Origin: Oopsacas minuta
Taxonomy: Eukaryota; Animalia; Porifera
Assembly: GCA_024704765.1 (NCBI GenBank)
Contig: JAKMXF010000321.1
Location: forward strand, 1 to 64,000
Direction: 5' to 3'
Length of the DNA stretch: 64,000 nucleotides
The notes beneath the pieces were generated by a model. It saw only the letters and a program-made list of their open reading frames with translations, was not told the DNA's origin and searched no databases. Both the position numbers and the translations under genes were made by a program. Positions within the stretch are counted from its first letter, which is position 1. Each line of letters starts with the position of its first letter. Of this stretch, positions 1 through 64,000 are shown one piece after another.

Positions 1-775
1 GGGAAGACAATCTCGCTCCTTTCCTTGTTTTCCAAAAAATTCTCACGCCCCCCGGTTCACCCTTTTCAGCTAGAATCCAATCAAACGCCATCCGCCTACA
101 TTCATCTACTTGAAATAACCTTTAAGTCCTCCTCTATGGTTCAGTTCATAACTAATCAAGTCAACACTCCGATCAGCTAGTCAACTAGCACAGAAATCCA
201 CACAGCCGTCCCCTTGGTTCACCCTTTTCAGCTAGAATCCAATCAAAGTCTCGCTCGTCCATATTTGAAACACTTTCGTGTATCTCATACTTCGACGCAT
301 TAACACACATCATCGATTGTCTAGTTATCTAGAATACTGGGAAGACATTCTCGCTCCTTTCCTTGTTTTCCAAAAAATTCTCACGCCCCCCGGTTCACCC
401 TTTTCAGCTAGAATCCAATCAAACGCCATCCGCCTACATTCATCTACTTGAAATAACCTTTAAGTCCTCCTCTATGGTTCAGTTCATAACTAATCAAGTC
501 AACACTCCGATCAGCTAGTCAACTAGCACAGAAATCCACACAGCCGTCCCCTTGGTTCACCCTTTTCAGCTAGAATCCAATCAAAGTCTCGCTCGTCCAT
601 ATTTGAAACACTTTCGTGTATCTCATACTTCGACGCATTAACACACATCATCGATTGTCTAGTTATCTAGAATACTGGGAAGACATTCTCGCTCCTTTCC
701 TTGTTTTCCAAAAAATTCTCACGCCCCCCGGTTCACCCTTTTCAGCTAGAATCCAATCAAACGCCATCCGCCTAC
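1..775. repeat. 338-bp tandem satellite, about 2.3 copies visible, probably continuing left of the window
   Basis: Unit starts (GGGAAGACA..) at 1, 339 and 677 with near-identical copies. A 32-bp internal duplication GGTTCACCCTTTTCAGCTAGAATCCAATCAAA occurs at 54 and 216 within the unit. Confidence 0.95.
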
Positions 776-785
776 TTCAATATAC

Positions 786-980
786 TTTATAAGACATGCT
801 GGTTATAAGATCATGTCCTTATAAGAAATGCTTGTATAGAACTTGTTCTTATATAAGACATGCTGGTTATAAGAACATGTCCTTATAAGACATATTAGTT
901 ATATGTACATGTTCTTGTGTATGAATATGCCGGATATATGAACACTATGTCCAGTTCTTGACGATGTTCTTATAACCTGC
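786..980. repeat. Degenerate short-period repeat of TTATAAGA(A)CATG-type words
   Basis: Multiple direct and inverted copies of ttataagacatg / catgttcttata / catgtccttataag. Confidence 0.6.
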
Positions 981-1323
981 TTTGAATGTATCACTTGTGT
1001 TGTAACTGTTGTAACACGTCTATTTAGAGAGTTTCCTTTCTCATCTCCTTCGTATATTGTCTATTGTTATTCTTGCTATATTGTAATAATGACAGTAATT
1101 GCGAATTTGTTACTTCATATGTAACATTAATCGATTTTTACAAATTTCTTAATATTTTGAATATTCCAAAAATAGCGAATATCGTAAAGATTCCAAACAA
1201 TTATTATGTTACATCAAATTGTTGGAATCTCATTAATTCTTCCAATTAGTGAGGTGTTAATATTTTGTATTTAATAGAATTTAATAACATTGTTTACAGA
1301 ATAATTATAACAAGAATGATAAC

Positions 1324-3221
<1,898 letters not shown>

Positions 3222-3386
3222 TTGATTGGCTAGCTAGTTGTTGCCATAAAGTTACTTGGTGTCAAAATATGAATATATATCTCAGTAACAGATGCATAGA
3301 CCTGTTCCTTAGACAGGTGTTAATATATGTATAATCATAATTAACGAATTCTTGTAATAACTAAGTTCAAACTAACAAAACTAATT

Positions 3387-4063
3387 TTAGAATCTGAGCT
3401 TCTGGAAGAACCACTTATTCTTTCCTGTCTTATATCTACAAATTAACAAACAAAAAACAAATGTATCTACAGTGTAAACAAATATGAATATAGTGTATAT
3501 TGGTTATAAGAACACACTTAATAGTAGCAATACATGTGCTGATAACAGGAATATATGAGAACCGGTTTCCAGAGCATGGTGCTTATTTACGGCATGTTCT
3601 TATATCCATCATTATAGTAAACAAGTAAACAAATAAATAAATCACATACCTTTGCTCAAAAACATTCTTAACAATTTCCCGCGCTTTTCTGCGTAATTTC
3701 TTCTCTCTGAAGCAATCCTTGTTTACTTTTGAAGTGTCAAGTTTAAGCTCAACTGAATATCTAAAATAAACAAATAAACATATTCCAGAGAGTTTCCTTA
3801 GTAACCTACCTAGTGGGCATAAGATGATTATAATTGAGGAGACGGACAAATGGCTTAATGCGACACCTTCGTGACACTTTTTTCTTGCTCATACGCCTCG
3901 TCACCTTGCGGGGGTATCTCTCAATTCCTGCCACCAGGGCGTGACTGAAAGCCTTCCCTTTGTCCTGTCCTCCTTCAAAGGTCTTCACTACTACGCCCTT
4001 CTTACCCGCGTGTCTACCGGCCAGGACCACAACCACTTTATTCGGTTTCATTATTTTACCCAT
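3387..4063 (-). CDS. RPL27: 60S ribosomal protein L27 (eL27), 3 exons: 4063-3810, 3760-3650, 3435-3387
   Basis: [27 protein letters not shown]...[13 protein letters not shown]...[16 protein letters not shown]. Introns of 49 and 214 bp splice in frame. Confidence 0.97.
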
Positions 4064-4142
4064 TTTAGCTATATCATATAAAGGTGTTAATAAAATAGAA
4101 TAAAGTGAAAATAGAAATAGAATTGTAAAATAAATTAATAAT

Positions 4143-6014
4143 TCAAAGAGAGAACTCTTGTGTGGGGGGAGCAGAAGGGGGAGGGGACACTGGTACAATA
4201 GAGGTGTTAGGATACACTCTCGAAAGGTTGGTCACTTCTTTTTGAGCAGCTGAGAAATCGAATTCTTGATCAAACAGAATTCCTTCTGTCCTATCCAGTA
4301 GGGTAGGTGATATACCTCTAGTCTCTGATTCACAGACTACATCCTCAAAATATGAATAATCAAATCTGACAGGTAGAAATGAGCACTCCTTGAGGGGACA
4401 CGGGTCTGCCCTCTCTCTAAGGTTTCTCTTATCGATTCGCCTCTCCTCAGAAGTACGAACAGTCAGATCAGAGAATAGAGAAGTGTTACGTGCATCGAAG
4501 TAAGGATTCTCAACTTTAATTTTAGAGAATTTGTGTGATAAATTAGAGTTGGGCGCCAATTGTCTTTTGGTTCCAGTTCTTACGTCACTTCTTATATCAG
4601 AACTCATTGATGAGGAATTTAACCAATCAGCTGATTGGGATGAATTAGTGTCAATTATTGATAAATCATTAGGAAGGAAGAAGTGATTCGATTGGTTGTT
4701 TAATTGATTGAGTAATGGATCAGCTGTTGAACTTGAGAATATATCAGCTGGTGAATCTGAAGGAAGCTCAGCTGATACAGGATGTGATAAAACAGCTGAC
4801 GGATCAGCTGTTTCTGTATTTAGGAGATTAATTGGCAGAGCAGGTGTTAGAATATCTGAGAACTCTATTGGCGGATCAACTGATACATTATTTGAAATGG
4901 TAATTGGGAAATCAGCTGATTCAGCTGGTGGATCTGGATCAGCTGTTATAGGATCAGAGAATTCTATTGGCTGACTATGTGCAGGAGCAGATGGAGCAGC
5001 TGATTCGTAATCCATTTGGCAGTCAGAAGCTCCAGCCGTGAAGAAATAATCTCCTGTAGAGAGGGAAGAGGGAGAGCTGAAGGGGATAGAATCCGGTTTA
5101 TCAAATAATGACCGGATAGACCGGACAGATGTTAACAAGATATTACTGTCAGGCATAACTGAAGGGGGTAGCTCTGTTACCCTGAGGGTAGAGGAGTCCA
5201 GGAATGCAATGTGAAGTGTGTAATGTCTGTCTAACAGAAGAAATGATAACTGATGACCACTAACAGCTGATACATCTATTATTTGTAAGGAGAGAGACAG
5301 TTCCTTCCAGGAAGGAGAATTAACCAATGGAAGGAGAGATATACTCTGTCCCTCAGAGGACAGACCGCATAAGTGTCCGTTATTAAGTAACACCTTTGAT
5401 AAATTAGGAATTTTGGGCGTGAATAAAGAGAAGAAGGTTCGATCAGCTGATATAGACATTTTCAACCAATGAGAATACGGAGATCTTAGAATTTGTAAAT
5501 CTGATCCAATTAGACAAATTACGTCCTCACTAGAAGTCATACAGTAACAGCTGGGAGGGGAAATACGGGGCAGAGGTCTAGACTCATTTGGCGCCTCAAT
5601 CTGGGAAATATGTAGGAATTCAGAATCTGTATTTCTGAAACAAATATTCTCCCGCCCGATTTGGAAATCTCTGCACTTTGTAGAAACCTGTGACCAGCTG
5701 ATCGCAGAGTTCTGGACCGATTCAACACTCCCCAGGTACAATGATTGGTCCATTTTCAGTCCAAGGACACCCTCAAATCCCAGCTCTAGCTGTACTTCAT
5801 CAGCAACCAAGCCGGGTGTTTGGAATTTATGCCATTTACATTCCCCGCCCTTTATTCCATCGAAGTAGAATAGATTTTGATTGGTTGAGTCTGTCACGTG
5901 TCCCACGGCCCATAAATTGTTCCCCACAAGGGGCTGAGAGGAGGAAGTCTGTTTTTGAGTGATCACATTGGTCAGTGAGTAGGATTCTGCGGGTAATGTA
6001 TAGTGAGATTCCAT
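4143..6014 (-). CDS. Single-exon 623-aa protein: N-terminal putative tectonin-like beta-propeller, acidic Pro/Ser/Asp-rich low-complexity middle, unknown C-terminus
   Basis: Long intact ORF. Repeated W-x4-containing blades (LWAVG, KWHKF, SWSQVS, HWLKMS, SWKELSL) resemble tectonin/Hyd-WA repeats. The family call is tentative. Confidence 0.6.
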
Positions 6015-6064
6015 TGGCTAATTAAATATAAGAATTAAATGAATTAAGAAATAAACACAAATAA

Positions 6065-6556
6065 TTATTTATAAATTCTCCTTTCTTTTCTAGGATTTGG
6101 TTTTGGTTTTGGTTTTTCCTGAACATTTTCAGAGCTAGAACGTAACCATGGAGACAGCAGAGGCCAAACTATGTAAACTACACGAATAGGCGCCACAACG
6201 ATTAAACACCAAAAGTAGTCCGTAAAAAGTGCGCCAAATTGAAGTAGCGCGGAAAATAGAATCAAATCTTTCATGTGTTCTCCCATTCCATTGGTCAGAG
6301 ATAGATCTATGCCTCCGTCGATCAGCTGATTTCCTGAGAACTTCGGACGGGCAATAGAGCGCATAACTCTAATAGCTAAATAATGCATTCCAATCATGAG
6401 AGCAGTTGCTAGGCTACGCAGCCAAGAAAAAAATGCAACAACTGAGATAATCTGAACAGCTGATGAGCATAAACTGATTCGCCAATAGAATTCAAGAGCA
6501 GCCTGATTTTCATTGTAGATTTCTTGTTTACCTTTTGTGCGTTGTTTAGGAGGCAT
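6065..6556 (-). CDS. TMEM208: TMEM208 / SND2 ER membrane protein
   Basis: MPPKQRTKGKQEIYNEN, LIDGGIDL, GMGEHMKDLIL and hydrophobic segments match the DUF788 family. Confidence 0.9.
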   Translation of the reverse strand: MPPKQRTKGKQEIYNENQAALEFYWRISLCSSAVQIISVVAFFSWLRSLATALMIGMHYLAIRVMRSIARPKFSGNQLIDGGIDLSLTNGMGEHMKDLILFSALLQFGALFTDYFWCLIVVAPIRVVYIVWPLLSPWLRSSSENVQEKPKPKPNPRKERRIYK

Positions 6557-6632
6557 TGATTGGAATGTGAACTAATTAATTATATGAATAACTTGTAAAC
6601 ACAAACAAATTACTATTAGAATTAAGAACCAA

Positions 6633-7046
6633 TCAATTTTGAGCTTTAGAAAGTCTAATACATTGGCGCCTAATCTGTCCAGCTGTTTTCTGCCAAATAT
6701 TCAGCTTAGAATCACGCGCCATTTTATGGTAGTCATCCCCGTACTTGTCAATCAGCTGATTTAACAGCTGTTTAGTGTGCCAATCAAAATACACAACTTG
6801 TACAGATTCCTGTCTATCAGTAGCTTGCTTAGAAGTTAGTTCCAGTTCCTTAACCACTTCAGACGGCACATTTTTCACATCTTTCTTAAGCCTATTTGCG
6901 TCAGCTGATACTCCCATCCTCTCATAGTTACGTTTTACAGATAGACCCACCCGCCAATGCTTACGGATGACATTGTCATTAGCCCGCCTCTTTTTTTGGC
7001 GCCGTTTCTTGGATATAACAATTTTTCTATTTCTATTTTTAGACAT
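6633..7046 (-). CDS. NOP16: Nucleolar protein 16
   Basis: Basic N-terminus, KHW..SVKRNYERMGV, LIDKYGDDYHKMARDSKLNIWQKTAGQIRR. Confidence 0.9.
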   Translation of the reverse strand: MSKNRNRKIVISKKRRQKKRRANDNVIRKHWRVGLSVKRNYERMGVSADANRLKKDVKNVPSEVVKELELTSKQATDRQESVQVVYFDWHTKQLLNQLIDKYGDDYHKMARDSKLNIWQKTAGQIRRQCIRLSKAQN

Positions 7047-7118
7047 ATCAAATTTCTATTGTATGCCCAGACTATGTATAAATAGATAAAGCAAGAATCT
7101 GATTGGTTGAATTATGTT
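7047..7118. promoter_or_regulatory. 72-bp divergent intergenic spacer between NOP16 and the PH-domain gene; candidate bidirectional promoter
   Basis: Lies between two outward-facing ATGs (7046 minus, 7119 plus). Contains TATAAATA and a CCAAT box (CTGATTGG). Confidence 0.55.
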
Positions 7119-8679
7119 ATGGAACATACCAGGAGTGATAGTGTGGCAAGCAACGAATCTATTGGCTCAAATATTTCAGGATATCTCCTGAAGAAGAGTA
7201 AGTTATAATTAGTTTCAGTTCCAGTTTACATTAATTTAATTGCATAAGTTTACAAGTAGTGGTAGCTTGGAATGTATAAAAATAGTTAATCACAGGTGAC
7301 GTCATTCAAATTCACACATAAATTTGAGAATGAGGGTCTCTTGTCTGGGTTCTGATTCCAGCACTGGGTCATGAGTTTATAAGCACCCTCCGGACAGCCC
7401 TCCTCTGGCTCATCCAATCGTAGACCGTGTGGTACTCTGTCCAGGACAAGATCATCTGACAACAGTTCGTAGGGCTGTCTGGAGAATGTGAATACTTCCC
7501 AGCAAAATACGCCGAATGCCCAAACATCTGATTTGGTTGTAAATTGAGAATTCTGTAAACTCTCTGGAGACATCCATCTACAAACATTAAGATTAATACC
7601 CAGGGGTCAAAATTGTCCCCTAAGGAGTGCATCCTCACCTGACGGGTACAAATTCGTTGTCCCTCTTATAGTAATCTCCTGGGAACAGATTAGGACCAAT
7701 GGGTAGATTAATGAGCTTAATATCGAGGGAGGAGGACACACAACAGTTCCGTGAGGCCACGTCTCTAAATACCATATCATTCTGAGCTAAGAACTCCAGA
7801 CCCAGGGCAGCCTGACTACACATTCTAAGGAGGAGGTCTTGTGTTAACAAGAGGTTAGCGTCTACACCTGATTGACTCTTAGATGGAGTACGGGATAGAG
7901 AATTAGTTCCAATTTGCTCTTTATAGTTCCTGAGGAATTCCTTGAGACACCCTCTGTCTGAGTACTCGTATATGACGTAATAAGGCTCCACAGAGGTACA
8001 AATTCCAAGTACCCTACTCAGGTTGTCATGGTAGAGAAAGAATACAGGCCAGGTGTGTAACTCATCTGGTTTAGGGAAAGATCCCTCATCACTTTTAGAG
8101 ATGTAACACTCTACAGCTACGTGTCTCCTCTTCCCCAAGAACTCCTCTATTGTACCTTCTATAATTGGACCATAAGCACCGTCTCCTAGACGGGTACCAA
8201 AGCTGAGCTCATCTCTGGGGAAGCCGATTAGAGGGAACTTCAAGTCAGGCTTTTGACTACAAACAAACAAACAAATAAATAAATATTGATTTGTATAAGC
8301 AAACAATATAAAACTAACTTCTCCGGCTGTGAGGGTGCAGAGGTCTGTTGTGAAGACACCAGAGGTTGGTACTTAGGAGAGAGCTTACCTCTGAGACGAT
8401 TGGGGGAGTCCTCCTGATTCCTGAGATCAAGAGATCTGTGTTTAGAGCAGGACCGTCTAGCCATTAGTGCCACACACACGACACAGCTGGCTAGCAGAAT
8501 AGTGGCACATAAGGTGATACATATTGGCACTAAGACATATACGAGGGTAGGAGTAGGGGGATAGGGGAACAGAGGAGAGGAGGAGAGGACAATAATCTGG
8601 ACAAGTACAGATATAGAGTTATTCTGATTGGTTGGATCTGTAGCTGTACACTCATAAGTACCAGCTGATGATAGCTATA

Positions 8680-8714
<35 letters not shown>

Positions 8715-11700
8715 CAACAACAAATTGATCGATCAATTCTCACCTTTATTTCCGGAATAATCAAAGTTCCATCAGCTAAGGTGTCTAACAGCTGAGAGGA
8801 GTTTATTTGGCGCCAAGAGACGATAGGAGGCGGGGATCCATCAGCGTCACATTCCACAGATCCTCTGATCCCCTCGTATAGAGTAACGGACTTATAAGGT
8901 GTCATAATGATTGGTCCAAATCTTACAATTACAGTAAATGTCTGTTTGATAGCTTCAAAATCTGATTGGCTGAATGAAAAGCATTTGTATTCACCCGCGT
9001 TTTCTTGAGTAGCTCTAAATTGGAACTAAAATAAATTCTACTTTTAGTAACAGAATATGGAACTTACTGAATGATAGTCAGCTGATTATTCCAGACAATA
9101 TTATTGGTTGAATTCTTAATCTCTTCGTTTCCATAAAACCACAAATATGAAGGATTTGTGCCACCAATTGTGTCACAGGTGACAACTAATGTGTCGCCTT
9201 CATTAATCAGCTGATTGCCTATCTTCCCATCAAATGCTAAGGTGTCATTCATGGCAAGAAAGATTGAATCTGATTGGACGGTTATGGAGCTAGAGGAGGT
9301 TGCTATTTCTACAAAACAGCTGTATTCTCCTGAGCTGGTTACCTCCAGCTGATTCATATCTCCAATCAGCTGATCAGATTTATACCAGCTGTATAACACT
9401 TGCCCATTAATTGAAATATTACACGTTAATATTATGACGTCAATAAACACTATATGAGATACAGCTGGAGTATCAGCCAATAGAATTGTAGCAATTGGAG
9501 AGGGTAAGATTGATAAATCAGCTGATACGAGGATAAAGCCCGCCAAATTATACGCCACACAGGTGTACACACCGACATCTGATTGGCTGAAACTATTAAT
9601 ATGTAGAAATCCATTATCCAGTATATTGATACCAGTAACAGAGGTGTTGGAGAGAGGAGAGGACATACCGGACCGGTACCAGAGGAGCAGGGGTATAGGG
9701 TCCCCAGAGGGAGGGGAACAAGGGAGGTCTACTGACTCTGTCGGGAATATCTGTCTGGAGGGAGGAGAGAGAGTGAATGTGTTCTCCAAATCTAAATATA
9801 GAATCAATAATCAGCTGATTAATAAGATGTATGAAATAACATACTTGGAATTATAATCTGGAAATTGGAATTAATTATCCCAGGTGTGTCAAGATAACAG
9901 CTGTAATTATCCGCCAGAGATGAGGTAAGAGATGAAATTAATAATGTGGAACTATAAGGTGTTAGTTCCAATGATAGACCAGATGGCAGAGCAGAAGGTG
10001 TTAGAATTGTGTCGGATTTATTCCAACTCAAATCAGTTCCATTACATACCATAGAAACAGCTGATGATTCATTTCTGTAAAGCAAGAAATCTGATTGGTC
10101 AATTATAACAGTTACAACAGCTGATGACATCACAGAACCTATAAATAGAACAAATTAATATTTGTTACTCAAAATAGATCAGATTAAATACCTTCTGAAT
10201 TGGTTGCTATGCAAGTGTATTCTCCAGCTACTGCAGATGATGTCACAGGAACTGACAGCTGATTGGTTGAGCCTAAAGAGGCGCCAGAATGTGTCCAATT
10301 AATGGAGCCAGGGGGCCATGAGTCCGGGTAACAGGACAGAAATATGGTCTCTCCAATCCTGACATCTGATTGGCGGATATAGAATGAAGAGTTAGCTATA
10401 AATAGAACTTGAATTGTCACTTCTAAAGAAATCTGTGTGGAGTTAGTTAGGTTAGCAACGCATTGGAATGTGGAACCATTGAGAGATCGATTAGCTGATA
10501 TTATGATGTGGCTAGCTGTCAGCTGATTGGTTGAATTAAAGTATTCTGAGTCTAGAATGGTGCCTGAACTGTCTGTCCAGAAGACAGCATCTGATTGGCT
10601 GTGAGAGCAATTAATAATCAGCTGTTGATCAGCTGATACCGTGAGGTATGGGGGATCAGAGACAACTTCAGGCGGAAGACTGTAAAGTGCGGGGATTGAC
10701 AATATTAACAATACTAATAGCATTCTAATTACAAGATTATTAAGCATACCTAAAGGATAATTGGTTACTAAGCTATAAATTTGGATAATTATAGGGAATT
10801 TATAATATAATTGTAGGTGTTAAAATATGATTAACTCTAATTAAATAATAATTATTTTAGGCGGGAAGAGGCGTGTAAGATGGAAGAAGAGATGGTTTAC
10901 TCTGAGAAGTGATATCCTTCTGTACTACGAAAATGAGAGGACTCTTAACTGCCGAGGGAGCATGGACTTGTCTGAGAGCAGAGGACTTAGGAAGCACACA
11001 GAAATAAAGAAAATAAAGAATTTACCAAAATCAGCTGATGAGAAATATGTGTTTGGAATTGCAATTAAGAAAAGGGTGTTTATAGTCTGTGCGGAAGATG
11101 CGATGAATTACTCGTAAGTTAATAGCAACTACCTAGGTAAATGGAATGTAATTACTTGTTTGTTTAGAGATTGGACATGGTCCCTACACTCAGCAATTAC
11201 ACAGGTAAATTAATAATATGCAGAGGTGTGAAAATGTGTATATAAAAATATCTATTCTAGTCAAACCCTGAAGTAGTACAACAGAGTATAGGGAACTTTG
11301 TGGGTAACAGAACAGACCCCTTCCAATGGATTGGTGACGATACAGATTGCTATGAATCAGATAGTTCCAGTTCTGAGGACGATGCAATCCAAGCTACGCG
11401 TGAGAACTCCAAGCTAGACTTACAAACTATACAAAAAATGAAAAAGTCTGCAAGCAAGCAATCCCTCAAATCTGATTCGTGGAAGGAGGATAGGATTAAA
11501 TTGGTACAAACACCTGATGGACTGAAAATGAAACAAAATTCTAAAACTGAAACCAAGAATTCTTCAAAGTAAGTTATAATGTTACTAATAATAGAATAAA
11601 CAGGTGATACGTCTGTCTACAGATATCTACCAGCTAAATTCCCGCTTAAAGACAGATTCAATTCTACTACTAACTGGTCACAGAACCATTCTGCCCCCTC

Positions 11701-13029
11701 AACACCTACCCTCTCCCACAAACCCAAGTACAGTTACGACCAATCAGAATCAAGCAAATCGAAACTAGCACGTGCTAGTACTCCGTTAGGTGCGATGAGT
11801 AGCAAAATGAGGAGCTCCCTCTCTAAGATTAAAATATCAGGGTCTATGAATGACCTCAGGGATGTTATTAGACCCCAGAGCTCATTGGAGAGAGCTGCAC
11901 CCTCTAAACTCCTCAAAAGGAGTTCTTCAGGAACAACAGCTGATGAGGAACAGAGGGCTGCCAGAGCCCTGGAGGAGTGTTTAGATGAAGTAGAGGTGTT
12001 TAAGCAGCAGATAGAGACATTCCTAGGTAACTATATCTTTGTTATGATGTAATTCTGTCCAATAATTAAGAGAAATATTTGTAGGTAAAGAGGTCCTGTT
12101 AGAACAAGACCTAACAAGAATGATACATGACAAGAGTCTGCATCCTAACGGATACAGGAAGTTTAAAGGTATGAGGGATACGGTGAGGTCTATACTACAG
12201 AATCTGTACAAGGGATTAGTAGCAGTAGCAGAGCCACCTTTTATAAGAAAGGAGGCTGCAACAGGTATGAAACTATGTAATTAAAGTACATAACAATTGT
12301 ATTATTGATCTAATTTTAGTTCTAGCAAAGTTTCAGTTTACAATCTACAAGATCCCTTCCTCCCCTCAGAGACCTGCATCCTCTCTCATGCTACAGACCT
12401 TAGGGGGTAGGAGACTAGAATGGGATTACTTTGATCCTCCAGCTGATTGCTGTCTTCATTATTATCTACAGCTACAGCTGGGAGATGATGGAATCAGACT
12501 AGTGGACATTATGACAACATTCCAATGCGAGATGTTCTGGGAGAACTTGCTGAGGGGCAAGGAGTCTAAATTCTCTATACAGATAGAGAGAGGAGTCGCT
12601 AAATGGCAGAAGGATCTAGAGAAGGTGAGTCTGTTATTTCATTGGTTAATTTCCAAATACTAATTTCCTTCATTTCCTTAGAGATTGGGAAGAAGGATAG
12701 GAATGTTTGTGGATATAACAGAGCTGCTGAGAGAAGTTCCTGACCAATCAATTCGCTACAAGGCGGTGGAGGGTGTAGGTAACAATTTCTGTAAGGACTC
12801 ATTAGGAAAATTAGTGGATATATTAGACAATCTAGTGGAAAATCAGCTGATTAAGAAACAGCTGAGAAAGAGACTGAGGTACATAGAATTGGCGCCTCTT
12901 CCAAAAGATTCTGAGAAAGATAAAGTGGTGGAGTGGCATGATGGTGGTCTTGTGGTGCGCGCCAAGTGGCATAATGGAGTAACAATTCAGTACATAGATA
13001 TATTTCAATGTTTTGAGAGTGAAACTTAA
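7119..13029 (+). CDS. PH-domain protein of unknown function; exon 1 7119-7197, exon 2 from 10861, further exons to 13029
   Basis: Exon 1 MEHTR...SGYLLKK ends at a phase-1 GTAAGT donor and joins exon 2 to give S-GKRRVRWKKRWFTLRSDILLYYENE..RGSMDL, completing a PH domain. Later exons with short GT-AG introns stay in frame where checked. Confidence 0.8.
7286..10747 (-). CDS. PTK7: PTK7/CCK4/off-track-like receptor pseudokinase: signal peptide, 7 Ig-like domains, TM, kinase-like domain; 7 exons
   Basis: Seven Cys..Trp..YxC Ig units and TM LVYVLVPICITLCATILL. Kinase fold has VAVE (no catalytic Lys), FRDVASRN and no DFG (INLPIG). VPVRWMSPE and KSDVWAFGV..WEVFT closely match PTK7. Confidence 0.82.
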
Positions 13030-13119
13030 GAAATAATAATATTATCTAAGTTATTAGAATATTACATTACAATCTGATACTATATATGCAGAACTATAGC
13101 TCATTAGTTCCAATTAAAA

Positions 13120-14115
13120 ATGAACTCAACCTGTATATTCACAGAAGAGGGGTACTGCATAGCTCTAGAGGTGATAAGAAGAATGATTGGTACCATATCG
13201 GTCCTGTCTAGCATATTTATTCTCGGATTAATCTTTCTATTCAGGAGATATGAATTCACTTCACAGAGACTTATCATGTATTTAGTAACAGCTACACTAT
13301 TTGACGCCCTGGCGTATGCAGTAGGAGGATCAGTAATCCGGACTTCTGTCCTCTGTACAATAGATGGATTCTACCTCTCTCTAGCTGACTGGGGTGTGGT
13401 GGTGTGGGTGTGTAACATAACTGTTAATCTCTTCTGGAATGTGGTAGTCCTCAGACCCACCAATCGTTACTTTGAAGTATTCTACATTTGTTCAGGGATA
13501 GTTGTGCCAATATTCTTTGGATTATTTCCATTCATCCATAATTCGTACGGACCAGCGGGTCAATGGTGTTGGATATTAGGGGAAACTACTACAGGACAGA
13601 TTTTAAGATTCCTCACATGGTACATTCCTATATGGCTAATTATTCCGGGATTATTCATAGTATTCTTGGTTATCATAATCAAGCTGTCCTGGGAGGTTAG
13701 GAGATGGGATCCTTATAACCCTGCCTCTGACAGATACAGAGATCTAATCCGTAAGGAGATCAAGCCTCTGATCCTCTACCCTCTGGTCTTCCTTCTCCTA
13801 AATGTGTTCCCCTCCATTAACAGGATACAGAACTCTATAGCCTCTGACAACCCAATATTTACACTATATATCCTACATTCCTTTAGTAGCTCGTTGTTAG
13901 GTTTAGGATGTACATTCATTTTTGTAATAAACAGAGAAACATTGAAAGATCTTAAATGGACAAACTTCAAACAGACCCTCTTGACAAGATTCAAGCCCCG
14001 TGGTAAAGTTGTGGAATTTGACGCCAGCTGTGAGAAACAGGTGAATGAGCACTCAGTAGAGGTAAACAAGACCTCTCTTGTCCAACAGGAGACTACAGAG
14101 GGTCCCATGTGTTAA
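13120..14115 (+). CDS. Single-exon 7TM receptor, cAMP-receptor-like (Dictyostelium CAR/CRL, GCR1, GPR157-like) family, copy 1
   Basis: Seven hydrophobic segments; LCTIDG..., YGPAGQWCWI, YPLVFLLLNVFPSINRIQ. Confidence 0.85.
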   Translation: MNSTCIFTEEGYCIALEVIRRMIGTISVLSSIFILGLIFLFRRYEFTSQRLIMYLVTATLFDALAYAVGGSVIRTSVLCTIDGFYLSLADWGVVVWVCNITVNLFWNVVVLRPTNRYFEVFYICSGIVVPIFFGLFPFIHNSYGPAGQWCWILGETTTGQILRFLTWYIPIWLIIPGLFIVFLVIIIKLSWEVRRWDPYNPASDRYRDLIRKEIKPLILYPLVFLLLNVFPSINRIQNSIASDNPIFTLYILHSFSSSLLGLGCTFIFVINRETLKDLKWTNFKQTLLTRFKPRGKVVEFDASCEKQVNEHSVEVNKTSLVQQETTEGPMC

Positions 14116-15001
14116 TTAATTTAATTAAGGACTGATACGAAGGTGTTTGGGATGTTAGGAATTCCAATTTGCTAGAATTAAGCGATTATGTTTGTGGAAA
14201 TTGTGAGATATTTTATATAAATAATCAAATATGTCAGCTGACAAACTGGTAGCGTAGTTTAGGTGTCACAATATGATTAAATATATAAGTATAAGATGGA
14301 ATTCTATGCACACGATTACCCGGATAACCGTTCAAACCAAATCTATAATCCTTTGAAATTATTTGCCAAAAGGTGTGAAAAATAGATTAATCATATGATA
14401 AATATTGATATACACAAAGAGCGCAATAGAGGCATAAATATACAATGAACCAGGGATGAGGTTGATCCAAAGAATAAGAATTTATACACAGAAGCTACTC
14501 ATATATTTTGTATTAGCTCCATAGGACTGTAACCAAACGCAGGACTTGAGTTCTTCCCAGAACCCCCCGCCTATGCTTGGATAATATGAGAGGACAGAAT
14601 AATCAGAGAAGAATGAAACTATGAAGTTTGTGTTTCGGTTTAGTGAATTTATAATAAACAAGGCAGTACTAACAGGAAGATCAATAAATTTGAATAAATC
14701 TCCTTGCTACTGCCTTGAATAATAGCAGACACAAATCCAGGAAAGTGTTAGGTATATAATATAAAACAAAGGGTGACTGTATGCCATGAACTATGAATTG
14801 ACTTGAATAATAGAATACACAAATCAAATAGTGGAATAAACGACACATTTAGTAGCAAATATAAATATAATGCATGACAACCAAATGGTTGCTAGGAATG
14901 GAATTATAATTAAACTCACCCAATATTAGAAATAATATAACTCTTAAACCTGAGAAGTCTTATATTTATGGAATTGTTAATTAGATTAGTTCCAATTGAA
15001 A

Positions 15002-15982
15002 ATGAACTCAACCTGTATATTCACAGAAGAGGGGTACTGCATAGCTCTAGAGGTGATAAGAAGAATGATTGGTACCATATCGGTCCTGTCTAGCATATTT
15101 ATTCTCGGATTAATCTTTCAATTCAGGAGATATGAATTCACTTCACAGAGACTTATCATGTACTTAGTAACAGCTACACTATTTGACGCCCTGGCGTATG
15201 CAGTAGGAGGATCAGTAATCCGGACCTCTGTCCTCTGTACAATAGATGGATTCTACCTCTCTCTAGCTGACTGGGGTGTGGTGGTGTGGGTGTGTAACAT
15301 AACTGTTAATCTCTTCTGGAATGTGGTAGTCCTCAGACCCACCAATCGTTACTTTGAAGTATTCTACATTTGTTCAGGGATAGTTGTGCCAATATTCTTT
15401 GGAATATTTCCATTCATCGATAATTCGTACGGACCAGCGGGTCAATGGTGTTGGATATTAGGGACAACTACTACAGGACAGATTTTAAGATTCCTCACAT
15501 GGTATATTCCTATATGGCTAATTATTCCGGGATTATTCATAGTATTCTTGGTTATCATAATCAAGCTGTCCTGGGAGGTTAGGAGATGGGATCCTTATAA
15601 CCCTGCCTCTGACAGATACAGAGATCTAATCCGTAGGGAGATCAAACCTCTGATCCTCTACCCTCTGGTCTTCCTTCTCCTAAATGTGTTCCCCTCCATT
15701 AACAGGATACAGAATGCTATAGCCCCTGACAACCCAATATTTACACTATATATCCTACATTCCTTTAGTAGTCCGTTGCTAGGGGCAGGCTGTACACTAA
15801 TTTTCGTTGTGAACAGAGATACTTTGAAGGAACTAAAGTGGTCCAATTTCAGACAGACTCTGCTGACTAGGTTTAACTCACGCGGGAAAGTTATGGAGTT
15901 TAACGCAGAGGGAGATGTCGTAGAGAGAGACCACTCAGTGGAGATTAGCACCCCTGGGAGCTCTCCCTATACCAAGTTCTAA
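15002..15982 (+). CDS. Single-exon cAMP-receptor-like 7TM receptor, copy 2 (tandem paralog, offset 1882 bp)
   Basis: Near-identical to copy 1 through TM6/TM7, with a divergent C-terminal tail. Confidence 0.85.
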   Translation: MNSTCIFTEEGYCIALEVIRRMIGTISVLSSIFILGLIFQFRRYEFTSQRLIMYLVTATLFDALAYAVGGSVIRTSVLCTIDGFYLSLADWGVVVWVCNITVNLFWNVVVLRPTNRYFEVFYICSGIVVPIFFGIFPFIDNSYGPAGQWCWILGTTTTGQILRFLTWYIPIWLIIPGLFIVFLVIIIKLSWEVRRWDPYNPASDRYRDLIRREIKPLILYPLVFLLLNVFPSINRIQNAIAPDNPIFTLYILHSFSSPLLGAGCTLIFVVNRDTLKELKWSNFRQTLLTRFNSRGKVMEFNAEGDVVERDHSVEISTPGSSPYTKF

Positions 15983-16206
15983 CGAACAGCTGATTCGTGA
16001 ATTATAATATTAAATTTACATAAATTCTTACCTCTTTTTGTTGTTATTTGTGATAATTCTAGAATTCAGTTTGTTTGTTAATGTAAATTCTGTCATAAGT
16101 TATGAGATAAAATAGAAATAAAATGAAACCATAATTGAAACTGAAACCATAAGGCCTATTAATAATCAGCCACCATAGAATAACGCATTCTGATTGGTTA
16201 GTTAGA

Positions 16207-19076
16207 ATGATCAATAAGATAAGAGAAGTGGGAGGTAAGCTTAAAGAGCGCAGCCAATCAATTCTCTCCCTTTCAGGATCAGAAAGTGGCGCCTCCTACC
16301 ATGGTTACGGATTCCTTTGTCCGGAATGTAAACAGAGCTTCCCAGAGTCTGAGACTCTTCAATCTCATTGGCTAGCTTGTATGAGTAAGGATTGCGACAC
16401 ATTTGTGCCACAAAATGACACTTTAGGTAAAGAATAACTCTGTGAATTGATTGGTTAATAATATTCGTGTTGTAGATATGGAAAATATGGAAATCGAAGA
16501 CATAAAAGATTTGTTGACACAAACAAGAAAAGAAAATAAAATATTACATCACAATAATCAGGAAATAATCAGGAAATCGGGCGCCATTTGTTCAGAAGTG
16601 GCACGGTTACAGAACCAATTAGAAGATGAGACACTTAAGAGTACAAGTTTACAAGAAATGAGTGTAGTTCTACAAGAAACATATCTAGCACAGGTTAGAA
16701 CATTCCTTACACATAGAATCGTAGTTAGGGAGTTATTAACAGGTTAAAAGGAATGAGGAGTTCTGTCAGCTGTTGGAGCAGCGGAGCATGGAGAGTCCTG
16801 ATGATGTACATGTCCTCACCAAGGAGTTGTCACGTCTCCATGCCACATTATCTGAGAAGGAGGCTGAATGGGAGAGTAGAGCTGACAGCCAATCAGATCA
16901 CCGTATTCAGGTATGTAATTACAGTAGATAAATTGAAAAAAGAATAATATCGTGAGGTGTGAATATTTATAACAGCTGATCTTATAAAAATATCCACTGT
17001 ACATATGTTCTTATAACTTGTACCCACTATACACTGCTAGATTGAGAGGTGTCAGAGAGCTTTGACAGATAAACAGCTGGAGGTAGGTAAACTGACCAAT
17101 CAGATTAAAGAACTGGTTACTGCTAGTAATCAGCTGACTGAACAGCTGACCAATCAAAAAGCAGAGACAAACAAACTAATAATGGAGAAAGAATTCAACC
17201 AAACAAATGTTCAGATATCTGATCAGCTGGAGAGGTGTTTGGCGGCTGTATCAGCCGATAAACAGGAAATATTTGAGAAAATAGGAACTGAGGCATTGAG
17301 TGGCGCGTTAAGTGACAGAATGGTACAACAGATCCAATCAGATTTGAGTGAATCTAGAATGCTAACACAGCTGGAAAGAGAATCAGCTGATCAGAGAGAA
17401 CAACAGCTGATTGATCGACAAACTAATGAGACTAGAGAGAGAGAAATACAGCTGACAGAACTAAGGAATAAGAATGAAACTCTGAGAGAAGGTAAATATC
17501 TAAAAAAAGAATATATAGTTTTGAGTATATATGTTGCTAGGGAATGAACAGCTGAGAATTGAGGTGTTAACGAGTAAACAAAGAGAAACAGAATTGACCA
17601 ATCAAATACAAGTACTGAGAGAGGAACAGACCAATCAGCTTACAGCATCCAATCAGAAATCAGCTCATCAACAGGTTAGCTAATTAATAAACTAACCAAT
17701 CATATATCAGTTCTATTTATAGAAACTACTGACAGAATTAACAGCTGATAAACAGCTGATTGAGAATAAACTAGCTCAAGAACAGAGCAAGAGCAGAGAT
17801 CTAGAGGTAACCAATCAGATTATGTCGTATATTAGGAGCTGATTAACAGCTGTTTGTAGTTAGAGCTAGAAACAGCGCGAACAGACTTCATAGAATTAAA
17901 CCGATTGATTGATGAGAAAGAGCGGGAATTAGAGAGGACCATTTCCAGAGCCCAAAAATCTGAAGAGGACCTGAATAACACATTAGAACTAAAGAAGTCT
18001 CTGTCTAATCAGATTCTAGAGATGGATTGTGTAACCCAGGAGCTGAGAGATCAGCTGGAAGCTAAGAATAACAGCTGTTCAGAGCAGGAGAAGGAAATTG
18101 ATAGGCTTATAGAGCTAACCAATCAAATGTCAGAGCAGCTGGAGGCTGGGAGAGATGAAATAAAGAAACAAACAGAGGAACATGAAAGTGTTAAGTCACT
18201 ATTAATAGAACAGAAACTGGAATTACAGAATAGAATATCATTGGTTGAAAATTTGTGCGAGGGATTAGAATCACAGCTGACTACTGAGAAGAAAGAGAAA
18301 GCAATCCGATTGGCTAATCTGCAAAAAGAATTACAGCAGTCTCAAGATACAGCAGATAAATTAAACAACCAATCAAATGCTCTGAAAGAGGCGCTAGAAA
18401 AAGAGAAGACACTCAGTCAACTGACTAGAACTAATCTACAACAGGACATAAGGTAACCAATCAGCTGTATTGTATAATTTCCTTAATATGAATATATTGG
18501 TGTTCGTATTCACGAGGTTACACTGTAATTAGCTCGCTACGTGATGACGTCAGAGCTGGAGAGGTCAAGAGGACAGATCTCCAGGATAAATTGGATTCTC
18601 AGTTCGGACGTATGGCAGTGTTAGACGCTAAGTTACAGAGTATGAGAGAGGAGAACCAAGATTTGATTGGTCAACAGATACAGAGAGATGAGAGTATTGA
18701 AGAGTATAAACAGAAAATACACAAATTAGAAGTAAACAATTAAATAATAAACAAAACCAGCTGATTGTTACTAATTTAATTAATTATATAGATAGAGCTA
18801 GGAGACACAAAAAGTGCACTATACGAGTTGGCACAAGAGAACCAGAAACAGGCGATAAAAGAAGCGCGGATAGCAGACCGGAAGTGGCAGGAAGACACAC
18901 TTGCTGTGTCCTGTAATGAGTGTCACAAAAAGTTTTCACTGTCTATAAGAAAGCACCACTGCCGTGGATGCGGACAGATTTACTGTCAAGATTGTACCCA
19001 GAAGCAAGCTGACCTTCCTGGTTACAAAACCAGGGTTAGGGTATGTGAGAACTGTTACAAGGAAAGATATAATTAA
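16207..19076 (+). CDS. EEA1: EEA1-like endosomal tether: C2H2 zinc finger, long coiled coil, C-terminal FYVE; about 9 exons
   Basis: GFLCPECKQSF..LQSHW at the N-terminus, heptad-rich exons that splice in frame, and RKWQED..CNEC..KFSLSIRKHHCRGCGQIYC..RVRVCENCY. Confidence 0.85.
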
Positions 19077-19206
19077 ACTGTATATTATATGAATATGGAA
19101 CTGAAACTAACTATATAGTACTGGTTATAGGGAATAGAATGACCAATCAGATATCGGGTAACGGTCTGGTATAAATAGGGTAAAATACAAAAATAATAAA
19201 ATTAAA

Positions 19207-22200
19207 ATGAACTCACAGACCGTTTATGAAGAGATAGTGTTACCCACTAGAGAGTACAGAGAGTACAATCCGAGCAGAGAGACCCGGGAGTCCAATAATC
19301 CTGTCCTCAGAGACAACTTCACACCTAAAGATAATAAATCAAACAATAAAGTATTGAATTATCCAGAAATAGAGATTGTTAAGAAAAATGAATTCACACA
19401 GATTTATAAACCAAACTCAAAAGAACCATTACCAGAACCAAGAGAGCCAGTTCCGGAACCTATACAAGAACCAGCTGTTGAGGAACAGAAGGTGTTAATG
19501 AGGAAATCCCGCACTTTAGAACACAAACAGCTGGGGAATAGGCGGTCATCTGTGAGGAATATAACTCAAATATTCGAGGAAAAGACAGCTCAGAAATCAA
19601 AGTCTTTTACATTAAATAGAATTTCTAATAAAGATAAAAACAGACGGACTTCTGTCAGAGAATTCGCTAGACTATTTGACTCTATGGCACAGGATAATTG
19701 TACAGATCAGCTGATTAACACCTCATTAACAAGAAGTACATCTTATCATAAGTAAGTAACAGTGGCATACAGTATATACCGGTTCTCATATATTCCTGTA
19801 TATTTATACCGGTTGTTGGTGTTCATATAATCTGTACTATAATGCATTGTTCTTATAGGAAGCAGGATATAATGAGGACAGCTACAAACTATATCAACTT
19901 TGAGACAGTTTATTCAGGACCCTCCTCCGCTAGAGATTCTCCTCAGCTGTATATGAACATATCTCCATCTTCCCCGCTCAAAACAAGTACCAGTAACTAT
20001 GAAAACTGGACCATACGGGAGAACAGTCCCACTTATGGAAATATTTCCCCGCCTAAACGCTATACTCCGTCATTAGGTGATCCATATGGTAAGTGACATA
20101 AAAATATGTAATATGAATAAATGAATGACAACATTCCATTGTAGAAGAAGTGTTTCCAATGAAATACAAGAAAATACCAGAAACCGGCGAAATAGTAAAA
20201 TCAAATTCCAATTATACATTCTCAATGGATTCCATGAGTCCTGTACCAACCAATCATTATAGAGCTTTATCACAGTCATCTCTACTACAAGAGTTAACCT
20301 ATCCAAAGCTAGAGCAAGTAGGATCAGCTGAGAGACAAGAACCAGAATTCAAGAAGCCACGAGCTGAAACAATAGCAACCATTAGAATGGAGGAGAGTCA
20401 AACAGCTGTAGGTAAATTTCCTGTCACATTCCATCGCACAGAACTAGCGGATTCTTACGGTTACAACTCATCCAATCAGATATCAGGATTACTAATGACT
20501 GTGTATAGGACACATGTGAACTTTACTGGAGATTATTTGGGGAAATTACCCGCCAATATTATGCTAATGGACATATTAATGTTCCAACAGGACCCAGAGG
20601 ACAACCGGCTCCTTAATCTTATTGTTAAGACAGGGAATGAATTCCAATCTCACATATTCTCGTCTCCTAGCAACCAAATAGATGATGTACTAGCTTGTTT
20701 GCGAGAGGCAGTTTCTGAAGAAAAGGTAAGTCATGTGTTTCTTAAAATTATTCTTTTAATATGGAACTAACACCTGTAGACCTCATCCTTACAAAGTTCA
20801 GATTCAGAAGAGTACTTCGCACTTCTCCTGGGATGTATACCTGTCACTTCTGCCACTGGCAAAGTGGCACAAGGAGTGGAGAAAATATTTGCGACACATA
20901 AACTCAGCCAATCCGTACAAGTCAGACTAGACGTGAGAGATGGTAAGAAATTAGCCAATAGAATACGCGGAATTAGTGAATAAACAGCTGGGAAATGCGA
21001 ATAATTCAAAAATGGTTAGAGAATATTGGTTCTATCATAGCAACGTAAAGTTATAGAAGGAATGGGATCTTATAAACACATATTTTTTCATGATGAAAGC
21101 AAATTTATTCAGAATTCCTTAATGAAACTAATCGGATTAGTGCGAAAGTTAGTACTTAAACCATTTCTCTAAAATAATTAAACATTTCTGACAAATATGA
21201 AGTCACTTACATGGCAACAGGACACACACAAAGGAATTTCTAATTAGAAATAATTTAGAGAGATAGCACAATCATATTTTAGGCGGGCTATAAAGGAAGG
21301 AATTTGATTGGATGAATAAATTACTAGAAAAGGCAATAATTGATTGGTTGGGTAATATTTCTAAAAATATATTTATTATTTAATTTTGTAAAAAATCATT
21401 TCTATAACAAACAAACTAAGGAATGTAACTAAAAGGAGTAAAATAATATTCTATGAATAAATATAAATTGGAATCTGTACTGACACCAAAATATATTGAA
21501 TGTGACACAAAATTGGAGTAACTAACAGTGTCGATCTATAGAGGTGTCAGATCGGATACCCCGTCACCCAAGAAATGAGATATTAAATTAACCTCAGAAT
21601 GTATGTAAGAGTGTCACTTAAAAGAATGTGTTGACCAGATTCTAATTTTAGAATTTATGAATATAATGCAATAATTCCATCGCTAAAAAATAGATAATCA
21701 GACGCTTACTCCACCAATCAGATGTTAGGAAAATGGATTCATAATTCTATAGATTCGAGCTTTAACATAGGTGAATATTAGGTGTTATAATTGTGTCCAT
21801 CTAGGATTAATAATGTATCCATTCGGGCGCTCACAGAGCTTATGTGCGTACAAACATGAACAGGTTAAAGGTGTCGCTGTCTGGGAGAAGGACTCAAGGG
21901 TGCTTGGAATTGTTACACAAATAAAGGCGAGTAAATTCATATGTTATGCAGTGAGGTTCAATCGAACCAATCAACTGCAATCAGCCTTCACAAGTATTCG
22001 ACACTATTGTAAAGGAGAAGTGGCAGAGGAAAAAAAGAAAAATGTAAGTAACCGACAATATTGACACCTCTAGAATGTGACACATTTTGACATAATTTGA
22101 ATATAGGCTTGGTATATGAACTTAATTTCAAAATCTAAAATCAAATCTCAAAGCAACTCAGAAGGAAATTCCAGATCCTCTACCCCCGTCGATCAAATAG

Positions 22201-22592
22201 ACCCCGACACTTTCACACTTCTATATCTGGGTACTACACAAACTGACTACCGAAACTTTTCTCCGGAATGCATACTACATGAACATAGCAACCTAATAGA
22301 AGGAAAGAATGTGTTAGAAATGGTAGCACCAGCTCCTACAACTATCTTGAATGTATTGGACAATTCTCTGAGACTTACGGACAGAGATAAGGTCCACTTT
22401 AGGAAGAGAGTCTATCAGAGACGAATGGTGGTGGCGTGTCTAGCTGCTACCGGAAGTGACAATCTTATCGGTCTAGTGACAGAGCGACCCGGAACTAACG
22501 ATCTTAAATGCTCCATATTCAGACCTCTCTTCTCAGAAGCGGGACAGGTCGCACAACACGTCACTAACAAACTGAAACTAACTGAATTTTAG
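19207..22592 (+). CDS. Multi-PTB-domain docking/adaptor protein with a cluster of YxN motifs; about 6 exons
   Basis: Spliced exons give a PH/PTB-like unit (20400-20725), a PID-type unit (YFALLLGCIPV..VRLDVRDG-LIMY..RVLGIVTQ..FICYAV) and a third unit (FTLLYLGTTQ..LIGLVTERP..LKCSIF). Ends LTEF*. Confidence 0.65.
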
Positions 22593-22935
22593 TTCTATAT
22601 TACTTATACATTCTGTAAATTACTATATTTGATATCAAAAACTGACAAATAGAATTACTTAGCAACAACACAGCTGCAAATCATTGTTGTGTTAACCAAT
22701 CAAAATAGAGCTCTATAACCTATGACCGGAACATGTGACTTTAAATGGTTTTTTAAACATTCCTATTTACATACTTTGTAACCATGAAAAGGTTATTGTA
22801 ACACAATTGACCAGTCAATGAGAAGCTATTTTATGCTATTCACAGGTTTGAGGTCCAATTTATTGAAAGAGGAACAGCTGTTTCATAAGTGTATATAAAT
22901 GACAGAAATATGGTTGATGGCTCAAATACTGAATT

Positions 22936-23817
22936 ATGGAATTCATAAACATATTATCACTTGCATTCCTTATCTCCGCTATTGGTTGCTATGCAGAGCT
23001 GAGCTATAATTGCAGCAAAAATAGAATATTTCTGACAGAAGAATTCTCACTCTATTACGACACAATAAACCCAATCCACGAGGTGTTAATCCAAACCTCC
23101 CTCCATCAGCTGAGGAGAGATATAGGAGAGGGGGCTAAAGTGACACGTGTGGACAGGGGACACAATTCTGACCTCCAGGACGGTCAGATAAGACCTAAAC
23201 CTAAGCCTAAACCAATAGCAACAACTAAACACCATCATCCCAATACTAAACAGCATCCAACGACTAAATCCACTCCAAATCCAGAACCACATCCAGTCAC
23301 AACTTCAGCCAACCCAGAACCACATGCAGAGACAACAACAACAGCTGATAGTATAAGTACTACTCCAAGACCTGTACCTGTTAGAACAACAACAACACCA
23401 GAAGGAAGGAGGACAACAACACCTGAAGGGAGAAGGACAACACAAACAACAACACCTGAAGGAAGGAGAACTACACAAACAACAACAACAACACCTGAAG
23501 GAAGGAGAACAACACCAACAACAACACCCGAGCAGAGAAGAACAACACCGCCAGTTACAACAACACCTCCACCATCACAACCAATAGTAATAGACCTTGA
23601 AGTAGAAGTAGAAATGGGGAGAGGAAGCTCATTGGTCCTCTCAATTGACACCCAAGGAAAATATGTAAACGATTTCCTTCTAGTGATTGGTCAGCCGATT
23701 ACCCGCCTAACAGCTAACAGCCTTTTAGGCGCCATAAAAGGTCTGGAGGTGTTGGGACAGCTGATGGGAACCAATCAAAAAGGGGACCGTTACCTCAGAG
23801 AATGTACAGTATTCTAA
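22936..23817 (+). CDS. Secreted protein resembling the beta-hexosaminidase (GH20) N-terminal domain with a Thr/Pro mucin-like insert and no catalytic domain
   Basis: Signal peptide MEFINILSLAFLISAIG. RLTANSLLGAIKGLEVLGQL resembles the HEXA/B L.SETVWGALRGLETFSQL motif. The stop falls just before where DFPRF/HRG would start. Confidence 0.6.
   Translation: MEFINILSLAFLISAIGCYAELSYNCSKNRIFLTEEFSLYYDTINPIHEVLIQTSLHQLRRDIGEGAKVTRVDRGHNSDLQDGQIRPKPKPKPIATTKHHHPNTKQHPTTKSTPNPEPHPVTTSANPEPHAETTTTADSISTTPRPVPVRTTTTPEGRRTTTPEGRRTTQTTTPEGRRTTQTTTTTPEGRRTTPTTTPEQRRTTPPVTTTPPPSQPIVIDLEVEVEMGRGSSLVLSIDTQGKYVNDFLLVIGQPITRLTANSLLGAIKGLEVLGQLMGTNQKGDRYLRECTVF
23385..23570 (+). repeat. Coding repeat (TTTPEGRR)n, about 5 units
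   Basis: acaacaacacc(a/t)gaagg(a/g)ag(g/a).. iterated. Confidence 0.85.
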
Positions 23818-23905
23818 CTGACCAATCAAAGACTGTGTGTGATAGTTTAATAATAATAATGATAATATTTATATAATAATACTGACATTTGATTGGTTAA
23901 TAATA

Positions 23906-25484
23906 TCACTCTATTCTATTATATTCTCTGTAATCAAAGGAATCCTCCAGCTCTGTTTTAGTTCCTATTCTGGTTCCAATTGGTCGGTAGCATATACTCA
24001 AACAAAACACGAATCCATCCTAAACCAATAAATTTAAATATTATTAAATAAATAAATCATCTTCCGTTCTGATAGTGTTTCCAATCTGGAATAACTTCCG
24101 ACAAACAAATACAAAATATTCCAATGAGTATTAGTACTGTAATTTGATACAAGCGGGATTGAATGTTTGTAATGAATTTCTAAAGACACTTACCCTGAAT
24201 AGGAAAGGTGTTTCCACCCAGAAATGGTAATTAGGGAATATTTCAAATCCTCTCTTCTTTAGCCAGAAAGCATTTATATAAACACCAACAAATAGATACA
24301 GTATAGAGTATGAAAACAATCTAAACAATAACAAAATAGAATTATAAACACATGAATTAACCAGGGATATATTCTTGTTATAAGAACCATGAATGGAATA
24401 TAGCTATGGACCAGGGACAATATTCCTAATAGTTATACGAAATTCTTAATTAACTGATATGATCCATGGTCTGCTCTAAGCACCTGTCCTAGAGTGCATA
24501 ATCATATAACATATTATACTCTTGTAGTTAAGAATGAATAACTTCGTTAGAACGAGAGTTTACTTTATAATATCCATGGTCCATACTATAGTAATGTCTA
24601 GCTATAATACTATACATAGATAATATCCATGGTTAATTGGTTAACACTTACACTAGCAGTACTCCTAGACCTATAGAGAACTCCAGCTGTTCTACCTCCC
24701 TCGGACAAGCATACTTAGATGTTAGTATAAAGTTCTATAAATAGTAACAATAATACTAATCTAATAATAGATATATATGTAACTAACGTATGTAAGTGTT
24801 GGGAATTCTCCAAGAGCAATCAGCTGACTATCTATACTGTAGTTACAGTTAACCTCCAGTTTAGTCAGTCTATAGGACACAATTATTATACATAAAGTGG
24901 CACAAATGTGGCACAAACCTGTACTCCTCTCTGCCATCGTCAAACTCTCCCTTAGAGAAGTCCAAAAGTAGAGAAATAGGAGAAATTGATTGGACACTAA
25001 ACTCAGCAGTTGATTGGTTAGCACAACTGGTGAATACAGGCTCTTCTGTTATTGATTTGTTTGGTTGAATTTGACAAATCTAACAACAGCTGATTAATTA
25101 TGTCAGTTAGTTAGTTCCTTTTGGAACTAACTTACCGCTACATGGTTCTGTGCGTCACATGTACCTCTGTCTGCCCCCAGGTCCCCAGGTACACACGGGA
25201 AGTACCGATATACGTACCCAGAGGAATCTGAAGCACTCAATGACCTATAAGATCATATTAATAGGAATATAGGTATCAGTTCGGTGTTAATCATATCCTC
25301 ACCTGTCTTGAAGAGGAGAGAGATCAATCAGTCCTATTTCTCCGCCTAAACCTACCAGTTTACAGGAACAAGAACTAACTTTCAAACAGCTGTACTCCCC
25401 TAGGCCTGAACAGCCAATCAAAATCAAGAGTGACGTCACAATAATAATCGTGATTAATTCACCGCGCATAATTCCGCAATCCAA
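23906..25484 (-). CDS. MRH-domain type I membrane protein, cation-dependent M6P receptor / ATG27-like; at least 6 small exons
   Basis: Signal peptide, YVYRYFPC, RLTKLEVNC, FILTSKYACP, TM, then KRGFEIFPNYHFWVETPFLFR-DGFVF (last exon 24019-23906). The tail ends YNRIE* (YxxI sorting signal). Confidence 0.8.
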
Positions 25485-26237
25485 TCATTCTATTGGCTGA
25501 TCAGCTGTTCTTATTTCTTACCACACTGTACATACTAAGAAGTCTGTTAAGTTTAGGAATAATGCGAGGCCCGCGAATATCAATTCTACTCATGACCTGT
25601 ATAGTAATGGGTTCAACCAATCAAATGATAGCGTTATATCAATATTATTAACCAATAGGAATTCGGATGATTAACAGAGGATTTAGCTCAGACATACAAA
25701 ATATTTTATCTACATATTTGGTGCGTTTTCCATAGCAACGACTATACGAGGAATACTTAACAATGAATAAATCAATGAACCAATGGTTGAGCAGCTTTTG
25801 ATTCAATGAATTACCAATTAAATCATTAGACGCGCCTAAAACAAGGAAAATCTTTGAACTTTTTGAGAGAAAAATTTTGAAAAGAAAAGGAAAAATCAAT
25901 AAATGAGTAATTCCAAGGATCTGACTGATTAAGACAAATAATCAAACAACTGAACTATTCGTGGTTTACTGGCCGGTCAAATGTTGGTCTAATTTGGCGC
26001 CTAAAATATTTGAAGCCACAATTTGTAACGCAAAAAGAACTGAAAATGCTAATTATTGCTAACAAAAAAGGTGCGAACTATTCTTGTCAATGAATGAAGA
26101 AATCGCAGAATTAAATACCAAAAATGGTTGGATTATAATTCTATTAATAATTGGCTTCATAATTAGAACTGAGTTGTATCTCAACGCTGATTGGTCAGTT
26201 AAATCAGAGATAAATACTAATCAATGATTGGACAAAT

Positions 26238-27297
26238 TCATAAAGCCCTCCCTTCCATAGCAACGCTGTCTCTGGCTTCTTGGAATGCACCTATCATCCC
26301 TGACAGCTGTAACTTCTCATTCCCGCCACCAGAAGTGGCATATTCTATGTCACTTAATCGACCAATCAATTTAGCTTTGATTTTATCTGGCATTTCTATT
26401 TTTAGTAACAACAGGTGTGATTCAGTTAAAATATCAGAAAGAGCCAATCCTCTGTCAGAACGGACCTGTGATAAGTGGTTCAGACAGTGACAGAATGTGT
26501 CGTTAAGCATTGAGGACACAATTCCCTCAATTTCTATTGGTTGAGGCTGTCCTGTACATGAGTAGACAGCTGATTGGTCAACTGATTCGTGAGCTAAGTG
26601 ACTGGCTTGCAAGGTGTTAAGTGCCCGTCTCATGTCTCCATGTGACAATCTTAAAATAGCCTCCAAACCTATACAAATATACAATAAAATGTGTCAATAA
26701 ACCACCCAGCCACTTCACACCTGAGTCTGGGAGAGGTATGTCCTCCTTCTCTGCCACACTCCTGACACATCTGACCATGAGCTCGGGGTCCAGAGGTCCA
26801 AATCTGAATCTGGTACATCTGGATTGTATCGCAGGGATAATTCTATGTAAGCTATTACAAATCAAACAGAATCTAACATTTTCTGTAAATTTCTCTAAAA
26901 TCCTTCTCAAAGCATTTTGTGCATCTTTTGTCATAGCATCGGCTTCATCAAGGATTATCAATTTGAAACCGGAACTAAAGATAGTTCGCGTACTAGCAAA
27001 GTTAAGGATAGGTCCTCGGACAGTTCCAATACCCCTGTCATCAGAAGCGTTTAGTTCCAATACCATGGAACTGAATTCTTTTGATTTATATAGTCTCTTG
27101 GCACATGCAAGGACCGTAGAGGTCTTGCCTGTACCAGGTGGTCCGTAGAAGAGGAGGTGAGGTAACATTCCTTGTGATAAGAACGTATCCAGGGTACGCA
27201 CTATCTCTTCATGTGACACAATCTCGTCTAAAGAGGAGGGTCGATATTTCTCTACCCATGGGACGTTAATATGCGCTAATTTAGCTTCCCCGCTCAT
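26238..27297 (-). CDS. RFC5: Replication factor C subunit 5 (yeast Rfc3 orthologue); intron 26720-26669
   Basis: PWVEKYRP, PHLLFYGPPGTGKTS, VLELNASDDRGI, LIILDEADAMT, IQSRCTRFRFGPL, GDMRRALN. Confidence 0.95.
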
Positions 27298-27315
27298 TTC
27301 TAAGAAATATACATA

Positions 27316-27345
27316 TTTCCCGCGTAAAGTTAGCCATCTGATTGG
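27316..27345. promoter_or_regulatory. E2F site (TTTCCCGC) plus CCAAT box immediately upstream of RFC5
   Basis: TTTCCCGCG at 27316-27324, 19 bp from the ATG, followed by CTGATTGG. This is the classic G1/S promoter pair. Confidence 0.55.
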
Positions 27346-27752
27346 TTGCTAAAGCATGCGAATCATAATTGCAATTAGATTGGTTACGTATTCAATTCAG
27401 AGATATCAGTAATGCTCGTGAAGTCGCGAAATAACAAATCAATCATATTGCAAGTAAAACAGCTGACTGACTTCTGCTCGGGGATATTCTAGGCTTCTAA
27501 CCAATCAGATTGCAGGATTTCTAATATCATTTTGGAATATTTCTAAAAATTTGAAATCACATCTGTGTTAACCAACCAATCAGAATAAAGCTTTGTACAT
27601 ACCTAACCGGTTACTAGGTCGCTAGGGAAATCTACTGGTAGCCCCAGGTACAGCTACAGGCTCCCAGAGGTTCAAATTACAGTATAACTGGATAAGTAAC
27701 AATTATTGTCTTATATTCTTAGAAATAACAAATTTGGTATTCACGAATATTA

Positions 27753-27908
27753 TTAAAGGTGTTAGAATATCACATTTCTCAGTCCTGATCCCCTAACCCC
27801 CTACATGAAGATATCACCTCCCTTAAAGGTGTTAGAATATCATATTTCTCAGTCCTGATCCCCTAACCCCTTACATGAAGACATCACCTCCCTCCCTTAA
27901 AGGTGTTA
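27753..27908. repeat. 70/74-bp tandem repeat, about 2.2 copies
   Basis: TTAAAGGTGTTAGAATATCA..CCCCTAACCCC.. starts at 27753, 27823 and 27897. Confidence 0.9.
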
Positions 27909-28007
27909 AAATATGAATATAAAGATAATTAGTTTAATAAGGAAATCAAATGTGAATAACACTCTATAAGACAGTTCTTAAGTGATCTCTCAAGTCGCTT
28001 TGGCTGA

Positions 28008-28889
28008 TTAAACTGTATATGTTAATAATCTGGTGAGGTGTCGCCGGTACAGATCCTGGTCCTGATTAATCTCTAGCATCTCCGAACTGGCGCCTAATCC
28101 TAGCCCTACACATTCCTGGAAGAACTTGTTCCTGTCCTGTCCAAGGGAGAGGAATGGGCGAGCTGGGTAGGATATTTCGTTAGCGTTATATGTATATGAA
28201 ATAAAGAGACACACGTGTATCCCCTCTCTCACCTCTCTAATATTAAGAAAGGTCCTCTCTCTGGAGTATTGTTCCATCAGCATAAACAGGAACACAATAT
28301 GAGACTCACAAACAAAGTTCTTATTTGTCCACCTGCAGTCTTGGAGAGATTTATCCATTGAGATTACCCACTTAGCAACCTCGGCAGCTGTAGGCTTTAA
28401 ACACATTCCTGCGCATAGCTTGACAACGAAGCGACCAAACGCTTTGAGGAGCAGGCCAATATTGGACTTATTCACGCGGGTAATTATGTTCATATCTTGA
28501 TACAGCTGTTCAAGCTCTGTTAGCTGAGGTTTGGAGTCAATAGGATCCTCAGGGGTAACATCAATCTGGGGGAAGGATTGGGAGAGAGGAACAGGGGTCT
28601 TTTTGGAGGACTTCTGGTCCTTTCCGTCAGTGCGGGGCTGTCTTAGACCCAGTCGCGTGACGGCTACGGTAGCAAACTTCTTTAGTTTTGCGTTAAGATT
28701 GAGTTTGGAGGGAGGATGAATGGACATCGCGGTCCTTACAGAATTAGATCTCTGGGGGAGAGAGGAGGGGTCGTACAGTGGTCTGGCGTTCTGTAGCTTC
28801 TCGTAATGTTGAGCTATATTGCCAGTGGTCTGTGATTGTGGAATTGTCTCCTGCTGAATCGTGGCAGTCACTGAATGCGTAGAACCCAT
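28008..28889 (-). CDS. CDK5R1: CDK5 activator p35/p39-like, single exon
   Basis: N-myristoylation-type start MGSTHS. LLKAFGRF..KWVISMDKSL..HIVFLFML..CLFISYTYNANEISYPARPFL..SSEMLEIN aligns to the p35 activation domain. Confidence 0.88.
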   Translation of the reverse strand: MGSTHSVTATIQQETIPQSQTTGNIAQHYEKLQNARPLYDPSSLPQRSNSVRTAMSIHPPSKLNLNAKLKKFATVAVTRLGLRQPRTDGKDQKSSKKTPVPLSQSFPQIDVTPEDPIDSKPQLTELEQLYQDMNIITRVNKSNIGLLLKAFGRFVVKLCAGMCLKPTAAEVAKWVISMDKSLQDCRWTNKNFVCESHIVFLFMLMEQYSRERTFLNIREVREGIHVCLFISYTYNANEISYPARPFLSLGQDRNKFFQECVGLGLGASSEMLEINQDQDLYRRHLTRLLTYTV

Positions 28890-29606
28890 ATTATGTAAAA
28901 TATTAATATTGCTGAAAAATGAAAGTTTTAACTGAGTTAATAAATCTTCCTTTTATACTAAACAGACACAATAAAGCGCCTAACAATCCAGGTGGTTGAT
29001 TGGTTAATACGGGTTCTAACAGATATCGTATGTTAGTGACATATGTCAGGGTTCCCATGGAAACCGAAGGAATGTCAAAACACAAAAAGAACGTGGAAAT
29101 TAAAGAAATTTTAAGCCATCAAAGTTGCACAAAAACAAAGAGAATGACTGATATGAAAATGTACATAAATAGGACTATAAAAGGCGTGAATAACTGGAAC
29201 TAATATTTGTACTACTCATCTTAAGATCACTGATACGCCATACGTACATAAAATATGATTATTTGAGATTCTAGGTGTGAAGTGGCAGTAATAGATGTCA
29301 GCAAATATCTACGCCTTAAAATTGAAAGCTTTAAAGTTCTGAATACTTTCAGTAGCCAATGAAACTGCTAGTTTCCCTGAATTGAGACATGGTGATTCTA
29401 ACCAAAAATATGAATATTTAATAACACCTGTAAAGTATATGCGAGACTTGTGGTGTCAGCCAATCAGATCGGAGAAATCTGTGTATATTACCATGGCAAC
29501 AGAATATAATTATGGAATGCTATCTCTCTATAAACGGACGAATCAGATTAGAGTTTAGAAACTACGGAGATAATGTGAATAGTACGTAAATGCGTTAGTG
29601 TACAAA

Positions 29607-32600
29607 CTAGCTAGAATGTTTAGGGAGAGACAGACTCAGAGCAGATACACCTAGATAATCAGCTGATCTGTATTTAGTCTGGATAGCCTGCTGAGAAAAG
29701 TTAGGCGCCGAATGGAACTGTAGGTGTAAGAGTGTCCTACAGGTTTGTATCTCAAACCAATGATATCCAGTATGACGTGTTAAGGAGGAGCTCCATCCAG
29801 GAAGACCTACAGTCTCAGCTGACAGAGAGACAGCTGATGCTGCTACCATAGAGGGATTGTACCTATACGATATACGGAACTATTAATATGGAACTGAAAC
29901 CATAAATAGTAACTACTCCGTTTGTGTATTATCATCCCCTCAAATAGTTTGAGTAATTTTATAATAAACCACAAAATTATGATTATTACAAATGTGATTT
30001 GTTGATGAAAATATTCTATGAAAATACAATAAATTCTAATATTTTAAAGTGTTAAGTTATGTGATTCGCAATCATTCGATCCATCCGATCACTCGATAAA
30101 CTGACGACCAATCAGATTGCAGTGTTATTAAATAATTCACAGAATTAATTATTCATATAAACAGAATATTAGCCAATCAAAATGACTTCTTGTTTAAATG
30201 TATTATTTTGGTTGCTAGGTAATTCACAAAGGAATTGAAATATTAATAAAGTATATTAGATAATATTTATTAGGAATTACACTATTACGGACATTACAGT
30301 ATTACGGGTATTATGCTATTAATATTTGCCATACAGAACTAGCTAATACATAGCTAGGGGTAAATACCCCTAGGGGATTATTTAATTCAGTTGGTTCCAT
30401 ATTATGACACTAGCGATAGTTAGTTCCATATTGATATACAGTAATAGAGCAACCGGTTTTTCGGGACAAAATGACCTATGCCCTATTAAGCTGAGTCTCT
30501 GTATATCAATATGGAACTAACTATCGCTAGTGTCATAATATGGAACCAACTAAATCAAATTCTACATTAGCTAGTATGTATATTGTAAACAAAATTTGTA
30601 TATTAAAGATAATAGAAGAATAAATAAATTCTTTGCTAGTATTCCAGAGAAGTTAGCAATCATATTAACTATAGAAGGGTAACAAATGGACCAGACCCCT
30701 ATGGGCCCAACTACACCCCTAATATTATTGGTGTAACAATTTACAAACAAATCATACCATTACGTGACGTCACGGATATAGCTCTGCAAATTTATCAGAA
30801 ATGAAATCAGTTGCGAGGAAGTATGACTCTAAAATTACATAATTGTACTTCAAACTGGAACTAACTCAATTTCCAGTTTGAAAGGATTTGAACTAAACCA
30901 AATAATTTGACGCATTTGATTGGATAAATTCTAATAAAAGATATTTGAAAGAGAAAGAGTAATAACTCCAGACAGCGATCTGATTGGTTGACAGATCAAT
31001 AAAAGGTGACGAATGCGTCTCTGATAATTGAAATAATTGTCTGTGCCAATTTTGCAAACAATAAACTAATAATACAGGAGGATATGAGTAATATTCACAC
31101 CTTGGGGTAGAGAGAAGGGATGATATTCGTATTACTAATTGAATTAAGGAAATTCTATCTGTAATTAGTCATTATTCACATACCTGAGAATTATTTTGTC
31201 GTTAAGGAGAGCAAGCTCACAGAGGTACGCCACCAGGTGTTTGAAATTGTCAGGGGAGGGGGTGACCGCTCGTATGAACCTCTCCGCGAATAAATGAGCT
31301 GTAGGCGCCAAAAGATTGAATTCCAAAGCCTACATACATAGCAACCGATCAACCAATCTCATTTTGTAGAATTAAATAATTAAACTATGAATTTGATTGG
31401 TCAGAAAGGTCAGAATAATTAGATTTGATTGTTTTTCCTAAAAAGTAAAAATAATGGAAATATGAATCACGAGTGAATGATTATTAATATTGTGTCGCCT
31501 CAAAATACACAGTATACATTACAAAACAACAATTACGTAACCAGCCACATGGACACAATAGTAAACGAGATAAATACAATCAAGAAATTTACATTGTTAG
31601 CGTTGCTATGCAGAAGTTATCAAAATTGAATATTTTAAAAGGATGCCATCGCCATGGTAACGTAAGATATCATACACATTTGGCGCCACAATTAAATAAT
31701 CATATGAACATAATTAAATCCACAAATAATCACAAAAAATAATGTTTTGACTACAAAAGTGTTTAAGGACATTTTGTTACTGTAGCGCTATGATAGTGCA
31801 TTCCATATAAACATTGTGAAACCAAGATATGTCGAGTAAACATTCTTGTAAGATTCGTTGCTATGGAAACTAATAAATATATAAATTTAAGGAAATCATT
31901 CCAAAATAGAAAATAAACAAAGATCTGTAGAAAACAGCTGACCAATCAATTTCTATTTACCTACCAGGTGATGTTATCTAGACTCTTAAACATTCCTGAC
32001 TATTAGCATAGCAACGGGTGGTTAGTGGCAGGATACACACTGAGGTGTTGAAAATACAGCTGACCAATCAAATAGAGCATAAATATTGTCACAAGATCAT
32101 GTCCTACCAGTTTTAGGCGGGTTATCAGGATTTAGGCGCCAATTCTAGGCGGGTGATTAGAGGTATAATTCTGGCGGGTAATAAAATGTATTTATATAAC
32201 AACCTTGAGTATGAGTGCTTCCATTCGCACAACCTGTCTCTTAGTGTATGTATCATCTGTTATGAAAGCAAACTCTGACAATTCGGGCGGGTAAATCTCT
32301 TCAAATTTACTAGCTACATACATACAACATGTCCCCACCAGCTGTAGCTTAGTCCTGCTGACTGACATTAGTGATAGGAACCTGTCTATGTAATTAATAG
32401 CAAGGAAGAGGGTCTGAGTCTTAAGCTTATACTCAGTGGATACTTCTACTAGCCAGTCTACTAGGATAGCTCGCATACCTATAAGACAGATTGGTTGTTA
32501 AGAAGAGGACAGTACTCTTCCATATAATAATAACAAGTTAGTCGTTATATGAATTGTATAGGCACAGGGTTCCAGAAGTGTCCTCCTTTCCAGAGACCGC

Positions 32601-34107
32601 GTTTCTTGGCGGTCACACTGTAGTTAGTGGACCATGGGTTACAAATATGAAACTAGCTAATGTATATACATCACACCTTCATTTATATCCTGCTGCTTAG
32701 AGAGATAAGCTACAGCAGGCATGTATCTACTCTGTATACCCTTTAGGTATATAAACGCCCCCTGAGCATACTCAGGACATAATAAGTACTGAGTACTGAT
32801 ACAGTCCAAGTCCAAGAGAGGATCAGTTAGCTGGGCAGCAGGGGATTGCATGATTATGTCATTTTTGACAGGGGTACAGGACAGCTCTGTTGTCTGAGGG
32901 AGGAGGATAAGATGTGAAGTGGCAGGGTCTGATATACGAGTGGTCTGGAGAACGGGTCTGTTAGAGAGACGGAGATAGGGACCAGAGGGAGGATTCTCTT
33001 TGGAGATCTTCGGATTAGCTCTCCTAAAGGATGGACTATGTATAATGATTATAATTATATATTTGTTTGTTTTATCTATACATCTACACAAGCGTTTCCA
33101 AACCATTTTCAGTAGCGGACACCAAGGGCTCCATGTACCACAGGATGTGTACTCCTGACCTATACAACAGCAAGGACCATGGATAACTTACTGATCAATA
33201 GTATTCATTTTAGAGAATGTTTGCAGGAAAGAAGAATTCAAACTTTGATTCATAACTACTCCAGAACTAACACCTCCTTGAGTAACAGCTATTTGTGAAG
33301 TAACAGAACTGGAATTAGAATCAGAATTAGTTCCAGTTTGAGAAATAACACCTAGAGGTTTCCGTTTCATTTCAGGAGCAGTTAAGTGTATTTGTGACCC
33401 TCCTTTCATGGTGTTAGTGGCAGAGACACGATGCAGAGCAGAGCTAAGTGTCCCTGACTTCGTTAGTGCTACACGTCTCGACACATCTGGATGAGGTCCT
33501 TGTGTCACAGGGTGTGAAGTGGCAGAAGTGGTATGCGCCCCTATAAACACATAACTCAAATATGTCTCCAAGAACCAAATGAGATAATACCTTTAGATTG
33601 TGTCACTACAACTCGTGGCTTATTCTCGTCCCCCTTGTTCGCAGGTACACGGACCTTAACGAGGTGTTGCTTAGCCCCCCCCAAGGGCGCAGGCTCCTGT
33701 TTGGGTACATAGGGTATAACTTGAGCAGATTTCTTCTTAGTGAAAGGGTTACCGAATATTGTCCTCCTCTCTCGTGGGATAGGGAGACGGGATACGGGGT
33801 CTACGTTCTCTTGGTCAGAGATCCTGTCTCCTTTCTTCTTGAAGGGTGCGGTCTTGTCCTGGAGGGAAGATTTGTTCCTCTCATCACTTGACACCTTTGC
33901 CTTATCAGCTGCTGCTTGGACAACTGTCTTCTTGAGTCGTATGGTAGGTCTGTTGGACAGAATATTCTGGAAAGAAGTCAAGGGGTTCCTTTTGGTCCTC
34001 TTGCTCTCACTGGTCGGGAGACCAATATTCTCTCCCTCCCGCTTGACTTGTCGCCCCCTTGTTGACAAGTTCTCAAACTTATTTGTACGTTTGAGCGCAA
34101 AATCCAT
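29607..34107 (-). CDS. CCNA: Cyclin A; exons approx. 34107-33591, 33540-33192, 33035-~32670, ~32478-32204, 31329-31184, 29862-29607 (possible extra mini-exon ~33159-33088)
   Basis: D-boxes RNPLTSFQN and [78 protein letters not shown]. Confidence 0.92.
30389..30551. repeat. Perfect 53-bp inverted repeat with 57-bp spacer in a cyclin A intron (MITE-like / foldback)
   Basis: Arm 30389-30441 is the exact reverse complement of 30499-30551. Confidence 0.92.
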
Positions 34108-34798
34108 AAAATAAACAAACAAACAAAAAAAGACTAAAAAAATACAAAAATATAAATCCCAATTTTACAAATTTGTGCCTATTATTTATGGCGCACTATG
34201 GATTAGAATAATTCTATTTTTAGTAGCAATGCATATTTCTATTGAATTGTTTAGTCTCTGTTTGGTTGTTAAGATAAGGTGATTAGGTAACAAATATGAA
34301 AAATAAATAATTGAAGTTATAAATATAATTAGGACCAAATTAGCGCCACTTGACACCTCTATGTGAGGGCAATTCATAATGTTATTAATAAGGGGATGTG
34401 GTTCTACTCTACCCTTGTATGGTTGTACCGATTCTAATACCACTTATACTGATAGATCAGGGTGCAGGGCCGTGGGGAGAGGAACATGTTAGCATAGCAA
34501 TATAAAGTGCGACCGGACTTATCAGTAATATCCAATAGCGGGGCTCTCAAACTGGGAACTTTCAAAATAGTGAGATTTATGATTTAGTATTAGCTTTCCA
34601 TGAAAAGACCAGGAACTTTGTTGTATATGCAGACGCCAATCGTGAGAGCCCTGCGAGGTGTACTCCCAATCTGACAATCACATAAATACTAACACCTTGT
34701 AACAGTTCTCTGGATACCATTCTCGATTTCACTGAATTCTCAAAATGTTCCCTCTACAAGGTTGCTAATTTCTAGTCTTGCCCCCTCCCTATACACCG

Positions 34799-34850
34799 GG
34801 GTTGCCGCGGGTACAGAATTTCAATACCATTTCTATACCCGTGGCAACCC
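34799..34850. repeat. GC-rich hairpin (20-bp arms, 12-nt loop) with hAT-like GGGTTGCC ends
   Basis: GGGTTGCCGCGGGTACAGAA pairs with TTCTATACCCGTGGCAACCC (18/20 Watson-Crick, 1 GU, 1 mismatch). Confidence 0.75.
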
Positions 34851-34989
34851 TGTTCTATACCCATTCTACTAATCAGCTGTTTATGATTTAATAAGAAATT
34901 ATAAAAATAGAATCTAAATTGAATAATTATTCAATAAAATAAAAGCAGTCATCATATATACATGTTTAGATAAATAACAATAAAAGCTG

Positions 34990-37900
34990 TCACAGAGAGG
35001 AGAGGTAGGGGGCAGTAGGGGTAGGAGGATCCTCACTTAGTTCTCTCAAATAGGAACTAATTATAAAGTGAACCGATATGTATTGTTCCTATAGAATATA
35101 ACATTATAAAACATAGTTACGGCTGTTGATTAACAGGTGTGAAAATATCTACAAATTATTTGCTAATCTAATTAGTCTTAGTATAATTCAATAGACTGCA
35201 ATCTCATTGGTCATTTAAAACGTGCAAAAGGTGTGAAAAATATAAACACTAAAATTCTTGATCCCAGGTGATCATCTACACCCCTGTACCAATCCTAGAG
35301 GTCACAGAAAGTTCCAAACGGACACACTGACTTTACAAATAATAATTTCCCAAAAATGAAATATGATTAACCATTACTAATTATAGTTCCATATGTAAAT
35401 GCAATATTTAGAGTTGAGAGGTGTTAATATATGAATAATCATTCATATCTCATAAATAATAATATCTCTGCGGACAATTTATTCCAAAGGTCATATTAGT
35501 GGTTTCGTAATATAATTACAAATTGTATGAGACATAAATATGAGATAACACTTCCATAAAAGTACACATTCCTGGATGATTAATCGTAACTAAGTAATTA
35601 ATTGATATTATTCACGTTTCGTAATCTAAGATGAATTCCAATTTATTAGCGTCAAAATTGAATAATTAATTGTGTTTGGTTGTGTGTAGGATTTGGAATT
35701 TATAGAATGGAAACCGTCACAGATATTACAGATTATATTTCTAATATTTTAAGCAACCAAACTGTTAGGTAATATAATTATGAATGTATGACTATTCTCC
35801 TAATAATTGTATTCTGTATGATGTATGTATCAGACACAGAACCAATCAAGTTACAGTTTCAAATAGGTGTTAACATTATTATTAACCACTTTAACCAATA
35901 GAATATCAGTCTATACATACTGGATACCTAAAATCTGATAGGTCGACACATTTTATCACCTATCTCAGGGAGTTTTAGGGAAATCGCTTTGATATTTACA
36001 GACATTCTTAGTTAATCATATTCTACACACATGCCAAATTTGGAGTTCATATCTCTTACCATTAATAATTTACATCTTCTTAGTTACCATTATGGGTATT
36101 AACTATGTGACAACTCACCAATGAATTTATCATATACTGCCTGTTGTACCGGATCCTCTTAGCCACTTGAAATATATCCACATTATTTTCACACTTAATC
36201 TGACGAATAGAAATCAGGGCTGTGATTAGCACCCCTGTAGCACCAGATCCATCCTTACAGTGTATTATAATTGGTCTTATTGGTTTCTGTTCTTGACACT
36301 TTTCAATCAGCTGTGCTACTTGTAATAACCGTTGCATACAGTCAATTGTTGTACCAAATTCACCCGCCTTAGTCCAATCCAGAAGTGTCACAAGTGTGAA
36401 CTCGTGTGCCTCTGCAAATGCCACATTAACAAGTTTCAAACGGTTGATGAGAGGGTGGATAAATGTGTTCTCGTTCATGAGGGTGTACCCACTGAACTCA
36501 TGCTGGGTCATGGGATCGGGCCAGTATTTGATCCTCCCTTCGTCATATTTCATGTCCTCAAATTCCAAATAACTCGCTAGTAACACAACAACAGGTGATT
36601 TTGTTTGGTAAATAAGTTGCATCAAATCCCTCACAGAGTCTGATACAGGCAATTGTGTCGCGATAAAAGTGGCATAGCTATCATACCCATCGACATAACT
36701 AGCGTTAATGTAATCACTGCCATCCCAGTAGGGGGCAGTAAGAACCACACGGCAGTCATCATAAGGTAGAACAGAGGTGTCAGGGTTAATCACATCCACT
36801 TCAAAAGCCCGCTCGATCGTCCGTGTGAACGATTTTTCTGTCTGATAATCTAACTCATGGAATTGTGTCGTAAACACAGGACTGTGAGTCAGCATTCGTG
36901 ACTGGTAGAATCCATGGAAGTTATTCATGTGTATACTCGTGTCTCCGTGGATTAGTTCTAATACCGTAAGATATATGAACCTATACTGGAGCCAAGATTG
37001 TACCATCTGTGTACGATACTCCCTCATTTCATTCACAACCTTAAATATGCTCAGATTCCTGCCAGCAGCAATTGGTCCTAGCATGTTATAGAGAGCTATA
37101 AATGTCCCACTCCGACCAACACCTGCTGAGCAGTGGACACATATTGTAGAGGTGTCAGTTCCAGTTTCTAGCTTTACTTTGCGAATGAATAGGATCAGAT
37201 CCTGGGGGAACCTGGGAGCACCGAAATCTGGCCAACCAATAAACTGGAACTGTTTAACAAGGTGTTTGTCCCCGTCCTCATTACGCACCATGAGCTCCCT
37301 TGTCACCCACATCTTCTCCGTTACGAGGTTAACCAGGGTAACAAAAAACTGTCCTCTGTGCTCCCCATCTCCTACTTTATCGGGCCAGTATTTTTCACAC
37401 TTTTTCTTGTTTCCTTCCAACAGTCTAGTCAACATGACCAAATGCTTTACTTGGTTCTCCCATAACATCTCCCAGAAATCATTCACCGTATTTTCTTTCG
37501 GTCCCTGAGAAGAAATGAAATTCTGTGACGTAAGGATTCCTGGTATGTGTGACGCGTTTATGTACCCTGTTCCTGGTTCCCTGGGGTCTACTTTAAGCGC
37601 CACACGGGACCTGTCGTAGGGCAGAATGTTCCTGTACCTGTTCTTACCCTCAGCAGCTGGACTGACTGCAATATCGGCTGGATATCTCATCTCTATTCCT
37701 CCGAGGGAGTTATACTCCTGGATCAGCTGATCCTCTTCCTTCTCCCATAACTCATTAACACGATCCTTGAATTCACTCTGTACAATATCAAGGGAGAATA
37801 TGACCTCACTCTCGCATATGAAAGGGGGCATGGGGTCTATTAACATCTCTTCAGAGGGCAATTTTTCTAAGCTACTGGTACCATTCTCTGTGTATAACTC

Positions 37901-39080
37901 GTTATCCAGTTTCTGTAATTGAGACATCTTCCCTCGCTTGGAGCAGAGAAAACAACAACAAACAAACAAAAATATAATTCCTAACAAACAGCATAGTACT
38001 GCTATCAAACCTAGAGCTGCAGGTAGTGCTATTATATGAAGAGGTAATTGACTTGTCGTTATTGGTATTTTTGTTTGTCCTGAGGAGGTAGAGGTGCTGG
38101 TTAGATCTGCTGTTAATCCTGTCTGAGGTTCAGTTGTTGTTTTGGATTCTGTAGTTATTGTAGTTGTTGTTGTAGTAGTTGTTGTTGTTGTTGCAATAGT
38201 TGGAGTAGTATTTGGAGTAGTCTTAGTAGTAGTAGTTCTATCAGTTGTAGTAGGGTCAGTAATTGTTGTTGTTGTAGGAGTTGTAACTGTTGTTGTTGTT
38301 ATTATTTCAGGTGTTGTTGTAACTGATGTTGTTGTTGTTGTTGTTGGTGTTTCTGCTGTTGTAGTAGGATCAGTAATTGTTCTTGTTGTAGGAGTTGTAA
38401 CTGTTGTTGTTGTTATTATTTCAGGTGTTGTTGTTCCTGTTGTTGGTGTTGTTGTTGTTTCTGCTGTTGTAGTAGGGTCAGCAATTGTTCTTGTTGTATT
38501 AGTTGGTTCTGTAGCATCTACCATAGTGGAACTAGAACTCTGTATAGTTCCAGATGTAGTTGACGTCACACTAGGAATACTAGTCACTCCTTGAGTAGTG
38601 CTGCTAACTGGAACCATAAGTGTTAAACTAACTTCAAAGAGTATTTCCCCGCCAATTATTCTTCTACACGTATACACATTGTTATCATGTTGTGACGTCA
38701 CAGTAGGTATAATGACAGAAGGATATGATTGTGCAACACCACCAGATATCAACTCCCCTGTATCAGCACTACAGGTTATCACTAAGTTATTTGTATTCTC
38801 TACCACCTCCAGTACCTGGTTAGTAGTGTAGTTAATTGGAATGTTGTCTAAAATAACTTCTATGTGTCCTCCCTCTATAAATATTATACCATAACAACCG
38901 TTACGTACCCTAAGAATGTATTACTTACCTTTAACCTCAATATCTGTAGTTCCTAAATATGTATTCTGGTTATAGCATGTGAATTTCTTTATTCCTATTG
39001 TCTTAGTGTTTGTGTAAACAGAGTATACATTAGAGGATTTGTGTGTCTCATTAGTGGAATGTCTCTCCAGTATATATCTG

Positions 39081-39125
<45 letters not shown>

Positions 39126-39616
39126 GTTGTTGTTGTTGTTTACATCTATACAATTGTATTCTCTGTTTACAGGGTCTATATCTAGTATGTATTCGAAATT
39201 CTGAGGTGCTACTGAAGGAAACTCCACATCTATTGTGTCTATAGATACATATTGTAAACAATTTTATTGCGAACAAGTAAACAAAAATATAAATTTACAA
39301 TCTGTGCCGACAGCTACATCAATTTAATTGAAGGCAGTATAAAGCGTTAATTACGTTTAGTGCCTCCAAGTAATAGTGCCAGTTAAAAAGTAACAAAACT
39401 AACCTGTATAACACCTTTGCAGAACAACAAACACGACAATAACAAACAAACAAATTCTTAAATCCATTGCTAGCTAAAATTCATGTGCTAAAATTAAGTT
39501 AACTCAAATCTATTTATATTGAAAGTTATGGGCGCCACAAAAGCCTACAAACAATAAATCAATGAATAAGACAATAAAATTAGTTCAAAAAGCTGCCACC
39601 AATATTTCTGAATCAT
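34990..39616 (-). CDS. Receptor-type PTP A: signal exon (~39616), Ig exon 39238-38929 (frame-disrupted), main exon 38874-36090 (Ig, Thr mucin stalk, TM, D1, D2), last exon 35088-34990
   Basis: KNRYRNILPYD, GWPDFG, HCSAGVGRSGTF (intact D1). D2 is HCKDGSGA. Last exon EQYISVHFIISSYL. Confidence 0.88.
38230..38470 (-). repeat. 114-bp (38-aa) tandem duplication in the RPTP A mucin stalk
   Basis: TTTPEIITTTTVTTPTT.TITDPTTT occurs twice; ATTATTTCAG at 38301 and 38415. Confidence 0.85.
39081..39140. repeat. (AAC)n microsatellite with one AC interruption inside an Ig exon
   Basis: On the minus strand: (AAC)5-AC-(AAC)14. Confidence 0.9.
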
Positions 39617-40104
39617 TGTCTACAGACACTGAGGTTTTCGTAGGTGTTTGGCGCCAAATGCTGGTGTATCACAGAGTGTACTGAATTGTATTGAATCTAG
39701 AGAGAAGAGATTATGAGTATTATTCCATTGATTAACCAAATCACCGTCTGCTCAGAAATATGTAATCAATATCTAACAGATGGAGAATTTGTTGTTTTAG
39801 CTGTTTTCATATATCAAGAATTATCCCAATATTTGTGTATAATCACTCTTAACCGCAAAGTTGTCAATTTCAATTGGACAACTTCAAAAGTGCTGTAAGC
39901 CACAATTAATTAAAACACCTCAAAGCATTGAAGAGACACAATTATTCTCCTACAAATGCAATTTTACCATTTGCAATCTCTAGTACAGCTCCTAGAGGGA
40001 GATTCCCTTCTTTCCATCCGTCCGCAGATATATAGTTTACAATTTACATGAAGCAGGAGCATGTGTGTAATTGTTCGGACGATTGTATGTAATACGTATT
40101 AGCA

Positions 40105-42278
40105 TTAAATACAACTCACCAGGCTATGTACCATCCTTGGTCTGCAATACCTCAGAGCCTTAACAATCTGGAATATATCCACATGTTTCTCTACAGTAAT
40201 CTGTGACATAGCATTATACACAGACAGCAGGACACCTGTCTTGCCTGCTCCATCCTCACAATGCACTATTATAGGTTTTCTAGGGAAATTAGCCTTTACA
40301 CTAATCATCTCGTGGACAATTCCTAGCACGCTTGTTTGGTCGATGGCTGCCCCAGCTATGTCCCAATGTAGAGAGAATATCAGATGGAATCTGTGTTGTG
40401 TATTCTCGATAGTGTCAATGAGCAGGAATTCCATTATTTCTTCCTGTTTCTGTGACAAATTCTTTAAGACAAAACCCTCAAATTCGTGTTGTGTCGTGGG
40501 CTCAGGCCAATAGATAATCCTTCCATGTTCGTAACCCATTCCAGCATATTCCTCTGGAGAAGTGAGGGCAATAACCAGTGGACATTCTGTCTGGAAGATC
40601 AGCTGTACGATATGTATTGCTGTATACGCGTTAGGATGTTGTGTGGCTATTATATCTTGGAAGCCCTGGAAGCCGTCTACATAACTCGCATTTATGTACC
40701 CTCCAAGTCCCCAAACAGAGGTCGATAGGATGGGTCTATAGTCGTCATAGGGTAGGACAGACATTTCAGGGTTCAGTGAAGCGTTTCTTGGAGAGAGGGC
40801 CTCTGAGAATGGGCGTGAGAAAGACTTCTCCGCGAAATAATCAATCTCCTCTAGTTGCATCCTAAGGACACTGGGCTTAGCTTCCAGACACGTTTTATAT
40901 ACATATGAATAATTAACACCTTGTATAAATGTGTCTCCGTGTATCAGCTCTAGACAGGCTAGATATATGAATTTATACTGAGTGAAGGTCTGTACCATAT
41001 GCGGTCTGTGTTCCCTCATCTCGTTAACAATGTTAAATATGGAAAATGGCTCACTTTTCTTGATCTCTTCTATCAGATTGTACAGGGCAATAAATGTACC
41101 CGTCCTCCCAACACCCGCACTACAATGGGTACAAATTGGGCTGTTGTCTATGATCCTGTCACTCCTGACCCTGACTATAAAGTTTAAGAGTCCCGTAGGG
41201 TACCTCGGAGCCTCATGATCTGGCCAACCTGAAAAATGAAAATGTTTCATTTTAATAATCGTCCTGAAATCCCTCTTGTTCTTAATTTCCAGCAGTCGTA
41301 CAGTTTGATCGTAATCGGATTGTACCTCAAGCAGGGTAACAAGTATGTCCCCAACACCTATTGTATCCCCTACCCTCTCAGGGAGATAGGACTCACATTT
41401 CTTCTTGTTCCCTTCCATAATTTTAGTTAACATGACAACATTTGAGATCTTCTTCTGCCATAACATTTCCCAGAACTCTAGCATCGTCTCCTTTTTTGGC
41501 GCCTGACTCGCTATAAACATTTCCTGTACAAGTAGACCTGGTATGTAGGAGGCATTAACATAATCAGACCCCTCTACCCTCTGTGCCAAATGGACCCTTG
41601 ATTTGTCATACGGGTATATATTCTTGTACCTATTCTTTCCATCTGATATATGCTCTCTGGCTGCCTCTGTCGGGTATCTTAGCTCGCTCTGTCCTAGACT
41701 TGTATACTCAGAGGTTAGTAGCATACAGTCGTTATTCCATAAGATATCCAGTTTATTCTTAAATTCCTCTTGAGCTATTGAATGAGATGTGTCCTCTACA
41801 TATTGTGTCGGTAGTGGCTCGTAATAGGCGCCAGTAACAGCGTGGAACTGTTTAGGAGAGGTGTTAATCTCCCTCAACATGGACCCGTTCCTATTCTCCA
41901 CTTCATCATCCTGTTTATGGTATTTCTTTTGTTTAAAGCCGCTATAATATTTCCATAAACAGATAGCTATAACACCAGCTGTTATTGCTGTTATTATTAT
42001 TATTGTTATTAAGAGTATTATCCCTATTATAACACCTGACATATCAGCTGATGGATGGGGTATCGTTGTGGGAGATATGTCTGTTGCGTTTGCTGTTATT
42101 ATTGTTGTTTCATATAATGCTGGTGTAGTCATTGGTGAAGTGATATATGTAGAGGTTGTATGATTAGTTGTTGTAAGTGTAATACTGGGTGAAGTTACAG
42201 GAGGTGTTGATACTGTTGTTGTTATTGCAATAATTGGAGTTGTTTGTGTTGTTGTTGTTGTTGCATTTGTTGTTGCAT

Positions 42279-42316
<38 letters not shown>

Positions 42317-43871
42317 GGCGTTGTTGTTGTTGTTTGTGTTGTTTGTGTTGTCGGTGGTGGTGTTTGTGTTGTTGTTTGTGTTGTTTGTGTTGTTTGTGTT
42401 GTTGTTTGTGTTGTAGTACTAGACTGAGTAGTTGTGGTTGTTGTAACAGCAACTAAAGATAAAGCAAACATGAACATCTGTGTATCCGTATACGAATTCT
42501 CGCTATAACTACAAGCTCTAACTTGTCATTAGTACTCAGCTGATTATTATTACTTATAGTGCTATACTTTGTAATTTGATTACGCAACACTTCCCCGATC
42601 AATAATGATAAGATAGTACAATGGATCCTCTCTAATTGTCCGCTTCGAACCCCATTGCCCATTGGTGGAGAATTAGAGAGGACACACTGTATATAATAAA
42701 GAGAATGAGTAAGAATCTGAGTGAAACAGGTCACGATACTATATAGTACAAGAGTACACAGTGTAGTCTCCCAAAACGGTCAACAGCTTTACGAAGGACA
42801 AGCTCGTGGAACGAAATAAGTTAATAATAAACAGTCAATCTCTGAGAAGCAGACATCTCACCTACAAAGGAGAATATCTAATCTCCAATCTGTCTGTTAT
42901 TGGGAGACTCCACTGTACTTATATGAGTTATATCATACTATACTTACCCCCGGGTACAATATCTAGTGTGATTATAACAATGGATGTTCAAACACGCCTC
43001 TAGTACATTTAAATTTATAAGGTCCACTTCCTGTAGTGTTCGTCAGTGTAAATGTTGTGCTAGGATTAGTAGTTGGTCCTATTATACCACCAGTTGAAGT
43101 ATATATGATCCCTGTGCTAACTTCACACGTAATACTAACATCAGTATTAACAGGAATAGATATTGTATAATAATCATCAGAGGATAACGAGTATAGAGAA
43201 GTAGATCCAGAATACTCTACTGTGAAGTTAGCTATATCTGTATACAAATAATTAAAGTCAATGTTATCATATTTGTAACTACAATGTGTGTGCTCTCCTG
43301 AATATCACTTTCTTACCTTTCAGTGTAAGGACCATGTCTCCCATACTGTTTCCACCAGAGTAACACCCAATACTATAAGTACCAATACCCTTAACAACCC
43401 CATAAACTCATATGCATTAATTTGATTAGTATATTCCACATTGTTATATCTCCAGATTAATCCATCAGCTGATCCTCCATTTAAACACCTGTACTCCAGC
43501 TGTTGACTGTCTATATCAGCTGTGTATGTGAATGAAGTATTTGCTGATTGTATGTCAACATCAATAACAGGTTCTGTAAACAAAGATGTAAACAAACATT
43601 GACAAAAAGCCTCCAGAATGAAACTCAAATTTTAGGCAACAAAACTGATATTACAGACTTCTCAGTTTTGTGATAAAAATATTTTATCTTCTTTCGACTT
43701 TCATTTCAAATTGTCCAAAATCTCACCGATTTTCGAATAGATTCGTGCGCCAATTGGCTCTGAACCCGGACAAGACAAGTTACAAACAAAACATAAACAA
43801 CAACATATCTCACCTGCAAAACAAACTTGTATCGTAAACAAAATAGTAAACAAACAAGAAAACAATCTCAT
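40105..43871 (-). CDS. Receptor-type PTP B: signal exon 43871-43814, Ig exons 43573-43317 and 43237-42948 (both frame-disrupted), degraded segment, then intact stalk-TM-D1-D2 ORF; 3' exon not resolved
   Basis: Signal MRLFSCLFTILFTIQVCFA. KNRYKNIYPYD, GWPDHE, HCSAGVGRTGTF. D2 is HCEDGAGK. Confidence 0.82.
42240..42440 (-). repeat. Coding (ACA/CAA)n Thr/Gln mucin repeat of RPTP B
   Basis: TTQTTTQ..TTTTTTTT encoded by degenerate GTT repeats on the plus strand. Confidence 0.9.
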
Positions 43872-44642
43872 TCAATCCTGAAATTATTCTGTATTTTAAA
43901 TTAGCTCTGATAAAATTTTAATACAAAAGCTATACATATATCATATATGAAGCAATTGAGAGATCCACCACAGAATTCATTTACATGTTTTCATAGACTA
44001 ATCTCTAGCTTATCTCTACACTCATTAGTTTAATAAGAAACACAGCCTATTCTTATGCCATCCCATGCCACAACGACACTATTATTATGACTATTAGGTG
44101 GTTAACTGAATATCAGTGGGCGTGTAGTGTTGCTTTGATAATTTTATTATAGACAAGATTAGAAATACAAAGTTGGTGTATTGAGGAGGTGTAAGCCCTC
44201 CCCTCTTTAATAATTAGTCTATACCATCATGAATATATCTTGTAACACCTATAGTGTCCTTATGCCCTACATGTAACCAATAATTATACAAATACTATCA
44301 ACCATGGATTATTCAGGAGTTAGTGGAGGATAAGAAATAATGAATTATTAGACAGAATAGAATGCACTAAACTCCTGTTATATCTAAGCTGAGGGGACGG
44401 CGATGATTACTCAGATATAACCAATAGAATATATGGTACTGTAACGGTTTGGGGCTATATTTATACAATTTCACACCTTGATATTACTGGAGTTGATTGT
44501 ATGTATATTTTGAAGAAAATGTTTATTTATGAATAATTTCAAAAATAGAATATTTACACAAACCATAAAATATTCAAAAGCAATAACAAAACAAATAATA
44601 TAAACAGGGAGAATAATATTAACAACAAGAGGTGTTAATTAA

Positions 44643-47600
44643 TCATATATTCATCTGACAGTATTCATTAATGAGGTGATAACAGGATAGATAATGTTCC
44701 TAAACAAATAAACAACAAATAATAGAACAAAATATAAATAATCAACAAACAAGGCGAATTCTATTCTCACATTGTTTACATGTTTACTTTGAATATAATA
44801 TTATCCCAGAACATACTTATATAGCTATTTATAAATCATATAAACAGCTGTTAAAATAGTAAATAACCTAATTATATAACTCACCAGGGTAGGTACCATG
44901 TTCCTCCTAGAGTTCCTCAGCTGTTTAACCATCTGGAACACATCAATACAGCTGTTCTCCTGCATCCCTCTTATAGTGTTATAGACTGTCAATAGTACTC
45001 CTGATTTACCGATACCGTCACTACAACAGATAATCAATTTCCTGCCAGGAGTGTTTTGTTGTTGTTTGCTGATTAGTTCCAGGAGGGTGAGGACACCAAC
45101 AACATCCGTTACCCTACCTGTCTCCTCCCAGGTTGGAGATATAAACTGTGTAAAGGAATGTTCGTCATTTTCATGGCTACTTAATACTTTCATTTTTTGT
45201 TGAATTAGGAAAGACGAATTTTGAGATTTTTCTGTTATAACTGAGAAACCATCAAAGTCTTTCCTGCCACTCTCCTCTAACCAATAATTCACACGATTAG
45301 ACATACCACTTCTCACCTTTTGGTACTCATCTTGTGTAAACAACAAAACAACAACAGGTTCCTCCAACTGGTAAACAAGTTGCAAGTAATCTTGTATAGT
45401 ATTTTCAGTAGGGAATAAAGTAGCGACTAGTTCGTAGCTGTCAATATAACTGGCGTTAATATATTCACAGGGCCAACTAGGGGAGTACAGGATCACCCTA
45501 TTGGTATCGTATGGGAGGATATCTTTAACAACATTCTTGTCTTCGTTGCTAGGGTCATGTCCAGCTGTCTGTGGGTAGCAAAACGAGTGATCTGTTTGGT
45601 AGTTCAGTTCTTGGAATTGTTCTTTGAAAATATCAGTAATATCCCCATGTGACTGTTGGTACAATTTATAGGTCTCACAGTAATCCCCGTTTGGAATAGA
45701 AGTAGTTCCGAAAATTAGTTCCAGAATGGCTAAATAAATGAATTTATATTGGTTGAAGGTCTGCACCATCTGGGGCCGGTACTCCCTCATCTCATTCACT
45801 ACACGGTATACACTAATTGGAGCCTCCAAGTTAACACCTTCAATGAGGTTGTATAGTGCAATAAATGTACCGGTCCTGCCGACACCAGCGGAACAGTGGA
45901 CCACCAGATGTGTCCTCTCCTTCTTTCGATGCTGCTTAACCTTCTGAGTGAATTCCAGCAGGTTCATGTACAGTTGTGGTACATCATGATCTGGCCATGT
46001 TACATAATGGAACTGAGTTATCATATAGTTTCGGTTGTCCTGTCCTCTTATCCCTAATTTCCTTACTATATAAGAAGGATACATGTCCTCTCTGTGTAGT
46101 GTAACTTCGATATTATTGAATGTAGAACTGGAACCAACCACTTTAGGCCAATAAGTTGTAGACTTCTCCTTACCCATCTCTACCACACGAGTCAGCATAA
46201 CTATCGTACACACCCGTTGCTCTAAGATCATCTCCCAGAAATCAGTTTCTGTATTGGTCTTAGGAGCCTGTGTAGCTATAAAGGTGTCGGATAAATGGAA
46301 CCCAGGAATTGTGGCAGCATTAATGTAATCAGATTCAACAGCTGTTTCTAGGACAACACGCGATTTGTCATATGGATAAATTTGTTTGTATTTATTCTTG
46401 TTTTTGTTGATGGGGAGCAGAGCATGGGAGCAATCGTACCTCAAATCCTGGCCCCCTAACATCCTATACTCCTTCTCCATCCTATAGTTACTGAGAAGAG
46501 AGTTCAAGTGGTTCTTGTACTTGTTAGGTGGCACAAGTATGGCATGTGGATTATCTGCGTATTTGTTGTAAGTTGATTGATACAATGTTTCACCAAAATT
46601 TTCGTATTGGTGCAATTCATTGTCCTCTAGACCGATATCGTCCCCCTTATCACTAGCCATAGGTTCCAATGAGACCTCCAACTGGTCCAACATCGTGTAC
46701 CCATCCTTGTCTACCGGGGGTGATATCAGGGGACTAGTCACAGGGGTCTCTGTTTGTGTTAACTTCTCATAACCAGGCTTTTTGGTGATAGAATGAATAA
46801 CAGCTGGTTTTGAGTTAGGAGAATCCTCGAGATTTGATAGGTTAATATATTGTTTGTTTATATCAGGTGTTATATCCTCTTCATTGTTTGTTAGCATTTG
46901 TTTACTATAACCTGTTTTGTTTACCTTCCTTCTCTTCAACACCAATATTATGATCAACAAAACAACAATGATGACTAGCACTATCAATATGAGGACACCA
47001 GCAATGAGACCAATAATCCCATAGAGAGTAGATGGCTTAGATATCAGCTGATTATGAATATAATATATCTGTGTGTTGCTATTATTAGTATTGTGTAATC
47101 TATTCATTACTTCTACTGTAATGGTGTAATGGAATGTGTATGATACATCTGTGAGATAATATTCTGTCATATTTGTAGTTATATCTTTATGATGAATAGA
47201 CTCATTCACACTATACACGGATATTATGTATATCTCATTAGCTAGCTGGGGGTAAGAGGTCTCCCAGACCAATCTAACACCTTACTAGAAGGTGCTATAG
47301 TATGTAGAATGAGTACTTCCTGAGTGTATATGTCTACAGGAATATATAGGGAGGATAGCTACAAATTCGAATGGTTAAATATAGCAGTCATTATTAGGGG
47401 GGTCAATTCTTTGACAAAATACTAGCAAGATCTACTCATGTACTCAAGGGTGCAAATTCAAAGCCAATTGGGTGAGTGCATTTAAGAATATTCCAGAATG
47501 AGAATCAGCCAATCAAATAGTAAATATAACTAACCTTCAACTCTTAAATCAGCTGTTTTAACACCTAATACTGATCCCCTATCTGTCTGTACAGAACATT

Positions 47601-48231
47601 TATGAGTTATATTTCCTTTCATCAATTCCAATGGGATACTTGCTTGGTTACCAATCTGATTCTTAAGAATGCTACCAGTACTAACATCAATCAATATAAT
47701 AGTTAGATTATCAGCAGTAGAGTCAGTAGTAATACTACAAGTAATAGTGACGTCATCATATCCTACAAACACTGTATTGTAATTTGGTGTATAGGATAGA
47801 TGTATGGATACTGAAGGATGAGGAGGTGTTATTGTTGTGGGAGAGGTTGTTATTGTTGGAGAGGTTGTTTGAGTTGTGACCGTTGATGGCATCAGTGTCG
47901 TTTGTGTTGTAGTAGCAGTTATTATTGGTAAAGAAACTAGAATGCTATGCTCTCTGTATTGAGTATTAGTTTCAGTAATATATTCCATTGTAGAACAGTA
48001 GTAATATCCTGTTCTATTAGCTGGTAGGTCTGTAGATAGATGTAACTTTAGAAACCCTCTTGACGACATCGATTCTGTCTCTTCAATTAATCTCTCCCCT
48101 AGTCCTGTATTCATTTCCCCTCTGTAAAACCAGAGAGATGACTGAGTTTTACTAGAAACACACAATATAGCTACATCTCCAGTTATTACAATAGGTTCAT
48201 CCTCTCTTAGTACTCTATATGTATCTTGTAG

Positions 48232-48275
<44 letters not shown>

Positions 48276-49055
48276 GGTATAATCCACTTCCTAGATGGAA
48301 TAGTTAATACGGTAGCATTGTATGTGATTACTAATTACATAACAAACCTATTGCATGTAGTGTAACCAGTTTAACAAATTCTCTCTTTTCTGTATTATCA
48401 TATTCATTAGTACAGGCATAACTTAATTCATAATGTATAGTGAATAGATCTATTGTCAGGGGATTATCTACATCATTCTTTTTAACACTATCAAGTGTAT
48501 AATCCCATTTAGCTGTACTAGCATTGCAATTCACTATTACATTATCTGTCATTACAGGAACTAATACTCCAGTAGTGTCTTCTATTTCTCTGATTTCAGT
48601 TGTGTTGTCATAGCTAACTGTTATTGTTGTGTTATCTAAAATGAGTTAATAAATACAAATTGGTAAGTAATATATTATATTAATAACTCACACTTAATGG
48701 CAATAATAACAGAGTTGCTGTTTTTATACTCTCGTGTATCAGTTCCATATACAGCTCTACAATAGTATGGTAAATAGCTCCAACCAAATTGTGTAGCTAC
48801 ATCTTCAAACCTCAGTATATTGCTACCTGTATCTTCATCAGTAGTAGTCTCCGGGTTATAGAACCAAGTAACATGATGTCATTAACATCATAAGCATCAG
48901 AACTAACTGTACAGTTTAGTTCTGAAATATTATTGTATCCATTAGTGTAGTATGTGTATGTATCATCTGTAAATCCATGAAACATAATATCAGGATCAGC
49001 TGATACTATAAATTGTAATATGCAAAAACAGTAAATACAACAAAACACCTTTCAT
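44643..49055 (-). CDS. Receptor-type PTP C: signal (MKGVLLYLLFLHITIY), several Ig-like domains (first exon frame-disrupted), poly-Q, FN3, TM, D1, D2; last exon 44699-44643
   Basis: KNKYKQIYPYD, TWPDHD, HCSAGVGRTGTF. D2 is CCSDGIGK. VRLVW..YTITVEVMN gives an FN3-like unit. Last exon EHYLSCYHLINEY. Confidence 0.85.
48231..48276. repeat. (CAA)15 coding microsatellite (poly-Q) in the RPTP C ectodomain
   Basis: In frame: GSGLY-Q15-LQDTY. Confidence 0.9.
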
Positions 49056-49299
49056 ACTCTGCAGTACATACACTGTACAGACAGAGCTTATATAGCTATG
49101 AAACTTGATAGTTCCAATATTTCATAAATACATGGTTTAATATGGAACTATAAAATAGGATAATTTATCTTATTGAGGTCACACTTAATCCCATTTGTAA
49201 ATAGACAAAATAATTACTCATACAATCATTAACAAATACAAATAGCAATAACAATAAATATAGCAGGTATTACATGTCCTTATAAGGAGCTAATTCTTC

Positions 49300-51922
49300 T
49301 CATTTGGGAGGTGTTAGTTTCATAATAGAGAACTCTTTCAAAAGCTGATAGCATTTCTGATATTCTTCCTAAGGGATAGAATACAGGATAATTTAGTTAA
49401 TGCTAAAATTAGGGAGAGATGATAGAATCATTTTGGAGGTGTTAAAATTCATATATTATAAGGGGATAGCGACATTTCTAGGCACTGAAACATCTATTCG
49501 ACGTTGGGCATCTATCTAAGCATGAGGTGAACAGGTTACTGTATTTTACTTGCTAATAATATCAACACTCCTCTAGTTACCATTACATGCTGTTATACAT
49601 ATAACATTAATAGTGAATTGCATTCTAAGGAATACCTACCAACCTTCTCGGTATCCATGGATACCCCTGGTATTTTAGAAGATAAACACGTAAGAATTTG
49701 AGATTTAGGGAATGATTTGCAATTGCATGTAATTCCCTAAAATTGTATTTATGAATTTACAAGTTAGGAATCTAAGGAATTTTCGAACTCTTTGGAAATT
49801 AGAATATGGTAACAACGAGCCCGTGTATAATGGGCTGATTATCTGTACAAATAATCTGTGATTCCTACGTCTATTTGTCAATTAACTATTTGTATATTCT
49901 TGAACTTACCTTACAGCAGATCATCCCCATTCTCTGATTTCTGAGGTTCTTAACTACCCACGGCAGATCCAAATCCTGCCCTCCTTGTATCTGAGAACAC
50001 CCATTGATAGCCGCTAGCATGATCCCTATCTTTGTAGACCCATTAATAGATTGTAACACTACTGGTCTATCCCCTGTCACCCCTGTTCTGAAGCTTTGTA
50101 TGTATGCCATAGCCTCAATACATTTCTTATTGCTGATGGGTAGATCGTTCTTATCCCAATCATCGTACACGAATAGTTGGAATTGGTGCTGTATACGTTG
50201 CTTCGTTGGTTCATCATAAGCTACTGTGACGTCATATTTCAGCATTCCTTCTGTCTGCACTGGTTTGCTACCGATGACACTGAAGTTTCTGACTGTTTTA
50301 TTATACAAAGAGGGTGCCCAATAGTTAATCGCCTTGATGAAACCCCCGGACATGTGAGTGATCTCTGCTTCCTTTGCTAGTACGAACACTATCTTCACCT
50401 GACTCGTGATTAACATCCAGAAGAACTCATTAAGTGTATTTGCACTTGGATGTACTGCTGCTATAACAGGAGCACCTCCACATTCCATGTGTATATAAGA
50501 AGCGTTAAGATAGTTTTGTCCGGTTGGAGAGTCCTGCATACAAACTATATTATCGTCATAAGGATATGTGTGCATTACTTGTCCTTTGGTTAAGTTTGAG
50601 TTTGCAATAGTCTGCTGTTTCGTAAAATACGCTAAGTTGCAGAATACGTCTACTTTCTCATACTCGATCGTAACTGAGTTTGTGACATCACTCTCTGGAT
50701 CAATCTCTCCAACATCGACCTTAACTAAATCCTGTATACTGATGGGTTGTAGTGCTTGCAGGTGTTCTAGAATTGATATGTATATCAGCTGATAATGCAC
50801 GAATTGTGTGATTAATCCAATTCTGTGATCCAAGAGGGAATTTATAATTTCATAAACTGAAAACGGAGATCTGTCTTTGATGGCTTTCATGCTCTCAAAT
50901 AACGTGATTAATATCCCAATGATAGAATTAGAATTCTTTGACACAAAGCATAGTTTCGCATTTTTCTCCTTATCAGACATAATCTCGTTAATCTGATCAA
51001 CCAGGGATAGGATAATGGGGTATATGCAAGGTGGTTCCTGCTCGATAATATCAGCCTTAATTTCAATCTGATGGAGGATAAATGATTTCTTATTGTCAAC
51101 CTCTTCCAAACTGACAATAAAAGTTCTATGCGTGGAGAACTCGTAAACTGTTTTAAAGGTGAATTTAACTTTAACAATTGATGCAAACACTTGATCAGAA
51201 TTCCGTTCTTTGGGCCAATATGCACCCTTCTCAGGGTCTATCTCAGCTGTTAGTGAGACGATACAGCGGATATTTTCCTGCCAAACCATTTCCCAGAAAT
51301 CTCCAAGCGTTGAGGCTTGTGCAGTTACGATTGGGTACTGAGCTACTACATAATTAACATCTCGATAGTAACCAGGTATAACACTAGCGTTTATGTAAGC
51401 ACAGTCCTTCTTTAAAATAAGCCTAGTCATATCATACGGTATGAAATTAGCATTGATGTTCTTCTTTCGGTTATACATAGACTTTGCCTCATCACTTGCA
51501 TACCTGAACCTAGACACAGCTAAACTCTGAAACTCTTTGACTAATCCAATCTTCTTACCTCTCAGCTGTTGGTGTAAATATGTAATAAACTCTTCCTTGT
51601 TGTATGGGTTTAACCAGACGTTCTTGTTCGCGTATGTAACACTTAACTTGATGACATTTGGACCTGATTTCTGGGCGCTTTCTAGAGTTTCGTATTCCAT
51701 ACCTGGCTCTCCTCCATCTGATAACTTGACGGAGTTAACCCTGCCGAGAGGAACCGGTGGAATCTCTGGATGGGATGGGGGTTGGTTATATCGGATAGGA
51801 GCATCCTCTGACACGTTTCTAGATTCTCTCAATTTCTTAGCATTTTTGCGGTTTTTTCTTGCCTTCTTTCCAAGAGTTTTTTTAGAACGACAACAACAAC
51901 AGAAACAACAGAAACAGGGCAT
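49300..51922 (-). CDS. PTP D: ectodomain-less tandem-domain pseudophosphatase starting MPCFCCFCCCCRSKK; last exon 49368-49300
   Basis: Two PTP folds (KKNINANFIPYD, YINAS, YPYDDN, YLNAS). The signature motifs are replaced by FVSKNSNSII (D1) and QSINGSTK (D2). Confidence 0.85.
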
Positions 51923-52140
51923 TTTCACAAATAATTAACTTCTATTATTTGTATTTAAATAGAATACAATTCTATATCACGTTACGACTATATCTTGTCA
52001 TTTGATAGTACCCTTGTAGAAGAATATGAAATGCATGTGATTAGTAATTGAGAGAAAGCATAAAAGAAGACAAACAAAATAACAAACAAATGCAAAAAAT
52101 ATAATACAAAATACACTTTTCTATCTTTCAACCTTCAGAA

Positions 52141-52180
52141 TTAAACTTTAGTTGTGACGTCATTTTGGATGTTTGTAGAC

Positions 52181-52217
<37 letters not shown>

Positions 52218-55200
52218 GATTTTTGGTGATAAAATCTCTGATAATATCAAAACAAACAATGTACAAGTCCTAAAAAAACAAGAAAATTTGTAATAATAAT
52301 TATCAAGTATAATTTGCAATTTTGCTATCTGTCTAATCAATCCATTTTCATGTTACATCATAAAAACTATTCCATAGCAACAGCAATGCACTTAGTAATG
52401 TAATAAATGTATAATTTTCCTGATTTCTAATAATTGCAATTACATCACATACCTACCACTTACATAATGCATCCTACATACAATACACTCTCGCTAATCC
52501 GAACTGCACTGCTCCAGTTAGATTAGCAAGATACTGGAGTACAATTTTTCTAAAGTTGCATACTTGCCAGCTGGCCCATATTTGGCGAAACATCCAGTTT
52601 GTCAGACATGTGTTGGGGGCTAATGATGCTAATGTCCCACCAAAACTTGTCGTACAGTATAATACAAATATGCTAAGTCCCGTAATGTTCCGCTAAATTC
52701 GTACCTTAAGTCACGCGTTTATCCCAACTCAAATGGCAAGCATGAGTTGTACAAAAGATGAAAAGACTGCCAACATGTGTGTATTATGTATTTGTCCACA
52801 GGATAATTGGCTAGAATAAGGTCTTTATGGACATTCTAAAGATTTTCCAAGGTTTTATGCTCTGTTCGGATTAGTTAGGGTCTACTGTATTGACACCGCA
52901 TTGGTATTACTACAATCGACGTATAGCACGTATTATTATACAACTTACAACAGGTGATACCATTTTCTCTCTCCCTCTCCTCATAGACTTTACAATATGA
53001 AATATATCAACTTTATCCTCCTCATTTATCTCTCGTATCCCCAGACAACACGCCATGAGTACTCCTGTCTTACCAACACCGTCCCAGCAATGTACTATAA
53101 TCGGAGTATGCTGTGCTTTCTGTTTGACCTCCAAAATAGTCTCACATATGGTTATTATCGGCTGGGAGTTAGTGGGTGTATTGTTGTCCAAGAAGCTAAG
53201 ACATATGTACTGGACAAAGGTATGTGTTCTCTTCTCCGAATGATTTGTTATTTTTATCCTATTACGGATAACACCAGCTAGATTAGCAGTATGAAGGGTC
53301 TCAATGCTATACATCCCAAAGCCCTGTTTCTCATCACTCCAGTAGCAAACAGACCCATCGAGACCTGTCTCTAGGAGAGCGTACTCGTCATCTGTAGCCA
53401 AGAGAATCACCAGCTGTGCGGAACATTGATACACCATCTGGATGAATTCCAGAATAGTCTCTCTAACCGGATGAATAGTAGCGATAAAATATTGAGAATC
53501 CTTATCTCCATCTACATAACTAGCGTTTATATAATCTCCAGCTTCCCAGAACTCAGAGAATAACTCCACCCTTGTATCATCATACGGTAACACGTTAGGG
53601 ATCGTATTCTTAGACTTGTTAATGGGATTAAGAGCGTCCTCCTGTGACCTGAAGTAAGTCTTCTCGACCTGATAATGCAACTCAGTGAACTGTTGATGGT
53701 AAATAGACTTGTAGCTGTATTCTTTCAACGAATCCACATAAGTCTTAACTGCTTCAGAGAACTCACTAGCCTTCAGAGAGGTGTTACCGTGAATTAGTTC
53801 CAGTACCAGTAGATACACAAACTTATACTCATCGAGTGTTTGCAGTACATACATTCGCTCGTCCAATAAATTCAATACTGTGTCAAACACAGAGAATGGA
53901 ATACTCTTGTCAATCATCTCCATCAGGGTGTAGCTTGCAAGGAACAGCCCTGTCTGACCACTTCCAGTGACACTATAAACCATTACAGGGGTATTATCCG
54001 GTATCATCTGGTTTTTGAAACTCTTCATAAACTTCACGAACTCTTGGTGGAATCTGGGAACACCTGTACGTGACAGCCACTGCTTGAAGTGTCCATGCAC
54101 CACGTGTTGAATATTACCTAGCCCGTTGATAATTTTAAATCTGCTAAATGTGTAACTGGCGCCTATTTCCTCACCCTCAAAAGCTACCTTCAGCTTACCG
54201 AACTCTTTCATGGGATTTTTATCCGATGGTAGATTGACTTGTTGTACAGCTGGTACGAGCATAACTATATTACTGATATTCTGCTCAGCAACTAACTGCC
54301 AGAATTCATTCACTGTATTATCCATAGGTGCCTGTGCCACTATGAACAGCTGATCGATATTAGGTACTCGTATTAAAGATGCATTAATATAATCAGATGG
54401 TTTAATTGACATACTTTGACGTAATTTAATCCTGTTATGGTCATATGGCACGAGTTTGAAATCTTTGTTCTTTTGAATTTCACTGTGAAGATTTGCTACA
54501 TTGGACATATGGCGCATTTTTGAGGTGTCTAGGGCATCGAATTCCTCTCTAAGCTCGACACAATCCATCGCCCAAAGGGTGTCGAGGTGTTTCTTAAAAT
54601 GTTCCGGTAATATTTTGCGTTTATACTGATCCAAACCTGCACCAAATGTTGTCGTTACTTCGATTGGTTCCGCTAGTGAACTTTGTATAATCCTCTGGTA
54701 ATTAAATCTTCTACCCGTAATGCTGTCCTCTTCCACATAATCACCTAACACCTCTGCCTTCCTGTACCCCATGTTCTTCCTCTTGTTACCTCTGCAACAA
54801 CAACAACAACAACAAACAATACAACAACAGAGTAGGATCAATACTATGCATACAGCTACACATACAAACACCACTATGATGAATCCTAATTCATTAATCA
54901 GCTGGGCTATAGGATTACTGGTAGAGGTATCTGGTGGTTTAGTGGCAGAAGTTGATGGCACTGTTGGAGTGGTGGACATGGGTATTGAGGTGCTAGATTG
55001 TGGCACAGTATTATAAAGTGACATGGATGAGGACATACTTGTACTTGGCATTGAGCTGCTAGAAGTTGGCATGCTGCTAGAAAGTGGTATACTGCTAGAA
55101 AGTGGCATACTGCTAGAAGTTGGCATACTGCTAGAAAGTGGTATACTGCTAGAAAGTGGCATACTGCTAGAAAGTGGCATACTGCTAGAAAGTGGCATAC

Positions 55201-56243
55201 TGCTAGAAGTTGGCATACTGCTAGAAAATGGCATACTACTAGAAAGTGGCATACTACTAGAAAGTGGCATACTACTGGAAAGTGGCATGCTGCTAGAAAG
55301 TGACATACTGCTAGAAGGTGGCATACTACTAGAAAGTGTCATACTACTTGAAAGTGGCATACTGCTAGAAGTTGGCATACTACTAGAAAGTGGCATACTA
55401 CTAGAAAGTGGTATACTACTGGAAAGTGGCATGCTGCTAGAAAGTGACATACTGCTAGAAGTTGGCATACTACTAGAAAGTGGCATACTACTAGAAAGTG
55501 GCATACTACTGGAAAGTGGCATATTGCTAGAAAGTGACATACTGCTAGAAGTTGGCATACTACTAGGAAGTGACATACTACTAGAAAGTGGCATACTACT
55601 GGAAAGTGGCATGCTGCTAGAAAGTGACATACTGCTAGAAGTTGGCATACTGCTAGAAAGTGGCATACTACTAGAAAGTGTCATACTACTAGAAAGTGGC
55701 ATACTACTGGAAAGTGGCATATTGCTAGAAGATGGCATACTGCTAGAAAGTGGCATATTGCTAGAAGGTGGCATGCTGCTAGAAAGTGGCATACTGCTGG
55801 AAAGTGGCATACTGCTAGAAAGTGGCATACTGCTAGAAAGTGGTATGCTACTAGAAAGTGGCATACTGCTAGAAAGTGGTATGCTACTAGAAAGTGGCAT
55901 GCTGCTAAAGAATGGTATGGGGGACACACTTGTCCCTGGTATTGATGTGGCATTAGGTGTCGTAGAAGACATAAAACTACTGGTTTGTATTATAGTGCTA
56001 GATGACATAATTGGCACAGGTGTAAACGACACAATTTGTGTCATACTTGATGAATCCTGAATTCCAATCGCAGATGACTGTTGTTGGGGTAAACTTGAAC
56101 TCGTAGGAGATTCTAAATATAAACAATTTAAGAATAAAACAGCCCAAAAGATGGAATTAACTCATAAACTAACCAGAAGTAATCTGTCCATGTAAACTGA
56201 CACAGAAGATAGCACAGAAAATTGACACATAAACAATATTCAT
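52141..56243 (-). CDS. Receptor-type PTP E: signal exon 56243-56174, (SSSMPL)n stalk, TM with Cys string, catalytically dead D1, degenerate D2; last exon 52269-52141 ending TTKV*
   Basis: Signal MNIVYVSIFCAIFCVSLHG. D1 motif is YSVTGSGQ with no WPD. D2 is HCWDGVGK. The 129-nt last exon is in frame. Confidence 0.88.
52559..52744. mobile_element. 186-bp MITE-like element in the last intron of RPTP E
   Basis: 11-bp TIRs CATACTTGCCA / TGGCAAGCATG (1 mismatch), flanked by the direct repeat AGTTG on both sides. Confidence 0.6.
55040..55910 (-). repeat. 18-bp coding minisatellite, about 47 units, encoding (P/S/T)LSSS(M/I)
   Basis: CTAGAAAGTGGCATAC(T/A) is iterated on the plus strand. Confidence 0.97.
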
Positions 56244-56785
56244 ATTTACAAAATAGCATATTGAAGTATTCTCAGCTCTTTATAACTCTCCTACATTCAA
56301 TCTTACCACACAAACCACTAACTGCAATCTATCTCTATATAAAGCTATATTGACTCAAACAGACAAAAGGTTTAGTCTAATTTTGCAAGAAATGAGTCGA
56401 GGAAAACAGTCAAATCGGGTGACAACCAGTCAACAATCAAATCACTATGTCTGTCAGGTAATCTATACTTTAGTTAATCTAATTACGTCAATTTGTAAGA
56501 GTTTATCATATTAAAATACACTTTAAGAGTTCCCGGAATAAATTAGTGTATTTGGAATTTAGAGAAATAGGTCTAGCAACTTTTGGGAAATTTTGAAGCT
56601 TCTGGCACTGAATTTATAGTTTGTAATTTGTTTGCAAGTTTATTTGTATATTAACAACTCTATGATTTGTAAACAATAACAACACTCAAATGTTGTCTAT
56701 AAATAATTGCTAGGTTCAGCGCCTTTCCTGCAAATATTAATATTTAGTTGTTGTATAGAAAAACGGCCATAAGGTCTTACAAGGA

Positions 56786-59700
56786 ATGAATTCATCTGAC
56801 CAACCTGTCTCCATTTCATCAAGCAGTTACCATAGCAACAACAGACATTCCATCAATATCCAATCAGCAATATTTTCATGTAATATTTGTGGAGAATTCC
56901 AATCAGAACCAAAGCTCTTATCCTGCCTGCACAGCTTCTGTAAAGTATGTCTCCCAGTGTGTGTAAATGAAGACGGTAAGCATATAGTATGTCCAACCTG
57001 CCAAGAGGTAACAAGGATTAATTCTGACAAGGGACTGGATGGAATTCCTAAAAATACTCTGATAGAGGAGACATTGACTTACTGGCTTAAACAGAGAGAG
57101 ATAGAGCAGAAACAGGTACAGTGACTTAATTATTATGTACTACTTTACTCATTTATTATTCCATTGGAGACACCATTTGACACCTCTGGCAAATATTAGT
57201 GTTCCAATTTTGAAATTAGCAACTTTAGTTCCAATCATAGTTTCGGTAATATTAACTATTAAAATACTAAAATACATATTTTAGCTCTCTTTTCATTCAT
57301 AAATATTTACTCCTATTACCTATATTATAATTCCAATACAATTCATTGGTCTTTTGAGATTAGCGAGGGTCTACTATAATCAAATTAACGTATAACACCT
57401 CGATAAACATCCTTACATTCTTGTAATTAAATATTAATTGAATGCAACAACAAAACAACAAAGAATTATCAATTCAGTGTCAAAACTGTCCAAATATCAA
57501 ATTACAAATTAGAAATTAGAAATGTAGGTCTAACTTCATCTTTTGTAATGTATAATCAACATTCCATTAAGTATAACCGTATCTAGGTTACGAATATGAA
57601 TGTGTTATATGCCAGCTGATTAATCAATTAATGGAGATTTCTCTGCTGGGTTAGATAAGAACTAACATCAAAGTTAGTATCAGTTTCAATACACATCAGG
57701 AGTATCATATTTATGTCATAAGACGAATTATAAGAATATAACGCGAGGTTCATTAGGACACATTTGTTTCATTCAATAGATGGGCAGTATATAGTTACGC
57801 TTCAAAGAGTTTGGAATGTAATGTGCAGAACTCTTTATGTTACAGAAAAGGGGGACATAGAGAGGGTAATGATATCAGAAATACCCATAATCTAGTTATA
57901 TAGAATACTGATTATAGAAATACCCGCTTATATAGAAGTGTCAAATTATACAAATAAGGTCTCAAACCGTCAAAGTAGCATATCTTCCATCGGGTATATC
58001 GAAGTAATTATCGCGGTCTCTTGAGAATCGATATGACAGGAGTTTAGTGTATACAAATGCTATAATTAGAATTATATATGACAGGTAATAGCATGTGATA
58101 TATGTCGCACACAAAAGGCGAAGAGAGCAGAATTCTATTGTCTGGAATGTGTGAAATTCATGTGCAGCTATCATGTGGATAGACATGGAGAATTCTTCCC
58201 AGAGAGTCACAGAGTAATGAAGAACAGTGAACTCAAATCTCTGGACTTCGGTCAACTTAAGAAAGAAGAGGAACCTAGCTTCTGTCCTGTAGGACTCCAT
58301 CAAAAGAAAAGATTAGAATTCTACTGCAGTACTTGTCAGCAGTCTGTATGTAATGTGTGTATAACACTATCACACTCTGATCATGAGTTGGAGTATATAT
58401 ACCAAGAGGCAAGGAAAAGGAAGGATAGGTGAGTGATTTATTCATATTTGTGAGTGTAGATTTAAGGAATAGCGGAACATTGAGGGCGAATGCATACTCT
58501 CAGGAATTATGCCTTCATAAATTTCCACCCATTTTCATTGCCAAACGCCAGAAATATCTCAAAAAATATTGTTTCCTGGATTTTCAAATTTCCCCTGAAT
58601 ATGAAGCGAAAATATAATCTTCAAAGATAGTTCCAATTGCAATTGCAAAGTTAAAACTACTTTTCGAATAACAGAGTTAAGGGGACTAATATTGGAGGTC
58701 ACGTTCTTTCACTTTTTCCAAAAGCATCCAGATGTAATAATCAAATTATCATATATACACTATCTCTATTTATTAGGGAATAACAACCTGACTATAATAT
58801 GTACATCATCTTGACACCTCTGTGACATTACTCTAGTCTAGTTGCGATAATTTATTGCTGTGTATATGATTAAGCGGTTACACAGCCAGGTTACAGGAAT
58901 GGAGCGAAGGTATTTTAGTGCATAAAAGCTGTGTAAAGCTTTGTTTCAAACAAAATAATTAATATTGTAAACTCCAAAAATGCTGAATAGAATTTCCTAA
59001 AATTATCTTTGAGAGATATTTGCGATTCTTTCAACAAAATTAATTATTCAATTAATAAATATTGCGAATACACTTTGAAGTGATACCTAAGCATGATGGC
59101 ACCGATTATATGGAAAGCACAAACCAATGGACAGAAGTTTGCTGAGATATGATTATTCAAATTTATTGAAACCTCCAAAATATCTGTTGACTCAAGATAA
59201 ATATTAAAGAATGTAAATACAAATTTATTTATGTAAACATCATGCAAATTAACAACAAGCTTATGTGTAATTAACTCAAATATGCTGTATATTATAAGAT
59301 TTAATCATGCACAGCACTTGTTTAGAGATATTGCGGGGCTCCCCAGGATCAATTGTACCATAGGAGAAGGGGTTTGAGGGTGAAAAGGTTGGGTAACTCT
59401 GAATTATAGAAATAGAATATATTCCTTTAGTAAAATTCCTAATTCACTGTTTGTATCTAAGGAAACACACTTCACACTTGTATAATACCGCCGTAGACAA
59501 GTTTTGAAAGTGGGTGTGACCTGTTGGGGCTTATTCTCCAGCATTGTAATTGGTACATAGCATAATGATACTGCTAGCCATTAGCAAAAATTATTAATAT
59601 CTCATTAAAATCAATAGCGTATATAGGATGACATAACACGTGTGTTAGTACACAGCACCTGACTGATATCAGGTATGAAGATATAGAATTACTATTAATG

Positions 59701-62700
59701 GCTCTTGTAGAGAATTTCTAAAGTGTCCAATCTCCGTCAGACATTGAAAATGCTGAATTACACTTTTAGTATTATTAAGTTCATGGTTACATAACCAATG
59801 ATACTCTGTTACTTATAGGGCATTATATCCTCTACCTGTTATACATTCTGTGTGCAGACTAGCGTTTCCTATAGCGGATGACTACAGAGTAATAACTAAT
59901 GTCTAACCATATATGTCGTTATTTTTGTATTGTCCTTTGCGCTCCACGGAGGTCTTACGTCAGGGCAGTGAACTGGCAAATCGGGTCGTTATCAGACACT
60001 AAACACTCTTCAATTGACTAGATGAAATTAGAATCTCAGGGAATACACTTCACACCTGCCACTATAAACAATCCTACAATGAATTTCTATTTGTTTAGTT
60101 TACGTAACAGACTGAATGACATAACGGAACTACAGATGGAATATGACAGGAATATGACAGTAGTTAGGAAGCAGCAGGATTACTTGTCAGAGATGGGAGA
60201 TAATGTTGTTAACAATATTAACAACTATTTTCAAGAGGTGAGGATTAGTATTGTTGTTATTTAGATAACTCTAAAATGTGGTAACCACCTAACAGCCATC
60301 ATTGCCAGTTGGCGACAAGTTTTAGGGGAACTAAATCAAATATGAGGGCAGGCAGTATACGAAATAGCTGTCACCTCAATGCAAAATGCAAATGAATAGT
60401 CTCCACCTCGAAACCTGGGGGTCCATACCCTCTATGCACCTAAACTTGATGCATGTGTGCACAGGACCAGTGGAACAGGTCAGACAATTACAGTGCCACT
60501 TAGATTCTGCTTCCATCATGTCCTCTGTATGCAAACAAGAACTGGGGAAGTTTTATTTTAGCAGGATATGCGTTGGAAATAAATGTGTCTGTGTGTTAAT
60601 TAGAACAAAGAATGATAAGTGGATCTCAACTGGTCTGGCTCAAAATATCAACTTTATACGAATTTATTAATTATAGCTCTGCTCAGCTCTAAATTATTCT
60701 GAGAATCCTTCCTGCAAATAGTCACAAATATTATTAGAAGAACTCACAACCAAAATATTTATGTTGTCATATATCTTATTCATAGCAACGCTGTGACCTC
60801 AAAGGAATGTCACCGCCTAGTGGATATAAACTTCTGCCCATTTTAATAAAGTTAATTGTAAAAACAAGAGTCAAGTTACTAACCAATTCTTGAGTCATAT
60901 ATTCTTCATAGCAACGTATTGGTTACAATGGTATGTGTATGTTACAGAAAGTTATGCTGTATGTTACTCAGAATTGTGACTTTAATTATATTGCATTAAT
61001 GTACTGGATAAATGTGCTGATACAGTTCTGCTTAATTGTGCCACATTTGTCAGGTGGCATACCGACACAATTGACAAACGATATTTCTGCAATTACATCT
61101 CTGTTCTGAAAATGGGTCGATCAAGTGGATTCGATTAGCATTTAATCCATTAATAACTCATAGCTATTTCTTCGTTGTTACTGTGCCGACCATCTCTTAT
61201 CACTATTATTGGAGGCACTATAAGCAGTAAATGTAACCACAATAGTCAGTGGCGTATCCATGGGGGGATTTGGGTGTTCAAACACCCCCCCCTCATAACT
61301 TGTTTCCAAAAGGGAAAGGTTGTTATTTACAATTCGATTTTCCTTAATATATTTACAGAATGCTATCCAATTAACACAATTATTTATCAACGAGTTTTCC
61401 AGACGACATCCCTAAAGATTCCAGACGACTAACGTATTAGCAGATCAAAAATTGTATTCCCTAAATAGTATACATCAAATTATCCAACAACATTATCATG
61501 TTATCTAACACCTAAACACTTAAACATCTAAACAACTTTATTACAAATGCACAATATTACGCTCCTCCTGCTATGTGATAAGAATAGCTGTACATCGATG
61601 TTTGAGCGTCTAAGATTCAAAAATTTTCCCCACACCCCGCCACTGCACATATCGAGCCTCATATTAATAGTGCCACTTCAATATTATTATTTCATATTTA
61701 CTATGCTGTCTGCACAGATAATAATTAGAATTTGTTTATTATTATTATTATTGTTTTTGTTGTTCAGGTCATCAATGCACTGGAAGACCGCAGGAAGTCC
61801 CTTAGTATAATAGTAGAGAAAATCCTTAACCAACGAAAATTATCCCTCAACAACCAATCTCTCGACCTACAGGCCCGAGCAGAAACCATCTCATACTGTC
61901 GATCTGTTATCGATATGTTTATACAGCAATGTCCCTCTACTCCCTTCATGCAGGTAGAACCAATGTTAATACACCGGCTGGATAATATACAGAAGAAGAT
62001 GAGTATTGATACCATACGTCCCATTAAGGAGTTACACTTTCTAGTAAATAAACAGTTCCCAGAGGCTATAACACAATGTGGAATGTTAACAGAAGTACAC
62101 CCTCAGTCCTGTGGTATCACTACTGCTAATAGTCTTAGACTGCTGACTAATGATCCTACAGAGTTTGTGATACATACCAAGAACTCACAAGGTTGTTAGG
62201 GTTAAATATTTATACATTTAATTAATTGCTAATAGGGGAACACCGCTGATATTTACCGAGGGTAGGGGTATACAGGAGCCCTCATTATCTCCCGTTATTG
62301 TCTATATTTGTAGGAGAGACAATCTACGAGGACTACACCCAGGTAGAGAGCAAGATCAGCGGTCCTACACGCATTAAACCAGTAACACAAGACAACAAAG
62401 ACGGTACATACACCGTCCAATTCACACCTGACATTATAGGAAAATATTCAGTAACTGTTACAGTCAATGGAGAAGTTATTCCACAGTGTCCTATGCTTAT
62501 GATTGTGTCACGGAACTATTACGAGATAAGTACACCTCTTATACGTGTTAGTGCCACTAAACAGACAGACAAGGGGCCTTATGAGGCGGTATGTGGGGTA
62601 GCATGTGACGCTAATGGGAACTTGTACGTAGCAGTCCCTGGTAACAAATGTGCAAAGGTATTTAGCCCAAATGGGAAATTCCTCTACCAAATAGGTAAAG

Positions 62701-63347
62701 ACAAGCACGATATACGTCCGTACGGTGTAGCCGTCTGCAGGAAAGGACGCGTGTATGTAACGGATCAACAGAAAAACTGTCTAGCAATATTCGATAATGA
62801 CGGAGACCTGCTTAATTGTGTTAAAGCAACCCAGAAGGGATACCCAGAGCTGAATAAACCCCTGGGGGTGTGTGTCAATCACGTAGGAGAGATCCTAGTA
62901 GCTGATTCAGGGAATAACAGAATAGTTGTATTTGACAGTGACGGATTAGCAAGGAGACAGATAGGGACAGGGGATGTGTTAACTGCTCCCCATGACGTAG
63001 CGACTAACTCTCTAAACCAGATAATTGTCCTAGACAAGGGACAGTTCCGTATAAGTGTATTTGACCCCAAGGGAGAGTTCCTATTCACAATGATACCAGG
63101 AGGTCGTAATGAGGGTTCAATTGGTAAGGGAAGGTTCATCGGGGTCGATAAGGCTGACAACATTCTAGTAACAGACTCATCGACTAACAGCATTAAGATA
63201 TTCTGTATGGATGGTTTATTCTTTGGACAACTGTACTCTCCCAGCGATGAGACCGACCAATTGTCCAAGCCCCTTGGTATAACCGTCAATTCAGAGGGCA
63301 AGATTGTGGTTAGCTATTCGGGGAGCACACGGATAAGCCTATTTTAG
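56786..63347 (+). CDS. TRIM-NHL protein (RING, two B-boxes, coiled coil, filamin repeat, NHL repeats; TRIM71/lin-41-like architecture)
   Basis: CNIC..LLSCLHSFCKVC..CPTC; CDIC..FYCLECVKFMC..H; FCPVGLH..FYCSTC..CNVC..HSDH; DNKDGTYTVQFTP; repeated PxGVAV/PHDVA NHL blades. Confidence 0.9.
61247..61645. mobile_element. Possible non-autonomous DNA transposon remnant in a TRIM-NHL intron
   Basis: CAGTGGCGTATCCATGGGGGG at 61247 and CGCCACTG ending at 61645 (8-bp TIR match). No TSD seen. Confidence 0.3.
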
Positions 63348-63592
63348 ATTTTAATAATTTGTATATTTGTATATTGTTTATATTGAATCTTTTATAAATA
63401 TGAATTCCAATCAACTATCTTCGTAACCAGAGAAATATAAGATCATACACACTATGGATCTGGTCAGAAAATCTGTCTCCGTTTCCATAGTTACCTCGTT
63501 GGTACAGTGGATAATCTGTAGAATATTTAATCCAATAACAAACAATAACAAAAGACAAATAAAACCATATACACCTAAGCTAATAAAATTAA

Positions 63593-64000
63593 TTAACACA
63601 AGAATCTCTTCTTCCCTTCATCTCCCAAATTTCTTCCTTTAGTCTCAAACGGAAGTAAGAAACTAGCAACAGCTGATGCAATAGCTACACCAGCGTATAC
63701 AAATATTGTAGCATAGAAGTTCTCTTTCAGCAGTACAGTTGCTATGAAGGGCGTTATAATAGCCCCTACTCTTGCCATTGTGCTACAAAGCGCGAGAGCT
63801 GAAGCCCGTATTCGAGTGGGGTAGGCCTCTGGGGTGTATACATAGGCTGCTTGGAATGCACCCGTAATACAGCCCCTGATAGCAAATAAGAACACAGTCT
63901 TAATAATCTTATCATTAAACCCGGTACATAATAATAACAGGAAGTAGAAAACAGCTGATAACCCGAATTCTGACGTCATCGTTAACTTCCTGCCTATCAG
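63593..64000 (-). CDS. SVOP: 3' part of an SVOP-like MFS transporter (gene continues beyond the window)
   Basis: GAFQAAYVYTPEAYPTRIRASALALCSTMARVGAIITPFIA..FLLPFETKGRNL matches the SVOP C-terminal half. Confidence 0.85.
   Translation of the reverse strand: MIGRKLTMTSEFGLSAVFYFLLLLCTGFNDKIIKTVFLFAIRGCITGAFQAAYVYTPEAYPTRIRASALALCSTMARVGAIITPFIATVLLKENFYATIFVYAGVAIASAVASFLLPFETKGRNLGDEGKKRFLC

What the first reader, a model, noticed from the sequence alone, without database searches (positions are those of the whole stretch)
34990..56243. Five-gene RPTP array mixing active receptors, a dead receptor and a cytosolic decoy
Seen: A, B and C keep HCSAGVGR and WPD in D1 and have Ig(/FN3)+mucin ectodomains. 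E has only a repeat stalk and a dead D1. D has no ectodomain and both domains are dead. All share the terminal intron position and a short last exon (EQY/EHY/EEY/DLY in A, C, D, E), showing local tandem origin, yet they are highly diverged. Established: paired active/inactive receptor clusters with variable ectodomains typify immune and allorecognition loci; CD45/CD148 use bulky glycosylated stalks for size-based segregation. Inference: a lineage-specific phosphotyrosine recognition system tuned by stalk length and catalytic status.
Basis: partly seen in the sequence, partly recalled or inferred. Interest (0 to 1): 0.78.

Follow-up and report, generated by a model that had tools for sequence, protein, structure and literature searches.

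The report
Glass-sponge receptor tyrosine-phosphatase gene cluster
Five neighbouring genes of the glass sponge Oopsacas minuta encode three working-looking and two dead-looking membrane tyrosine phosphatases; the cluster is old and kept in other glass sponges, and the working ones share their outer parts with phosphatase-less receptors elsewhere in the genome, much as vertebrate paired receptors do.

Summary
Window 34990-56243 (minus strand) of Oopsacas minuta carries five tandem-domain PTP genes, E-D-C-B-A. A, B and C have an intact D1 active site. E (signal peptide plus a stalk of 47 six-residue repeats) and D (no signal peptide, no TM, Cys-string start) have dead D1s. D's D2 also lacks the cysteine; the other four D2s keep it but lack the P-loop arginine. 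All five share a phase-0 intron in the D2 Q-loop.

That intron marks at least 24 genes on 11 scaffolds. Only A and B are clear local sisters, and monophyly of the array is rejected (AU p=0.0008). The order E-D-C-B-A with 1:1 orthologues recurs in one other glass-sponge assembly, and parts of it in four more. Cytoplasmic dN/dS is 0.06-0.18, dead genes included, so this is not a fast-turnover allorecognition locus. D is more likely lipid-anchored than cytosolic, and neither dead gene looks able to trap phosphotyrosine.

New here: A and B share Ig exons with phosphatase-less, tyrosine-motif receptors on scaffolds C66 and C16. The A/C66 tract is 99.4% identical through introns, which indicates gene conversion. 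Other agents of this scan reported similar pairs elsewhere in this genome. B and C ectodomain exons carry single-base frame breaks in this assembly. Function is untested.

The parts
34990..39467 (-). Gene A: active receptor PTP. Exons 39467-39405 (signal peptide), 39239-39144, 39064-38930, 38875-36119, 35088-34990 (last exon plus stop).
   Evidence: NCBI model P0005 maps exactly to these exons; two PF00102 domains.
36956..37648 (-). A D1, with intact active-site motifs
36119..36781 (-). A D2: Cys kept, P-loop Arg replaced by Ala, no WPD
38581..39456 (-). Tract of A (part of exon 1, exons 2-3, the Ig2 part of exon 4, and the introns between) nearly identical to a copy on scaffold C66. Read as a gene-conversion tract.
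   Evidence: Counted over 39420-38600: 5 mismatches in 821 bp, against 58 in 520 bp of flanks; Fisher p 1.4e-19
39613..43871 (-). Gene B: active receptor PTP. Exon 1 43871-43814 (signal peptide), Ig exon about 43590-43317, Ig exon about 43250-42948, big exon about 42452-40120, last exon 39696-39613.
   Evidence: orthologous exons in sp1-sp3
43404..43406 (-). Single-base frame break in B's first Ig exon. One base is missing relative to the C16 paralogue; the orthologues read in frame.
40948..41640 (-). B D1, with intact motifs
40120..40779 (-). B D2: Cys kept, Arg replaced by Lys
44643..49055 (-). Gene C: active receptor PTP. Exon 1 from ATG 49055 to donor 48692, Ig exons within 48645-48334 and 48303-47533, FN3/TM/PTP exon about 47340-44885, last exon 44699-44643.
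   Evidence: P0034 covers 47170-44873 plus the last exon.
48865..49005 (-). Two opposite single-base frame shifts in C exon 1, near 49000 and near 48870
   Evidence: Orthologues in sp2 and sp3 read this exon in one frame
47283..47285 (-). Single-base frame break at the start of C's FN3-like exon
   Evidence: The C66 and C16 paralogues have one more base and read through
45719..46408 (-). C D1, with intact motifs
44885..45547 (-). C D2: C-C for H-C, Arg replaced by Lys
46898..47856 (-). C membrane-proximal Ig, FN3-like module and TM. This stretch has 90-91% identical copies in the phosphatase-less genes on C66 and C16.
49300..51922 (-). Gene D: tandem pseudophosphatase with no ectodomain and a Cys-string/polybasic N-terminus. 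Exon 1 51922-49910, last exon 49368-49300.
   Evidence: P0121 is 100% identical; no TM; in-frame stop 12 nt before the ATG
50768..51472 (-). D D1, dead (no catalytic Cys, no Arg, no WPD)
49916..50596 (-). D D2, dead (Q-S for H-C)
52141..56243 (-). Gene E: stalk-only receptor pseudophosphatase. Exon 1 56243-56173, exon 2 56112-52949, last exon 52269-52141.
55056..55907 (-). E stalk: 18-bp unit repeated 47.3 times, a Ser/Pro/Met/Leu-rich six-residue repeat
53798..54478 (-). E D1, dead (Y-S for H-C, Gln for Arg, no WPD)
52955..53620 (-). E D2: Cys kept, Arg replaced by Lys
35089..36118 (-). Terminal phase-0 intron of A. The homologous introns are B 39697-40119, C 44700-44884, D 49369-49909, E 52270-52948.

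Best explanation
This is an old, conserved cluster of a glass-sponge-specific family of receptor tyrosine phosphatases.

Shown:
- A, B and C encode type-I membrane proteins with Ig-like modules (C also an FN3-like one), Thr-rich stalks in A and B, one TM, a D1 with every catalytic motif, and a D2 that lacks the P-loop arginine.
- E is a signal peptide, a repeat stalk, a TM and two inactive domains. D is two inactive domains behind a cysteine string.
- Both dead genes are intact and under purifying selection in other glass sponges.
- The Ig exons of A and B, and the membrane-proximal part of C, recur in phosphatase-less receptors with multi-tyrosine tails. The A copy is nearly identical through its introns.

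Inferred:
- A to C dephosphorylate tyrosines at the membrane when their ectodomains are engaged.
- The phosphatase-less partners bind the same ligand and are phosphorylated on their tails. Ligand-driven co-clustering would then set a kinase-dependent signal against a built-in phosphatase, which is paired-receptor logic.
- D (palmitoylated, and myristoylated in some species) and E sit at the inner membrane face. They would act without catalysis, as scaffolds or competitors for partners of the active members through PTP-fold surfaces. This is how PTPRU and RPTP D2 domains work. They are unlikely to act as phosphotyrosine traps.

The ligands are unknown; they could be self, microbial or matrix.
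For: Species: gene D is 100% identical to an O. minuta NCBI protein, and the genome has 365 scaffolds and 61 Mb. Domains and motifs. TM and anchor. Family clade 100/100 on a stem of 1.08; A+B 100/99. Synteny and 1:1 orthologues: sp3 has E-D-C'-C-B-A then cyclin; sp2 has C-B-A; sp1 has E-D and B-A; sp4 and sp5 have TRIM-NHL-E-D. The dead motifs of D and E are the same in the orthologues. dN/dS between sp1 and sp3: E TM plus cytoplasmic part 0.12, D 0.09, A D1 0.13, A D2 0.06, B big exon 0.18; Ig and FN3 exons 0.40-0.63. Phosphatase-less partners: C16:71764-74371 has B-like Ig exons joined to the C-like Ig/FN3/TM and a Tyr tail; C66:~80350-82465 has A-like Ig exons joined the same way. Conversion tract: A versus C66, 5 mismatches in 821 bp against 58 in 520 bp, p 1.4e-19. 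The same tail type lies between D and C in sp1 (two copies) and sp3. PTPRU precedent for a doubly inactive RPTP that binds substrates of active relatives: PMC7320164.
Against: There are no expression, protein or activity data. Activity of A to C is inferred from motifs only. B and C ectodomain exons are frame-broken in this assembly, so in this animal they may not make full receptors. O. minuta D lacks Gly2, so myristoylation is not general. The tails do not fit canonical ITAM or ITIM spacing. The chimeric genes on C16 and C66 have no annotated model that I could retrieve, and the C16 tail is shorter. The joining of D with E in the tree (88/93) involves two long branches. The other assemblies are unnamed, so the age of the cluster is given only by sequence divergence.
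Confidence: 0.6

Rival explanations
1. One reading: a polymorphic immune or allorecognition system in which stalk length and catalytic status tune phosphotyrosine signalling, with D and E as decoys for the active receptors.
For: The family is lineage-specific and expanded (123 PF00102 matches in 61 Mb). Ectodomain dN/dS is 0.40-0.63, and 1.18 for B's second Ig exon against its C16 copy. Copy number changes between species: F-type genes in sp2, sp4 and sp5, two C' copies in sp1, a duplicated Ig exon pair in sp2's B. Gene conversion occurs between paired ectodomains. E's stalk differs in length and repeat unit between species.
Against: Orthologues are 1:1 and gene order is conserved in other species. 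The dead and active members of the array do not share ectodomains. D and E lack the residues needed to hold phosphotyrosine. No dN/dS value for an aligned globular ectodomain exon between species exceeds 1. No population or expression data are available.
Confidence: 0.17
2. Ordinary birth-and-death of a large gene family with no functional pairing. A to C would be adhesion or developmental RPTPs. The C16/C66 chimeras would be by-products of non-allelic recombination on their way to decay. D and E would keep some structural role unrelated to the others.
For: There are a D-last-exon relic next to the C16 gene and a stray C-like Ig exon before the C66 gene. B and C carry frame breaks. The C16 tail is truncated relative to C66.
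Against: Reading frames stay open across the chimeric junctions. The tail type with its five Tyr motifs is conserved in sp1 and sp3. Three other loci of this genome show the same pairing (not checked here).
Confidence: 0.2
3. Assembly artefact: the frame breaks and the chimeric C16/C66 copies come from mis-assembly or incomplete polishing of similar paralogues.
For: The assembly is a long-read/short-read hybrid that was polished afterwards. Two of the four frame breaks lie in stretches that have 95-97% identical paralogues.
Against: The two checked against paralogues, in B's Ig exon and C's FN3 exon, are not simple homopolymer shortenings. The C exon 1 breaks lie where no close paralogue exists. 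The chimeras have distinct flanks and open frames. C' genes exist in independent assemblies of other species.
Confidence: 0.1
4. D and E are decaying pseudogenes.
For: Catalytic residues are lost in both.
Against: Both have intact open frames. Orthologues occur in 4 other fetched assemblies (D in 7 by the protein search). dN/dS is about 0.1. The degenerate motifs are themselves conserved.
Confidence: 0.02

Closest known systems
Tandem-domain receptor PTPs of bilaterians (PTPRA/PTPRE, class R4; LAR/PTPRS/PTPRD, class R2A)
   Same: Type-I membrane protein with an active membrane-proximal D1 and a D2 of true D2 type. B's D2 aligns best with the D2s of PTPRE, PTPRS and PTPRA. The best named hits outside sponges are vertebrate PTPRA.
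   Different: No class-specific orthology: D1 scores 168-180 bits to R2A, R2B, R3 and R4 alike. The family D2 has Lys or Ala for the P-loop Arg and no WPD. There is a family-specific phase-0 intron in the D2 Q-loop. The ectodomains are unrelated to those of the bilaterian classes.
PTPRU, described by its authors as the only human RPTP with two pseudophosphatase domains (PMC7320164)
   Same: E is a receptor with both domains inactive, and D is the same without the receptor part. A non-catalytic role in competition with active relatives is the working model.
   Different: PTPRU keeps the catalytic Cys and binds substrates. E-D1 and both D domains have lost Cys and Arg. D has no ectodomain or TM and carries a Cys string instead.
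CD45 (PTPRC)
   Same: Heavily O-glycosylatable stalk, FN3-like module, active D1 and inactive D2 (from my own knowledge of CD45). The family D2 P-loop begins H-C-x-D-G, as I recall for CD45 D2.
   Different: CD45 is not the best match for either domain (274.9 against about 330 bits for the tandem chains). B's D2 aligns with CD45's D1, not its D2. This is a resemblance, not orthology.
Vertebrate paired receptors (KIR, SIRP, PILR, Siglec pairs), from established knowledge
   Same: Two genes carry near-identical ectodomains on different signalling parts, kept alike by gene conversion (A and the C66 gene; B and the C16 gene).
   Different: One arm carries the phosphatase itself instead of an ITIM that recruits one. 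The other arm has a multi-Tyr tail that fits neither ITAM nor ITIM. The partners lie on different scaffolds in O. minuta. An immune role is untested.
IA-2/PTPRN (single-domain receptor pseudophosphatases), from established knowledge
   Same: Membrane proteins with a conserved inactive PTP domain.
   Different: IA-2 has one domain and a luminal domain of secretory granules. There is no relationship beyond the PTP fold.

Membership tests
Classical tandem-domain receptor PTP | Two PF00102 domains in one chain | tested here: met
   All five genes, E 8e-59 to 2e-114
Classical tandem-domain receptor PTP | Signal peptide, ectodomain and single TM | tested here: inconclusive
   Met for A and E. B and C have these parts but with frame breaks. 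D has none of them.
Classical tandem-domain receptor PTP | D1 with C(X)5R P-loop, WPD loop, Q-loop and pTyr-recognition loop | tested here: inconclusive
   Met in A, B and C and their orthologues. Not met in D and E. Catalysis itself was not tested.
A named bilaterian RPTP class (R1 to R8) | Closer to one class than to the others, with a matching ectodomain | tested here: not met
   Near-equal PDB scores across classes. The genes fall in a sponge-only clade apart from the LAR-like O. minuta genes and vertebrate PTPRA.
Pseudophosphatase | PTP fold kept, catalytic residues replaced, sequence kept by selection | tested here: met
   D and E: PF00102 hits, motifs lost identically in orthologues, dN/dS 0.09-0.12
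Pseudophosphatase | No catalytic activity | not testable with these tools
   Needs an enzyme assay
Paired receptors | Two genes with near-identical ectodomain modules and different cytoplasmic parts | tested here: met
   A versus the C66 gene (99-100% in the Ig exons); B versus the C16 gene (97% in Ig exon 2, 90% in Ig exon 3). The partners have a Tyr-motif tail and no PTP domain. This is not met between members inside the array.
Paired receptors | Homogenisation by gene conversion | tested here: met
   The near-identical A/C66 tract spans introns and has sharp borders, p 1.4e-19
Paired receptors | Opposite signalling outputs and a shared ligand | not testable with these tools
   Needs cell assays
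Allorecognition locus | High allelic polymorphism | not testable with these tools
   Only one assembly of this species was available
Allorecognition locus | Rapid turnover without stable orthologues | tested here: not met
   E and D are 1:1 in sp1, sp3, sp4 and sp5. A, B and C are 1:1 where found (A, B in sp1-sp3; C in sp2, sp3), in the same order. Some turnover exists: F-type genes, C' copies.
Dual-acylated (SH4-like) membrane anchor | Met-Gly-Cys start, or a Cys cluster next to basic residues | tested here: inconclusive
   A Cys cluster followed by basic residues occurs in 7 of the 8 D proteins; P0127 is N-terminally shorter. Gly2 is present in three called starts and at an internal Met of a fourth, but not in O. 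minuta D. Acylation was not tested.

The most novel reading that the evidence does not exclude
Glass sponges run a paired-receptor recognition system built on receptor phosphatases. The same gene-converted Ig ectodomain sits on a built-in tyrosine phosphatase (A, B) and on a phosphorylatable multi-tyrosine tail (the C' type genes). Two conserved pseudophosphatases, one lipid-anchored, modulate the balance. The system would be used to tell self, symbiont or pathogen apart in a syncytial animal that lacks most canonical immune receptors.
Probability: 0.22. Interest if true: 0.85.

Novelty: new variant of a known kind. Interest (0 to 1): 0.6.

Why it matters
Paired receptors kept alike by gene conversion are a hallmark of vertebrate innate immunity. 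Finding the same logic in a glass sponge, with the phosphatase fused directly to the receptor, would push that design principle to the base of animals. It would also provide a compact 61-Mb system in which to test it.

Separately, D and E are natural, conserved examples of doubly inactive PTP proteins. D has no ectodomain and a predicted lipid anchor. Such proteins are useful for asking what PTP folds do without catalysis.

I found no paper that describes this family. The O. minuta genome paper does not contain the word phosphatase, and two literature searches came up empty.

Tried and rejected
- Pfam on ten ectodomain pieces at E<=5 gave no Ig or FN3 hit. The ESM Atlas gave only Ig-type leads at 0.86-0.90, below its own trust level.
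- CD45 kinship, suggested by the H-C-x-D-G start of the D2 P-loop, was rejected: CD45 is not the best match and the D2 does not align with CD45's D2.
- The all-domain tree did not finish its careful search. The quick tree that replaced it joins long branches (D, E, two single-domain genes), so I relied on the careful concatenated D1-D2 tree and the AU test.
- dN/dS between O. minuta and the other species was not used, because synonymous sites are saturated at about 70% amino-acid identity. The closer pair sp1/sp3 was used instead, and tblastx segments containing stops were discarded.
- The third homologue search, with the C66 tail exon, returned two unnamed proteins and no O. minuta model because of the length filter.
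- The idea that D is an alternative 3' part of E was rejected: E has its own last exon and stop, and D has a TATA-like element and its own ATG.
Exons were searched one at a time by reference, or the database proteins P0005, P0034 and P0121 were used.
- No contig looked human.


Full report
**Source.** The window is the first 64 kb of scaffold C321 of a 61.46-Mb genome in 365 scaffolds. Those figures match the published Oopsacas minuta assembly (PMC10280926). Gene D is 100% identical to an NCBI O. minuta protein, P0121. P0005 and P0034 are NCBI models of genes A and C. No contig looked human.

- On the minus strand, in the order E-D-C-B-A, lie five genes. Each has one large exon with two PF00102 domains.
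- In D1, genes A, B and C keep the pTyr loop, WPD, HCSAGVGR and the Q-loop.
- E has Tyr-Ser for His-Cys, Gln for the P-loop Arg, and no WPD. D has neither Cys nor Arg in D1, and Gln-Ser for His-Cys in D2.
- D2 of A, B, C and E keeps the Cys but has Lys or Ala for the Arg and no WPD.
- Each gene has a phase-0 intron five residues after the Met of the D2 Q-loop, and a short last exon. These start EQY (A), IQY (B), EHY (C), EEY (D) and DLY (E). The NCBI models use the same last exons.
- A, B, C and E have one TM segment each; D has none.
- D's ATG follows an in-frame stop by 12 nt and lies 218 nt after E's stop.
- Pairwise identity among the five is 22-50%.

**Ectodomains.**
- A: signal peptide, two small Cys-pair modules and a Thr-rich stalk.
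- B: signal peptide, two Ig-like exons and a Thr/Gln-rich stalk.
- C: several Ig-like exons and an FN3-like module next to the TM.
- E: signal peptide, then 47 copies of a six-residue repeat and nothing else.
- Pfam sees none of the Ig or FN3 modules.
- An AF2 model of one C exon (pLDDT 67; the second half about 80) matches two-Ig proteins such as Siglec-10, Dscam and PECAM-1 at E about 1e-4.
- The FN3-like piece gives only weak FN3 matches.
- I searched exons one by one and did not join them into spliced models.

**Frame breaks.** In this assembly, B's first Ig exon loses one base near 43405. C's exon 1 shifts frame twice, near 49000 and near 48870. C's FN3 exon loses one base near 47284. Orthologues and paralogues read through at each place they were compared. 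There is no break in the 13.6 kb of the five large exons. I cannot tell assembly error from real lesions.

**The family is genome-wide.**
- A six-frame PF00102 search gives 123 matches in the genome.
- After fetching 30 further loci, the D2 domains of A to E fall in one clade (SH-aLRT 100) with all other short O. minuta RPTPs. About a dozen of these are receptors with a single D2-type domain and tyrosine motifs.
- Every O. minuta member, at least 24 genes on 11 scaffolds, reads Val-Ser through a GT donor at the same Q-loop position. The LAR-like genes read straight on.
- The intron therefore marks the family, not a local origin.
- In a careful D1-D2 tree the family has 100/100 support. A+B are sisters (100/99). 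E+D join on long branches (88/93). C groups with a gene on scaffold C33 (100/99) and then with the clusters on C345, C312 and C17.
- Holding the array genes together costs 39.7 log-likelihood units (AU p=0.00076).

**The cluster is old.** Unnamed ENA assemblies hold the same neighbourhood.
- sp3 has flank-E-D-C'-C-B-A-cyclin.
- sp2 has C-B-A-cyclin.
- sp1 has flank-E-D and, 67 kb further on, B-A.
- sp4 and sp5 have TRIM-NHL-E-D followed by other family members.
- Orthologues are 1:1, and the dead motifs of D and E are the same in them.
- Between sp1 and sp3, dN/dS is 0.06-0.18 in cytoplasmic parts (E 0.12, D 0.09), 0.40-0.63 in Ig and FN3 exons, and about 0.7-1.2 in stalks, where alignment is unreliable.
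- D orthologues start with a Cys cluster, and three of the called starts read Met-Gly-Cys or Met-Gly-Ala-Cys.
- There is some turnover: an extra F-type gene in sp2, sp4 and sp5, two copies of it in sp5, and a doubled Ig exon pair in sp2's B.

**Phosphatase-less partners.**
- Searching the genome with the ectodomain DNA found two chimeric genes.
- On C16, B-like exons 1-3 and the start of the stalk run in frame into C's membrane-proximal Ig, FN3 and TM. A short tail with several tyrosines and a stop follows. A relic of D's last exon lies just upstream.
- On C66, A's exons and the start of its stalk are joined to the same C-derived module and a longer tail.
- Neither has a PTP domain nearby.
- A and its C66 copy differ at 5 of 821 positions from intron 1 to the end of Ig2, against 58 of 520 in the flanks (p 1.4e-19). 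The introns are included, so this is gene conversion.
- B's second Ig exon against its C16 copy has dN/dS 1.18 over 90 codons.
- The same tail type, with five conserved Tyr motifs, lies between D and C in sp1 (two copies) and sp3. The ancestral array therefore probably included such a gene.
- Other agents of this scan report similar pairs at three other places in this genome. I did not check those.

**Mechanism.** What is shown is anatomy, conservation and sequence exchange. The following steps are inferred.
- A to C are active phosphatases.
- Their partners bind the same ligands and signal through phosphorylated tails.
- D and E act without catalysis at the membrane, as PTPRU does (PMC7320164).
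- D and E are unlikely to trap phosphotyrosine, because the Arg and the pTyr-loop Tyr are gone.

**Comparison and verdict.**
- D1 and D2 are equally distant from several bilaterian classes, so the genes are not orthologues of distinct ancient classes.
The conserved order argues against a fast-turnover locus, while the converted pairs argue for recognition receptors.
- I rate this a new variant of known kinds (RPTPs, pseudophosphatases, paired receptors) of moderate to high interest.

Noticed in passing
G000:C16:71764-75870 (loci L043, L044): A chimeric phosphatase-less receptor. It joins B-like Ig exons (86-97% nt identity) to the C-like Ig/FN3/TM (90%) and a Tyr-motif tail. A 93% identical relic of D's last exon and a C exon-1-like piece lie upstream. 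An NHL gene and a TRAF/MATH-like gene flank it.
   Followed up: yes
G000:C66:79658-82465 (locus L045): A second chimeric phosphatase-less receptor. It joins A-like exons (99-100% in the Ig exons) to the C-like Ig/FN3/TM and a longer tail with YxxL, YxxM, YxxV and YxN motifs. A stray C-like Ig exon lies just upstream.
   Followed up: yes
L022-L029, L024, L012:5963-7576, L013:7383-8642 (scaffolds C111, C222, C66, C345, C16, C99, C17, C312): About a dozen receptors with Ig or FN3 ectodomains, a TM, a juxtamembrane stretch with repeated Tyr motifs, and a single D2-type domain with an inactive P-loop. All share the family's terminal intron.
   Followed up: partly
window 43404-43406, 47283-47285, about 48870, about 49000: Single-base frame breaks confined to the ectodomain exons of B and C. 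The NCBI model of C starts at an internal Met (47170), and no NCBI model of B came up.
   Followed up: partly
L002:1-791, L036:14267-16539, L037:14135-16702 and 18890-21436: A sixth family type ('F': FN3-like module, TM, D1 with WPE and C-C in the P-loop). It lies after D or before C in sp2, sp4 and sp5 and is absent from the O. minuta array. sp5 has two near-identical copies.
   Followed up: partly
L002:6961-7893 and 8918-9614: In sp2 the pair of Ig exons of gene B is present twice, so the number of Ig modules differs between species.
   Followed up: no
window 56848-58440 (+ strand) and 29600-34100: The flanking genes are syntenic in the other assemblies. A TRIM-like RING/B-box/filamin/NHL gene lies upstream of E, and cyclin-like and other genes lie downstream of A.
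   Followed up: partly
window 51923-52140: Only 218 nt separate E's stop from D's ATG. A TATTTAAATA element lies about 30 nt before the ATG.
   Followed up: no
window 39081-39140, 48226-48276, 52181-52218: Long trinucleotide runs (20, 17 and 13 copies): in A's intron 2, near the 5' end of the open frame that holds C's double-Ig exon, and as a poly-Gln run in E's last exon.
   Followed up: no
window 54785-54913 and 51880-51922; L036, L037: E's post-TM cysteine cluster followed by basic residues resembles D's N-terminal Cys string. This fits D having arisen from an E-like receptor by loss of the ectodomain and TM.
   Followed up: partly
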